A stretch of DNA of 17,467 bases. It comes from a virus (lineage: Duplodnaviria; Heunggongvirae; Uroviricota; Caudoviricetes). Below are positions 1 to 17,467 of this stretch, in pieces. The notes under the pieces are model-generated. The model was not told where the DNA came from and did not search any database. It saw only the letters and a list, made by a program, of their open reading frames with translations. Made by a program: the position numbers and the translations under genes. The stretch lies in the IMG/VR virus record IMGVR_UViG_2585427741_000008, one strand, 5' to 3'. Each line of letters opens with the position of its first letter. Positions within the stretch are counted from its first letter, which is position 1.

Positions 1-144
1 TCATCACCCGGTACCACATACGCCGCCGGGAGTCTCAGCTTTCCGACCTCCGGCAGATTTTTGAACTGGGCCGCGCCTGCCACCCGGTTTTCAAAATACG
101 GACAGCGGGCACGCAGTGCAGCAATAACGGGCGTCAGTTTCATC
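1..144 (-). CDS. Phage tail/neck-associated protein, N-terminal fragment (DUF3168-like tail completion protein?); runs off the window
   Basis: Minus-strand ATG at 142-144 overlaps the stop of the upstream gene (ATGA coupling). Translation MKLTPVIAALRARCPYFENRVAGAAQFKNLPEVGKLRLPAAYVVPGDD is open to the window edge. Position after the gp10-like gene matches HK97-type gene order. Confidence 0.35.
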
Positions 145-646
145 TGTGTCGTCGCTCCGGCTTCAGTGATTTACGCAATTCCCGCGCCAGAAAATAGCGT
201 GTCCAGCTGCGGTTCTTTTCAAGCGTTTCCACCATGAAGTTATTACGTGGAGCCAGTCGCCAGCCGCTGCCACCGGATGCACCACGATGATGGCTGCGAC
301 GACGCTTTGCCCCTCGCCTCACGCCATAGAACAGAAAAGCCGGATAAAAATCACCGGTGATACGGCGGTTTCCCTCTCCATTACGCTGGTTAGGGGCTAT
401 ACGTGCCATAAAACCAGGGCGATGTTTACTGGCTCTGGGTACCATGTAACCAATCGAACGAGCCAGGCGTCCGGTCTGATAACCGGGGTTTTCACCCGGT
501 GCCGACCGCGCACGGCGCATCACCAGCCGACGGGCATCACGCATATGACGCTGACCAATCGTGACAAACGCCCGCCTGACACGGGCGCGGTTAAAGCGCA
601 TCTCCGCGGGCTGCTGAAAATCAACGTGCAAAAAGGAAGTCGTCAT
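140..646 (-). CDS. HK97 gp10-family head-tail joining protein
   Basis: 168-aa ORF with the motif GENPGYQTGRLARSI resembling the TGRLRNSI signature of the HK97 gp10 family. Lies immediately downstream of the head-closure gene. True start may be internal because the ORF overlaps the upstream gene by 26 nt. Confidence 0.55.
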   Translation of the reverse strand: MTTSFLHVDFQQPAEMRFNRARVRRAFVTIGQRHMRDARRLVMRRARSAPGENPGYQTGRLARSIGYMVPRASKHRPGFMARIAPNQRNGEGNRRITGDFYPAFLFYGVRRGAKRRRSHHRGASGGSGWRLAPRNNFMVETLEKNRSWTRYFLARELRKSLKPERRHR

Positions 647-1031
647 TGTTGCCTCCGTGACTCTGCCTACATTCGCCCAGCTCCGTACACTCCAGCAGCA
701 GAAAGCGCCGCGCCCCGTTCAGATCGCGCTGACGTTTCACCCGGTACACACTGTCACCGCAGACCACCTCATAATCAGCGGTGATCCCCCGGCGGTAACG
801 AATGGTGATGTAATGGGTGATGGCGTCCCCGGTCTGCGCGGTTTCCTGCCAGGTGGTGGCACTGGTCTGGATAACCTTCGCCCATGTCCGGAACGTAACC
901 GGGTATTGAGGCTCCACGCCAAAGTTATCCGCGGGCATATCCACCCGCAGGCGGATCAGGACGCGTTTATTCAGTTCACCGGGGTCCGGCAGAATGTAGG
1001 TTGCGCTGGTCTGCGCCTGACGAATTTTCAT
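621..1031 (-). CDS. Head closure / head-tail adaptor protein
   Basis: 136-aa ORF whose start overlaps the connector stop (ATGA at 1028-1031). Segments ITHYITIRYRRGIT and FLLLECTELG fit the head-closure family pattern, and the position is conserved. Confidence 0.55.
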   Translation of the reverse strand: MKIRQAQTSATYILPDPGELNKRVLIRLRVDMPADNFGVEPQYPVTFRTWAKVIQTSATTWQETAQTGDAITHYITIRYRRGITADYEVVCGDSVYRVKRQRDLNGARRFLLLECTELGECRQSHGGNNDDFLFAR

Positions 1032-1351
1032 TGCGGAAAGTACCTGTACGGGCCGACAAGCCAGCCAAAACTCTGCGGCATGTCGAGTTTCTCCACTTCC
1101 GTAACCGACGAGCGGTTTTCGTAAAAATGGCTGATAAGCATCAGCATCCCCAGACGAATATCATCCGGCAGGTGCAGCCCGTCCGGATCGCTGTCCGGAA
1201 TGGTTTCATCCGGAGCATAGAGCTTCCGGTTCAGATACGTTTCCGTCCGCTTTTGCGCCGCACAGGCCAGCAGTTGCAGATGGCGGTCATCAGCATCGAA
1301 ATCCTCATCCAGCCGGAGTTGGGCTTTAATCTCTTCCATTGTCAGAAGCAT
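1028..1351 (-). CDS. Head-tail connector protein (gp6-like DNA packaging/adaptor)
   Basis: 107-aa acidic protein starting MLLTMEEIKAQLRLDEDFDADD, a typical gp6-like connector N-terminus. Sits between the capsid and head-closure genes. Confidence 0.65.
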   Translation of the reverse strand: MLLTMEEIKAQLRLDEDFDADDRHLQLLACAAQKRTETYLNRKLYAPDETIPDSDPDGLHLPDDIRLGMLMLISHFYENRSSVTEVEKLDMPQSFGWLVGPYRYFPQ

Positions 1352-1353
1352 AC

Positions 1354-1554
1354 TCAGCCCTCTTTACTGGTCGTGGCTTTTTTCTCTTTTGTCGCTTTAC
1401 TGCTTTTTGCACTGGTTCCGCGCTCTGCTAACCCGGCCTGAAGTGCAATCTCCTGCACCCGGGCAGGAAGCGCCCCGTCGTCATACTCACCGGCCCGAAT
1501 GACCTCAACACGCATACCGTCCGGTGACCATTTCAGATCTTGTTTCAGGATCAT
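1354..1554 (-). CDS. Small hypothetical phage head-module protein
   Basis: 66-aa ORF tightly packed between the capsid gene and the connector (ends 3 nt before the connector start), with a lysine-rich C-terminus. No recognisable motif. Confidence 0.4.
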   Translation of the reverse strand: MILKQDLKWSPDGMRVEVIRAGEYDDGALPARVQEIALQAGLAERGTSAKSSKATKEKKATTSKEG

Positions 1555-1603
1555 GATTCTTCACCCGTCAGAACAGGGGGCGCGGTTCCACGCCCCTGAG
1601 TGA

Positions 1604-2809
1604 TTACGCCGCTGCAATCTTCAGCAGTTTGATGGCCTGCGAATCGACCAGCATCCCGCCGGTGCGCTTGGTGGTATAAAAACCGACAAACGGTTTATTG
1701 GTGTACGGGTCACGCAGAATGCGGGTGCCGATACGGTCAACGATGGTGTAACCCCGTTTGAAGTTACCAAATGCAATGGCTTTCGCATCAGCGGCGATAT
1801 CCGGCATCTGTTCGTTTTCAGCGATACCGTAACCCGCCAGAGAGGACGGCTGCCCCAGTTCCAGCCCCGGACGCCACAGATAGTTACCCTCGGTGTCTTT
1901 CAGCAGACGGATGGCAAACAGGCTGTTGTTGTTCATCATGAACTTCGCGCCAGTGCGGTGTGCCTTACGCAGCGTGTAAATCAGTTTGATAATGGCGTCT
2001 GCGGTCACCGCGGTCGCTTCGCCGGATACAATATGCTGAAGTTTGCCGAACGCCCGGACCTTGTCGGTTTCATCAGTGGATTCATACGCCAGGAACCCTT
2101 TCGGCTTCTTGGTGCCATCGCCTGAGGTAAAGGCAATTTCTTCCTGTTCGGCAAATTCGGTTGCCAGCTCGCTGTTGATCCAGGCCTCCACGTTGAAGAA
2201 GGCATCGTCCAGCATTTTCTGGGTAGCCTGCGGGTTGCCGTAGATTTCCCCCATGAGAGGTTCAATCAGCTCCAGTCTGGAGGTGGCAGTCTGGGATCGC
2301 GTATCCGTTTCCCCCACCCATCCGGAAGCCGTGCCGCCCAGATTCACCAGTTTTTTGTAGTCGGAACCGCCAACGGTGATCACCGTGGCTTCCTGACGCA
2401 TCACCACTTCATCTTTCAGCAGGTTAAGAATGTTGCGATCCAGTTCTTCCGGCACGGCGTAGCCACCGTCTTCATCGGTACCCACCTGCAATGCCTTACG
2501 CTCCAGATCGCGCAGACCGTCTTCACGGCCTTTACGCAGGAAGCCCACAAACGCCTCTTTATGCTCGGTGGCCAGTTTATTTTGCGCTCCACCAGCCGGA
2601 CGTTTCAGCTCAAGCAGCTCTTTTTCAAGGTCGCTTTTGAGATTTTCCAGCTCGCTGAGTTTCCCGTTCAGGGTTTCCACCTGCCCGGCAAGTTTGCCTT
2701 TTTCCTGCTCAATCGCATCCACGCGCTTGTCGTTCTTTGCCTTGAAGTCGTCAAACTTCTGCTGCAGCTCCTGCGCGACCTGTTCCACATCTTTAATATC
2801 AACCGCCAT
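1604..2809 (-). CDS. Major capsid protein, HK97 family
   Basis: 401-aa ORF with an N-terminal coiled-coil delta domain (KLAGQVETLNGKLSELENLKSDLEKELLELK) followed by a capsid body. Directly downstream of the prohead protease, in canonical order. Confidence 0.9.
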   Translation of the reverse strand: MAVDIKDVEQVAQELQQKFDDFKAKNDKRVDAIEQEKGKLAGQVETLNGKLSELENLKSDLEKELLELKRPAGGAQNKLATEHKEAFVGFLRKGREDGLRDLERKALQVGTDEDGGYAVPEELDRNILNLLKDEVVMRQEATVITVGGSDYKKLVNLGGTASGWVGETDTRSQTATSRLELIEPLMGEIYGNPQATQKMLDDAFFNVEAWINSELATEFAEQEEIAFTSGDGTKKPKGFLAYESTDETDKVRAFGKLQHIVSGEATAVTADAIIKLIYTLRKAHRTGAKFMMNNNSLFAIRLLKDTEGNYLWRPGLELGQPSSLAGYGIAENEQMPDIAADAKAIAFGNFKRGYTIVDRIGTRILRDPYTNKPFVGFYTTKRTGGMLVDSQAIKLLKIAAA

Positions 2810-2823
2810 CGTATTTCTCCTGA

Positions 2824-3510
2824 TTAGAAGTTCAGATTTTTCAGTGCATTCAGTGCAAAGCCCACATCCTCAGCGTCGCGCAGGGACAGTGCGCCATAGC
2901 CCCCGGCCATGAATGCTTTGGCCTGGGTACGGGAGAGTCCGACATCACGCAGGACTCTTTCGATTTTTTTCTGTTCGGGGATTTCCCCGCGGGCCAGCGC
3001 GTTCTTGACGTCGCTGATCCGCGCCTCGTCGTTAGACGGAAACGTCACCAGACTGACTTCCCAGAGGTCGATTTCTTTCAACAGAAAGGCTTCTTTGCTC
3101 CGGTCGTATTCCCAGTCTTTCAGGACGTACCCAATAGAAAGGCCGGTTAACGAACCGGCCTTCATGTGTGCATGTGCGCGTTTTGCGAGGGGATCATCAT
3201 CAATAAGCAACCGTCCCCTGACGTAAAGTCCGACATCGTCTTCCTTCATTTCAGTGTAAACACCGATGGGTTCATCCATGCGGTGCTGCCAGAGCAGCGC
3301 AGGTAACGCTTTTCTGTCACTCCACGCCCGCAGGGAAGCAGCAAATGCCCCGGACATCACCACATCATCGTGGCTGTCCTTTACACCAAAGACGGAGCCA
3401 TACCCTTCAAACTCACCGGAGTCACTGACAGATTTCAGACTCAGCGGTACATCAAGACGTTGTTTCGTCTGCATTGGCGTTATCCTTCTGCTTACCGGCT
3501 TTACTGCCAT
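2824..3510 (-). CDS. Prohead maturation protease, HK97 family (peptidase S78-like)
   Basis: 228-aa ORF between portal and capsid. N-terminal region FEGYGSVFGVKDSHDDVVMSGAF is typical of HK97-type prohead proteases. The 5' end overlaps the portal ORF, so the true start may be the internal Met (MQTKQ...). Confidence 0.8.
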   Translation of the reverse strand: MAVKPVSRRITPMQTKQRLDVPLSLKSVSDSGEFEGYGSVFGVKDSHDDVVMSGAFAASLRAWSDRKALPALLWQHRMDEPIGVYTEMKEDDVGLYVRGRLLIDDDPLAKRAHAHMKAGSLTGLSIGYVLKDWEYDRSKEAFLLKEIDLWEVSLVTFPSNDEARISDVKNALARGEIPEQKKIERVLRDVGLSRTQAKAFMAGGYGALSLRDAEDVGFALNALKNLNF

Positions 3511-4693
3511 CGGAGGGTTTCGTGGTCATGTTCATCGGTGTGAGATAGACATCCCCACCGGGACGCGGATTCATATCTTCCAGGTCGCGGCAGTCATTGG
3601 GAGAGTAAATTCCCCAGTTAATCCCGGTGGCGTAGGCTTCAAAACGGGACTTCATATCCCCGCGCAGTAACGCCCCGGCGTTAAATTTGGCGTAATAAAC
3701 GCCCTGCTTACTTTTTCGTACCAGTCCGGTGTTGATCCGCTGCTCAATGCGGGTCAGATACGGCACCAGTGAATAGTTGATAAATCCCAGCCCCAGTTCT
3801 TCGATATTGTTGAAGGTGGCACGATCGGTGTTCTGCACCATGTGCAATGGCACACGGAACAGACGACAGATTTCTTCAAGCTGAAACTTGCGGGTTTCCA
3901 GGAACTGGCTGTCCTCGGCGTTCAGCGCCATCGACTTCCAGTCCAGCCCCATCTCAAGGATCATCGGGCGGTGAGCATTGCCAAGCCCGGTGTGACGCTC
4001 CTCAAAATCTTTCTTCAGGCGCTCATAAGCCTGATCTGACAGCGTCTGCTCTGTACGCAACACACCCGACGTCACCGCGCCATTGCTGAACAGTCTGGCC
4101 CCGTGCTCTTCGGTCGCAGCTGCCAGCGATATTGCCTCGCGGGCATAGGCGATGGGATTCAGCCCCACCAGTCCGTCCAGCGTCAGCGTACGCACATGCC
4201 AGATATCCTCCTGGCTCAGTACATCCGTGGAGCCATCCGGGAATGTGACCTGATAGATCGGCTCCCAGCTACTGTTAAGCTTCGGTACCACACAGCCGGG
4301 ATCGACGGGCAGCAGTTCAGCCACTTCGCCAAATGCTTTCACTTTGTAGGCGTAAAAGTTTCCCCGCAGGCACAGACAGGTGACCACCAGCTCCCAGAAC
4401 TCCTGCGGCGTCATATAGCCATTGGGATGCGTGGAGATCAGCTTATGCAGACGTTCGCCAGTGGCTCTCTGCTTCAGGCTGCCGTTCAGGTGATACAGGT
4501 TGCAGGGCAACATCCCGACCGACTCCGCCAGCACCCTGACGCAGGAAAAAACCGCCGTCAGTCGCATGGCCCTCTGGCTGCTGATCTGCTTTCCGGTATA
4601 GGTGTCGTATGACAGCCCGATAGCATCCGCCAGCTCTGCTGGCGTGGTCACCGGTGCGTCACTTTTTCGTTGAAATAATCCCGAAAAGAACAC
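3452..4693 (-). CDS. Portal protein, HK97 family
   Basis: 413-aa ORF immediately downstream of the terminase large subunit and a small membrane ORF. Size and position fit a portal protein. Confidence 0.85.
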   Translation of the reverse strand: MFFSGLFQRKSDAPVTTPAELADAIGLSYDTYTGKQISSQRAMRLTAVFSCVRVLAESVGMLPCNLYHLNGSLKQRATGERLHKLISTHPNGYMTPQEFWELVVTCLCLRGNFYAYKVKAFGEVAELLPVDPGCVVPKLNSSWEPIYQVTFPDGSTDVLSQEDIWHVRTLTLDGLVGLNPIAYAREAISLAAATEEHGARLFSNGAVTSGVLRTEQTLSDQAYERLKKDFEERHTGLGNAHRPMILEMGLDWKSMALNAEDSQFLETRKFQLEEICRLFRVPLHMVQNTDRATFNNIEELGLGFINYSLVPYLTRIEQRINTGLVRKSKQGVYYAKFNAGALLRGDMKSRFEAYATGINWGIYSPNDCRDLEDMNPRPGGDVYLTPMNMTTKPSDGSKAGKQKDNANADETTS

Positions 4694-4875
4694 TATTTAC
4701 CTCCACCAACAGACATCTGTGTACGGTCGAGATATCGCGCCACCAGCCACGACCAGAACAGGCACAACGCCCCGGCAACAACAAACCCCGCAGGGGGATA
4801 AATCAGCCAGGCACCATACGCCAGCAAAAGCACCCCCAGCACGCCCACCAGAGGCGCGAGAATCAGCATGATCAT
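4693..4875 (-). CDS. Small hydrophobic (membrane) protein, unknown function
   Basis: 60-aa ORF, almost entirely hydrophobic ([26 protein letters not shown]...), wedged between terL and portal with start/stop coupling to both. Confidence 0.4.
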
Positions 4876-4886
4876 AATTACCTCAG

Positions 4887-6620
4887 TTAAAGCGAGCGGA
4901 TCCCGTAGGACTCAATGTGATCAGACAGCGTGTCTTCTTTCTCGTACAGCATGGCTCTGCCAACCGCCATAATCAGCGCAACTGCACCGTCAATTTTGTT
5001 TTCCGCCTGCTCTTTGACGGGTTTCACCACATCATCGTTACCCGGCATGTTTTTGCCGACCACGTTGCCGATACACCAGGTCATGATGGGATTGCCGTCA
5101 TGATGAAAGCGTCCCGATTCAATCGCTGCTTCCAGCTCTTTCATCGGATCGGACATATTGGTGAAGTTCTGGAAGATAGTGACGGGATTCAGGTCTTCAT
5201 CAGCAAGGTCATGTGACAGCCCGGTCGCCCCGAAGGGGTCGATGGGTGACTCGCTGACCGGGCTGATTTTGTTCGCCGCTTTGGCCTCTTCGAGGATGTA
5301 GCGATAATCCACCTCTGCACCATCGGTAACGGTCAGGACGCCCATTTCCACCCATTTCTGAAAGCGTTCGGCTGTCCGGCGATCTTCATTTTTCTCGACG
5401 CTGTACACCGTGTCATACGGTACCCAGAAACGCGGGGCCACACTGTAGTAATGCGTTTTACCTTCAATCTCGCGGGTATAAAGTCGCGCCATGCTGTTCA
5501 TATCCAGTTTACGCGCCAGGTCAAAGGCCAGAATGCACGGCTGCCCCTCGAATTGCTCAAGAGTCAGTGATTTATCCTCGCAGCTCTGCCAGCTCACCAG
5601 GTTGAAATACGCCGAACGCGCCGACACCCAGATATTGAGGTGTTTTGTTTTAAAGACGTTTGCCAGACGGGCGTTATTTTTCGCACGCTGTTGCTGACTT
5701 AACAAAAACTCACGGTAAACCGACACCCCGATATTCGGGTTGGCTTTTTCCAGCACCTGTGGGTTGGTCCAGTCGTCACCTTCGTCAACGGTATAGATGA
5801 TCCCGAACAGTTCATCGTTGGGTACCGAACCGTTGAGCATCTCGATAACTTCCCGCCGTTTGTCGTAGCACGGCCCCTCAATGTTGTACCCGGCGGTAGT
5901 GATAGCCCACATCAGTGGCTGACGTCGCGCCCCCATCCCGGTAAGCATCGTGGTGTAAAGCGCATCTGTGGCGTGCTCGTGATATTCATCCACCACCGCA
6001 CAGTGGGGTGATGAACCATCACCGGGGTTACCGATCAGCGGTTCAAAACGCGCACCATCCTCCGGACGGTTCATGTTTGAGGCGTTAACCTCAATCCCGA
6101 ACGCTTCCGTCAGCATGGGTGTGCGTTTACACATCAGTCTTGCCGGACGAAAGACTTCCCATGCCTGTTTCTCCGTCGTGGCACCGGAATACACTTCCGC
6201 GCCGAACTCGTTATCACAGGCAAAACAATACAGGGCGACACCGGCAGAGATTGCCGATTTGCCGTTCTTACGGGGGATTTCGGTATACACCTCACGGAAG
6301 CGGCGCAGCCGGGAGCCTTTATTGACCCAGCCAAATGCGCAGCAGATCACAAAGAGCTGCCACGGCTCCAGCGTGATGGGCATCCGTTTAAATGCCCACT
6401 CACCCTTGGTGTGCGGCAACAGCTGAATAAATTTGGCGGCCCGTTCAGCCAGATCCTTGTCGAAGCGGTAACGAAACGACTTACTTTTTTCCGCCATCAG
6501 GTCATCAAGATGGCGCTGGCAGGCCTGAATCACAAACTGGCAGGCCACAATCTTTCCGCGCACGACATCCCGGGCATACTGATTGGCAGCATTTACGTTG
6601 GGGTAAGATTTCCGGCTCAT
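4887..6620 (-). CDS. Terminase large subunit
   Basis: 577-aa ORF with Walker A-like PRKNGKS and Walker B-like CAVVDEYHE. Follows the small terminase subunit. Confidence 0.9.
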
Positions 6621-6633
6621 GATTCGATGATTT

Positions 6634-7128
6634 TCAGATTGTCAGAAACGGGTTAGTGGCTTTCTTCTTCCCCGCCAGGCCAATCAGACGCTGGCGGCTG
6701 CTGGGGTCGAGTCCGAGCATTGCCCCCGTGCTGCTCATCTCGGACTCCTGTTCTTTTTTGGCGGTCAGCTCCGGATTTTTGACCATGCCACCCATTGCAC
6801 CGGTGATGGTGTTACCCTGTCTGGCAATATTTTTCACGGCACGTCGCCAGAACTCATAGGCCACACACCACCGCTCAAGTACCGCCAGGTCAGTCACGCA
6901 CAGCAGGCCCTGACCGCAGAGTTCTTTGGTTGTCAGTTGCCACATGATCGTGGCGAGAGGGAGATCTTCTTCAGCGAACCACTCCGGTGGCTCAACACCT
7001 TTGATGGGCGTAAAAACAGGTTCATCTTTATTCAGGGCTCGCTTGCCGGGGTTTCCGGCCAGCGCCTTGCGCGCCGTTGGCTTGGGGCGACGCCCGGAAC
7101 GCCCCGCCGTTCCAGCCATATGCGGCAC
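6634..7128 (-). CDS. Terminase small subunit (P27-family-like)
   Basis: 164-aa ORF with a basic N-terminus ([29 protein letters not shown]) typical of P27-family small terminases. Immediately upstream of terL. Confidence 0.8.
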
Positions 7129-7243
7129 TCCAGGTTAAATTTCATTTTTCGCGGGTATAAAAAAACGATGGGGCGGGCAGTCCTGAAGGCGTCAGGTCAC
7201 AGGGATTTGGCCCGCCCTCCCCTCTGGCAGTGGGAACTGGTTC
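7129..7243. other. Candidate cos / packaging-recognition region (HNH-terS intergenic), also carrying a minus-strand terminator-like structure
   Basis: GC-rich inverted repeat GGGCGGGC (7171-7178) / GCCCGCCC (7210-7217) enclosing a nested hairpin CCTGA-AGGCG-TCAGG (7182-7196). On the minus transcript a U-run follows (complement of the A-run at 7160-7166). Location between HNH and terS is where HK97-type phages carry cos. Confidence 0.35.
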
Positions 7244-7615
7244 TTACTTCAGCCGTTCACGGGCCGTCTTCGCCTTATGACACGGCCAGCACAGGCTCTG
7301 CAGATTGCTGTCGACATCAGTGCCGCCATGCGATTTAGGGATGATGTGGTCAACGGTCTTCGCCTCACGCACCACACCAGCACGCAGACATAACTGACAC
7401 AGGCCTTTGTCACGCTTCAGGACACGCGCGCGGATACTGTCCCACTTGGTATCGTAGCCACGCTGGTGGCGGGATTGTCCTGGTTTGTACTGACGCCAGC
7501 CTTCGCCTTTGTGTTGCTCGCAGTAGCCTGACGGGTCAGTGGTTGTCGATCGGCAGCCGCGAACACGGCAGGCTTTAGGTGTTCGTGGTGGCATAAATAT
7601 ATCCTTAGTATTCAA
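7244..7615 (-). CDS. HNH endonuclease (terminase-associated)
   Basis: 123-aa ORF with the HNH motif CQLCLRAGVVREAKTVDHIIPKSHGGTDVDSNLQSLCWPCHKAK. Adjacent to terS and the putative cos. Confidence 0.85.
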   Translation of the reverse strand: MNTKDIFMPPRTPKACRVRGCRSTTTDPSGYCEQHKGEGWRQYKPGQSRHQRGYDTKWDSIRARVLKRDKGLCQLCLRAGVVREAKTVDHIIPKSHGGTDVDSNLQSLCWPCHKAKTARERLK

Positions 7616-7709
7616 ATCACAACAACAGGTTTCCTATGGTGATGAGCGCCAGGGGTCTGTACAATTACTCTAATCACCCCCGTCAATAACGTTACAATTA
7701 GGAGGTTCA

Positions 7710-8567
7710 GTGTTAAATCCTATCAGCTTATTTTCAGTAAAATTAACCTGCTACCACAATGATAGAGAAATTATGGTAGGAACAGGTTTTCTTTATAGCC
7801 ATGAAGATTATAGAGACCCAATCTTAATAACAAACTACCATGTCCTAACCTGTAGAGAACCCAAAAACCCAGCATCCTTAATGAACAATATAGGATCCTC
7901 ACCAAATAAAATAAAATGTCACATTTGGGCTCCGAATGGCTCGTCCTGCCATACATTTTATATCAATATTGATGAACACACGGAATGGTTAGAACATCCC
8001 TTAAGGGCTAATGGGGTGGATATTGTTGGCATTCCCATAATCTTTACTAGCGATGTAGGCTATACAACACAAAACGATATTAACAACACCGACACAATTC
8101 CACTTCACGTTGCATCAGACTTATCAATCGTGGGTTATCCCCTTGGTTTATCTGTAAATGAGCATTTACCAATTTGGAAAAATGGAGTGATTGCCAGTGA
8201 ACCAGACGTTAAAATATCCGGCCTTGACTATTTCTATATTGATGCAACAACCAAGGAAGGCATGTCTGGATCTCCTGTATTTTCTCATGAATATACTACT
8301 CAAATTATAGTTTCACCAGAAGTGCATGCTTTATATCAGCGTCGCCAGCGAGGCGAACTAGATGCTTTGCAATTTATCTCTTCAATACCATCTGAGTCAC
8401 TAAACAACACCATTCAAGTAAAAAAATTCAAATTAATTGGTATTTATTCTGGACGAGTGACAGTAGGAACATCTATGCCAGATATAGGTATAGTTTGGAA
8501 GCTTAGTCTAATTGAGGAAATGCTTTCGTCCAAAAATTTGGTCAAATCAGAATATCCACCTTACTAA
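7710..8567 (+). CDS. Trypsin-like (S1/Trypsin_2-type) serine protease with an ~85-aa C-terminal extension of unknown function; AT-rich cargo gene
   Basis: 285-aa ORF with a GTG start at 7710 preceded by AGGAGG (7700-7705). Putative triad His44 (GTGFLYS...ILITNYHVL, codon 7839-7841), Asp104 (NGVDIVGI) and Ser186 (GMSGSPVF, codon 8265-8267). About 33% GC in a sampled 60-nt stretch versus about 47% in a sampled flank. Opposite strand to all flanking phage genes. Confidence 0.7.
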   Translation: MLNPISLFSVKLTCYHNDREIMVGTGFLYSHEDYRDPILITNYHVLTCREPKNPASLMNNIGSSPNKIKCHIWAPNGSSCHTFYINIDEHTEWLEHPLRANGVDIVGIPIIFTSDVGYTTQNDINNTDTIPLHVASDLSIVGYPLGLSVNEHLPIWKNGVIASEPDVKISGLDYFYIDATTKEGMSGSPVFSHEYTTQIIVSPEVHALYQRRQRGELDALQFISSIPSESLNNTIQVKKFKLIGIYSGRVTVGTSMPDIGIVWKLSLIEEMLSSKNLVKSEYPPY

Positions 8568-8624
8568 TCACTTTTCATAAGGGAGATATTGCACCTAATT
8601 GACAGTTTTCCGTTCTGGTTAGGA

Positions 8625-8870
8625 TCACTGTTGATTAATCTCCCTTAAATCAACTTTATCCCGATTACACTGCCCCAACGCTGATAACAGACTGACGTTC
8701 AAATCCAGGCTACCACCATAGGTCAACGGATCAGGAATCACTGGTTGCGGGGTTTCAGCGGTCAGATTCGCCGGTAATGGTACCGCCGGAACTTGCACGT
8801 AAACTGTCCGCGTACTTCCGCAACCGCTCAGCAGCGGCAGCAGGCACAAGGCGTGCAGCACAATCATCAT
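8625..8870 (-). CDS. Rz1: Rz1-like o-spanin (outer-membrane lipoprotein)
   Basis: Internal start MMIVLHALCLLPLLSGCGS gives a lipoprotein signal peptide with lipobox LLSGC, then a proline-rich mature part. Overlaps the 3' part of Rz in a different frame. The ORF track extends the frame upstream to 8936. Confidence 0.6.
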   Translation of the reverse strand: MMIVLHALCLLPLLSGCGSTRTVYVQVPAVPLPANLTAETPQPVIPDPLTYGGSLDLNVSLLSALGQCNRDKVDLREINQQ

Positions 8871-9135
8871 CCGCAACAGCCACTTTGATATCTTTCTGGA
8901 TTCTCTGTGACTCCTGTGCGATCTGCTGTTTTGCATGCTGGTTAACCTCTATAACTGTATTGACGATTTGCAGTGATTGCAGGACGTTACGGGTAATGGC
9001 TGTTGCAGATTCAGCATTTTGTACAGCCTCATCAGCACGTTTCTTTTCGTGCTGATATTTGCTGTAGTAGTGGTTGGCCGACCAGATGAAAGAACCGATG
9101 ACAGCAGCGATAACCAGCTTATAGCTCAACTTCAT
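8755..9135 (-). CDS. Rz: Rz-like i-spanin
   Basis: 126-aa ORF with an N-terminal transmembrane segment (KLVIAAVIGSFIWSANHYY) and a coiled-coil-like, Q/A-rich periplasmic region. Immediately downstream of the endolysin. Confidence 0.75.
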   Translation of the reverse strand: MKLSYKLVIAAVIGSFIWSANHYYSKYQHEKKRADEAVQNAESATAITRNVLQSLQIVNTVIEVNQHAKQQIAQESQRIQKDIKVAVADDDCAARLVPAAAAERLRKYADSLRASSGGTITGESDR

Positions 9136-9595
9136 TTACCACCCCACCAGCCTCTTTAAATCGGGCAATCAGGTCGCCGATTTTATGTTCATACTGACCG
9201 TAACCTGCACCTGGTAACGACGCCCAGATATTGCTGCAACGGTCGATTGCCTGACGAATATTGCCGCGGTCAATCATCGGTAAAGCGCCACGCTCTTTAA
9301 TCTGCTGCAGAGCTACAGCGTCCTGGCTTTCTGGAGAAAAATCTTTCAGGCCAAGCTGTTTACGGTAAGCATCCCACCAGCGTGAAAGAAGCTGGTAACG
9401 TCCGGCGGCTGTTGATTTGAGTTTGGGGTTTAGCGTGACAAGTTTGCGAGGGTGATCGGAGTAATCAGTGAACAGTTCGCCACCAACAATAACATCATAA
9501 CCGTGGTTACGTGTCGGTTGTTGCCCGTTATCCGTTCCTTCTGACCATGCCACCATATCAAGGAAAGCTTTACGCTGGGAATTTAGTGCCTGCAT
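9119..9595 (-). CDS. R: Endolysin, lambda R-type lytic transglycosylase
   Basis: 158 aa; the sequence (…QRKAFLDMVAWSEGTDNGQQPTRNHGYDVIVGGELFTDYSDHPRKLVTLNPKLKSTAAGRYQLLSRWWDAYRKQLGLKDF…) matches lambda R as I recall it along nearly the whole length, including the catalytic-Glu context WSEGT. Confidence 0.9.
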   Translation of the reverse strand: MQALNSQRKAFLDMVAWSEGTDNGQQPTRNHGYDVIVGGELFTDYSDHPRKLVTLNPKLKSTAAGRYQLLSRWWDAYRKQLGLKDFSPESQDAVALQQIKERGALPMIDRGNIRQAIDRCSNIWASLPGAGYGQYEHKIGDLIARFKEAGGVVNEVEL

Positions 9596-9598
9596 AAA

Positions 9599-9925
9599 TT
9601 ACTCCTTCGAGCTACCAAATTTGTTACCGATTACTCGCATTGCAGCCCCACGAATAGCATCGACACCGATCAGCCCAACGCCGCCACCAATGGCAACAGA
9701 AAGCGATTTAGGCCATCCGACATACTCAAGAGCGGATGCAAAAGTCAGCGTCAGAGCACCACAGAGCAAAATCTCGAGCGTTTTTCGTTTCCAGCCACCA
9801 CCACTGCCAAAATAGGCAATACGTAAACCAGCCATAACGATCGACATAATCACTGCGCCCAGCGGTGTGTCTCCACGCCACCAGCTCTGGACCAACTCCA
9901 GCCAAGTATTTGGGTTATGAGGCAT
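9599..9925 (-). CDS. Holin (three predicted transmembrane segments, class I-like)
   Basis: 108-aa ORF ending 3 nt before the endolysin start. Three hydrophobic stretches (LGAVIMSIVMAGLRIAYF; LEILLCGALTLTFASALEYVGW; LSVAIGGGVGLIGVDAI) and a charged C-terminus. Not recognisably lambda S. Confidence 0.65.
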   Translation of the reverse strand: MPHNPNTWLELVQSWWRGDTPLGAVIMSIVMAGLRIAYFGSGGGWKRKTLEILLCGALTLTFASALEYVGWPKSLSVAIGGGVGLIGVDAIRGAAMRVIGNKFGSSKE

Positions 9926-10077
9926 TTGTAGTTATCTCTCACCTCGCTAATACAGCAGGTGCAAATTGAGGGAACATCATGTACCGCAAATCAGAAGCGG
10001 AAACGTCAAAGAAGCCGAACCAATGGATAACTGCGGAATAGGCAAGGACCAACGAATCCCCAGCCCCAGAAACGACA

Positions 10078-10099
10078 AAACCCGCTCGACGGCGGGTTT
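10078..10099 (-). terminator. Intrinsic-terminator-like hairpin in the late leader upstream of the holin (tR-prime-like candidate)
   Basis: 8-bp stem AAACCCGC / GCGGGTTT with a 6-nt loop. On the minus transcript it is followed by UUUUGUCGUUUCU (complement of 10064-10077). Located about 150 nt upstream of the holin start. Confidence 0.4.
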
Positions 10100-10144
10100 A
10101 AGCTGTGTGGCGAAGTAACCACTCTTAACAGATTACAATGTTTT

Positions 10145-10173
10145 TTGCGTACGCGTTAGCATTTTCGTAAAAT
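10145..10173 (+). promoter_or_regulatory. Candidate sigma70 promoter for the ATPase-methyltransferase module
   Basis: TTGCGT (10145-10150), a 17-nt spacer, then TAAAAT (10168-10173), about 31 nt upstream of the ATG at 10205. No strong Shine-Dalgarno is visible before 10205. Confidence 0.35.
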
Positions 10174-10204
10174 ACATTACCTTGCAACCATTTCAGTATA
10201 AAAA

Positions 10205-11995
10205 ATGAGCACAGAATTAAAACTAAAGAAAATTATGGCATCGTCTAAAATTGAGCCATTTATTAGACATATTCGTTTTCCTTTTTTTAAAAACCTTGCA
10301 GAGGGTAGCAAGATTGATTTTGAGTATCCAATTACAGCATTAGTTGGTCAAAACGGAACCAATAAAAGTTCTGTTTTAAGAGCCCTATTCGGTTCTCCAA
10401 ACAACTATTCTCTGGGTAGCTTATGGTTTTCTACAGATGTAGATGAGATTAAAGATGGTGGTCGTTCTAGATTTATTTATGGATATTATGACAAAGCTAC
10501 TGATTCAATTGTTGAAGTAATTAAAACTCGAATCTCTAAAGAAAATGATCCTGATTACTGGGAACCATCCAGACCATTAAAATCCGACAACATGGCTCCA
10601 ATGCCTAGTACAAAAATCTCAACCAATCAACTAAGGACTAGGTGGAAAGCTATTGACAAAAATGTAATATATTTAGATTTCAGAGCAACTATCAGTGCAT
10701 TTGATAAGTTCTTTTATCACTCTGATTTTCATACATACCCTAAGAAAGATTATCTTAGAAAACGCAGTCAGATGCTAAAAGACATTATAGATAACGATCT
10801 TAAAAAATATCAACCTCATAAAGGAAAAAAAGACAAGCTATTTGTTAACACTTTATTAGAAAAAAGTAAGGTAGAGGCAATCAGCAAGATTTTAGGTCGC
10901 AAATACACAAGCATCCGCCTTATTGAACATAGCTTATTCACTAATGACAAAGCTCCCACAATTATTCTTCAATCAGAAAACTTAAAATATTCTGAAGCTT
11001 TCGCAGGCAGTGGGGAATTTGCTGTATCTATATTAGTGCATAAACTAATGGATAGCCCTGATGCATCTTTAATTCTGCTAGATGAACCTGAAGTATCACT
11101 TCACCCTTCTGCTCAATGTCAATTGATGGAATTTTTATCAGAACAAGCACTTAAAAAGAAACATCAAATTGTCATATCCACACATTCATCAACAATAGTA
11201 AAAGACTTGCCTAAAAATGCCATAAAATTATTCTGTCTGAATGATAAAATAGGAAAGGTTGATGTTCTTCAAAATGTCAGCCCAGAAGAATCTTTCTTTA
11301 TTCTTGGTGAACGCATTGATAAAAGAACCGTTATTGTAGAAGATCGGTTAGCGAAGAGGTTTGTAGAAAAGGCGCTTAAAGCGGGTGGTGAAGCATTATT
11401 AAACTCCTTCGAAGTAAAACATGTTCCTGGAGGAGCGGGAAGTATTCTTCAAACTTTGGCTGTGCCTTTATGTGTTGCCAATGTTAAAAACGTTATTTTC
11501 TTATTAGATGGTGACCAATCGAGAACTGATGATTATCCAACTTCTGATTCCATACCAGAAAATCAAAACACAAACCTTCAAAACATCATAAAAGAAATAA
11601 CCAATCAAGATATAAAATTTAGTTGTGATGGTTCTAATGGCTCATCAAATAACAATCAAAAATACAAAATGCAAAGAAATTTTATCGATTTCATCCACGA
11701 TAAAATTGCTTTTCTTCCTGTTTATACTCCTGAAGCATTTCTTATTGAGAATGTTCATGGTGATTATAAAGAATATAAAGATCAAATCCCCAAAAACATT
11801 CAAGATGCTAAAGAAATCACCAAAGAACTTTGTAAGTTAGACACAGGGTTGGAAAACGTTACCAGTGACGATATCTTTGAAACACAAATCAGAATTCTTA
11901 ATAAAATACCAAATAATCATGAAGTGTTAACAAAAACTCGAGAGTTGCTGCAAATCTTTTTAGATAATGATACTATCAGACCAAGAGTGAGGTAG
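10205..11995 (+). CDS. ABC-type (AAA_15/AAA_21-like) ATPase with C-terminal TOPRIM-like putative nuclease domain (OLD/PARIS-like architecture)
   Basis: 596-aa ORF. P-loop-like ITALVGQNGTNKSSVL (aa 43-58, nt 10346-10369), Walker B/D-loop ASLILLDEPEVSLHPSAQ (D293 E294, nt 11081-11086), and in the C-terminal half an acidic pair VIVEDR (E379) plus a DxD motif FLLDGDQ (D435-G-D437, nt 11507-11515), as expected for a TOPRIM fold. AT-rich; stop is 3 nt before the methyltransferase start. Confidence 0.6.
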   Translation: MSTELKLKKIMASSKIEPFIRHIRFPFFKNLAEGSKIDFEYPITALVGQNGTNKSSVLRALFGSPNNYSLGSLWFSTDVDEIKDGGRSRFIYGYYDKATDSIVEVIKTRISKENDPDYWEPSRPLKSDNMAPMPSTKISTNQLRTRWKAIDKNVIYLDFRATISAFDKFFYHSDFHTYPKKDYLRKRSQMLKDIIDNDLKKYQPHKGKKDKLFVNTLLEKSKVEAISKILGRKYTSIRLIEHSLFTNDKAPTIILQSENLKYSEAFAGSGEFAVSILVHKLMDSPDASLILLDEPEVSLHPSAQCQLMEFLSEQALKKKHQIVISTHSSTIVKDLPKNAIKLFCLNDKIGKVDVLQNVSPEESFFILGERIDKRTVIVEDRLAKRFVEKALKAGGEALLNSFEVKHVPGGAGSILQTLAVPLCVANVKNVIFLLDGDQSRTDDYPTSDSIPENQNTNLQNIIKEITNQDIKFSCDGSNGSSNNNQKYKMQRNFIDFIHDKIAFLPVYTPEAFLIENVHGDYKEYKDQIPKNIQDAKEITKELCKLDTGLENVTSDDIFETQIRILNKIPNNHEVLTKTRELLQIFLDNDTIRPRVR

Positions 11996-11998
11996 ATA

Positions 11999-13039
11999 AT
12001 GGCTAAAAAGATACACGTTTACGATTTCTTTTCCGGCTGCGGCGGAACCAGTGTAGGCCTAAAAGCGGTGGGAATGGAAATTATTTTCGGTTTAGATATT
12101 GATCTAGACTCCGCTAACACCTTTAAAATGAATAATCCATTTGCACATTTTATCAATGGTGATATCAAAGATACACACGTTGAGGAAATTAAGCATCTGG
12201 TTTGTGCGTCAACACAAAGCAAAGCTCTAACCCTATTTTGTGGTTGTGCTCCATGTCAACCATTCTCGAAACAAAATAAAATACGGAACGAGGATGATCC
12301 GAGAAAAGATCTGCTTACTGAGTTTGCACGGTTTGTCTCTTATTATACGCCAGACTTTGTACTGGTAGAGAATGTACCAGGAATCCAAAATGTCGATATT
12401 AACAATGGAAATTTCCAGAAATTTCTTGAGGTTTTAGCACATCATAACTACAACGTTGATTTTGGTGTGATTCCTGCGTTGTGGTTCGGGGTTCCTCAAA
12501 CACGTGAACGTTTTGTTTTACTGGCGTCAAAACACACGAATATTAAGCTTCCATCACAAACTCATGATGGATTAAAAACTCCGTATGCAACTGTCAGAGA
12601 CTGGATCGGCGGATTACCTCCTATTGCTGCCGGTGAAACTCATAAAGATGTTATGGATCATACAGCAGCCAAACTATCTGATCTAAATATTAAACGTATT
12701 AAAGCGACTCCTGAAGGAAAAGGTAGAGAATCTTGGCCTGAAGAACTTATACTAAAATGCCATAAAAAATATAAAGGGCATACTGATGTTTATGGACGGC
12801 TTTCTTGGGACAAACCAGCAAGTGGATTAACAACTAGATGTATAAGCTATTCGAATGGACGTTTCGGACATCCAGAGCAAGATAGGGCTATTTCTGTTAG
12901 AGAGGCTGCGTTATTACAGACTTTCCCATTAGACTATTCCTTCACAGGCTCTTTAGTCTCGAAAGCCAAACAGATAGGGAATGCAGTCCCTCCCAAGATG
13001 GCTGAAGCTCTTGGAAGGGCTATCATCGCATCACTTTAA
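11999..13039 (+). CDS. DNA (cytosine-5)-methyltransferase
   Basis: 346-aa ORF with the canonical m5C-MTase motif order: I FSGCGG (nt 12029-12046), IV GCAPCQPFS (PCQ at 12251-12259), VI LVENVPGI (ENV at 12367-12375), VIII QTRERFVL (12497-12511) and X IGNAVPP near the C-terminus, with a variable region between VIII and X. Confidence 0.9.
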   Translation: MAKKIHVYDFFSGCGGTSVGLKAVGMEIIFGLDIDLDSANTFKMNNPFAHFINGDIKDTHVEEIKHLVCASTQSKALTLFCGCAPCQPFSKQNKIRNEDDPRKDLLTEFARFVSYYTPDFVLVENVPGIQNVDINNGNFQKFLEVLAHHNYNVDFGVIPALWFGVPQTRERFVLLASKHTNIKLPSQTHDGLKTPYATVRDWIGGLPPIAAGETHKDVMDHTAAKLSDLNIKRIKATPEGKGRESWPEELILKCHKKYKGHTDVYGRLSWDKPASGLTTRCISYSNGRFGHPEQDRAISVREAALLQTFPLDYSFTGSLVSKAKQIGNAVPPKMAEALGRAIIASL

Positions 13040-13041
13040 AA

Positions 13042-13063
13042 GCGGAGCCCTAGAGGGCTTCGC
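13042..13063. terminator. Hairpin at the convergent junction of the methyltransferase and Q genes
   Basis: 9-bp stem GCGGAGCCC / GGGCTTCGC (one G-U wobble) with loop TAGA. It overlaps the Q stop codon. The minus transcript has UUUUAAAG after the stem; the plus strand has no U-tract. Confidence 0.4.
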
Positions 13064-13406
13064 CTAACAATAATAGAATACCTGATATAAACCCTATAGC
13101 TCCCTGAAGCTCTTTTCTAATTGCTCCATCAGAGCATTTTCTTTTCTTAGCAATGGTGCGTAATGAGATACCAATCACAAAATGAGCAATGATCAGCTCA
13201 TATTCTTCTGGTTTATACTTCCGCAGGCGGGCGACACAGCCATCAATCATGATGCCTTCATCATCATCGCACTGAATCCGGGACTTTCTGCCATGAGGTA
13301 AAAGCCCCTTGAAGCCAGCGGCTACCGGTTGCCAATCCACACCACTGTTCTCTGCCGCAGCCCACGCTCCCCAACGGTCTAATACTTCATACATATCACA
13401 CATCAA
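13050..13406 (-). CDS. Phage antitermination protein Q (small Q family, not lambda Q)
   Basis: 118-aa ORF. Pattern LDRWGAWAA...W...AAGFKGL...RIQCDDDEGIMIDGCVARL...SDG...L resembles the small enterobacterial Q-antiterminator family as I recall it. Sits last in the early/regulatory block, before the late genes. Confidence 0.65.
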   Translation of the reverse strand: MMCDMYEVLDRWGAWAAAENSGVDWQPVAAGFKGLLPHGRKSRIQCDDDEGIMIDGCVARLRKYKPEEYELIIAHFVIGISLRTIAKKRKCSDGAIRKELQGAIGFISGILLLLGEAL

Positions 13407-13420
13407 CTTTCTCCACCAAA

Positions 13421-14416
13421 TCAGGCTAGCACACCAATTGCCAACGCACGGTCGATAAAACGAAATATCAGCTCCAGCTGGGAGCCATACTTCTCTTCAA
13501 ATGCCACGGTATCCGCATGCAGCTCGTCGTGATGCTTTCTGCACAAAGGCAACACAAAGAGGTCATGCGCTTTTGTACCCATTCCCCCCTGACCGTGGCC
13601 TATCAGGTGGTGGGGATCATCAGCAGGCTTTCCACAACATGCACACGGCTGTGTCTTAACCCAGCGCGTGTACTTTTCATTAACCCAGCGGCGACGTTTT
13701 GGGCGTAACATAAAAGACTCCGGCGACTCAGGATCCACTTTCAGCGCCAGTACCTTTTTCGCCTTATCCTGGATGATGCTGGTGGCAGGAACCGAAGGCA
13801 CAAGGTCACTTTCCCGGGTAACAGACGGCACAACAGGCTTCGGTAATCTCAGTGCCTTACGGGCTGCACTTTCCGGTAAGGCATCCGCCAGATCATTACG
13901 AATCAGCCACCAGCACAGTTCCGGCATTGTCACAACGTGACTGTCATCAAAACCGAGATCCCGACGCACGACAGATAACACCCACCGGACACAGTTATCC
14001 GTTGCCATTGATTCCAGCCGTTCCGTGAACTGATCGCGCAGCTGGTTATCGCAGTGCCAGCACAGACGGATTGCGCCCGGCGCGTGTCGCATTGTGGTCA
14101 TGTTCTCGCTGTGCCAGTCGGAATGAGGCCACTGGCAGCCTTTTTCACGAAGTAACCAGCTTTCAAGACATTCCACGCCACCAGCACGACGGATCACTGC
14201 CTCATTGCGGAACACGGCCCGAACGGCAGGATCATCCGCCAGCGGTTGTGATGCCGCCGGAACGGCACCACTGGCGAAAGATGAATAACGTTCCGGCTCA
14301 GGCTCCAGCAGGACACGCCCCTGCATAAACAGGGGCATCAGCTCTGAACCTGGTCTGAACAATACGATCCCCATACGCGGGGCAATTTCAGGGGTCAGTA
14401 GTGCTCTCACGGTCAC
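13421..14416 (-). CDS. DUF968-like phage protein with C-terminal HNH/zinc-binding-like motif
   Basis: 331-aa ORF. C-terminus CACCGKPADDPHHLIGHGQGGMGTKAHDLFVLPLCRKHHDELH has Cys/His spacing resembling the HNH-like domain of YdfU-type lambdoid proteins. Position between KilA-N and Q is typical. Confidence 0.6.
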   Translation of the reverse strand: MTVRALLTPEIAPRMGIVLFRPGSELMPLFMQGRVLLEPEPERYSSFASGAVPAASQPLADDPAVRAVFRNEAVIRRAGGVECLESWLLREKGCQWPHSDWHSENMTTMRHAPGAIRLCWHCDNQLRDQFTERLESMATDNCVRWVLSVVRRDLGFDDSHVVTMPELCWWLIRNDLADALPESAARKALRLPKPVVPSVTRESDLVPSVPATSIIQDKAKKVLALKVDPESPESFMLRPKRRRWVNEKYTRWVKTQPCACCGKPADDPHHLIGHGQGGMGTKAHDLFVLPLCRKHHDELHADTVAFEEKYGSQLELIFRFIDRALAIGVLA

Positions 14417-14417
14417 C

Positions 14418-15215
14418 TCAATGTACGGTATCGAGCAGCTTTAACAGCTCAGGGAATCGGGATTCGAAGAAATGCGGCTGCGTCTCGCGCGGATTTGCGG
14501 GACTGGTGATGTTCTTGCCGAACATGCAGCCTTTCGCTGTCAGTGACCAGAATTTTTTGATGTTGTTAATCGCGGTACGGCTGTATCGTTCGCGCTGCTC
14601 GACGATCCCCAGCTTCACCATCTGGTGATATGCCTGATTAGCTGTCAGGCGGATACCATACTGCTTCAGCAATGCACTCAGTGACAGCGTGGGGCGGCTT
14701 GAGCCATCAGGCGCGTCAGCAGGAGCATCAATGGCATAGCGCGGTGCCAGATTCGGTAAGCCAACAGCCTCCTGGAGTTTCTGACAGGCCCCAAGCACTG
14801 AAGAGTTAGACAGGTTTAACTCCCTGCGCATAAAGTCCAGCAGAATCACTCCAGCCTGCATCTTGTCAGCAGCCTGCCCGGATAATTTTTCCGGTGCGCT
14901 GGTTACCATGTCGAAAGTACGGATCACCTTAAGATGGAATGACGGGCTGATCCACATTGCATAGGCATACACCAGTTCTTTGCAGACATACGTCCCCTGG
15001 TTATTTCCGCCACGAATAACGTTAACTGGCTCTATATTGACCGAGTTGCAAATCTGCAACTCGCTTATTAAACGTTCAGTTTGCTCATTGCGGAGCCAGA
15101 ATGCAGGCTTATGCTTATCCAGAGAACCGGCAGCCCTGTGCAGATCGTTCAGGCTGTAACGCCCAAAAGCATCACGACGAACTTCAATACCATCAATGAC
15201 CATCAGATTATTCAT
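14418..15215 (-). CDS. KilA-N domain protein (antirepressor-like)
   Basis: 265-aa ORF whose N-terminus (MNNLMVIDGIEVRRDAFGRYSLNDLHRAAG...GTYVCKELVYAYAMWISPSFHLKVI) matches the KilA-N DNA-binding domain pattern. Confidence 0.7.
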   Translation of the reverse strand: MNNLMVIDGIEVRRDAFGRYSLNDLHRAAGSLDKHKPAFWLRNEQTERLISELQICNSVNIEPVNVIRGGNNQGTYVCKELVYAYAMWISPSFHLKVIRTFDMVTSAPEKLSGQAADKMQAGVILLDFMRRELNLSNSSVLGACQKLQEAVGLPNLAPRYAIDAPADAPDGSSRPTLSLSALLKQYGIRLTANQAYHQMVKLGIVEQRERYSRTAINNIKKFWSLTAKGCMFGKNITSPANPRETQPHFFESRFPELLKLLDTVH

Positions 15216-15234
15216 ACTTCGTTTCTCCTCTTAA

Positions 15235-15624
15235 TCAGGCGGCTGCACCCGCCGTTTTCTCGTACTTACTGATAGTGATCTCGACCTTCCCTTCCGGGAT
15301 AACCGGTCCCCACTCCACCAGCATTCTTTTCACCTGACTGTCGTCTTCCCACACACCCGCGTGGGTCAGGGCGTCAAACAGCGCCTTGTTATAGTTGTCC
15401 AGATCGCGGATCCGGTTATCCGGAGGAAACAACACGATCTCCACTGAAGCAGGTGCCGACGTTGGTTTTGGCAGACGACGTAACTGCTCAACTATTGCTG
15501 CACACGCCGCGCTCTGAAATTTTCGCCCCGCCGCGCTTATCAGGCTCTTACCAGCAAATGCCCCTTTGTTGGGGTGTCGCCAGTACGTGTTCACGCTGGG
15601 CGGGAAAGGAAGGATCAACTTCAT
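15235..15624 (-). CDS. rusA: Holliday junction resolvase RusA
   Basis: 129-aa ORF with RusA hallmarks: LPFPPSVNTYW N-terminus, RDLDNYNKALFDALTHAGVWEDDSQV catalytic region, and C-terminal EITISKYE. Confidence 0.85.
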   Translation of the reverse strand: MKLILPFPPSVNTYWRHPNKGAFAGKSLISAAGRKFQSAACAAIVEQLRRLPKPTSAPASVEIVLFPPDNRIRDLDNYNKALFDALTHAGVWEDDSQVKRMLVEWGPVIPEGKVEITISKYEKTAGAAA

Positions 15625-15980
15625 ACTTTCAGGCCCCTCTCATGTAACCAGTGGGCTGCACGCAGCCTGGCGTTTTCCTCACCGGCAAGCAGTGAGCGGA
15701 TAATCCCGACCGCCTCGCTGTCGTCGTCCTTCACCGCGGTATGAAGCGTTATCCCCCGGGCCACGCCACGCTTTATCGTGATGACGCCTTTTTTCTCCAG
15801 TGCGCGAAGATGCTCCACCGCTGCATTCACCGAACGATATCCCAGCATGGTTGCCACCTCCTGATTGGTTGGCGGGAAGCCACGTTCTTTCTGGTAAGAA
15901 ATCAGCATATCCAGCACCTGCTGCTGGCATTGAGTTAACGTCGTCATTACGCCCCCACGTAATTCCCTGACAGATACCAC
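15621..15980 (-). CDS. Winged-helix DNA-binding protein (LexA N-terminal-domain-like)
   Basis: 119-aa ORF. LTQCQQQVLDMLISYQKERGFPPTNQEVATMLGYRSVNAAVEHLRALEKKGVI resembles the LexA-type winged HTH. Start overlaps the RusA gene stop by 4 nt. Confidence 0.5.
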   Translation of the reverse strand: MVSVRELRGGVMTTLTQCQQQVLDMLISYQKERGFPPTNQEVATMLGYRSVNAAVEHLRALEKKGVITIKRGVARGITLHTAVKDDDSEAVGIIRSLLAGEENARLRAAHWLHERGLKV

Positions 15981-16441
15981 TCATCACTCGATACAGCGCG
16001 CTTGCTGCTTTTCCGTAAACACTGCTCACGACGCGCCAGAAAATTGTTTCGTTCTGGCTGGGAATGGCTTTCACGGAATGCCGCCATCCACACCGTTGCA
16101 GCACGACGGTATAAGCCCCTGGACTCCAGTTCTTCAGCCTGGCGGGTCAGGCACAAAATCTCCCGCGGGTCGTTAGTGCCGACATAGAAATTGCGCACAG
16201 GTCTGGTTTCACGAACTGGTTGCGGTTCCGCCTCCTGCGCTCTCTCAGTCAGGCGCGGGAAATGTCTGCGTGTATCCCCTTCACAACGGTGAGCCACACG
16301 ACCACTCTGACGTAACTTGCTTGCTGACTGCAGAACGCGCTGCCGTGAGTAACCAGCAAAAGCATCCGCAATGTCTCCGGAAGTACACCCCGGATGGGCT
16401 TCAATGTATTTCTGAACTTCATTCAAAAGACTCATGATCAC
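15947..16441 (-). CDS. Hypothetical phage regulatory protein (possible PerC-like C-terminal region)
   Basis: 164-aa ORF with an N-terminal HTH-like segment and a C-terminal LESRGLYRRAATVWMAAF resembling the PerC-family signature. Weak call from memory. Confidence 0.4.
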   Translation of the reverse strand: MIMSLLNEVQKYIEAHPGCTSGDIADAFAGYSRQRVLQSASKLRQSGRVAHRCEGDTRRHFPRLTERAQEAEPQPVRETRPVRNFYVGTNDPREILCLTRQAEELESRGLYRRAATVWMAAFRESHSQPERNNFLARREQCLRKSSKRAVSSDEWYLSGNYVGA

Positions 16442-17379
16442 CCCCTGAATCCTGCCGGGATCTGGCTGTAGTCCACGTTGTCGTAACTGGCTTTGAAGTA
16501 CGGGTCTTCGCGTTTTTCGGTGTACGTGCTGACGGACGGCGATAAGCGCAGGGAAAGCTCATCCCATTTTTCCCGCAGCTTCGACGGGCTGAGCACGTTA
16601 CGGCACCAGAACGGATCGCGGCTGACGCGGCTGTACATCTCGCAGATTTGTTTGTGAGTACGACCATCCTGCACACACATCAGGCGAATTTCGTTTGCCC
16701 AGGCTGTCCAGTTCGGTTCTTTGGGACGAACCACCTCGCCGTCACATTCGGCAGCCTGCTCGTACAGGGCGATGATTTTTTTCCAGAACCACTGTGCGCA
16801 GGTCAAATCATCCTGCGTTCCCCACTGGCGCTTTTTAGGGCTGAATACAACCGCATCAGGATGGCGAGTTAAAAAATCCTGTTCATCCGTCTGCGTGTCC
16901 GGTTGCGAAGCGTCCGGACGAGAAGGTTTTTTATCTGACGGATCATGTTTTGATTTTACTGACGGATCCCCGCCAGATTCTGACGGGTGAAAACCCGCTT
17001 TTTTGCCAGATTTCGACGCATCAAATTTTGACGGGTCAGATTTTGATGCGTCAGATTTTGACGGGTCAGAATCTGACAGTTGAGAAAATGCCGCTGCCTG
17101 AAGCTTCGCAACGTTAAGCTGATAAACATTCGACGCATTGCGGTTACCCTGGCGACGCGCCTTACGCGTTAACCAGCCTTCTGCTTCCAGCCGTGCGATA
17201 GCCGTTCTGACGGTGCTCATCCCCGCGCCAATCTGGCGGGCAATGGTTTCAATTGATGGCCAGCACACACCTTCGTCATTACTGAAATCAGCCAGGCGGG
17301 CCATAATTGCCACGCTGGATAACTTCATGCCTGACGCAGCGCAACCATCCCATACATAGCCGGTTAATTTAGTGCTCAT
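16438..17379 (-). CDS. Replication initiation protein (O-like: N-terminal wHTH, repeat-encoded linker, C-terminal domain)
   Basis: 313-aa ORF with AGAGGT 6 nt upstream of the ATG. N-terminal HTH (LSSVAIMARLADFSNDEGVCWPSIETIARQIGAGMSTVRTAIARLEAEGWL), a low-complexity SDPSK/SDASK pentapeptide-repeat linker, and a C-terminal domain. Lies at the head of the early region upstream of RusA. Confidence 0.55.
   Translation of the reverse strand: MSTKLTGYVWDGCAASGMKLSSVAIMARLADFSNDEGVCWPSIETIARQIGAGMSTVRTAIARLEAEGWLTRKARRQGNRNASNVYQLNVAKLQAAAFSQLSDSDPSKSDASKSDPSKFDASKSGKKAGFHPSESGGDPSVKSKHDPSDKKPSRPDASQPDTQTDEQDFLTRHPDAVVFSPKKRQWGTQDDLTCAQWFWKKIIALYEQAAECDGEVVRPKEPNWTAWANEIRLMCVQDGRTHKQICEMYSRVSRDPFWCRNVLSPSKLREKWDELSLRLSPSVSTYTEKREDPYFKASYDNVDYSQIPAGFRG
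17007..17081. repeat. Five tandem 15-bp direct repeats (iteron-like), with degenerate copies upstream to about 16934
   Basis: Read directly: CAGATTTCGACGCAT, CAAATTTTGACGGGT, CAGATTTTGATGCGT, CAGATTTTGACGGGT, CAGAATCTGACAGTT (17007-17081). Related CTGACGGATC/CTGACGGGTG copies at about 16934-16990. They lie inside the replication gene and encode the pentapeptide repeats. Confidence 0.7.
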
Positions 17380-17385
17380 GACCGA

Positions 17386-17467
17386 CCTCTATTTCCCTGA
17401 ATTTACGACGAAACTGTTCGAGCGGGCTGAAGCACTCATGCTCATAGCCTTCGCGGAGGTAGATAAC
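17386..17467 (-). CDS. C-terminal end of an upstream early-region ORF (unknown function), partial
   Basis: Open minus-strand frame from the window edge to a TAG at 17386-17388 (…LSTSAKAMSMSASARSNSFVVNSGK*). Too short to assign. Confidence 0.25.

Follow-up and report, generated by a model that had tools for sequence, protein, structure and literature searches.

The 115-bp gap between the HNH gene (7615..7244) and terS (7128..6634), that is, interval 7129-7243 of the 17,467-nt stretch of viral DNA analysed here (hereafter the window), is, as judged from sequence homology, very probably the cos site of a prophage that resembles SfV and SfI and is of the HK97 type. A sequence-only reading had placed in this interval a cohesive-end site and/or the terminator of the late transcript. 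The first part of that proposal stands, given the homology of the interval to the experimentally mapped cos sites of SfI and HK97 and the exact SfI 10-mer at 7170-7179; the second part does not, since the interval lies mid-operon and its stems lack covariation. The cos identity is already known here, this being the ordinary site of a common prophage type. What may constitute a new point is that the upstream, G-box half of the site is shared among at least five types of downstream box.

Along the minus strand, the site opens with a G-box, GAGGGGAGGGCGGG followed by CCAAATC (7204..7224; consensus GGGGAGGGGCGGG-TCAAATC), which represents the upstream half of cos and holds the right arm of the outer inverted repeat (GCCCGCCC on the plus strand). 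It continues with a spacer of 21 nt (7183..7203), fixed in length and variable in sequence, which contains the inner hairpin CCTGA/TCAGG; with a GAC triplet (7180..7182) directly 5' of the cohesive end; and with the cohesive end itself, 5'-TGCCCGCCCC-3' (7170..7179; GGGGCGGGCA on the plus strand), assigned by its match to the SfI run-off sequence. Finally, a downstream block T7-ATA-CCCGCG-A5-TGAAATTTAA (7135..7165), defined by its conservation, extends from +5 to +35 from the cut. Nicks are predicted at 7169/7170 on the minus strand and at 7179/7180 on the plus strand, leaving 10-nt 3' overhangs. In this regard, the SfI run-off reads left a gap, not an overlap, and therefore indicate recessed 5' ends and hence 3' overhangs; it is on this ground, together with the 3' overhangs of HK97, that we infer a 3' polarity for the cohesive ends of the SfV/SfI family.

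Identity of the interval as an SfV/SfI-type cos site

A megablast search with 6900-7500 matched phages SfV, SfII, SfI, SfIV, 118970_sal3 and ST64B together with several Escherichia and Klebsiella phages, the nucleotide identity over the interval being 93-99% to SfV, SfII and SfIV, about 90% to SfI and about 84% to ST64B. When the record ends are joined, the linear SfV and SfIV records break at window 7186/7187, within the interval; that of SfI ends at window 7170, i.e. at the 10-mer. Run-off sequencing of both ends of SfI virion DNA has revealed a 10-nt gap with respect to the prophage, 5'-TGCCCGCCCC-3', which the authors identified as cos (PMC3636060), the mapping consisting of run-off Sanger reads only. 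The window contains a single exact copy of this 10-mer, at 7179..7170 of the minus strand, where it makes up most of the left arm of the outer repeat. In the same paper, the SfI cos region is described as differing by one base from SfV cos (PMC3636060). The SfII cos has been annotated at bp 59-125, beside terS (PMC3772137), which corresponds to window positions from about 7186 to 7120, and SfIV has been reported to carry the same cos (PMC3851460).

The gene neighbourhood is in agreement with these matches. In SfV, SfI, SfII and SfIV terS is annotated as the terminase small subunit, and in SfI, SfII and SfIV the flanking of cos by HNH and terS is annotated as well. Taken together with ST64B and 118970_sal3, these phages have the same flanking genes as the window and a 10-nt cohesive end, TGCCCGCCCC, that is identical to its own; with respect to SfI, SfV, SfII and SfIV, the window cos shows point differences only, whereas the prophage accessory genes outside cos differ. 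Of 5426 complete E. coli genomes, 1091 carry the 171-bp cos region, which is flanked by an HNH gene and a P27-family terS in all the E. coli matches listed. The cos assignment locates the packaging origin of an enterobacterial prophage type that is very common. The window prophage itself could be defective.

The genes on either side of the interval encode packaging proteins. The HNH gene (7244..7615, minus strand) encodes a putative accessory nuclease of the HK97 gp74 type (PF01844, 8.9e-17), which matches gp74 by BLASTP with an E value of 5e-9 and 40% identity over 42 aa, and whose best solved relative is 5h0m (1.8e-12), deposited as 'HNH endonuclease'. On the opposite side lie terS (6634..7128, minus strand), encoding a P27/Terminase_4 small terminase (PF05119, 2.6e-21), and terL (4887..6620, minus strand), encoding an HK97-type large terminase with ATPase and nuclease (PF03354, PF20441), the sole solved-structure relative of which is HK97 TerL (6z6d, 6.7e-26). 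Genes for the portal, S78 protease and capsid follow terL on the same strand. The order HNH - cos - terS - terL is the HK97-type arrangement, and the expectation that the HNH gene would be found next to cos and the small terminase gene was thus borne out.

Several other features of the window lie outside cos. Within 10205-13039, on the plus strand, there are genes for an OLD-like AAA_15/AAA_21 ATPase (PADLOC HEC-04, 1.9e-36; ATPase-Toprim_I-B, 1e-24) and for a C5 cytosine DNA methyltransferase (PF00145, 1e-59; PADLOC MTase_II, 4e-91), both inserted on the opposite strand between the Q gene (13406..13050) and the holin gene; this segment has the appearance of a defence or accessory cassette carried by the prophage at the Q-lysis hotspot. 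A trypsin-like peptidase gene (7710-8567, plus strand; PF13365, 3.8e-9; PADLOC candidate PDC-S45, 5e-21) is situated between Rz1 and HNH, on the opposite strand, directly upstream of the packaging module. Overlapping inverted repeats on GTCAGATTTTGAC at 17015-17077, within the gene for an HTH replication protein (17379..16438), are probably origin iterons.

Retrieval by TerS yielded 31 loci from Escherichia/Shigella, Edwardsiella, Serratia, Photorhabdus, Xenorhabdus, Morganella and Gilliamella, which align gaplessly from one common anchor and display, in phage orientation, the G-box GGGGAGGGGCGGG, (T/A)CAAATC, a 21-nt spacer, GAC or TAC, and the 10-nt overhang. The overhang is followed in these loci by 4-6 variable nt and then by W2T5ATACCCGCGAAAAATGAAATTTAA. 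A G-rich run plus (T/A)CAAATC is present in all of 46 aligned cos sites, HK97 included, with AATC invariant and the G-box always 21 nt before GAC; in the GAC column of the 46 sequences the A and the C are invariant and the first position is G or T.

Conservation is also pronounced downstream of the cut. Among 49 unique SfV-type sequences, most columns between about +7 and +35 reach at least 88% conservation, and the CCGCGAAAAAT core does not vary at all (100%). The T-run at the start of the block has two forms of about equal frequency among the unique sequences, T7 in one half and AAT5 or TAT5 in the other, and the portion of the block from +15 to +29 reads CCCGCGAAAAATGAA in the window (7155..7141). 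In five loci (L030, L031, L035, L036 and L038) terS starts 50-70 nt further, and the block remains beside cos, so that it belongs to cos and not to the ribosome-binding region of terS. By analogy with cosB, the block at 7135..7165, which occupies the position of the TerS-binding site of HK97, is a probable recognition site of the small terminase. This assignment rests on position, composition and conservation, because window TerS has no detectable homology to HK97 gp1 at the sequence level (BLASTP E 5.7; hhalign probability 0.1%); in addition, a solved-structure search with window TerS gave no match, and HK97 gp1 has no Terminase_4 match. To read ATCAAATCTCT as an IHF site (consensus WATCAANNNNTTR) is speculation: compared by eye, it departs from the consensus by 1-3 mismatches, depending on the relative, and the usual A/T-rich flank is missing.

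Two interpretations of the G-box were considered and discarded. As an inverted copy of the TerS block, it offers a partial match (GCGGGT plus an A-rich stretch) with a symmetry centre about 10 bp from the cut, and this match is absent in HK97. As a mimic of a tRNA T-arm, the G-box plus TCAAATC forms stems that pair inconsistently, and Rfam returned no match.

Inverted repeats and the terminator question

The repeats and the U-run are as claimed in the sequence-only reading. GGGCGGGC (7171-7178) pairs with GCCCGCCC (7210-7217) in an all-G:C outer stem of 8/8 pairs, whose arms stand 31 nt apart, and the inner hairpin pairs CCTGA (7182-7186) with TCAGG (7192-7196) in 5/5 positions around a 5-nt loop. 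CAUCG and then U7 (7165..7159) come directly 3' of the outer stem on the minus strand. Both stems, their separation and the 5-nt gap before U7 were re-read from the sequence.

Taken alone, the inverted repeats exceed chance only weakly. With a seed of at least 8 nt and arms within 50 nt, the whole 17.5-kb window contains 70 inverted repeats, and about 0.46 are expected per 115 bp. The RNA fold of the whole interval reaches z = -2.1, with 6 of 200 shuffles equally stable, and that of the hairpin plus U-run z = -1.4 (17/200). The 10-mer TGCCCGCCCC with one mismatch would have about 1.2 chance occurrences per window. Rfam showed nothing relevant, either for the whole window at the gathering threshold or for 7000-7400 at E values up to 10. 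On the comparison of sequences, the conservation of the ordered cos boxes is far beyond chance; these recur at fixed spacing in Escherichia, Shigella, Salmonella, Edwardsiella, Serratia, Photorhabdus, Gilliamella, Morganella and phage HK97.

Pairing was assessed in a gapless alignment of 46 diverse cos regions, comprising pattern-selected viral contigs, TerS-selected loci and HK97. Paired cells amounted to 74% in the outer stem and 55% in the inner stem. Overall pairing was 67.1%, compared with 66.2% when partners were column-shuffled, and 111 of 500 shuffles were as high; covariation in both stems was no better than in column shuffles of these 46 sequences. In this comparison the conserved features of cos are sequence boxes, not pairings. 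The outer inverted repeat results from a partial complementarity between the conserved G-rich box and the C-rich cohesive end, and the inner hairpin, located in the variable spacer, is incidental. With respect to the common E. coli/Shigella form of the site (e.g. L063), the window cos has a G-run that is one G shorter and CCAAATC in place of TCAAATC, and 7183-7224 includes two spacer substitutions (GACGTC to GACGCC and TTCCGG to TTCAGG). It is because of these G-run, T-to-C and spacer changes that both stems are perfect in the window; in the commoner cos variant the inner stem pairs at 4/5 positions and the outer stem lies in another register. A third stem, CAGRG/CYCTG around the G-box (in Photorhabdus, GGGTAGGG with CCCTACCC), which on visual inspection suggested covariation, was also tried and rejected, the complementary 5-mer occurring in 7 of 46 sequences against 6.7 expected from shuffling.

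These data bear on the idea that the inverted repeat acts as a hairpin or cruciform, made of the G-box and the cohesive-end arm, that is recognised by the HNH/terminase nuclease. The two segments are to some degree complementary in most relatives, as reflected in the 74% of paired cells, and Gilliamella pairs TAGGGGGG with CCCCCCTA. Register 0 pairs 67% of cells against at most 53% in slid registers, an advantage that is expected because the structure was derived from the window sequence itself. However, column shuffles pair equally well, HK97 is complementary at only about 7 of 10 positions and cutting is confined to one arm of the repeat, and we consider recognition of such a structure to be quite unlikely. 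Our preferred reading remains that of a cos site defined by its sequence boxes.

The nested hairpin and the U-run had also been proposed to form an intrinsic terminator of the late transcript downstream of HNH, a view that we consider highly improbable. The element does resemble intrinsic terminators in its G:C-rich stem and in the U-run (U7) that comes after it on the minus transcript, and in one MFE register, in which GAGGGG pairs with CCCC-AUC (-25.9 kcal/mol), the stem ends 1 nt before the U-run. It departs from them in being a branched hairpin of 58 nt with a 31-nt loop and a z of only -1.4, in the five non-U bases (CAUCG) between the perfect stem and the U-run, in its position in the middle of an operon and in a pairing that is not conserved, neither stem being kept by compensatory change. 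In about half of the relatives the T-run itself amounts to no more than AAT5 or TAT5; it is lacking in HK97 and forms part of a DNA block that hardly varies between genera. In addition, the consensus terminator scan did not call this element.

The genetic context argues against an end of transcription at this point as well. The HNH gene takes the last place on the linear virion map alone; in the prophage, as in replicating DNA, it is followed 115 bp on, on the same strand, by terS, terL and the genes for portal, protease and capsid. The HNH-terS gap was scanned for a promoter-like site, and none was found. The Q antiterminator gene (13406..13050) lies upstream, and late transcription modified by Q would continue past a hairpin at this place. 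The promoter/terminator-like pair that precedes the holin gene likewise points to a lambda-style late operon transcribed by read-through.

The members of this pair are located just upstream of the holin gene: a promoter-like TTGACC-17-GATACT (10351..10323, minus strand), which is contained in the predicted 5' end of the ATPase ORF on the opposite strand, and a terminator-like hairpin of compact form, AAACCCGCCGTCGAGCGGGTTT, with a T-rich tail (10099..10078, minus strand). Together, they look like a Q-dependent late promoter and its terminator, resembling lambda pR'/tR'.

In a milder form, cos might double as a weak conditional terminator, acting on polymerase that lacks the Q modification (e.g. 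in stray lysogen transcription) and being read through lytically. The geometry of hairpin and U7 would suit such a function, and T-runs are found at +3 to +11 in other cos types too (CCTTTTTTCACA and GATTTTTACGCG). On the other hand, the canonical short loop is absent, the pairing is not conserved beyond composition, and the conserved protein-site block accounts for the T-run, which HK97 lacks. We assign to weak termination of unmodified polymerase a low but appreciable probability, because the alternative register puts the base of the stem 1 nt from U7. Reading the interval as a cos site corrects a tempting misinterpretation of cos hairpins as terminators.

The two halves of cos across phages

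Viral contigs were scanned with the pattern TCAAATC-N21-GAC-N-GCC-NN-C, which gave at least 81 matches, those in the 80 loci listed. Of these matches, 62 carry an upstream G-run, a feature not contained in the pattern. In these pattern-derived loci TCAAATC, the spacing and GAC are fixed by construction, and the independent evidence for them comes from the TerS-derived loci and HK97. In the loci examined for genes, the matched site is located between an HNH gene and terS. One of the loci, L083 (IMGVR_UViG_2711768073_000020), contains two complete cos sites (3499-3575 and 6370-6446), 2.9 kb apart and in the same orientation; its gene order is HNH-cos-terS, three opposite-strand ORFs and a second copy resembling HNH-cos-terS-terL, and the double cos could result from duplication, from a nested element or from misassembly.

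The sequence downstream of the overhang falls into at least five box types, namely the SfV type, the HK97 type, CCTTTTTTCACACCGCCGCAGGTTAGAAAAC, GATTTTTACGCG... and one more. The proteins encoded on the two sides of cos differ in how they relate to these types. The identity of TerS to its window counterpart is 75-88% in the SfV type and 23-28% in type C, and HK97 gives no match; that of TerL is 82-88%, about 36% and 27%, respectively. The HNH protein is 54-68% identical in the SfV type, 65-78% in type C and about 40% over 48 aa in HK97. The single readable HNH of type D is 62% identical to that of the window, and the TerS proteins of type C and of the single type D and E loci are 23-31% identical to window TerS. 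In these sequences, the left half of cos accompanies the HNH side and the right half accompanies TerS, an association that could be partly due to physical linkage.

Loci L101 and L121 are viral contigs whose upstream cos halves are nearly identical (AATGTCAAATAGGCCGGGGGGGGATCAAATCCCTACGGGCGACCGCC..GACCGCCGCCT), whereas their downstream boxes and TerS types differ, which places the mosaic joint at the cohesive end itself. Phages thus appear to swap cos halves by recombination at the cohesive end. Against linkage as the full explanation, however, HK97 has a distant HNH protein whose gene lies about 270 bp from the G-box, and it still retains the G-box with its spacing, suggesting a functional constraint.

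Our tentative view, held with less than even confidence, is that the upstream half (G-run, TCAAATC, 21-bp spacer, GAC and overhang) may be a functional subsite common to HK97 and at least five box types, serving either as a recognition or positioning site for the HNH/TerL nuclease pair or as a cosQ-like termination signal, with TerS recognition confined downstream. We found no description of the upstream cos half as a functional subsite in the accessible literature. The conserved left half, and the right half that tracks with TerS (SfV type as opposed to type C and HK97), offer mutational targets for the study of HNH/TerL recognition, and the two halves bear on how satellites or mosaics might exchange packaging specificity.

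Comparison with HK97 and lambda

The HK97 record ends read ...GGGGGGGGGATCAAATC-(21 nt)-GAC-CGCCGCCAAA on one side of the junction and GTTTGAATTTAACGCTAACCCGATTTTTTTAG on the other, and thereby align gaplessly with the window, with the G-run, TCAAATC, the 21 nt, GAC and a 10-nt overhang at the homologous position. In both phages a block consisting of a C:G pair plus an A/T tract occurs within about 30 bp downstream of the overhang. They differ in the overhang itself (CGCCGCCAAA in HK97, TGCCCGCCCC in the window), in the downstream block (CTAACCCGATTTTTT as opposed to CCCGCGAAAAATGAA, with CCCG about 4 bp nearer the cut in the window) and in the distance from the HNH gene to the G-box, which is about 270 bp in HK97 and about 20 bp in the window.

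Cleavage of HK97 DNA leaves 10-nt 3' overhangs and is stimulated at cos by the HNH protein gp74 (PMC9410871, PMC11331095). The minimal site of HK97 TerS spans +15 to +29 and is recognised via a C:G pair at +21 and the adjacent A/T tract (PMC11331095); the numbering of the two papers agrees with the record, in which T16, the C:G pair at 21 and the A/T tract at 23-31 are found.

By analogy with HK97, packaging in the window prophage would begin with the binding of the small terminase to the downstream block on concatemeric DNA. Once bound, it would position the large terminase, whose nuclease, aided by the HNH protein, would introduce staggered nicks flanking the 10-mer and thus generate the 10-nt 3' overhangs. 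Packaging would then start from the terS side, and cutting of the next cos would complete the genome.

The lambda late transcript runs across cos, and Q-modified polymerase reads through it. What the window site has in common with lambda cos (cosQ - cosN - cosB) is a layout in three parts, in which an upstream element and a nicking site are followed by a downstream small-terminase site beside the terminase genes. Any role of the G-box is one that we infer, and a cosQ-like role is only an analogy. In contrast to the window site, lambda has 12-nt 5' overhangs, no HNH partner, and R sites plus an IHF site in cosB, and its cos bears no sequence similarity to that of the window.

Follow-up and report, generated by a model that had tools for sequence, protein, structure and literature searches.

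A stand-alone HtrA-like serine protease gene carried as cargo in the lysis-packaging slot of an HK97-type Escherichia coli prophage, a candidate anti-phage function

In phage lambda, the slot equivalent to the one considered here is occupied by the moron bor, the product of which (Bor) is a lipoprotein and alters serum resistance. Prophages can also encode proteases, such as Lit of the e14 prophage, a zinc metalloprotease (HEXXH) that cleaves EF-Tu upon binding of the T4 Gol peptide and so brings about abortive infection. Validated Tai defence genes have been described from phi80-like and lambdoid phages, where they lie mostly upstream of the packaging module (PMC11364771). Trypsin-type domains are known in immunity from the trypsin-MBL nuclease-protease module of Hachiman, Avs, Lamassu and UG9 RT systems, where fusion to a sensor enzyme is invariable and the protease activates an upstream MBL pro-nuclease (PMC12799240; 10.1101/2025.09.03.673762; PMC9226505). 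PDC-S45 proteins, the published members of which score ~1e-94, have been reported in Sinorhizobium prophages (PMC12429752). An experimental report for PDC-S45, or for the family described below, was not found in the literature; a stand-alone defence gene of trypsin-like or S1 type that has been validated is listed neither in the reviews consulted nor in two domain-modularity screens, a functional-selection screen in E. coli or an anti-defence machine-learning paper.

The stretch of DNA that was analysed, referred to as the window, is 17,467 nucleotides long and derives from a lambdoid, HK97-type E. coli prophage. The gene under study lies in it together with the following elements:

7606..8663, no strand assigned: AT-rich cargo insert (moron) of 1,058 bp, delimited by alignment with an empty site and by the GC profile
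7710..8567, plus strand: protease ORF, 285 aa and a stop codon, GTG start (an 858-nt CDS in RefSeq too)
7700..7705, plus strand: Shine-Dalgarno sequence AGGAGG, 4 nt before the GTG and kept in the Salmonella copies
7244..7594, minus strand: HNH endonuclease gene of the packaging module, left flank, not part of the cargo (Pfam HNH 8.9e-17; RefSeq)
8625..8936, minus strand: lysC, encoding an Rz1-like o-spanin, right flank, not part of the cargo except at its 3' end (Pfam LysC 1.1e-16; RefSeq)

The 285-aa plus-strand frame with AGGAGG and a GTG at 7710 was found as the preliminary description had given it, the RefSeq CDS being identical, and the start codon of the Salmonella orthologue is an ATG at the matching position. 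The orientation is likewise as described, the protease gene being divergent from HNH and convergent with lysC. The AT-richness stated earlier stands, but the accompanying figure of about 33% GC does not, since the ORF has 37.1% GC (GC3 30.4%).

Alignment with the empty site of E. coli NADC1036 showed that homology stops at window position 7605 and restarts at 8664, with the right edge of the insert falling within the last ~13 codons of lysC; HNH and lysC are separated by 26 bp in NADC1036, and the insert takes the place of ~80 bp present at the empty site. The GC content of the insert is 0.376 against 0.542 for the phage backbone, and GC3 is 0.30 in the protease gene against 0.57-0.65 in HNH, TerS and lysC; 15 further phage-borne copies likewise differ in composition from the surrounding phage genes. 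The HNH/LysC slot holds different cargos in other strains and is empty in other E. coli prophages, and approximately 1,200 of 5,426 E. coli genomes possess the same flanks without the protease gene, including empty sites. The gene, which is the single ORF within the insert, is accessory cargo (a moron) in the lysis-packaging slot of this prophage: its flanks are adjacent in related phages and its composition is distinct from that of its neighbours. The empty site and the alternative cargos bear out the AT-rich insertion proposed earlier, on the opposite strand and flanked by the spanins and the HNH/terminase block, and they document that HK97-type E. coli prophages have, at the HNH/Rz1 junction, a cargo hotspot with many different inserts that could be mined for more accessory genes. 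Repeats flanking the insert are short and at chance level, and a target-site duplication was not found.

Homologues of the protease recur beside phage genes of lysis and packaging (spanin, endolysin and terminase genes adjoin them at no fewer than 14 of the 33 viral loci), a setting that might suggest an accessory part in building the virion or in lysis, whether the protein were a second maturation protease or processed lysis proteins. This explanation is essentially refuted by the approximately 1,200 genomes in which the same flanks occur without the gene, by its opposite strand and foreign composition, by relatives in unrelated slots of Mu-like and P2-like prophages, and by temperate phage SfII, which is viable although its copy is disrupted by IS911. 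A dedicated HK97-type prohead protease is moreover present at ~2824-3510, as had been claimed and as RefSeq annotation of an identical prophage confirms. Identity of the window protein itself with the S78 HK97-type prohead proteases was considered and rejected, there being no such Pfam or PHROG match and no location of its gene between those for portal and capsid, and the real enzyme lying elsewhere. The earlier view that the gene takes no obvious part in the head pathway is upheld by its being missing from nearly all related prophages and by the disrupted relative in SfII.

By sequence and predicted structure, the window protein belongs to the serine proteases and has one compact domain, with a core of the HtrA-like S1 type and with no PDZ domain, fused sensor or partner. 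Its catalytic residues are encoded as follows:

7839..7841, plus strand: codon CAT of catalytic His44, invariant in 69 and in 143 homologues
8019..8021, plus strand: codon GAT of catalytic Asp104, invariant in both alignments
8265..8267, plus strand: codon TCT of catalytic Ser186, in GMSGSP, invariant in both alignments

Pfam Trypsin_2 (PF13365) matched aa 24-193 at 37.9 bits (cut-off 27.6; E 3.8e-9), and the motifs lie exactly where they had been placed, with GTGF at 24-27, ILITNYHVL at 38-46 (His44), VDIVGI at 103-108 (Asp104) and GMSGSPVF at 184-191 (Ser186). D178, G184 and G187 are also invariant in the alignments of 69 and 143 homologues, and Asp178, eight residues before Ser186, is the counterpart of the aspartate in the HtrA 'TDA' motif, the alignment with HtrA1 being in register. 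The AF2 model (pLDDT 93, pTM 0.89) forms one compact unit and shows the double beta-barrel of the chymotrypsin fold, and thus the serine-protease fold that the preliminary description had singled out for checking; the stand-alone trypsin-like serine protease read from the sequence is borne out by Pfam, by this fold and by the intact His-Asp-Ser triad, and the protein is probably catalytically competent. The best PDB sequence match was HtrA1, as for an HtrA-type protease core; a PDB sequence search with the single protein alone gave no meaningful match. No NCBIfam family matched the window protein, and matches in the BFVD viral fold library were limited to generic viral trypsin-like or 3C proteases.

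Two elements make up the region that follows the catalytic serine and its strand:

8307..8408, plus strand: clade-specific helical insert, aa ~200-233 (~34 aa), placed after the post-serine strand and before the GIYSGR strand
8439..8567, plus strand: conserved C-terminal part of the protease fold (GIYSGR and GIVWK strands, helix, YPP tail)

The helical insert consists of three short helices in the AF2 model (203-213, 219-225 and 228-232) and is confined to the closer clade, being gapped in distant homologues. Behind it come the GIYSGR strand (aa 244-249), the GIVWK strand (260-264) and the C-terminal helix (265-274), in which stretch G244 is invariant and Y246, S247, G248, R249, G260 and W263 are conserved at 90% or more. 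The preliminary description had read this end of the protein as an ~85-aa extension devoid of recognisable motifs, wrongly, since it carries the family-wide GIYSGR and GIVWK and folds within the protease domain. The C-terminal sensing domain suggested on that reading was rejected too: the last 85 aa comprise post-serine strands and the C-terminal helix, in the second barrel of the chymotrypsin fold, plus the clade-specific insert, and form no separate domain.

No hydrophobic signal segment is present at the N-terminus (MLNPISLFSVKLTCYHNDRE), which instead provides helix 4-8 and strand 9-16 of the folded domain (pLDDT 94); in view of this missing hydrophobic segment, the protein is predicted to be cytoplasmic. 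With neither signal peptide nor PDZ domain, it is not an envelope-stress HtrA, a point that counts against a factor for lysogenic conversion or host fitness, which would here be a cytoplasmic quality-control or regulatory protease acting in stress tolerance, toxin-antitoxin control or persistence. Such a factor could occupy the slot of lambda bor, it could possess an HtrA-like core and have distant homologues of which many sit among housekeeping genes, and it would be retained under purifying selection in decayed prophages, as this gene is. We nevertheless regard it as rather unlikely, because a patchy occurrence in 3 of 5,426 genomes is atypical for a general fitness factor and because the protein is akin to the PDC-S45 model and to defence-fused trypsin domains.

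Sequence comparisons place the protein in a very large and uncharacterised family of stand-alone proteases of 250-300 aa. A word-indexed search gave 695 homologues and an exhaustive search 1,651 related clusters at 50% identity (E<=1e-30), almost all of them 250-300 aa in length. The gene itself was found in three of the 5,426 E. coli genomes, all complete (one prophage with a different early region), while lambdoid, P22-like, Mu-like and P2-like prophages have relatives of it in their variable slots. A search of 50,697 phage records turned up a single relative, the IS911-disrupted copy of SfII, and none of these records was a virulent phage with a family member. dN/dS was 0.07-0.17 with dS of up to ~2, which argues for long-term selection on the protein, and decayed prophages (LR-03, and one each of Salmonella and Erwinia) still have the gene in intact form. 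No conserved partner gene was detected by all-vs-all BLASTP of 590 neighbour ORFs from 113 loci, where the recurring neighbours were phage lysis and terminase genes only.

A lone gene that is AT-rich, rare and carried on a mobile element might also be selfish or near-neutral cargo, either an addiction-type toxin that harms the cell when lost or deregulated or a functionless hitch-hiker, and the conserved region upstream of it could encode a regulatory or antisense RNA. The 1,058-bp insert holds no antitoxin ORF, however, and the low dN/dS and a triad that is invariant across thousands of relatives make this reading decidedly improbable.

A divergent subfamily, type B, occupies the same slot in the orientation of the late genes at 6 of the 33 viral loci and in SfII, and this orientation would give late lytic expression. 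Co-oriented homologues in late operons had been named beforehand as pointing to a virion function; they do exist in this one subfamily, but the type B copies are likewise AT-rich, dispensable cargo in the same hotspot, so their co-orientation does not indicate such a function. They bear more directly on a protease that benefits the phage in lytic growth or establishment, through counter-defence or host takeover, by cleaving a host or rival-phage protein (for example a defence protein, a regulator or the repressor of a competitor prophage). Phages do carry the gene, type B is co-oriented with lysis and terminase genes and would be synthesised late in the lytic cycle, and proteases are versatile effectors; yet the slot comes last in the late operon, too late for counter-defence, the window gene is antisense to late transcription, and the gene stays intact in prophage remnants incapable of lytic growth. 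Considering also that virulent-phage members are missing from the 50,697 records and that SfII is viable with a disrupted copy, we judge a benefit of this kind to be unlikely.

Expression of the window gene has to be considered in relation to the regions on either side of the ORF:

7595..7709, plus strand: upstream non-coding region, presumed promoter/5' UTR (predicted), its left end also containing the RBS of the divergent HNH gene
8578..8647, plus strand: stable stem-loop immediately downstream of the ORF, extending over the lysC stop codon, formed by the inverted repeat TAAGGGAGAT/ATCTCCCTTA

The E. coli and Salmonella copies share 93% identity in the upstream region, compared with 81.6% in the ORF. 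A sigma-70 consensus scan upstream of the ORF gave no site above threshold; a weak TGTACAAT at 7658-7665 was spotted by eye. In the lysogen, this conserved region probably drives transcription of the gene, and late phage transcription would run antisense to the protease gene in the opposite-strand copies. The stem-loop has a predicted RNA folding energy of -27.5 kcal/mol (z -3.9), with none of 200 shuffled sequences equally stable, and may be a transcript-end or stability element; it has no U-tract downstream and the terminator scan made no call there. Two terminator-like matches of the consensus scan fall inside the protease ORF and are probably due to chance.

The explanation that we favour, with a rough probability of 0.45, is that of a moron protease serving the lysogen as a one-protein anti-phage system. 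This defence role is a plausible candidate function and the best supported of the readings considered. The protease would be harmless to the uninfected cell, owing to narrow specificity or to substrate-induced activation as in HtrA-type proteases; its substrate upon superinfection would be one of the invading phage's proteins, or else an essential host factor that this phage exposes or presents, and the cleavage would block phage production to the benefit of the lysogen, a mode of action that can be likened to that of the e14 protease Lit, which is unrelated in sequence.

Several observations on gene context are consistent with a defence role. Speaking for it too are the PDC-S45 matches of all family representatives, the Tai genes' similar location, the want of a conserved partner gene, the low dN/dS, the retention in decayed prophages and the finding of the only phage-record relative in a temperate phage. 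The Aeromonas copy adjoins putAbiC in a Mu-like prophage, and the prophage of the window gene also has an OLD-like ATPase (HEC-04) and a C5-methylase island. Genes beside distant homologues include strong matches to Dpd, MADS, RM methylases, Cas7 and CBASS JAB/2TM; model matches numbered 136 per 145 adjacent proteins as against 55 per 113, with much weaker scores, for control genes 7-9.5 kb away, a crude comparison of family counts rather than per-protein matches, in which the enrichment is modest. Distant chromosomal homologues have mostly ordinary housekeeping neighbours, and these count against the defence reading, as do the co-oriented divergent subfamily, the restriction of the PDC-S45 match to the core, the failure of any upstream promoter to reach the consensus threshold and the want of any obvious means by which a sensor-less protease would detect infection.

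A bolder form of the defence reading, which we hold to be possible but doubtful, is that of a sensor-less trypsin-fold 'restriction protease', in which a single protein would constitute complete immunity by cutting, or being switched on by, a conserved phage protein. The helical insert after the catalytic serine would then be a specificity or gating element, the type A and type B subfamilies would aim at different phages, and the superfamily would extend over more than 1,600 sequence clusters, including PDC-S45 of PADLOC, across bacteria and in prophage cargo hotspots.

If the defence reading is true, few if any of the known protease-based immune systems would be simpler than the window protein, a single domain of 285 aa dispensing with the sensor ATPase, pro-nuclease and gasdermin partners of Hachiman, Avs, Lamassu and gasdermin systems, and a function would be provided for a very large uncharacterised family that is flagged in PADLOC as PDC-S45. 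Should it be a host-fitness or selfish gene instead, it would be an ordinary moron.

Compared with the systems described at the outset, the locus resembles bor and the Tai morons in its slot, after Rz/Rz1 and before the packaging module, and in that the cargo varies between related phages; bor is, in addition, an opposite-strand gene like the window protease gene. The proteins encoded are not related (Bor being a lipoprotein and the Tai proteins blocking tail assembly), location and cargo logic alone being common to them. HtrA, DegS and DegP (MEROPS S1C) are housekeeping envelope-stress genes, whereas the window protein is encoded on a prophage cargo insert, shares 14-23% identity with them, lacks PDZ domain, signal peptide and membrane anchor, and has extra insertions at aa ~48-66, ~110-135 and ~200-233. 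Membership of HtrA was rejected, as there was no Pfam PDZ match and no export signal and the model is one protease domain ending in the C-terminal helix.

With the trypsin-MBL module the window protein has a defence-associated trypsin fold in common, and the module is a precedent for a specific endopeptidase in immunity; weak but consistent PADLOC matches were obtained to RT-Protease_XI (1e-6; 95 of 143 relatives) and LmuA (1e-4; 42 of 143). It was rejected as an instance of the module, being a single 285-aa domain without fusion whose upstream gene is HNH on the other strand, and no MBL gene was present in the insert, in the scanned window ORFs or among the neighbours of homologues. Lit is a functional analogue of the proposed mechanism, a single cytoplasmic prophage protease with no separate sensor, but its HEXXH has no counterpart in the window protein, which has a Ser/His/Asp triad instead, and the two are not homologous.

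PDC-S45 (PDLC05022) of PADLOC-DB v2, itself an unvalidated defence candidate, was the best-scoring named model (E 5.3e-21, 72.8 bits), its match spanning the protease core alone (21-213 of 293 profile positions). Each of the 69 and of the 143 representatives of the family also matches this model, in a gradient reaching E 2.8e-46. The window protein differs in its own post-serine helical insert; by these profile scores its family is a divergent branch of the PDC-S45 superfamily, with which it shares the single-gene, stand-alone trypsin-like design of ~290 aa that has no obligatory partner.

The protease gene lies in a lambdoid, HK97-type E. coli prophage segment in which nearly all genes are on the minus strand; its own reading direction is opposite, and its neighbours are an HNH gene and the lysis genes.

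Gene order around the protease gene in the window
Before TerL, at one end of the gene order, minus strand: head genes and portal
4887-6620, minus strand: TerL
6634-7128, minus strand: TerS
7244-7594, minus strand: HNH
7700-7705, plus strand: AGGAGG before the protease GTG
7710-8567, plus strand: protease ORF (285 aa, GTG start)
8625-8936, minus strand: Rz1/LysC
8755-9135, minus strand: Rz-like
9119-9595, minus strand: endolysin
9599-9925, minus strand: holin
Beyond the holin: Q and early genes

The preliminary description was correct on the gene and on its genomic location: the opposite-strand ORF with its GTG start and AGGAGG was borne out, and the motif positions of His44, Asp104 and Ser186 were exact when checked on the sequence. 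Its AT-rich composition also stood, although the measured GC content of 37.1% (GC3 30.4%; phage backbone 54.2%) is slightly higher than the ~33% proposed, and remains plainly foreign. At the position of the window GTG the Salmonella orthologue has ATG, and an identical CDS is named ‘trypsin-like peptidase domain-containing protein’ in RefSeq.

The window protein scored 37.9 bits against Pfam Trypsin_2, above the curated threshold of 27.6, and matched PHROG 7688 (function not assigned) over its full length (4e-68); there was no match in NCBIfam, nor in the PDB when this protein alone was the sequence query. A word-indexed search returned 695 homologues, nearly all of 255–320 aa with query coverage of 93–100%, at identities of 85% (Citrobacter), 81% (Salmonella), 78% (Klebsiella), 40–45% (Aeromonas, Shewanella, Comamonas, Erwinia) and ~30% (cyanobacteria, Actinobacteria and many MAGs). 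When the profile search was run exhaustively, 10,300 proteins fell within E<=1e-3 and 1,651 cluster representatives within E<=1e-30, almost all of 250–300 aa. H44, D104 and S186, and likewise D178, G184, G187 and G244, were invariant in two alignments of diverse members (69 and 143 sequences). The Trypsin_2 match, the homologues and the invariant triad place the protein, by homology, among the S1/PA-clan serine proteases with an HtrA-like core, and it is presumably cytoplasmic because neither a PDZ domain nor an N-terminal export signal was found in it.

The last 85 aa had been taken for a motif-free C-terminal extension or sensing domain, and seemed unassigned because the Pfam model stops just past the catalytic serine. 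In the alignments this region holds GIYSGR (244–249) and GIVWK (260–264), which are among the most conserved motifs of the family, and the predicted model runs in the order strand 189–199, helices 203–232, strand 234–249, strand 259–264 and helix 265–274. On this model the region consists of the post-serine strands and the C-terminal helix canonical for a chymotrypsin fold, interrupted by a helical insert of ~34 aa; the family-wide motifs and fold-completing topology therefore leave a separate sensing domain unsupported, and it was rejected. The insert is confined to the closer clade, distant members being gapped there; if the clade has a regulatory or specificity element of its own, the insert is the sole candidate.

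The 1-kb protease segment was present in three of 5,426 complete E. coli genomes (at least 99.8% identity), in all three between HNH and lysC, and absent from all 50,697 phage records searched. The prophage of one carrier, strain I3, differs in its holin, Q and early genes and is without the window's second AT-rich island, which indicates from sequence comparison that the cassette moves independently. Selfish or addiction cargo would be one reading of such a gene, although we consider it improbable. The HNH and lysC flanks occur in 1,216 genomes; the slot between them is empty in some (NADC1036, HNH–lysC gap 26 bp), and different genomes carry a 197-aa hypothetical protein, a GrlR-family protein, DUF6236 or YodC there. 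In lambda this site corresponds to that of bor, which is likewise encoded on the opposite strand. In E. coli CNREC_004-43 (L020 922–2109) the slot contains a plus-strand pair encoding a 182-aa hypothetical protein and a 186-aa ‘ATP-dependent Clp protease proteolytic subunit’-like protein, another opposite-strand protease cargo of this HNH/LysC hotspot.

Alignment to the empty site delimited the insert to 7606–8663 (1,058 bp), and a search for a target-site duplication or terminal repeats was negative. Its right edge falls within the last ~13 codons of lysC, of which it supplies its own version (8625–8663), and a stem-loop after the protease stop (8578–8647; -27.5 kcal/mol, z -3.9) covers the protease–lysC intergenic region and the lysC stop; because the insert carries both, it was probably exchanged by recombination within lysC rather than by clean insertion. 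On sequence grounds the gene is a moron in the classical sense on two counts, flanks that are adjacent in related phages and foreign composition. As to the third, an own promoter and terminator, there is a stable 3' stem-loop and a conserved upstream region (115 bp, in which the E. coli and Salmonella copies share 93% identity, versus 81.6% for the ORF), but a consensus scan upstream of the ORF gave no promoter.

Relatives occupy a range of prophage positions, and all 15 phage-borne copies examined were AT-rich against their flanks, by 10–21 percentage points.

Location of homologues in other prophages
Salmonella, lambdoid remnant: HNH/LysC slot, as in the window
Klebsiella and Enterobacter, P22-like terminase: between lysis cassette and TerS, opposite strand
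Aeromonas, Mu-like: opposite strand, adjoining a putAbiC gene
Comamonas, prophage end: beside lysis genes
Shewanella, P2/HP1-like: between integrase and tail genes
Erwinia, remnant: adjoining an integrase fragment and IS

When the 590 ORFs neighbouring the gene at 113 loci (80 species genomes and 33 IMG/VR contigs) were clustered, no conserved partner gene emerged, the sole recurrent neighbours being spanin, endolysin, holin and terminase genes around phage-borne copies. In Aeromonas veronii (L009/L010 8001–10787) a 43%-identical homologue situated amid Mu-like prophage tail genes forms a small two-gene accessory island with putAbiC (PF16872). The Klebsiella prophage also carries a colicin and immunity pair in its nin region (L006 13429–15142), and the Salmonella remnant a Macro-domain protein and an Rce1/CPBP-like protein (L004 4958–5782, 10804–11637). 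Three Lachnospiraceae loci (L058, L064, L067) share a neighbourhood with a 109-aa ORF upstream, a ~2,977-aa ORF further upstream and a 96-aa ORF downstream, which may be a lineage-specific multi-gene context; DUF6664 was the sole Pfam family matched by three neighbour proteins in a batch scan.

The protease is under purifying selection (dN/dS 0.07–0.17 at dS 0.7–2.2 among the E. coli, Salmonella and Klebsiella copies), and it is intact in prophages without structural genes, namely those of E. coli LR-03 and the Salmonella and Erwinia remnants. In LR-03 (L001 17837–19029) the head genes and most of the tail genes are deleted, and truncated pseudogenes of TerL and baseplate J lie directly against each other, while the protease, an ATPase and methylase island and the lysis genes are all intact. 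Selection and retention in decayed prophages together point to a role during the prophage state, to the advantage of the host or of the element, and away from one in lytic growth; a host-fitness conversion factor would be of this kind but seems rather unlikely.

A divergent type B subfamily (296–300 aa, 24–29% identical, C-terminus FKF), also AT-rich, occupies the slot from Rz to HNH/TerS/TerL co-oriented with the late genes (loci L126–L129, L132, L133); it occurs in two to three E. coli genomes, including TUM1880 and MEI2A-0323 (H48, H49), and a further S1-peptidase variant in four. This co-orientation would suit a protease that benefits the phage or counters defences, a reading made unlikely by the late-operon position, by virulent phages that lack the family and by the keeping of the gene in prophage remnants. 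Among sequenced phages the sole type B representative is Shigella phage SfII (L137 3015–4741; KC736978.1 39323–41049), in which IS911 has removed the 5' end of the gene; the remnant, flanked by Rz1 and HNH at the end of the genome, is annotated only as ‘hypothetical protein SfII_57’. SfII is viable despite this disruption: the type B relative is dispensable for its growth, and nearly all related prophages lack the protease gene. A role in morphogenesis or lysis is essentially refuted.

The best PADLOC-DB model for the window protein was the phage defence candidate PDC-S45 (E 5.3e-21), over the protease core only (profile 21–213 of 293), and all family representatives matched it (69/69 and 143/143, in a gradient down to 2.8e-46). 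A true match in published work reached 4e-94 (PMC12429752), and by these scores the protein is a divergent branch of the PDC-S45 superfamily, for which no published validation was found in the literature; RT-Protease_XI and protease-type LmuA, both domains of the trypsin-MBL module, matched more weakly. Genes adjoining distant chromosomal homologues were mostly ordinary, with strong matches to DpdF (twice), MADS mad2 (twice), type I and type III methylases, Cas7, and a CBASS JAB and 2TM effector. Adjacent genes gave 136 PADLOC model matches per 145 proteins, versus 55 per 113, with much weaker scores, for controls 7–9.5 kb away at the same loci; the enrichment is modest and its measurement crude. 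In lambdoid phages, Tai defence genes are reportedly located ‘predominantly upstream of the packaging module’ (PMC11364771).

The second AT-rich island of the window (10205–13039, plus strand, 35.8% GC), between holin and Q antiterminator, looks like another defence-type moron. It encodes a 596-aa AAA_15/AAA_21 ATPase annotated ‘ATP-dependent nuclease’ (OLD/Gabija/PtuA-like; PADLOC HEC-04 1.9e-36, ATPase-Toprim_I-B 1.1e-24) directly followed by a 346-aa C5 cytosine methyltransferase, and is present in LR-03 and A21 and absent from the protease-carrying I3 prophage.

The gene is thus accessory cargo whose product is modelled as a folded, triad-bearing, stand-alone HtrA-like serine protease, and defence is a reasonable lead. 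Our tentative reading, at a probability of roughly 0.45, is that the protease is expressed in the lysogen from its own conserved upstream region, late phage transcription being antisense to the opposite-strand copies, and that it would shield the lysogen from other phages either through cleavage of a phage protein or through phage-dependent cleavage of a host factor, with narrow specificity or substrate-induced activation taking the place of a separate sensor.

Because RefSeq already annotates the gene generically and the superfamily is catalogued as a defence candidate, the protein is best filed as a divergent member of a known, uncharacterised superfamily. In the trypsin-MBL module the protease is fused to HamA, Avs, LmuA or UG9 reverse transcriptase and, by cutting at a specific site, switches on an MBL pro-nuclease encoded upstream (PMC12799240, PMC9226505); the window protease has neither the fusion nor the pro-nuclease, and membership was ruled out. 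In its proposed mechanism it would be functionally like the Lit protease of e14, although unrelated to it in sequence. A complete immune system made up of one single-domain, sensor-less protease of the trypsin fold would, if demonstrated, be new.

Follow-up and report, generated by a model that had tools for sequence, protein, structure and literature searches.

The minus strand at positions 10068-10159 of the 17,467-nt stretch of DNA analysed here (the window) is, with a probability of roughly 0.8, the Q-dependent late-gene control cassette of an SfII/SfIV-like lambdoid prophage, carrying the full switch proposed below. The features of its sequence, their conservation, the homology to a mapped transcription start, the covariation of Q clade with a palindromic box and the boundaries of the exchanged modules were observed directly; from them we infer the activity of the late promoter pR′ in this prophage, the function of the box as the Q-binding site, the dependence on Q, pausing and the efficiency of termination.

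According to the proposed mechanism, RNA polymerase would start at about A10123 from a sigma-70 promoter (CTAACG, 18 bp, TAATCT), copy a 24-nt region that is invariant in all of the sequences compared and, without Q, stop at a hairpin followed by a U-tract, giving a leader RNA of ~50-56 nt. Stopping at this terminator, tR′, would leave holin, endolysin and the late genes beyond them unexpressed. Q, encoded 2.9 kb upstream at 13403-13050, would act in trans after induction, recognizing the box at -35 to -20 and loading onto the promoter-proximal polymerase, which would then be carried through the terminator. A divergent promoter (10145-10173) would direct transcription of the cargo in the slot between the Q stop codon and the box away from pR′, and the cargo would thus remain outside the late transcript and convergent with Q.

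As judged from sequence, this is the standard lambdoid Q/pR′/tR′ switch, and the block is homologous to the studied PR′ of Sakai/933W. It departs from the standard in that Q and pR′ lie apart, the box is palindromic, the leader is very short and without the StxS part and no pause element is recognizable. The logic is that of the lambda Q-qut-pR′-tR′ system (6S RNA), with a constitutive promoter, promoter-proximal engagement of Q, an early terminator and then the lysis genes, although lambda Q belongs to an unrelated family (PF03589), lambda Q and pR′ are adjacent, the lambda leader measures 194 nt and its -10-like pause element is defined, at +1 to +6.

Organization of the late region

The late genes of the window, an E. 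coli prophage of the SfII/SfIV/SfV type, are on the minus strand, and an identical locus is present in 8 of 5426 complete E. coli genomes, C4 (CP010121) and LR-03 (AP027474) being examples of strains that carry it. From right to left, the gene order is DUF968/HNH protein, Q, a plus-strand pair, a 279-bp interval, holin, endolysin and Rz/Rz1, followed by an HNH protein, terminase and the remaining late genes. The features around the cassette are as follows.

13421-14416: DUF968/HNH protein
13050-13406, minus strand: antiterminator Q (PF06530, E=8.8e-44); likelier start, ATG 13403
11999-13039, plus strand: C5 DNA methyltransferase, 346 aa, cargo gene
10205-11995, plus strand: ABC/OLD-like ATP-dependent nuclease, 596 aa (AAA_15/AAA_21), cargo gene
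9926-10067, minus strand: 5′ untranslated leader of the holin, in an SfII/SfIV-type lysis module
9599-9925, minus strand: holin S, first late gene (PF05106, E=6e-25)

In the canonical cassette Q is directly followed by pR′ (bioRxiv 10.1101/651190), a layout that is not found in the window: the stop codons of the methylase and of Q lie only 10 nt apart, leaving no space for a promoter directly after Q, and from the Q stop (13050) to the predicted late start (10123) there are 2926 nt holding two reverse-oriented genes. This gap is an architectural rather than a mechanistic difference.

Predicted promoter pR′ and late transcription start

The elements of the cassette, as read from the sequence, are the following.

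10159-10154, minus strand: candidate -35 of pR′, CTAACG (weak), 18-bp spacer, placed by positional homology with Sakai/933W and DLP12
10158-10143, minus strand: clade-specific palindromic box TAACGCGTACGCAAAA, core GCGTACGC, -35 to -20
10145-10150 and 10168-10173, plus strand: predicted divergent cargo promoter TTGCGT-17-TAAAAT, reading into the island
10135-10130, minus strand: -10 hexamer of pR′, TAATCT, -12 to -7 (Sakai homologue, TATCAT)
10100-10123, minus strand: initial transcribed region AGTGGTTACTTCGCCACACAGCTT, predicted start A10123
10068-10099, minus strand: intrinsic terminator tR′, stem-loop 10099-10078 and U-rich tail 10077-10068, ~+25 to +56

The ~90-bp block at 10068-10159 recurs in more than 100 lambdoid phage and prophage loci with a Q of the Q21/Q933W family (PF06530), its carriers including SfII, SfIV, Stx2a_WGPS2, Stx1_14744, DLP12 (as captured in phage 434B), PA-2, PhiR49_1, Stx2d_112808, Stx2a_14040, cdtI, phiP27, Klebsiella phages and more than 100 IMG/VR contigs; a single copy of AAGAGTGGTTACTTCGCCAC stands in the window where 0.00 would be expected, well beyond what chance would give. 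In Stx2d_112808, Stx2a_14040 and VT2-Sakai the block begins 0-15 nt past the Q stop codon, an arrangement that reads as the canonical Q-pR′ layout.

The homologous promoter has been studied in 933W/VT2-Sakai (Sp5) and as the Sp15 PR′-tR′, the source of StxS (Sy et al. 2020, PMC7547250), with a Q of the same family at 45% identity. Promoter core, start and the first 46 transcribed nucleotides are homologous to those of the window (81% identity), including the first hairpin and U-tract, and a palindromic box of different sequence, TTTACGATCGTAAA, occupies the same position; in Sakai, however, Q stop codon and block overlap and no cargo intervenes, whereas in the window the two are split. The Sakai PR′ start was mapped by dRNA-seq, the 3′ end of tR′ was mapped by Term-seq 258 nt downstream of it and an RNase E cleavage was located in GU|AUU after +173 (PMC7547250). 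Since the published PR′ coordinate, 1,266,203, falls inside Q in NC_002695.2 and evidently belongs to another coordinate frame, the start was anchored on the +258 and +173 landmarks instead. In the VT2-Sakai record (L012) a single start agrees with both, the A of GATAAG|AGTGG at position 2960, from which the last U of the second terminator is +258 and the sole GUAUU is cut after +173. By homology with this base, late transcription in the window would start at A10123. The expectation that the late promoter and the Q site would lie in 10100-10204 is thereby narrowed to 10123-10159.

The match of pR′ to consensus is weak, at 3/6 for the -35 CTAACG and 3/6 + 3/6 for the whole promoter, and the Sakai/933W counterpart, TTTACG-16-TATCAT, is stronger. 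A consensus sigma-70 scan did not flag pR′, the activity of which is therefore predicted from homology and not from consensus. On the other hand, of 57 distinct upstream sequences 53 have TAnnnT at -12 to -7, and the motif falls in almost no other register. The hexamer TATACT, put forward by the original prediction as a weak -10-like element complementary to 10206-10211, was rejected as the late promoter: the plus strand at those positions reads TGAGCA, and TATACT is found on the minus strand at 10200-10195, in cargo-specific sequence that is absent from the relatives.

Among phages with Q proteins only 45-57% identical, the transcript begins with ~22 nucleotides, AGTGGTTACTTCGCCACACAGC, that vary hardly or not at all, a Q-independent constraint that could reflect a signal for pausing, a role of the RNA or a site for a host factor. 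In the IMG/VR set the invariance of +1 to +21 is imposed by the search pattern; the initial transcribed region is also invariant in the BLAST-derived alignment, the only set unbiased by the pattern, although BLAST likewise requires conserved words. A search of this region for a sigma-dependent -10-like pause element gave none that was convincing, the best candidate being TAC(T/A)T(C/T) at +7 to +12, which in the window is TACTTC, without the final T, and in Sakai the better TACATT.

Terminator tR′ and the predicted leader RNA

The GC-rich hairpin that had been noticed at 10078-10099 was recovered both by reading of the sequence and by a terminator scan. Its stem, AAACCCGC/GCGGGTTT, comprises 8 pairs (5 G-C) around a 6-nt loop and is followed on the minus strand by the U-rich tail TGTCGTTTCT (10077-10068); UUUUGUCGUUUCU, given originally as the sequence that follows the hairpin on the minus transcript, is the same tail counted from 10080. 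It is the best-ranked terminator-like site in 9500-13600, where the scan returned 9 sites against 3.2 expected, and no further minus-strand site was detected between tR′ and the holin start at 9925, nor any other late-strand terminator between the island/promoter block and the holin.

The placement of a terminator upstream of the holin, also part of the original prediction, is borne out by the relatives: a hairpin and U-tract stand at the same place in every one compared, within ~+24 to +60 in 59 of 59 distinct leader variants. In distant clades (loci L020, L053, L070, L076, L081 and L100) unrelated hairpins occupy this place, which argues for selection on terminator function. Folding energies compared with shuffles were not significant for either the 61-nt (z=-1.0) or the 204-nt leader (z=-0.24) and were therefore left out as support.

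Of the two terminators in Sakai, the one reported as tR′ is the second, at +258, and StxS derives from the leader there; in the window only the first terminator is present. The lysis genes begin 140 nt downstream of tR′, which is the sole barrier before them. In Sakai lysogens the 258-nt RNA ending at the second terminator accumulates without Q (PMC7547250), so that some polymerase evidently passes the homologous first hairpin (+U7) there; by analogy, termination at the window hairpin may perhaps be incomplete.

It appears rather improbable that the block is mainly a constitutive small RNA of ~50 nt with its own role in the lysogen, similar to StxS, with the hairpin serving just as its terminator rather than chiefly as a gate under the control of Q. 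The invariance of +1 to +22 across such divergent Q proteins would suit an RNA function, and the Sakai PR′ is constitutive in lysogens, its terminated product being a functional Hfq-binding sRNA (PMC7547250). The leader moreover folds into two hairpins, the first a possible 5′ hairpin in the initial transcribed region (GUGGU/GCCAC, 5 bp, +2 to +17). Yet StxS is the 3′ part of the 258-nt leader (a Northern species of ~74 nt), and this part is missing from the window, where only nt 1-46 of StxS-L align (10123-10077) and the 3′ StxS-S part has no match; no Rfam family was recognized either, a scan of 9800-10400 at permissive E-values giving chance hits only. A small RNA would in any case be compatible with antitermination, which would still be needed for lysis genes so close downstream with no other promoter or terminator.

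Pairing of the palindromic box with Q

The box TAACGCGTACGCAAAA is present in a single copy in the window. Scanning IMG/VR with the invariant transcribed motif gave 120 loci, 111 of them with an upstream same-strand PF06530 Q; the Q proteins were clustered at 80% identity and the sequence at -38 to -16 was tabulated for each cluster. In all 111 loci the core of the box agrees with the Q cluster, without a single mismatched pair. The distinct cores are GCGTACGC, GCGGTCCGC, TTTACGnnCGTAAA, TGTTATAACA, TTCGTTACGAA and TGGAATTCCA, every one of them palindromic or nearly so, distributed as follows.

Q clade of the window (n=19, plus SfII): box TAACGCGTACGCAAAA
SfIV clade and its 74%-identical Stx2d sister: core GCGGTCCGC
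DLP12/933W clade: core TTTACG(T/A)(A/T)CGTAAA
Q cluster 4: core TGTTATAACA
Q clusters 7 and 9: core TTCGTTACGAA
Q clusters 8 and 10: core TGGAATTCCA

Within a clade the box is the same whether Q and box are adjacent (gap 9-44 nt, n=28) or split (630-2926 nt, n=83). The Hamiltonella phage APSE-2 carries a class-B box identical at 22/22 nt with a Q only 61% identical to the Stx2d Q, and the putative recognition helix of Q (~residues 95-110) also differs by clade. The box is thus likely to be the Q-binding element (QBE/qut), an assignment drawn from these sequence comparisons. In APSE-2 (L135) the box, ATTAGTGCGGTCCGCAAAAAGT at 4180-4201, lies inside the 3′ end of the Q ORF and is followed by TAATAT and then by an unrelated transcribed region; its toxin cassette (cdtB) was considered and dismissed as a case of reverse cargo, being forward-oriented and downstream of the box, as with stx.

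Several points count against this assignment. The covariation of Q and box could partly reflect co-inheritance, the box is a palindrome and not a direct repeat as in phage 21, and by rough estimate it lies ~13 bp farther from the candidate pause element than the phage 21 QBE does. Phage 21 (Yin et al. 2019, bioRxiv 10.1101/651190; Shi et al. 2019, PMC6606751) has a Q of the same Pfam family, PF06530, and the window Q shows a weak but significant match (E=0.003) to this solved Q21. As in the window, the Q site of phage 21 is located between the -35 and the -10, with a promoter-proximal region and then a terminator after it. However, Q21 has 162 aa and the window Q 117 aa, and the Q21 QBE is a TGAGCA direct repeat at ~-21 and -13, in contrast to the palindrome at -35 to -20. 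The TGAGCA direct repeat is absent from 10100-10204; a lone TGAGCA occurs at 10206-10211 (plus strand), inside the start region of the ATPase.

The promoter and terminator could therefore be correctly placed and the box still not be the Q site, consisting instead of the interleaved -35 elements of pR′ and of the cargo promoter or of the operator of another dimeric regulator, with Q recognizing something else, such as the invariant transcribed region. This is held to be unlikely. The outer bases of the palindromes are indeed -35-like (TTTACG, TTGTTA, TTGCGT, TTGCGG), the right half is in register with the conserved -10 in the clade of the window, Q21, the only structurally characterized family member, binds a direct repeat (PMC6606751), and linkage can produce covariation. 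But the same palindromes are found in adjacent-type loci without a divergent cargo gene (933W/Sakai, Stx2d and APSE-2), and the cores differ sharply by clade, which is not what a -35 function would be expected to favour. That APSE-2 and E. coli phages agree at 22/22 nt despite 61% Q identity also speaks for Q recognition, as does the resemblance of -35 to -20 to the location of the QBE in lambda and 21, and the transcribed region, being the same across Q clades, cannot confer Q specificity.

Q protein and module boundaries

The window Q is 83-89% identical to the annotated antiterminator Q of Stx1a, Stx2a and SfII phages, and 94.1% identical over aa 1-101 (tblastn). Its tail, ...GILLLLGEAL, is cargo-specific; another clade-specific tail is ...CLSMLDIRLEMD. 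The C-termini of Q in the clade of the window (13050-13110) are short and hydrophobic (GILLLLGEAL, GIMCILNR, GVLRMV, GILLIIKPL). An L(E/D)MD C-terminal motif present in all other Q clades is missing from this one, which is counted against the main reading and makes the Q of this clade a putative antiterminator; SfII has the same type of tail. The annotated SfII Q (L001 3830-4141) also shows a 13-residue internal deletion (AW-------AAGF) relative to all other members of the clade.

The segment from 9926 to ~10067 is ~94-96% identical to SfII and SfIV and travels with the lysis cassette and not with the Q/pR′ module: E. coli G1/2-type loci, which have Q, island and pR′ in common with the window as far as 10077 only, lack 9926-10067. 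A unit of Q, island, pR′ and terminator is joined exactly at 10077 to another late region in four E. coli genomes, a region that is Stx-phage-like, without stx and with tRNA genes; the swap at this position indicates that the block (10077 to ~10160) belongs with Q and not with the holin. Recombination breakpoints lie directly after tR′, and late regions downstream of the terminator are common to box classes A to D, so that recombination is frequent there, yet Q has never parted from its box.

A relic block with no functional pR′, in a prophage that either is defective or transcribes its late genes by antiterminated early read-through from Q across the antisense strand of the island, is regarded as highly improbable. 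The poor match to promoter consensus and the atypical Q tail would agree with it, and a similar split Stx2a prophage was reported to have 'lacked the late promoter PR′' (PMC10562709). The block is nevertheless intact, with the key -10 positions conserved over dozens of cargo variants, and the pairing of Q with box is maintained; Q and pR′ are likewise split in entries submitted as complete phage genomes (SfII, SfIV and Stx1a/Stx2a-converting phages), and the lysis, terminase and portal genes of the window are intact.

Cargo slot and predicted divergent promoter

The interval between the Q stop codon and the box is a slot for cargo. Cargo lies between the two in 83 of the 111 loci, the slots of the split loci holding 80 distinct sequences of 593-2889 nt that fall into fewer length/ORF types, and their coding strand is opposite to Q and pR′ in nearly all, with forward ORFs in two types. 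To the left, the cargo meets the cassette at ~-37 (window ~10160), just before the -35 of pR′. At the Q end, homology at the DNA level stops near 13110 and the last ~5-18 Q codons differ with the type of cargo, which puts the cargo junction inside the Q reading frame. The original prediction of an island lying exactly between Q and its target, with neither disrupted, was therefore right about the position and wrong about Q, the C-terminal tail of which is altered; its single precise insertion gives way to a recurrent cargo slot.

The candidate island promoter at 10145-10173, also anticipated as standing back-to-back with the late promoter, is present as stated and conserved in the clade of the window. 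Its -35 sits inside the palindromic box and its predicted start, ~10180, is ~57 bp from that of pR′, so that the two promoters overlap. TAnnnT is found 17-18 bp from TTGCGT in 11 of the 13 distinguished cargo types of the clade (upstream sequences read by eye), and the divergent promoter thus looks to be part of the scaffold.

The best PADLOC matches of the nuclease are HEC-04 (E=1.9e-36) and ATPase-Toprim_I-B, and the methyltransferase matches the MTase_II model; the pair may be a restriction-like or methylation-associated defence system. A nuclease of ~72% identity occupies the same slot beside the same holin in other E. coli genomes (H159-H162). At 13040-13060 there is only a weak hairpin, AGCCC-TCTA-GGGCT, with no good plus-strand T-tract, and cargo transcripts may therefore enter Q antisense.

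DLP12 (qsr′; quuD-nmpC-essD) and PA-2 (Q-lc-lysis) show the same split, with Q, a reverse porin gene (nmpC/lc), the conserved block and the holin, but they belong to another Q clade with another box, TTTACGTACGTAAA, and carry a porin in place of the nuclease/methylase pair. Neither the annotations of these records nor the papers covered by a literature search described the block as pR′. In the 1986 PA-2 record (J02580; L008) the pR′ block, at 1730-1750, bears the label of a CRP-binding site serving the divergent lc porin gene and not that of the late promoter.

In the phi80 taiEcA 'non-contiguous operon' (PMC11364771), a reverse defence-type gene is likewise placed relative to a Q-controlled late operon; there, however, the gene is inside the late transcript and transcribed antisense to it, whereas the island of the window is upstream of the pR′ start and escapes. 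The closer positional analogue in the window is not the island but a 285-aa ORF at 7710-8567 (plus strand) with a trypsin-like peptidase domain (PF13365, E=3.8e-9), antisense within the late operon between Rz/Rz1 and the HNH/small-terminase genes. It is a second reverse-oriented cargo gene, at the position of the phi80 tai defence gene.

A broader proposal, tentative and on balance doubtful, is that phages of the Q933W clade possess a dedicated cargo bay between the stop codon of Q and its binding box. If so, a symmetric Q dimer would bind the palindrome, in contrast to Q21, which binds in tandem, and the palindrome would also hold the -35 of a built-in divergent promoter expressing any loaded cargo. 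Q binding late in lytic growth would then turn the late genes on and the defence or moron cargo off, and cargo transcription into the 3′ end of Q in the lysogen would be an anti-Q antisense brake, like lambda paQ.

Implications

For many E. coli and Shigella prophages, including SfII, SfIV, DLP12 and many Stx1/Stx2 phages, the comparison gives a position to late promoter, terminator and probable Q site. In these phages pR′ is missed by annotation because it does not lie directly after Q; a published analysis of a split Stx2a prophage concluded that pR′ was absent (PMC10562709), and its placement matters for predicting the expression of Shiga-toxin and lysis genes. The six Q clades paired with six boxes offer ready-made specificity-swap experiments for this antiterminator clade. 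The interval from Q to box is a hypervariable slot for reverse-oriented cargo, often two-gene defence-like cassettes, and a practical place to search for new phage-borne systems. DLP12 and PA-2 have displayed the split for decades, and the arrangement is widespread and under-described.

Follow-up and report, generated by a model that had tools for sequence, protein, structure and literature searches.

In an E. coli prophage of the e14/HK97-like kind, two genes predicted to encode an ATPase and a DNA methyltransferase separate the late-gene activator Q from the holin, and the question raised by this locus is whether the two work together and, if so, to what end. The window, here the whole 17,467-nt stretch of DNA that was analysed, had been described in a first-pass annotation as carrying an AT-rich module of two plus-strand genes, separated by 3 nt and opposite in orientation to the surrounding phage genes. 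Each of these points was borne out: the ORF coordinates are exactly as claimed (Table 1), every large flanking ORF (holin, Q, lysozyme, terminase, portal and capsid) lies on the minus strand, and the GC content is 0.30–0.41 over 10250–13000 versus 0.52–0.60 in the head and replication genes. The junction between the genes implies co-transcription, and their translation is probably coupled. Rfam and tRNA scans of the window gave no match. The prophage also encodes a separate N6-adenine methylase.

Table 1. Features of the module and its borders (positions counted from the first nucleotide of the window).
Feature	Position	Strand	Description
Holin	9599–9925	minus	ORF flanking the module
Left hairpin	10078–10099	minus	8-bp stem, dG -13.3, z -2.5; T tail on the minus strand
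Upstream intergenic region	10100–10204		Conserved sequence of the phage late region up to 10174
Gene 1	10205–11995	plus	ATG start, 596 aa; ABC ATPase fused to predicted OLD-type TOPRIM domain
Gene 1/gene 2 junction	11993–12001	plus	Stop, 3 nt, start; from ORF coordinates
Gene 2	11999–13039	plus	ATG start, 346 aa; predicted C5 cytosine DNA methyltransferase
Right hairpin	13042–13063		9-bp GC-rich stem; plus strand dG -17.1 kcal/mol, z -4.2
Q	13050–13406	minus	ORF flanking the module

The gene 1 protein consists of an ATPase (~1–355), a TOPRIM domain (~356–510) and a helical region (~510–596), with an alpha/beta insert at ~175–260 in the structure model. Its N-terminal part has the Walker A, signature, Walker B and H-loop features of an ABC ATPase, and the C-terminal TOPRIM carries the conserved Glu and DxD metal-binding motif. 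The catalytic residues proposed earlier are all present in the translation, namely the P-loop GQNGTNKSS (K54), the Walker B/D-loop LILLDEPEVSLHP (D293/E294), E379 and D435-G-D437, and were invariant in 29 gene 1 homologues. Across 82 sequences representing 80 species-level loci, the invariant positions were K54, D293-E294, H327, E379-D380, D435-G-D437, E510 and K536. The full-length structure model best matched TsOLD (6p74) and GajA, and that of the C-terminal domain matched BpOLD (6nk8), TsOLD and AriB, in agreement with the TOPRIM-like character assigned to this half in the first-pass annotation. When the C-terminal half was searched as a sequence profile against PDB sequences nothing significant was found, and support for the TOPRIM therefore comes from the structure models, the motifs and PADLOC profiles; a profile of this half retrieved no more than 585 representative clusters, and these consisted almost entirely of ~600-aa proteins of the gene 1 family. 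Motif conservation and modelling together show gene 1 to encode an ABC ATPase fused to a predicted OLD-type TOPRIM nuclease domain with all catalytic residues conserved.

The N-terminal lobe is family-specific and has its own invariant residues (W74-F75-S76-T77, D117/W119/E120/R123, R146-W147 and D158-F159-R160); speculatively, it might be a sensor or a partner-binding surface. At the other end of the protein, assignment of residues 550–591 to DpnI_C, as a candidate reader of methylated DNA, was rejected as a weak Pfam match (E 0.05) below the cut-off. Membership of MADS, Druantia or DISARM was likewise rejected, the matches reflecting generic domain similarity.

The diagnostic m5C-methyltransferase motifs attributed to gene 2 were all found (FSGCGG, PCQPFS, ENVPG, QTRER and GNAVPP), so that motifs I, IV, VI, VIII and X can be read directly from the sequence. 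Gene 2 matches Pfam PF00145 over its full length (E 1e-59), TIGR00675 (1.5e-42) and the PADLOC MTase_II profile (4e-91), and its closest solved structures are DNMT1 catalytic domains (1e-34). In 23 loci, the target-recognition domain (TRD, residues 185–290) was 54–71% identical, whereas the N-terminal core was only 44–54% identical. In the clade of the window, the TRD is more conserved than the catalytic core, a pattern uncommon among C5 methyltransferases and suggestive of a single common target; by sequence, gene 2 belongs to a dedicated clade of C5 methyltransferases in which the TRD is conserved. A homologue at 68% identity is labelled M.HgiDII by its source, an automated name. GTCGAC occurs at one site in 17.5 kb, which is uninformative on the methylase target.

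A scan of genome contigs yielded 80 species-level loci of the gene 1 family from Proteobacteria, Acidobacteria, Actinobacteria, Firmicutes, Bacteroidetes, Nitrospirota, Patescibacteria and others. A C5 methyltransferase lies ≤5 kb from the ATPase in 78 of the 80, and in 55 it is co-oriented and ≤400 bp away, downstream in 38 and upstream in 17, with an intergenic distance mostly between -4 and +47 nt (49 other pairs). Two loci have no C5 methyltransferase within this distance, one of which sits on a 1.9-kb contig; locus L042 has an intact ATPase and no C5 methyltransferase within 5 kb. Reciprocally, two methyltransferase homologues (P0136 and P0194) adjoin an ATPase of 594–609 aa. Pairwise identities of the two proteins are correlated (Pearson 0.72, Spearman 0.69; Mantel test, 0/999 permutations), and across phyla the two genes are co-inherited and diverge in step. 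In ~70% of loci, including the whole clade of the window, no nuclease candidate other than gene 1 lies beside the methylase. Elsewhere the neighbourhood is richer: a complete M.HpaII–R.HpaII pair precedes the ATPase in seven loci (L029, L031, L033, L036, L045, L062 and L083), a SmaI-type REase is found near it in another (L080), a bona fide Vsr (PF03852, 2e-35) is additionally present in 18 loci, and in ~14/80 the methylase and ATPase are separated by a GHKL (paraMORC-like) protein or by a histidine-kinase/receiver pair, an arrangement that points to more complex regulation. Because HpaII- or SmaI-type REases adjoin in some loci, gene 1 need not be 'the' restriction enzyme.

The closest characterised relative of gene 1 is, by sequence comparison, HEC-04/IbfA, as a sister family and not the same one. 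HEC-04 and IbfA are stand-alone ABC ATPase–TOPRIM defence proteins that act without a methylase and in an abortive-infection-like manner; Walker A or E/DxD mutants of HEC-04 abolish phage defence, and its induction is toxic (bioRxiv 10.1101/2024.01.29.577857; PMC12111858). HEC-04 was also the best PADLOC match of gene 1 (123.7 bits, residues 209–470 versus profile positions 155–386 of 494), and its E319/D375/D377 align with E379/D435/D437 at a constant offset of +60. The match is partial across the gene 1 family (~100–140 bits, usually positions ~150–400 of 494; a similar pattern in 7/8 other members), and its best stretch misses the N-terminal lobe, which lies outside the coverage of the HEC-04 profile, and in most members the C-terminal helical domain too. 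HEC-04 and IbfA are single genes of ~494–518 aa with no methylase partner reported, in contrast to the methyltransferase linkage of the gene 1 family. Since the ATPase alone has a described and validated sister family, it is only the pairing that is undescribed. The first-pass annotation did not recognise the pairing as a named system, and neither a named system nor an OLD class that includes a methyltransferase was found here in PADLOC-DB 2.0 or the literature searched.

Other OLD-family nucleases (P2 Old, TsOLD, GajA, Eco8 OLD and AriA/AriB) have the same N-terminal ABC ATPase, C-terminal TOPRIM and conserved acidic residues, but their similarity to gene 1 is very low outside the Walker B region. 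OLD Classes 1–4 are set by context, being alone, with a UvrD-like helicase, with a retron (retron I-B Eco8) or split as AriA/AriB (PMC10568477). None of these classes has a methyltransferase partner, and the gene 1 contexts fit none of the four, with no recurring helicase, reverse transcriptase or separate TOPRIM gene among the 80 loci. In PARIS, AriA and AriB are separate proteins, whereas gene 1 is a single fused polypeptide, and AriA profiles match its ATPase at only 1e-14 to 1e-16 in PADLOC.

Type I, Type III and ATP-dependent Type II (CglI/NgoAVII) restriction-modification (R-M) systems likewise encode a methyltransferase and an NTPase-nuclease in one operon and, like the pair, are inherited together, mobile and patchy; Vsr is often beside the C5 methylase of R-M systems, as in gene 1 family loci. 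Of the features by which R-M systems are recognised, complete methyltransferase motifs and a linked, co-inherited gene for a predicted nuclease were found for the pair. The motors of known restriction nucleases are helicase-type or AAA+. Gene 1 differs from the NTP-dependent R-M nucleases in having an ABC ATPase as the motor and a TOPRIM as the predicted nuclease. The known folds of restriction nucleases are PD-(D/E)XK, HNH, GIY-YIG, PLD and half-pipe (Orlowski & Bujnicki 2008, PMC2441816).

A further point of comparison is provided by the GHKL/paraMORC C5-methylase operons of the REBASE 'R.HgiDII', 'R.NmeAIP' and 'R.EcoUTORF4938P' types, as described in extracts of Iyer et al. 2008 (PMC2292703) and PMC2441816. 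In those extracts the 'R' role is given to the GHKL protein, a nuclease fold was not found there, and an ATPase–TOPRIM neighbour is not mentioned. The GHKL types of the ~14 loci are HATPase_c_3 with Hypoth_Ymh, which matches PADLOC 'REase_II' profiles, or HATPase_c_3 with HEF_HK followed by a receiver protein. The module of the window, in contrast, has no GHKL gene.

On balance, the pair probably works as a single unit: a restriction-like system, gated by methylation and dependent on ATP, that the prophage carries as cargo and that is expressed in lysogeny. The gene 2 methyltransferase would place m5C on a fixed short motif of host and prophage DNA, gene 1 would engage DNA through ATP binding or hydrolysis, and its TOPRIM nuclease would fire on unmarked DNA such as that of a superinfecting phage or a plasmid. 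Gene 1 might itself read the motif and cut the invading DNA, as in classical restriction, or specificity might come from the methyltransferase as a subunit, the arrangement found in Type I and Type III systems. Alternatively, the TOPRIM target may be tRNA, as in PARIS or P2 Old, whose OLD-family TOPRIM effectors are tRNases in the excerpted literature, in which case the outcome would be abortive infection triggered by unmethylated DNA. More tentatively, and with doubt leaning against it, the pair may represent a new R-M type in which an OLD-family ABC ATPase–TOPRIM is the restriction subunit, so that both the motor and the nuclease fold would be new to R-M. It would then form a fifth, methyltransferase-coupled OLD class, partnered by a dedicated clade of DNMT1-like C5 methyltransferases whose specificity is fixed, and would be the nuclease missing from GHKL operons of the HgiDII, NmeAI and EcoUT4938 types.

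A different dependence between the two genes, unlikely but the best of the alternatives, is that of a PARIS-like guard or backup, with gene 1 monitoring the methyltransferase or an R-M system rather than methylation, and the TOPRIM triggering abortive infection through DNA or tRNA; candidate cues would be phage anti-restriction proteins or the loss of methylase activity. Such a role is possible because some relatives adjoin complete HpaII- or SmaI-type systems, the ATPase being appended to a complete type II system in eight loci (seven HpaII; L080, SmaI type). Profile and structure comparisons of gene 1 include AriA and AriB among their matches, and HEC-04/IbfA, the sister family, works on its own in an abortive-infection-like manner. 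There is also precedent: within BREX and R-M loci, OLD-type ABC–TOPRIM modules are described as a backup layer of effectors, and PARIS senses the anti-restriction protein Ocr (PMC12839542). However, the ~70% of loci in which gene 1 is the sole nuclease candidate, the entire clade of the window included, contain no restriction enzyme to guard, and because a lone methylase gives no defence there would be nothing to back up. Tight co-divergence and a conserved TRD also fit direct functional dependence better than opportunistic embedding.

Linkage and decay in the same pattern as R-M systems, location on mobile elements and the toxicity of HEC-04 upon induction would also suit a selfish addiction module, a toxin-antitoxin-like stabiliser of the prophage or island in which loss of the methylase leads to self-cleavage and anti-phage benefit is slight. 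This is improbable as the whole account: it is compatible with the methylation-gated restriction reading, as classical R-M systems do both, and the presence of other defence cargo in the Q–holin slot of related prophages suggests selection for defence. Much less probable still is an accessory role in which gene 1, like Vsr or MutL, processes T:G mismatches or other m5C-deamination damage. C5 methylases are classically linked to Vsr, and GHKL (MutL-like) proteins occur in some loci, but the role is already filled in the 18 loci where a bona fide Vsr is additionally present, all characterised relatives of gene 1 are defence nucleases, and the pair shows a patchy, mobile distribution. Although phages often carry orphan methylases and this prophage has its separate N6-adenine methylase, the null offered by the first-pass annotation, an orphan phage methyltransferase beside an unrelated ATPase by chance, is refuted to the point of being scarcely credible because the pair is linked across phyla (78/80 loci, with conserved gene order and spacing and a reciprocal check that holds) and the two proteins co-diverge (Mantel 0/999).

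Should the pair work as a methylation-gated restriction system, a TOPRIM nuclease with an ABC ATPase motor would join the short list of restriction enzyme designs, and the OLD family would gain a methylation-coupled class. The signals that activate OLD-family proteins are a live question for Gabija, PARIS, retron Eco8 and P2 Old; methylation would provide a defined and controllable on/off signal and could make activation of an OLD-type ATPase directly testable. The gene 1 family could also explain the long-standing REBASE oddity of GHKL 'restriction enzymes' without a nuclease fold.

The distribution of the pair is mobile and patchy, and its GC content low. It is rare in E. coli, being present, with both genes intact every time, in 18/5426 complete genomes, yet it occurs in many phyla. 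The module occupies prophage Q–holin slots in E. coli and Klebsiella, and in Burkholderia an integrase adjoins it. In e14/HK97-like prophages of E. coli and Klebsiella, the interval from Q to the holin serves as a hotspot for defence cargo. Locus L091, from Klebsiella, has an intact methylase but an ATPase gene broken in two (381+164 aa), a single case in which the apparent direction of decay is that expected of R-M systems. No empty site joining the Q and holin flanks was found in the 5426 E. coli genomes, among which the exact Q allele of the window occurs only together with the module. No homologue was found in 50,697 phage records; on plasmids (tblastn, E≤1e-6) there was no true member of the gene 1 family, no match reaching 80% coverage of the query, and the 25 plasmid records listed included none of IncI1 or ibfA type.

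The module had been described as having its own candidate promoter and being bracketed by hairpins, a description borne out only in part. For the promoter, a weak plus-strand candidate, TTGCGT-17-TAAAAT at 10146–10174, was found by eye, but a consensus scan of the plus strand detected nothing sigma-70-like upstream of 10205. Both hairpins exist. Sequence from 10000 to 10174 is 91–95% identical to lambdoid phages without the module (87–95% over 10078–10174), and because the left hairpin is inside this conserved segment it is a feature of the phage late region that borders the module without being part of it; it scores as a terminator on the minus strand, the late phage strand. The right hairpin, which also folds on the minus strand (dG -14.8, z -2.6), was not called as a canonical terminator by the terminator scan. 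It sits between the convergent stops of gene 2 (13039) and Q (13050), overlapping the 3' end of Q, and is likely to be a bidirectional barrier to transcription.

The window is part of an Escherichia coli prophage, and strain C4 (NZ_CP010121) carries this stretch with 100% identity. Its minus-strand genes run in the order replication/regulation, Q, lysis, HNH, terminase, portal, protease, major capsid and contractile tail. As the first-pass annotation had described, a module of two closely spaced plus-strand genes, encoding an ATPase-TOPRIM protein (gene 1) and a C5 methyltransferase (MTase; gene 2), lies opposite to its flanks and is AT-rich (GC 0.30-0.41 versus 0.52-0.60 in the phage backbone). 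All motifs quoted for the two proteins were present in the translations.

Features of the Q-holin interval and a further AT-rich ORF
Feature	Position	Strand	Note
Trypsin_2 ORF (285 aa)	7710-8567	+	GC ~0.38; between lysis and HNH/terminase genes
Holin	9599-9925	-	PF05106
Left hairpin, terminator-like	10078-10099	-	within 10000-10174
Gene 1 (596 aa)	10205-11995	+	ORF between Q and holin
Gene 2 (346 aa)	11999-13039	+	ORF between Q and holin; 3 nt after gene 1
Q	13050-13406	-	PF06530

Both hairpins said to bracket the module are real, but the left one is phage late-region sequence, because 10000-10174 is kept at 87-95% identity in lambdoid phages without the module. As to the promoter proposed for the module, a consensus scan found none on the plus strand 5' of gene 1, and a weak TTGCGT-17-TAAAAT is the sole promoter-like sequence visible there. 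Given that 10 nt separate the stops of gene 2 (13039) and Q (13050), a Q-adjacent, Q-dependent late promoter has no room. This promoter presumably lies ~2.9 kb from Q, next to the terminator-like hairpin in the 10100-10204 interval, in which case the module separates Q from the site where it acts. The exact Q allele of the window occurs only together with the module (8 genomes).

Pfam assigns residues 20-332 of gene 1 to an ABC-type ATPase (AAA_15, AAA_21, SMC_N) and no domain to the C-terminal half. Two PADLOC defence profiles, HEC-04 (residues 209-470, 1.9e-36) and the retron type I-B ATPase-Toprim effector (42-484, 1e-24), cover E379 and D435-G-D437; those of AriA, PtuA, GajA and Old rank behind them and match on the ATPase only. 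Across 82 sequences of diverse phyla no substitution occurs at E379-D380, D435-G-D437, E510 or K536, nor at K54, D293-E294 or H327. The OLD-type ATPase-TOPRIM architecture that had been suspected is accordingly taken as established, and nuclease activity is predicted.

The closest characterised relatives of the gene 1 family are HEC-04 and IbfA. HEC-04 defends as a single gene and loses its activity when Walker A or E/DxD is mutated (bioRxiv 10.1101/2024.01.29.577857). Its profile was the best match, partial only, for each of nine family members (the window protein and eight others of diverse origin), at ~100-140 bits and usually over profile positions ~150-400 of 494. The family is a sister of HEC-04/IbfA, from which it differs in its N-terminal lobe and its obligate C5 methylase partner. 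Genomic context is what separates the OLD classes from one another, and a methyltransferase belongs to none of them (PMC10568477), whereas a C5 MTase neighbour is a feature of this family. An association of OLD-type ABC ATPases with R-M and BREX loci has been stated in general terms (PMC12839542). No description of the ATPase-TOPRIM and C5 MTase pairing was found in the OLD/R-M literature searched, in keeping with its not having been recognised as a named system, and an earlier notice is possible.

Gene 2 is a full-length C5 cytosine methyltransferase (PF00145, 1e-59; TIGR00675; PADLOC MTase_II, 4e-91), with eukaryotic DNMT1 catalytic domains (1e-34, two stretches) as nearest solved structures before M.HaeIII and M.HhaI. 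Within the window's clade the target-recognition region (residues 185-290) is 54-71% identical compared with 44-54% for the N-terminal catalytic core, a pattern that points to a dedicated line of methylases having a single specificity in common. Partners in related loci include a methylase labelled 'M.HgiDII' and HpaII and SmaI-type REases; the HgiDII, HpaII and SmaI-type recognition sites contain CpG, and CpG-containing motifs are a possible target of the family.

A peptide-pattern scan, with one genome per species, gave 80 loci with full-length gene 1 relatives (34-53% identity) in Proteobacteria, Acidobacteria, Actinobacteria, Firmicutes, Bacteroidetes, Nitrospirota, Patescibacteria and others. 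With gene 2 as query, tblastn placed a C5 methyltransferase within 5 kb of the ATPase in 78 of the 80, and in 55 a co-oriented one within 400 bp (38 downstream, 17 upstream). The remaining loci are L060, a 1.9-kb contig, and L042, the sole real exception. As C5 methylases are few per genome, far fewer than 1% of loci would be expected to have one as a neighbour by chance. In the reverse check, Klebsiella and Burkholderia homologues of gene 2 adjoin a 594-609 aa ATPase of the gene 1 family. Over 49 pairs and the window, the two genes usually lie -4 to +47 nt apart, and ATPase and MTase pairwise identities correlate (Pearson 0.72; Mantel 0/999).

Architectures were defined by clustering all neighbouring ORFs and by Pfam scans. 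The order ATPase>MTase or MTase>ATPase accounts for ~70% of loci; MTase>R.HpaII>ATPase occurs in 7, MTase>GHKL (HATPase_c_3 + Hypoth_Ymh)>ATPase or variants in ~6, and MTase>GHKL-histidine kinase>receiver>ATPase in 8. A SmaI-type REase is nearby in one locus (L080) and Vsr is found in 18. ATPase clusters follow architecture, and the window's clade is purely two-gene. The GHKL proteins correspond to the REBASE types 'R.HgiDII', 'R.NmeAIP' and 'R.EcoUTORF4938P'. Orlowski and Bujnicki (PMC2441816) were unable to place these in any nuclease fold, and Iyer et al. (PMC2292703) read such proteins as R-M components; the ATPase-TOPRIM neighbour is a plausible candidate for the missing nuclease of those operons.

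In Bacteroidetes, a 1000-aa GHKL + HEF_HK histidine kinase and a Response_reg_2 receiver separate the MTase from the ATPase-TOPRIM gene. This arrangement (L070, 311-4959; L041, L046, L054, L061, L077, L079 and L069) places a two-component module inside an R-M-like operon, and no PADLOC model matches either the kinase or the receiver.

The best-supported reading, to which the balance of probability leans, is that the pair forms a methylation-gated, ATP-dependent restriction-like system. The methylase would mark self DNA, and unmarked DNA would trigger the ATPase-TOPRIM protein, which may read the motif itself or use the methylase as specificity subunit. It could act on invading DNA or, like PARIS and P2 Old (the latter according to a 2026 preprint), on tRNA. 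The main rival, a PARIS-like guard or backup effector, appears rather improbable. Loci that hold complete HpaII or SmaI-type systems speak for it, as does the stand-alone, abortive behaviour of HEC-04/IbfA; the majority of loci, which hold nothing to guard, speak against it. Linkage, the reverse check and co-divergence lead to rejection of the null alternative, in which an orphan methylase merely happens to neighbour an unrelated ATPase. The finding is rated as real, with the pair a putative OLD-family nuclease in an R-M-like partnership, and the interpretation in the first-pass annotation found support in every computational test that it proposed.

The window's allele is present in 8 of 5426 complete E. 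coli genomes and a second allele (~60% identity in the ATPase, 67% in the methylase) in 10, always in the Q-holin slot and with both genes intact. The exact ATPase sequence occurs on 275 contigs and a near-identical methylase on 477. In a Klebsiella quasipneumoniae prophage (L091, 4001-5781) the ATPase-TOPRIM gene has been split into ORFs of 381 and 164 aa, next to an intact methylase (350 aa); this is a single case, and it shows decay in the direction that an R-M system should take. A profile of the gene 1 C-terminal half matched only 585 representative clusters out of 1.84 billion, which marks a discrete and rare family. No homologue was present in 50,697 deposited phage genomes, and no true member was found on plasmids. 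The Q-holin interval in this prophage group is a defence and cargo hotspot.

The 285-aa ORF, the second AT-rich plus-strand ORF, carries a Trypsin_2 peptidase domain (3.8e-09) and matches the PADLOC candidate PDC-S45 (5e-21) and retron RT-protease effectors. RefSeq has only a 95-aa hypothetical protein there, in a different frame, and the ORF is probably a second defence-type moron.

The backbone (1-9600 and 13400-17467) is a mosaic of e14-like regulatory genes (ymfK/L/T-like), DUF968, KilA-N, RusA, a Dam-like N6-adenine methylase, HK97-type head genes and a Mu-like sheathed tail; HNH adjoins a P27-type small terminase in the HK97-type head region. In related prophages the slot downstream of Q holds other cargo: a C5 methylase, DUF262 and a MAE_28990 HEPN nuclease in E. 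coli AR437 (L090, 1523-4384), HicAB adjoining the ATPase-methylase pair in Klebsiella (L084, 2217-2911), and an additional DNA methyltransferase in E. coli PM4 (L003, 6470-7876).

What the first reader, a model, noticed from the sequence alone, without database searches (positions are those of the whole stretch)
10346..10369. Non-canonical P-loop in the ATPase: GQNGTNKS with Asn at the conserved second glycine
Seen in sequence: codons ggt caa aac gga acc aat aaa agt encode G48-Q-N-G-T-N53-K54-S55. The canonical Walker A is GxxxxGK[ST], and ABC/OLD-type ATPases usually read GxNGxGKS; here the second invariant Gly is Asn. The Walker B/D-loop (LLDEPEVSLHP) is intact. This could mean altered nucleotide binding or hydrolysis, for example a nucleotide-binding switch rather than a turnover ATPase, or simply a tolerated lineage variant.
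Basis: partly seen in the sequence, partly recalled or inferred. Interest (0 to 1): 0.4.

Follow-up and report, generated by a model that had tools for sequence, protein, structure and literature searches.

The report
Asn-type P-loop in methylase-linked OLD nuclease
The odd ATP-binding motif is real and is not an error: it is a conserved, selected variant that marks a large branch of an OLD-type ATP-dependent nuclease family almost always inherited together with a DNA cytosine methylase, a pairing that looks like an undescribed kind of restriction-modification system carried here by an E. coli prophage.

Summary
Codons 10346-10369 encode G48-Q-N-G-T-N53-K54-S55 in a 596-aa ORF (10205-11995, +).

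- **Protein family:** it is an OLD-family nuclease, an ABC ATPase joined to a Toprim domain. The best fold match is Thermus OLD, 6P74.
- **Conservation of Asn53:** it is present in all 116 N-terminus-bearing homologues of the first search (down to 43% identity). It is invariant in a 48-sequence alignment and is encoded equally by AAT and AAC.
- **Wider family:** among 207 full-length members the position is Asn 148, Gly 52, Ser 5, Cys 1, His 1, with only a handful of switches on the tree. Distant outgroups and solved relatives have Gly. The four Ser members examined use AGY, the one-step intermediate between AAY and GGY.
- **Other catalytic motifs:** all remaining ATPase and Toprim motifs are invariant in both branches.

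The Asn is therefore a fixed, tolerated replacement at the start of helix α1 and not an inactivation. Whether it changes ATP turnover cannot be told from sequence.

The larger result is that this family sits next to a C5 cytosine methylase in 71 of 80 species-representative loci and co-diverges with it. That points to a restriction-modification-like module, carried here as a low-GC insert between phage Q and the lysis genes.

The parts
10205..11995 (+). OLD-family nuclease gene (596 aa): N-terminal ABC ATPase and C-terminal Toprim domain
   Evidence: Pfam AAA_15 1.5e-15 and AAA_21 2.2e-13. PADLOC HEC-04 1.9e-36 and ATPase-Toprim_I-B 1.1e-24. AF2 model mean pLDDT 88.3. Foldseek best hits 6p74 OLD at 4.7e-14 and GajA 8x5i at 8e-13.
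10346..10369 (+). Walker A / P-loop GQNGTNKS (aa 48-55)
   Evidence: G48, N50, G51 and K54 are invariant in 207 family members.
10361..10363 (+). Asn53 codon (AAT) at the position of the second Walker A glycine; last loop residue before helix α1
   Evidence: DSSP of the model gives strand 43-48, loop 49-53 and helix 54-62. Invariant in alignment A1.
10988..11017 (+). ABC signature region YSEAFAGSGE (aa 262-271)
   Evidence: Y262, E264, A265, A267, G268, G270 and E271 are invariant across both branches.
11069..11107 (+). Walker B and D-loop LILLDEPEVSLHP (aa 289-301), including the presumed catalytic E294
   Evidence: D293, E294, S298 and P301 are invariant. The segment aligns to the Thermus OLD Walker B.
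11177..11188 (+). H-loop STHS (aa 325-328), H327
   Evidence: H327 is invariant in both branches.
11330..11344 (+). Toprim glutamate motif VIVED (aa 376-380), E379
   Evidence: E379 and D380 are invariant. This corresponds to the Toprim metal site mutated in HEC-04.
11501..11518 (+). Toprim DxD motif LLDGDQ (aa 433-438), D435 and D437
   Evidence: D435, G436 and D437 are invariant.
11999..13039 (+). C5 DNA cytosine methyltransferase gene (346 aa), starting 4 bp after the nuclease stop
   Evidence: PF00145 1.1e-59. TIGR00675 dcm 1.5e-42. Motifs FSGCGG, PCQ, ENV, QTRER and GNAV are all present.
10078..10099 (-). Terminator-like hairpin on the phage late-gene strand, between the cassette and the holin gene. 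This is flanking context and not part of the module.

Best explanation
Asn53 is a fixed, selected replacement of the second Walker A glycine. It characterises one large branch of a single family of OLD-type nucleases (ABC ATPase plus Toprim).

The residue is the last loop position before helix α1, where the P-loop uses backbone amides to hold the β-phosphate. Only small or polar residues are seen there (Asn, Gly, Ser, rarely Cys or His). That set matches the residues I recall as favoured at a helix N-terminus or in a turn, which is recalled knowledge and not tested here. The Asn is therefore most likely structurally tolerated and leaves a working nucleotide site. The Walker A Lys, catalytic Glu, signature motif, D-loop, H-loop and the Toprim metal ligands are all invariant. 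The Asn side chain probably tunes nucleotide affinity or turnover quantitatively and does not abolish either; this step is inferred.

The protein works together with the methylase encoded immediately downstream, as a two-gene unit resembling restriction-modification. The methylase marks the host and prophage DNA. The ATP-controlled Toprim nuclease attacks DNA that lacks the mark. This last step is inferred from gene context only.

In this window the unit is a low-GC insert on the opposite strand to the phage genes, between antiterminator Q and the lysis cassette. That placement would allow it to be expressed in the lysogen.
For: **Conservation**
- Asn in 116 of 116 close homologues and invariant in 48 sequences at 43-84% identity.
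- Synonymous AAT and AAC, 16 each.
- Family-wide, among 207 members: Asn 148, Gly 52, Ser 5, Cys 1, His 1.

**Few switches**
- 9 Fitch changes against about 53 when states are shuffled, on 207 sequences.
- 5-14 changes (median 10) over bootstraps against about 28 shuffled, on a 70-sequence outgroup-rooted tree.

**Gly is ancestral**
- The root state is Gly in 64 of 100 bootstraps and never Asn alone.
- Distant viral relatives L164, L166 and L168-L174 have Gly, as do Thermus OLD and Rad50.

**Mutational path**
- All four Ser members examined use AGY.
- Asp was not seen at this position in any set scored.

**Intact machinery**
- The same invariant ATPase and Toprim residues occur in both branches.

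**Position in the fold**
- The DSSP string puts the start of the helix at K54.

**Walker A matters in relatives**
- K62A abolishes HEC-04 defence.
- The Vibrio OLD Walker A K48 is required for defence.

**Methylase unit**
- A C5 methylase lies within 4 kb in 71 of 80 species-representative loci and is adjacent in 52.
- Among family members in viral contigs, 62 of 68 have an adjacent methylase.
- Nuclease and methylase identities co-vary: Spearman 0.86 within the Asn type, and 0 of 500 Mantel permutations reach the overall value.
- Classic R-M accessories occur in some loci: Vsr (L009 and L091) and an HTH gene upstream of the nuclease with a divergent methylase (L010).
- The same pair occurs in unrelated chromosomal and prophage sites.
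- GC content is 0.36, against 0.53-0.55 in the flanks.
Against: - No biochemistry exists for any member of this family.
- I could not read model coordinates, so the backbone angles and side-chain contacts of Asn53 are unverified.
- Intact motifs do not prove hydrolysis. The OLD review tabulates 'No' for ATP hydrolysis by Bacillus cereus GajA.
- Strong retention of Asn, with rare reversion to Gly, could mean a specific side-chain role and not mere tolerance.
- Against the restriction-modification reading: characterised OLD nucleases cut DNA non-specifically, and no DNA-reading domain was identified.
- Seven Bacteroidota loci already have a complete HpaII-type R and M next to the nuclease.
- Seven loci with enough flank have no C5 methylase within 4 kb.
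- No database source calls the protein a restriction enzyme.
Confidence: 0.6

Rival explanations
1. The Asn converts the site into a nucleotide sensor: it binds ATP or another nucleotide but hardly turns it over. The nuclease would then be gated by nucleotide occupancy, as has been proposed for Gabija GajA.
For: - The OLD review tabulates 'No' for ATP hydrolysis by Bacillus cereus GajA (PMC10568477), so a non-hydrolysing head has a precedent in the family.
- Thermus and Vibrio OLD cut DNA in vitro without needing ATP, yet need the Walker A Lys in vivo.
- Asn is strongly retained: AAT and AAC 16 each, with few reversions. This fits a specific role for the side chain.
Against: - E294, H327, the signature motif and the D-loop are as invariant in the Asn branch as in the Gly branch. 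Degenerate ABC sites usually lose these residues; that is my own knowledge, not tested here.
- The Asn, Ser and Gly states interconvert within one orthologous family in the same gene context. This argues for functional equivalence.
Confidence: 0.22
2. The Asn is a sequencing error, or an inactivating mutation in a decaying prophage gene.
For: None found. The only basis is the departure from the GxxxxGK[ST] consensus.
Against: - The identical protein is recorded on 275 contigs.
- Asn is present in 116 of 116 close homologues and 148 of 207 family members from many phyla.
- The ORF is full length and all other motifs are intact.
Confidence: 0.01
3. The nuclease is not the restriction partner of the methylase. 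It is instead a second-line, abortive-infection type effector parked beside methylases and R-M systems and triggered by phage anti-restriction factors (as in PARIS). Alternatively, it is a repair nuclease for the T:G mismatches that 5-methylcytosine creates (like Vsr).
For: - The layout M - R.HpaII - OLD occurs in seven loci, where a restriction enzyme is already present.
- Some family members have no C5 methylase and have other partners: HEF_HK with a receiver domain, or GmrSD.
- ABC-Toprim systems such as PARIS, Gabija and P2 Old are reported to be triggered by phage anti-defence proteins.
- The association is with C5 methylases, as it is for Vsr.
Against: - The commonest layout is a bare two-gene pair with no other nuclease, found in unrelated sites.
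- Nuclease and methylase co-diverge.
- Vsr co-occurs with the nuclease in several loci, for example L009 and L091, so the nuclease is not simply a substitute for Vsr.
- The HTH gene upstream of the nuclease in L010 is the arrangement used to delay a toxic restriction gene (this interpretation is my own knowledge).
Confidence: 0.25

Closest known systems
Class 1 OLD nucleases (P2 Old; Thermus scotoductus OLD, PDB 6P74; Vibrio cholerae OLD)
   Same: One polypeptide with an N-terminal ABC ATPase and a C-terminal Toprim nuclease. 6P74 is the best sequence and fold match. P2 Old is prophage-borne, and the Walker A Lys is needed in vivo.
   Different: Class 1 is defined as a single gene with no conserved neighbour, whereas this family has a C5 methylase neighbour in about 90% of loci. 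The Walker A here has Asn in place of the second Gly, where Thermus OLD has GPNGAGKT. Sequence similarity is very low: the phmmer E-value is only 9e-6 and Foldseek gives 16% identity.
Gabija GajA (OLD nuclease paired with the GajB helicase)
   Same: ABC-Toprim fold, with full-length Foldseek hits to 8x5i, 8u7i and 8sm3. It works with a partner encoded next door. The review tabulates no ATP hydrolysis for Bacillus cereus GajA, so a non-hydrolysing head has a precedent in the family.
   Different: The partner here is a methylase and not a UvrD-like helicase. No helicase gene lies next to the cassette in the window.
PADLOC HEC-04 (ABC ATPase-Toprim single-gene defence; bioRxiv 10.1101/2024.01.29.577857)
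   Same: It is the best PADLOC match, at 1.9e-36. It is an ABC ATPase fused to Toprim, it has been shown to defend against phage, and its Walker A Lys and Toprim acidic residues are essential.
   Different: The best matched stretch covers only profile positions 155-386 of 494. HEC-04 is about 100 aa shorter and was found embedded in Hma systems, not as a pair with a C5 methylase.
Type II restriction-modification systems with a C5 methylase (for example HpaII, often with Vsr or a controller protein)
   Same: An intact C5 methylase is tightly linked to a nuclease gene and co-inherited with it. Vsr and an HTH gene occur in some loci. The module is mobile and low in GC.
   Different: The nuclease is an ATP-binding Toprim enzyme. 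The restriction nuclease folds known to me (PD-(D/E)XK, HNH, GIY-YIG, PLD, half-pipe) do not include Toprim; this list is my own knowledge. Sequence specificity is unproven. No REase model appeared among the 25 best PADLOC hits.
MCM helicase Walker A (GDPxx[AS]KS). This is recalled from my own knowledge and was not tested here.
   Same: It is a conserved, active NTPase family in which the glycine just before the Walker A lysine is replaced by a small residue (Ala or Ser).
   Different: It belongs to a different P-loop class (AAA+, not ABC), and the replacing residue is different. No Asn precedent was found in the papers searched or among the PDB P-loop matches shown.

Membership tests
OLD-family nucleases (ABC ATPase + Toprim) | N-terminal ABC-type ATPase with Walker A, signature, Walker B, D-loop and H-loop | tested here: met
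   AAA_15, AAA_21 and SMC_N hits. The motifs are located and invariant. The one departure is Asn at the second Walker A Gly.
OLD-family nucleases (ABC ATPase + Toprim) | C-terminal Toprim domain with a conserved Glu and a DxD metal-binding motif | tested here: met
   E379 and D435-G-D437 are invariant. The PADLOC ATPase-Toprim_I-B profile covers aa 42-484.
OLD-family nucleases (ABC ATPase + Toprim) | Overall fold similar to solved OLD proteins | tested here: met
   Foldseek best hit 6p74 at E 4.7e-14 over 609 columns, followed by GajA structures. TM-scores are low (0.32-0.36), as expected when domain orientations differ.
OLD-family nucleases (ABC ATPase + Toprim) | ATP-binding or ATPase activity and metal-dependent DNA cleavage | not testable with these tools
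   This needs purified protein.
Class 1 OLD | Single gene with no conserved neighbouring partner | tested here: not met
   A C5 methylase lies within 4 kb in 71 of 80 loci and is adjacent in 52. The definition is taken from PMC10568477.
Class 2 OLD / Gabija GajA | Adjacent UvrD/PcrA-like helicase (GajB) | tested here: not met
   The window neighbours are holin, methylase and Q. Among the neighbour proteins that I scanned with Pfam, only L062 had a UvrD-type helicase, and it lies on the opposite strand.
Retron-associated OLD (Class 3/4) | [quoted passage not shown] | tested here: not met
   No reverse transcriptase is annotated in the 20 kb around the identical cassette in E. coli C4. The non-coding RNA was not searched for.
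PADLOC HEC-04 | Full-length match to the HEC-04 profile | tested here: inconclusive
   E 1.9e-36, but the best stretch covers only profile positions 155-386 of 494, in two stretches.
Canonical P-loop (Walker A GxxxxGK[ST]; PROSITE PS00017 as I recall it) | Gly immediately before the Lys | tested here: not met
   The motif GQNGTNKS has Asn at that position.
Restriction-modification system | Catalytically competent DNA methyltransferase | tested here: met
   PF00145 1.1e-59. Motifs I (FSGCGG), IV (PCQ), VI (ENV), VIII (QTRER) and X (GNAV) are present. Competence is judged from sequence only.
Restriction-modification system | Nuclease gene linked to and co-inherited with the methylase | tested here: met
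Restriction-modification system | Cleavage of unmodified DNA that is blocked by the cognate methylation | not testable with these tools
   This needs in vivo and in vitro assays.

The most novel reading that the evidence does not exclude
Methylase-linked OLD nucleases are an unrecognised class of OLD proteins. They would act as the ATP-dependent restriction component of C5-methylase R-M systems, which would add Toprim to the nuclease folds used for restriction. The Asn-type P-loop would mark the branch, common on prophages, in which the ATPase cycle has been retuned.
Probability: 0.35. Interest if true: 0.7.

Novelty: new variant of a known kind. Interest (0 to 1): 0.45.

Why it matters
**The P-loop.** The glycine before the Walker A lysine is treated as nearly inviolable, and pattern-based annotation requires it. 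Here a large, old and widespread branch of an ABC ATPase family keeps Asn there under purifying selection. Ser intermediates exist and a Gly-type sister branch is available as a natural control. This gives a clean system for asking what that glycine is actually needed for.

**The module.** OLD nucleases are currently classified by their neighbours: none, a helicase or a retron. A methylase-linked group is present in hundreds of species (455 confirmed stretches in the species-representative genome scan; 395 clusters at 50% identity with E ≤ 1e-30). I did not find it in that classification or in the papers I could search.

**If it restricts unmethylated DNA.** It would then be a new mechanistic type of restriction enzyme and a defence gene missed in E. 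coli prophages.

Tried and rejected
- **Sequencing error or pseudogene:** rejected.
- **Degenerate ATPase site:** not supported, because all other catalytic motifs are invariant.
- **Compensating change elsewhere in the active-site motifs:** none found. Only position 52 co-varies (Thr before Asn, Ser or Cys before Gly), together with H172 versus Phe, whose meaning is unknown.
- **Clean monophyly of the Asn branch:** not robust. The outgroup-rooted NJ tree places a small Gly group among the Asn sequences, and the exact clade has 0 of 100 bootstrap support. I therefore claim only 'few switches, Gly ancestral'.
- **Megablast against the phage collection:** no match.
- **Literature:** searches for an OLD-methylase pairing or an Asn Walker A found nothing relevant. 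The ABC ATPase classification of Krishnan et al. 2020 is not held, so I cannot exclude that this family is mentioned there.
- **Promoter scan:** no consensus promoter on the + strand upstream of the nuclease gene.
- **PDB query with the isolated P-loop segment:** no Asn-type Walker A among the matches shown.
- **Methylase specificity:** could not be inferred. The best PDB hits are the generic DNMT1 catalytic core and M.HaeIII.
Full report
**1. The observation**

Window 10346-10369 reads GGT CAA AAC GGA ACC AAT AAA AGT and encodes G48-Q-N-G-T-N53-K54-S55 of an ORF at 10205-11995 on the + strand (596 aa). LILLDEPEVSLHP is at residues 289-301.

**2. What the protein is**

- Pfam gives AAA_15, AAA_21 and SMC_N.
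- PADLOC gives HEC-04 (1.9e-36) and ATPase-Toprim_I-B (1.1e-24, covering residues 42-484). Weaker hits follow to AriA, PtuA, GajA and Old.
- The C-terminal part carries VIVED (E379) and LLDGDQ (D435, D437), the Toprim Glu and DxD signatures.
- An AlphaFold2 model built on 48 homologues has mean pLDDT 88.3.
- The model's best Foldseek matches are the full-length Thermus scotoductus OLD nuclease 6P74 (E 4.7e-14) and then Gabija GajA structures.
- By sequence the nearest solved chain is also 6P74. Its Walker A, GPNGAGKT, aligns with GQNGTNKS, as does Rad50's GENGSGKS.

The protein is therefore an OLD-family nuclease, and Asn53 occupies the position of the second Walker A glycine.

**3. Is the Asn conserved?**

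- All 116 homologues from the first search that carry an N-terminus have Asn, down to 43% identity.
- In a 48-sequence alignment at 43-84% identity, N53 is invariant, like G48, N50, G51 and K54.
- Among distinct genes for which I have DNA, Asn is encoded by AAT 16 times and AAC 16 times. The amino acid has therefore been kept through synonymous change.
- The exact protein of the window is recorded on 275 contigs.

A sequencing error or a private inactivating mutation is excluded.

**4. How far the Asn extends**

An exhaustive search of 50%-identity representatives found 395 clusters at E ≤ 1e-30. In 207 full-length family members position 53 is Asn 148, Gly 52, Ser 5, Cys 1, His 1. G48, N50, G51 and K54 are invariant in all 207.

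The state is strongly clustered on the tree:

- On 207 sequences there are 9 parsimony changes, against about 53 when states are shuffled.
- On a 70-sequence subsample rooted with distant Gly-type relatives there are 5-14 changes over 100 bootstraps (median 10), against about 28 shuffled.
- In that subsample the median number of Gly/non-Gly switches is 4.
- The inferred root is Gly in 64 replicates and ambiguous (Gly or Asn) in 36. It is never Asn alone.

The exact branching is not robust, and a small Gly group nests among the Asn sequences in one tree. I therefore claim only that Gly is ancestral and that the state has changed a handful of times. More distant relatives in viral contigs (L164, L166 and L168-L174) all have Gly.

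**5. The mutational path**

Asn (AAY) to Gly (GGY) needs two transitions, through Ser (AGY) or Asp (GAY). All four Ser-type members I could look up use AGT or AGC at this position, while five of the six other Ser codons in the same motifs are TCN. Asp was not seen at this position in any set I scored. Ser is thus a viable intermediate. The position accepts Gly, Ser and Asn (rarely Cys or His) but no acidic or bulky residue was seen.

**6. What the Asn probably does**

The model's secondary structure has strand 43-48, loop 49-53 and helix 54-62, so residue 53 is the last residue before helix α1. [quoted passage not shown] From general knowledge (not tested here), Asn, Ser and Gly are among the residues most favoured at helix N-caps, and Asn is the commonest non-Gly residue with a positive phi angle. 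That would explain why these three interchange.

All other catalytic elements are as invariant in the Asn branch as in the Gly branch:

- signature AGSGE
- Walker B D293-E294
- D-loop S298 and P301
- H-loop H327
- Toprim E379, D435 and D437

The only co-varying sites are position 52 (Thr before Asn in 116 of 148; Ser or Cys before Gly in 41 of 52) and H172 versus Phe, which is unexplained.

I conclude that the site is most likely functional and that the Asn is a tolerated, then fixed, replacement with at most a quantitative effect. This last step is inference. The review I read tabulates no ATP hydrolysis for Bacillus cereus GajA. A 'sensor' reading therefore cannot be excluded from sequence.

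**7. The surroundings**

The next ORF (11999-13039, +) starts 4 bp after the nuclease stop. It is a C5 cytosine methyltransferase (PF00145 1.1e-59) with motifs I, IV (PCQ), VI, VIII and X intact.

The pair has 36% GC, against 53-55% in the flanks. It lies on the opposite strand to the phage genes, between antiterminator Q (13050-13406, -) and the holin/endolysin/Rz cassette. The window is IMG/VR UViG_2609459831_000008, an E. coli lambdoid prophage. Eight of 5426 complete E. coli genomes carry the near-identical pair (≥99% identity). Ten more carry a homologue of about 71% nucleotide identity; in the one I examined it is in the same slot and is again followed by a cytosine methylase.

**8. The pairing is general**

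- *Individual look-ups.* Four distant Asn-type homologues all have a PF00145 gene immediately downstream on the same strand. They are two chromosomal sites (Duganella and Oceanospirillum), an Arsenophonus prophage in the Q-lysis slot, and a metagenomic prophage directly after the S24-type repressor gene.
- *Species-representative scan.* This scan returned 80 loci from many phyla. A C5 methylase lies within 4 kb in 71 (27 of 30 Asn type, 44 of 50 Gly type) and is adjacent in 52. Two of the nine exceptions have almost no flank.
- *Viral contigs.* Among family members there, 62 of 68 have an adjacent methylase.
- *Co-divergence.* Pairwise identities of nuclease and adjacent methylase are correlated: Spearman 0.50 overall, 0.86 within the Asn type and 0.63 within the Gly type, with 0 of 500 Mantel permutations reaching the overall value. 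Asn-type nucleases pair with a methylase subfamily very close to the window's (median E 1e-128, against 1e-57 for the Gly type).
- *R-M accessories in some loci.* These include M-OLD-Vsr (L009), a divergent M with an HTH gene upstream of the nuclease (L010), M-Vsr-OLD (L091) and McrBC-M-OLD (L094).
- *Layouts that complicate a simple reading.* These are M - R.HpaII - OLD in seven Bacteroidota loci, M - GHKL ATPase - OLD in six loci, HEF_HK plus a receiver domain followed by OLD with no methylase in four loci, and GmrSD/UvrD neighbours in one locus.

**9. Best reading of the module**

The simplest account of a co-inherited, co-diverging, self-contained nuclease-methylase pair that moves between unrelated sites is a restriction-modification-like unit. 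In it, the methylase protects resident DNA and the ATP-controlled Toprim nuclease attacks unmarked DNA.

Its prophage positions fit expression in the lysogen and exclusion of other phages. These positions are antisense between Q and the late genes, and directly downstream of the repressor gene in two other prophages (L008 and L093).

This reading is inferred from context only. Known OLD nucleases are non-specific in vitro, and I found no DNA-reading domain. Two alternatives keep about a quarter of the probability: a second-line effector guarding methylases and R-M systems, and a Vsr-like repair role.

**10. Comparison with what is known**

The protein meets the defining features of the OLD family that I could test. 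It fails the neighbourhood definitions of Class 1 (no partner), Class 2 (helicase partner) and the retron classes. Its closest defence-database profile, HEC-04, matches only partially. HEC-04 is an ABC-Toprim defence protein whose Walker A Lys and Toprim acidic residues are essential.

No source names the protein a restriction enzyme. My literature searches found no description of an OLD-methylase pairing or of an Asn-type Walker A. One key classification paper was not available. From memory, MCM helicases are a precedent for a non-Gly residue (Ala or Ser) at this Walker A position in an active NTPase.

**11. Verdict**

It can be made more precise: the Asn is a derived, selected, branch-marking state of a methylase-linked OLD nuclease family.

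The P-loop variant by itself is a modest curiosity with a good natural experiment attached. The methylase linkage is the more interesting result.

- Novelty: new variant of a known kind.
- Interest: 0.45.

Noticed in passing
window 7710-8567 (+): A second low-GC (37%) ORF on the strand opposite to the phage genes, between the HNH/terminase genes and the lysis cassette. It is a 285-aa trypsin-like peptidase (PF13365 3.8e-9) that matches the PADLOC candidate defence family PDC-S45 (5.3e-21).
   Followed up: partly
window 10078-10099 (-): A GC-rich hairpin followed by a T run on the late-gene strand, between the cassette and the holin gene. It may be the late-operon terminator on which Q acts. 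If so, the cassette sits between Q and its target.
   Followed up: no
L008 5106-8859; L093 1682-5395: In two unrelated prophages the same nuclease-methylase pair lies directly downstream of the S24 (CI-like) repressor gene on the same strand. This resembles the position of rexAB in phage lambda.
   Followed up: partly
L032, L036, L040, L045, L046, L075, L082 (about 1 kb upstream of the nuclease gene): In Gly-type Bacteroidota relatives the order is C5 methylase, HpaII-type restriction enzyme, then OLD-type nuclease, so a full R-M system precedes the nuclease. The intervening gene was identified as PF09561 (5e-143) in L032 only. For the other six loci the layout is inferred from the same gap of about 1.06 kb.
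   Followed up: partly
L052, L055, L069, L088, L063, L022; and L047, L054, L058, L061: Two other three-gene layouts occur. One is methylase, GHKL ATPase (HATPase_c_3 + Hypoth_Ymh), then nuclease. The other is HEF_HK histidine-kinase-like protein, Response_reg_2 protein, then nuclease, with no methylase. The partner genes were confirmed by Pfam in L052, L022 and L047 only. The other loci are inferred from the same gap size or upstream ORF sizes.
   Followed up: partly
window 10718-10720 (H172 of the nuclease): His in 74% of Asn-branch members against Phe in 83% of Gly-branch members. This is among the strongest residue differences between the branches. Its location relative to the nucleotide site could not be measured.
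   Followed up: no
L001 14752-15405 compared with the window around 15600-15950: The otherwise near-identical prophage in E. coli C4 carries a phage N6-adenine methyltransferase gene between the LexA-family and PerC genes. The ORF sizes and spacing in the window suggest that this gene is absent here, as it is in strain WP4. This was not verified by alignment.
   Followed up: no

Follow-up and report, generated by a model that had tools for sequence, protein, structure and literature searches.

The question that this locus raises is whether an array of short tandem repeats inside a phage replication initiator gene is an origin of replication or only a repetitive stretch of coding sequence; the initial annotation of the window (the whole 17,467-nucleotide stretch of DNA analyzed here, 17.5 kb) had presented the two as alternatives. 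From sequence comparison we infer that the region 16927-17077 is probably the replication origin of the prophage, lying within its own initiator gene on the design of ori-lambda.

The initiator gene and its protein

The O-like replication initiator gene occupies 16438-17379 on the minus strand in the list of open reading frames, encodes 313 amino acids and encloses the whole repeat element. The protein matches PHROG 391 ("replication initiation O-like"; E 6e-135), and the gene is ~99% identical to replication protein genes of the Shigella phages SfII and SfIV and the E. coli phage Kati. Domain assignments are based on Pfam, PHROG, and BLAST. The N-terminal winged-helix DNA-binding domain (amino acids 1-97; 17089-17379, minus strand), presumed to be the reader of the repeats, contains a Pfam HTH_36 match (amino acids 23-70; window 17170-17313; E 4e-11) as well as weaker Pfam matches to GntR, PaaX, MarR, DnaD_N, and RepC_N, and comparison with the PDB returns weak matches to the MarR family. 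The C-terminal domain (amino acids 166-277; 16549-16884, minus strand) is a homologue of the lambda O C-terminal domain, being 39% identical to the O of lambda and of many lambdoid phages (tblastn, E 2e-17), and pairwise BLASTP against lambda-type O gives an E of 1e-25. Pfam gives no match of the window initiator to Phage_rep_O (PF04492) or to Rep_3.

Between the two domains, amino acids 98-167 comprise 83% disorder-promoting and 7% hydrophobic residues. A pentapeptide-repeat protein was considered and rejected, since the S-K/E-S-D-x unit lies in this disorder-promoting segment and the window initiator has no Pfam match to the Pentapeptide family (A(D/N)LXX beta-helix). At its end the protein carries a tail (..SYDNVDYSQIPAGFRG; 16441-16488, minus strand) that is common to relatives with an unrelated C-terminal domain, and the tail pattern [IV]PxGFR[GS] is found across unrelated C-terminal domain types.

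The adjacent genes after the initiator are PerC-like, LexA_DNA_bind, RusA, and KilA-N. There is no helicase-loader (P/DnaC/DnaB-type) or helicase gene anywhere in the 17.5-kb window, and among the relatives whose neighboring genes were retrieved, phiP27 is the exception in having a loader gene next to the initiator. A Dam-type methylase gene lies one to two genes downstream of the initiator in many relatives.

Anatomy of the repeat array

As the initial annotation described, five contiguous 15-bp units occupy 17007-17081 on the plus strand (CAGATTTCGACGCAT, CAAATTTTGACGGGT, CAGATTTTGATGCGT, CAGATTTTGACGGGT, and CAGAATCTGACAGTT), and the degenerate CTGACGG(A/G)T copies that it placed upstream of the array are found at 16935-16943, 16959-16967, and 16979-16987. 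The reading frame also confirms its view of the minus strand of the array as a pentapeptide linker (..SDSDPSKSDASKSDPSKFDASKSG..) between the N-terminal HTH and the C-terminal domain. Tandem Repeats Finder reports 17007-17070 with a period of 15 (4.3 copies, 81% matches, score 86) and, in a second report, a period of 30 (2.1 copies, 88% matches, score 100). A better register is one in which every 15-bp unit holds a 13-bp near-palindrome whose sense strand reads GTCARAWTCTGAC. Read in this way, the array consists of five near-palindromic sites spaced 15 bp from center to center over 17005-17077 (sites 1 to 5 at 17065-17077, 17050-17062, 17035-17047, 17020-17032, and 17005-17017), encoding SDSDP SKSDA SKSDP SKFDA SKSG.

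A sixth site (16972-16984; sense GTCAGAATCTGGC) lies 33 bp on from the last array site, a distance read directly in both the window and phiP27, and hardly varies among relatives, which have either TCAGAATCTGG or the perfect palindrome CCAGAATCTGG. The variable spacer between sites 5 and 6 (16985-17004; sense AAAAAAGCGGGTTTTCACCC) is poorly conserved in its 5' part in the per-base profile. Together the six sites span codons 102-136 of the initiator. When up to two mismatches are allowed, the GTCARAWTCTGAC pattern yields 11 strand-matches that correspond to these six sites, all in 16972-17077, versus 1.2 expected, a count reached by none of 200 dinucleotide-preserving shuffles; at the same threshold the 13-bp palindrome has no site elsewhere in the 17.5-kb window.

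The repeat peptide unit is S-K/E-S-D-x, present in three to eight copies, and its five-residue period follows from the 15-bp period of the DNA. Averaged over 385 units (65 loci), 4.4 of the 6 palindrome pairs are complementary. The two arms of a unit vary together, with TCAAA as the partner of TTTGA in 40 of 42 instances (Fisher, 6e-8; shared ancestry ignored) and CCA.. accompanying ..TGG at an odds ratio of 7.5 (385 units; shared ancestry ignored and units homogenized by slippage).

The repeat region is conserved as DNA

We compared 65 species-level relatives, together with a thinned set of 26 loci at <80% nucleotide identity. Synonymous-codon diversity has a median of 0.0 after the array (20 scored of 22 codon columns) versus 0.59 in the 81 N-terminal columns, a difference that is significant in the full set (Mann-Whitney, p 8e-11) and in the thinned one (p 4e-11). 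The best conserved DNA is not the array itself; it is a non-repetitive block of 66 bp that overlaps site 6 (16927-16992; sense TTTCACCCGTCAGAATCTGGCGGGGATCCGTCAGTAAAATCAAAACATGATCCGTCAGATAAAAAA), in which 20 of the 24 codons show synonymous diversity close to 0 (vs 0.57 in the N-terminal domain) and the third-position majority-base frequency is 0.85 (vs 0.56), a result that holds in the thinned 26 loci.

The array is constrained in the same sense. Across 320 units from the 65 loci, the first serine is encoded by TCA in 92% of cases, the second by TCT in 87%, and lysine by AAA in 100%, while elsewhere in those genes the same codons account for 17%, 9%, and 61%, respectively; TCA and TCT are the serine codons that the palindrome demands at these two places. 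Amino-acid variation gathers in the codon that lies between the DNA sites, according to the position weight matrix. Moreover, in phiP27 (L004) and a Citrobacter locus (L079) the motif TTTGACCCTTCAGAATCTGG is present in frame 2, where it encodes VLTLQNLDP or VFTRQNLTP and not FDPSESGG. It is thus the DNA of the repeat region, and not the peptide it encodes, that is conserved.

Repeat type follows the N-terminal domain

The comparison also reveals a mosaic structure. A single combination of HTH domain, array, and conserved block precedes a lambda-O-like C-terminal domain in 13 loci and an unrelated one, Phg_2220_C, in 54 others, while phiP27 adds a third C-terminal type. The reverse combination is seen in mEp460_4F5, where the same C-terminal domain stands behind another N terminus and another array, with a period of ~23 bp and five to six copies, occupies the same junction. 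More distant HTH_36 O-like genes carry dyad repeats of their own directly after the HTH: Min27 has three copies of GGGGTGGGGCAGGAGCTGCCC, a Vibrio phage has three copies of GGTCAAATTCCGACC, and Kp4866-6 has TCAAAATTTGA units. The distant HTH_36 gene of Salmonella phage SF6 has no internal repeats. The type of repeat is therefore inherited with the N-terminal DNA-binding domain and not with the C-terminal domain.

Copy number and distribution

The slippage-variable copy number that the initial annotation had anticipated among relatives is borne out. Near-identical E. coli prophages carry 3, 5, 6, or 7 units, and 78 IMG/VR copies comprise 72 with five units, one with four, three with six, and two with seven. 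Unit counts among the 65 species-level relatives run from three to eight with a mode of five, every locus having at least three and none lacking the repeats.

The initiator and repeat module is common. Of 5426 complete E. coli genomes 2006 carry it, as do hundreds of viral contigs in IMG/VR, and it occurs in the prophages of no fewer than 80 species-level genomes, nearly all from Enterobacterales. Its carriers include the serotype-converting Shigella phages SfII and SfIV, and remnants survive in E. coli K-12 as CPS-53 yfdO and an apparent e14 fusion gene. Two circular records of ~15 kb carry matches, one apparently an excised e14 and the other a partial lambdoid prophage whose gene table does not include the O-like gene. 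Autonomous plasmids with the initiator as their sole replication gene were considered as support for origin function and set aside as too weak, the matches being mostly prophages in large replicons.

The A+T-rich tract and GATC pair

On the side facing the C-terminal domain, the conserved block ends in an A+T-rich tail (16927-16962) that is a candidate unwinding element. An adjacent A+T-rich element was one of the features sought on the basis of the initial annotation, and its outcome is mixed, as the 36-bp tract has 72% A+T versus a gene mean of 47%, while duplex stability is less distinctive: no segment of the gene has a less stable duplex than 16920-16960, yet its z is only 1.7-1.8 (93rd-95th percentile of the window). 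The tract is modest and is broken up by GATCCGTCAG.

Three half-site-like GAYCCRTCAG copies lie in the block (16980-16989, 16959-16968, and 16935-16944), and two invariant GATC (Dam) sites 24 bp apart also fall within it. At 16941-16944, 56 of the 65 loci have the codon GAT with CC after it, and at 16965-16968 all 65 have GAT, with CCG or CCA next. The window as a whole shows no enrichment of GATC (74 vs 67 expected), and the two sites of the block are distinguished by their invariance only. GATC sequences occur in the unwinding region of some origins, for example P1 oriR and oriC. We found no match to a DnaA box within 16800-17467 and no IHF consensus in the window.

Comparison with known origins

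In lambda and the Stx phages the origin consists of iterons and an A+T-rich tract in the middle of O, dimers of the O protein bind the iterons, and O grows longer where iterons are added (PMC7466680). Our lambda control shows four 20-nt iterons with internal symmetry. As in the lambda ori and the 6-iteron origins of the Stx 933W type, the dyad repeats described here lie inside the initiator reading frame between the N- and C-terminal domains, and the positions correspond, with lambda iterons at O codons 117-145 and C-terminal homology from about amino acid 171, compared to codons 102-136 and amino acid 166 here. The C-terminal domains are homologous (39% identity), extra repeats lengthen the protein, and N-terminal domain and repeats form a single mosaic module in both systems. 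The A+T-rich tract on the C-terminal side of the sites is a less certain parallel, with 72% over 36 bp here and ~77% over 43 bp in lambda.

The differences lie in the reader and its sites. The N-terminal domain is HTH_36 here, whereas lambda-type O is Phage_rep_O (PF04492, 6e-36), and the repeat sequence is unrelated. Units of 15 bp with a 13-bp palindrome abut each other here, unlike the ~20-bp iterons of lambda that lie 20-24 bp apart, and the 15-bp spacing places neighboring sites on nearly opposite faces of the helix, which is not so in lambda. No P gene follows the initiator, the A+T-rich part contains two invariant GATC sites, and it is the non-repetitive block that is best conserved, all in contrast to lambda.

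Two phages are informative as intermediate cases. The "primosomal protein I" gene of mEp460_4F5 (L005) resembles the window gene in its C-terminal domain (~97% DNA identity over the last 500 nt), in having a repeat array at the same domain junction, and in having no loader gene; it differs in its unrelated N-terminal domain and in its repeats, five to six ~23-bp CATTGGGCCATTTTGACCCGATG-like copies plus three copies of a 12-bp unit. L17 of phiP27 (HTH_36) shares the N-terminal domain (60% identity), the motif TCAGAWTCTGA, and the spacing plan of 15, 15, and 33, but has another C-terminal domain, a DnaC-like loader gene as its next gene, and one motif copy in another frame.

Initiator-embedded origins are also known from P22 gene 18, SPP1 gene 38 oriL, N15 repA, and repABC repC, with protein families and repeat sequences different from those found here. 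Plasmid iteron origins (pSC101, R6K, RK2, and P1 oriR; Rep_3/RepA-type) likewise have closely spaced initiator-binding repeats beside an A+T-rich region; their iterons are asymmetric direct repeats of 17-22 bp, bound by monomers and usually located outside the rep reading frame with DnaA boxes nearby. We rejected a plasmid-type origin of this kind for the window, where the units are palindromic, 15 bp long, and intragenic and where neither a DnaA box near the array nor a Rep_3 match to the initiator was found.

Alternative explanations

An origin is not the only use to which a protein-binding element could be put, and the DNA-level constraint, the dyad symmetry, and the linkage with the HTH domain all indicate a binding site without specifying its function. 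The element could instead be an intragenic autoregulatory site or roadblock, a Dam/SeqA target at the GATC sites, or a site for some other protein, and the two invariant GATC sites in the block and the only moderate A+T-rich tract are compatible with this. We nevertheless consider such a role unlikely, because position and polarity copy ori-lambda relative to the homologous C-terminal domain, and because initiators with other N-terminal domains bear their own arrays at the same junction, a known rule for lambdoid origins. In 75 loci with 1.5-kb flanks, 142 core matches fall in the gene versus 1 outside, none being at the upstream promoter region, and the intragenic location of the sites disfavors a promoter operator. 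An internal promoter or operator was rejected as well, since 16400-17467 contains no sigma-70-like promoter on either strand, in or near the array, and relatives do not retain the terminator-like hairpin of 16984-16997.

The location of the conserved block, precisely at the mosaic junction of interchangeable N- and C-terminal modules, is what would be expected of a boundary sequence maintained by recombination between phage modules, and open reading frames in other frames (16950-17117, plus strand; 16956-17138, minus strand) could point to a hidden overlapping gene, in both cases without selection on DNA sites. Either is quite improbable. No alternative frame is open in all 65 loci (31 of 65 for the best, 0-2 for the other four), and third-position conservation does not rise toward the junction within the N-terminal domain, contrary to the gradual decay expected from recent exchange. 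Recombination also leaves the palindromes, the tandem sites, and the frame-shifted copy unexplained, and a role as recombination junction is compatible with that of an origin, as in lambdoid phages.

That the array is nothing but a slippage-prone, low-complexity peptide linker, with DNA that has no cis-acting role, has very little probability left. The changes of copy number in 15-bp steps (three to seven in near-identical prophages and three to eight across species) and the disordered composition of amino acids 98-167 fit a linker well, and of the two options offered by the initial annotation the slippage-variable linker stands; the claim that it is only a linker falls with the frozen synonymous sites. 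Selection on a peptide cannot freeze synonymous positions (p ~1e-10) and does not explain the different codons of the two serines (TCA and TCT), the motif kept in another reading frame, the palindromic units, or the concentration of amino-acid variation in the codon between DNA sites.

Hardly any weight can be given to an RNA-level element (an mRNA structure or antisense transcript needing conserved bases), for although the mRNA strand of 16920-17090 folds at -53.2 kcal/mol (z = -6.0 vs shuffles), a low fold energy is automatic for an array of palindromes, the units that pair in the predicted fold (1 with 6 and 3 with 4) would have to switch partners as copy number runs from three to eight, the segment with the highest conservation (16927-16971) stays largely unpaired in that fold, no promoter-like site exists on either strand, and no Rfam family reaches threshold, the mir-5880 match (30.7 bits vs a gathering score of 97) being judged spurious as evidence of a known RNA family.

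A proposed origin within the initiator gene

The suggestion of the initial annotation that the array may be the prophage origin thus gains support from the frozen synonymous sites, the dyad symmetry, the frame-shifted copy, the linkage with the N-terminal domain, and the lambda-like position. The anatomy of the element, its nucleotide-level constraint, the co-inheritance of domain and repeat, and the positional equivalence to ori-lambda are observations of the present work, and on them we base the following model. Dimers of the HTH_36 winged-helix N-terminal domain would bind the 13-bp dyad sites GTCARAWTCTGAC, with the five abutting sites at 15-bp spacing and the sixth 33 bp on as targets. 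The resulting nucleoprotein complex may destabilize the adjoining invariant 36-bp A+T-rich stretch with its two GATC sites, and the lambda-O-like C-terminal domain, possibly along with the PxGFRG tail, would then recruit the helicase-loading machinery, which is probably supplied largely by the host because no P, DnaC, or DnaB gene follows. Because each 15-bp site also encodes five linker residues, slippage would alter site number and linker length jointly, a coupling read from the sequence, with copy-number variation directly observed.

A further possibility, less probable and put forward tentatively, is a loader-less lambda-type origin in which the initiator, with a lambda-O C-terminal domain but lacking a P partner, recruits host helicase-loading machinery directly (possibly through the [IV]PxGFR[GS] tail), firing is gated by methylation of the GATC pair in the unwinding block, and slippage tunes site number together with linker length.

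Implications

The literature searched contains no experiments on binding or origin activity for this initiator family and none of the 12-nt motif strings, and the genome papers of SfIV, SfI, and Sf101 as well as the papers on Stx "Eru" phages make no mention of an origin or repeats in this gene. The origin of this common module, undescribed in the literature searched, is most likely arranged as in lambda, although both the DNA-binding domain and the repeat differ. This leaves the general view of lambdoid replication unchanged. What is obtained is a base-by-base prediction of an origin, comprising the sites, the conserved block, and the GATC pair. For annotators there is a caution, namely that "SDxSK" repeats are not a protein motif, and for the biology of these phages the module offers a natural example of dual coding, in which a putative DNA-binding array dictates the sequence of a protein linker.

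The repeat array and its initiator gene

We observe that the repeats of the initial annotation (16934-17081, + strand) are present as described on re-reading of the sequence, far above chance, and that the gene carrying them indeed encodes a replication initiator, with the whole protein matching PHROG 391 (replication initiation O-like, 6e-135). Tandem Repeats Finder places them at 17007-17070 with a period of 15 (4.3 copies, 81% matches) and also of 30 (2.1 copies, 88%), and the array encodes the segment ..SDSDPSKSDASKSDPSKFDASKSG.. of the 313-aa open reading frame (16438-17379, - strand). On the gene sense strand, every 15-bp unit contains a 13-bp near-palindrome, GTCARAWTCTGAC, that of unit 1 being a perfect palindrome (GTCAGATTCTGAC). 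With up to 2 mismatches allowed, this pattern has six sites (17065-17077, 17050-17062, 17035-17047, 17020-17032, 17005-17017, and 16972-16984) and no further one across the 17.5-kb window; 11 palindrome strand-matches are observed versus 1.2 expected, a number reached in 0 of 200 shuffles. The 15-bp spacing puts adjacent sites on almost opposite helix faces. Three GAYCCRTCAG copies lie in the conserved block past the array (16927-16992), as does a pair of GATC sequences at 16941 and 16965, 24 bp apart. In the variable spacer of sites 5 and 6, antisense to the gene, is a hairpin resembling a terminator (CGGGTGAAAACCCG, then a T-run; 16984-17007, + strand), the stem of which is not conserved among relatives.

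The N terminus of the initiator forms a winged-helix domain (HTH_36 in Pfam at aa 23-70, E 4e-11; weaker matches to GntR, PaaX, MarR, DnaD_N, and RepC_N), and aa 166-277 share 39% identity with the lambda O C-terminal domain and with that of many lambdoid O proteins (pairwise BLASTP with lambda-type O, E 1e-25); Phage_rep_O (PF04492), which lambda O matches, gave no Pfam match here. The repeats fall within aa 98-167 (83% polar or disorder-promoting, 7% hydrophobic), a low-complexity linker. Pfam gave no match to its pentapeptide-repeat family, and the protein does not belong to that class.

The gene shows ~99% identity to its replication counterparts in SfII and SfIV (Shigella phages) and in several E. 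coli phages, and the window is a prophage of this type with capsid, portal, terminase, RusA, KilA-N, and PerC-like genes. On the - strand, the initiator is followed by a PerC-like activator (15947-16441), a 119-aa protein with a LexA DNA-binding domain only (15621-15980), RusA (15235-15624), and a KilA-N protein (14418-15215). Genes for P, DnaC, and DnaB are absent from the window, and the initiator is followed by no helicase or helicase-loader gene. In relatives, the region equivalent to 14418-16441 often contains a gene for a Dam-type methylase. The initiator C terminus (16441-16488, -) reads ..DYSQIPAGFRG, and a similar [IV]PxGFR[GS] tail ends at least 31 of 67 species-level homologues (more by eye; loci L010-L089), with lambda-O-like and Phg_2220_C-type C-terminal domains alike. 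Its 33 residues recur at 82% identity in Ayreon and Stx2c phages, which otherwise have nothing in common with the gene, and the tail looks like a candidate independent short docking motif.

Elsewhere in the window, two genes at 10205-13039 (+) run opposite to the surrounding phage genes in its least stable, most A+T-rich part. They encode a 596-aa AAA_15/AAA_21 ATPase (PADLOC HEC-04, 2e-36; ATPase-Toprim/OLD-like, 1e-24) and a C-5 cytosine methyltransferase of 346 aa (type II MTase, 4e-91), and are probably a defence or moron island. A gene for a 285-aa trypsin-like peptidase (7710-8567, +; Pfam Trypsin_2; PADLOC candidate PDC-S45, 5e-21) adjoins the small-terminase gene (6634-7128, -).

Copy number and nucleotide-level constraint

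We fetched 80 species-level loci with the N-terminal domain of the window protein and 80 near-identical viral contigs; 65 of the species-level loci were alignable in register and were used for constraint analysis. Near-identical E. coli prophages have 3, 5, 6, and 7 units, and IMG/VR copies have 5 in 72 of 78 cases and 4, 6, or 7 in the other 6. Across species the count runs from 3 to 8 (mode, 5), so that the slippage-variable linker of the initial annotation is real, and the array is absent from none of the 65 aligned loci. Such slippage in linker length follows from the 15-bp period of the sites and does not compete with a reading as an origin.

Past the array, 24 codons (F-D/H-P-S/P-E-S-G-G-D-P-S-V-N/K-S-K-Q-D-P-S-D-K-K-..; consensus TTT GAC CCG TCA GAA TCT GGN GGG GAT CCG TCA GTA AAT TCA AAA CAA GAT CCA TCA GAT AAA AAA) show a synonymous-codon diversity of about zero at 20 positions, versus a mean of 0.57 for the N-terminal domain in these genes (medians, 0.0 versus 0.59; Mann-Whitney, p 8e-11; p 4e-11 in a thinned set of 26 loci with <80% nucleotide identity). 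The third-position majority-base frequency is 0.85 in the conserved block (16927-16992) versus 0.56 in the N-terminal domain (thinned set, 0.54). Within 320 array units, TCA encodes 92% of the serines that precede Lys and TCT encodes 87% of those that precede Asp (17% and 9% of serines, respectively, in the rest of these genes), and Lys is AAA in 100% (61% elsewhere). These choices are exactly the palindrome spelling TCA-RAW-TCT-GA, and amino-acid variation falls mostly at the fifth codon, between sites. Within sites, palindrome-preserving associations are seen: TTTGA is paired with TCAAA in 40 of 42 cases (Fisher, 6e-8) and CCA.. is associated with ..TGG (odds ratio, 7.5), both uncorrected for shared ancestry. 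The block TTTGACCCTTCAGAATCTGG persists in phiP27 and in a Citrobacter prophage but is read in a different frame, giving VLTLQNLDP or VFTRQNLTP versus the usual FDPSESGG, and no alternative frame is open through the zone in all loci. Because synonymous codons are frozen, array codons spell the palindrome, the block persists out of frame, and no alternative frame is open in all loci, the constraint acts on the nucleic acid and not on the peptide.

Co-inheritance with the DNA-binding domain

The HTH domain, array, and conserved block always co-occur, whereas the C-terminal domains behind them are of unrelated types (lambda-O-like, 13 loci; Phg_2220_C, 54 loci; a third type, phiP27). Conversely, mEp460_4F5 joins the C-terminal domain of the window (97% DNA identity) to a different N-terminal domain without Pfam match, and its junction carries another array (1995-2167 of locus L005; 5 to 6 copies of a ~23-bp unit plus three 12-bp TATTCTCTGTAG units), a second, undescribed candidate origin. 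In more distant O-like genes with HTH_36, dyad-symmetric repeats particular to each gene come right after the HTH, namely, GGGGTGGGGCAGGAGCTGCCC three times in Min27, GGTCAAATTCCGACC three times in a Vibrio phage, and TCAAAATTTGA units plus three GATCCGTCATTA in Klebsiella phage Kp4866-6; no repeats were seen in the HTH_36 gene of Salmonella phage SF6. The same pattern, with repeat type going with the N-terminal domain, is known for O proteins of lambdoid phages and the iterons that go with them. In Kp4866-6, the three GATCCGTCATTA stand in tandem (1754-1789 of locus L174) where the conserved GATCCGTCAG copies would be, and this triplication suggests that the GATC-containing element may be a functional unit by itself.

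The yfdO pseudogene of E. coli K-12 CPS-53/KpLE1 (L006) has lost the N-terminal HTH, whereas its 5-unit array, conserved block, and C-terminal domain are still present; it is therefore a candidate origin without a reader. In two E. coli chromosomes (L063 and L087), the first 79 residues of the HTH domain are joined to other, unrelated sequence; this may be ymfN of e14, a fusion with terminase-like sequence. The PLSDB entry OR902851.1 (L176), a 15.2-kb circle with mcrA, a hin-type invertase, and an icd fragment, looks like excised e14 listed as a plasmid. The circular NZ_CP148542.1 (L175; 15,977 bp), likewise listed as a plasmid, has only the immunity, replication, Q, and lysis genes of a lambdoid prophage and no structural genes; its replication part comprises a phiP27-like HTH_36 gene and an ATP-binding DnaC-like gene, with the O-like gene absent from the PLSDB gene table. 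Either the circle is an artefact of assembly or it is a piece of prophage that replicates autonomously.

A candidate origin within the initiator gene

The origins of lambda and Stx phages lie midway through O and combine iterons with an A+T-rich tract; the O protein binds as a dimer, and additional iterons lead to a longer O (PMC7466680). Lambda-type O has four internally symmetric 20-nt iterons at 20- to 24-bp spacing (codons 117-145), then ~43 bp of ~77% A+T, with C-terminal homology ~25 codons on. The initiator gene of the window has its elements at equivalent positions, with six sites in codons 102-136, then 36 bp of 72% A+T (16927-16962; gene mean, 47%) and C-terminal homology from aa 166; element order and polarity are identical to those of ori-lambda. 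This A+T-rich tract has the least stable duplex of the gene, but its instability is moderate (z just 1.7-1.8, 93rd-95th window percentile).

We consider it likely that the element is a replication origin within the initiator gene. Dimers of the N-terminal winged helix would bind the six dyad sites, the nucleoprotein complex would destabilise the adjoining invariant A+T-rich block with its two GATC sequences, and the lambda-O-like C-terminal domain would bring in the helicase. The likeness to ori-lambda would lie in this mode of working, together with the homologous C-terminal domain; the present system is unlike a strict lambda O/P system in its N-terminal family and in having no neighbouring loader gene. 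A plasmid-type iteron origin is ruled out, the sites being palindromic, intragenic, and of 15-bp period, with no DnaA boxes found around the element.

A cis binding element with a role other than that of an origin seems unlikely. The core motif has 142 matches in the gene and 1 outside (75 loci, 1.5-kb flanks) and is therefore no promoter operator. It is very improbable that the repeats are only a linker, acting as peptide without a DNA role, given the frozen synonymous codons, the palindrome codons, and the out-of-frame copy, all of which point to nucleic-acid constraint. We give equally little credence to an RNA-level element. The same holds for readings as recombination junction alone or overlapping gene, since third-position conservation in the N-terminal domain has no gradient toward the junction and no alternative frame is open in all loci.

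The literature that could be searched contains no description of the candidate origin or motif. A specialist would anticipate an origin at such a position; the module occurs in more than one-third of complete E. coli genomes, and the origin prediction is now exact enough for direct testing.
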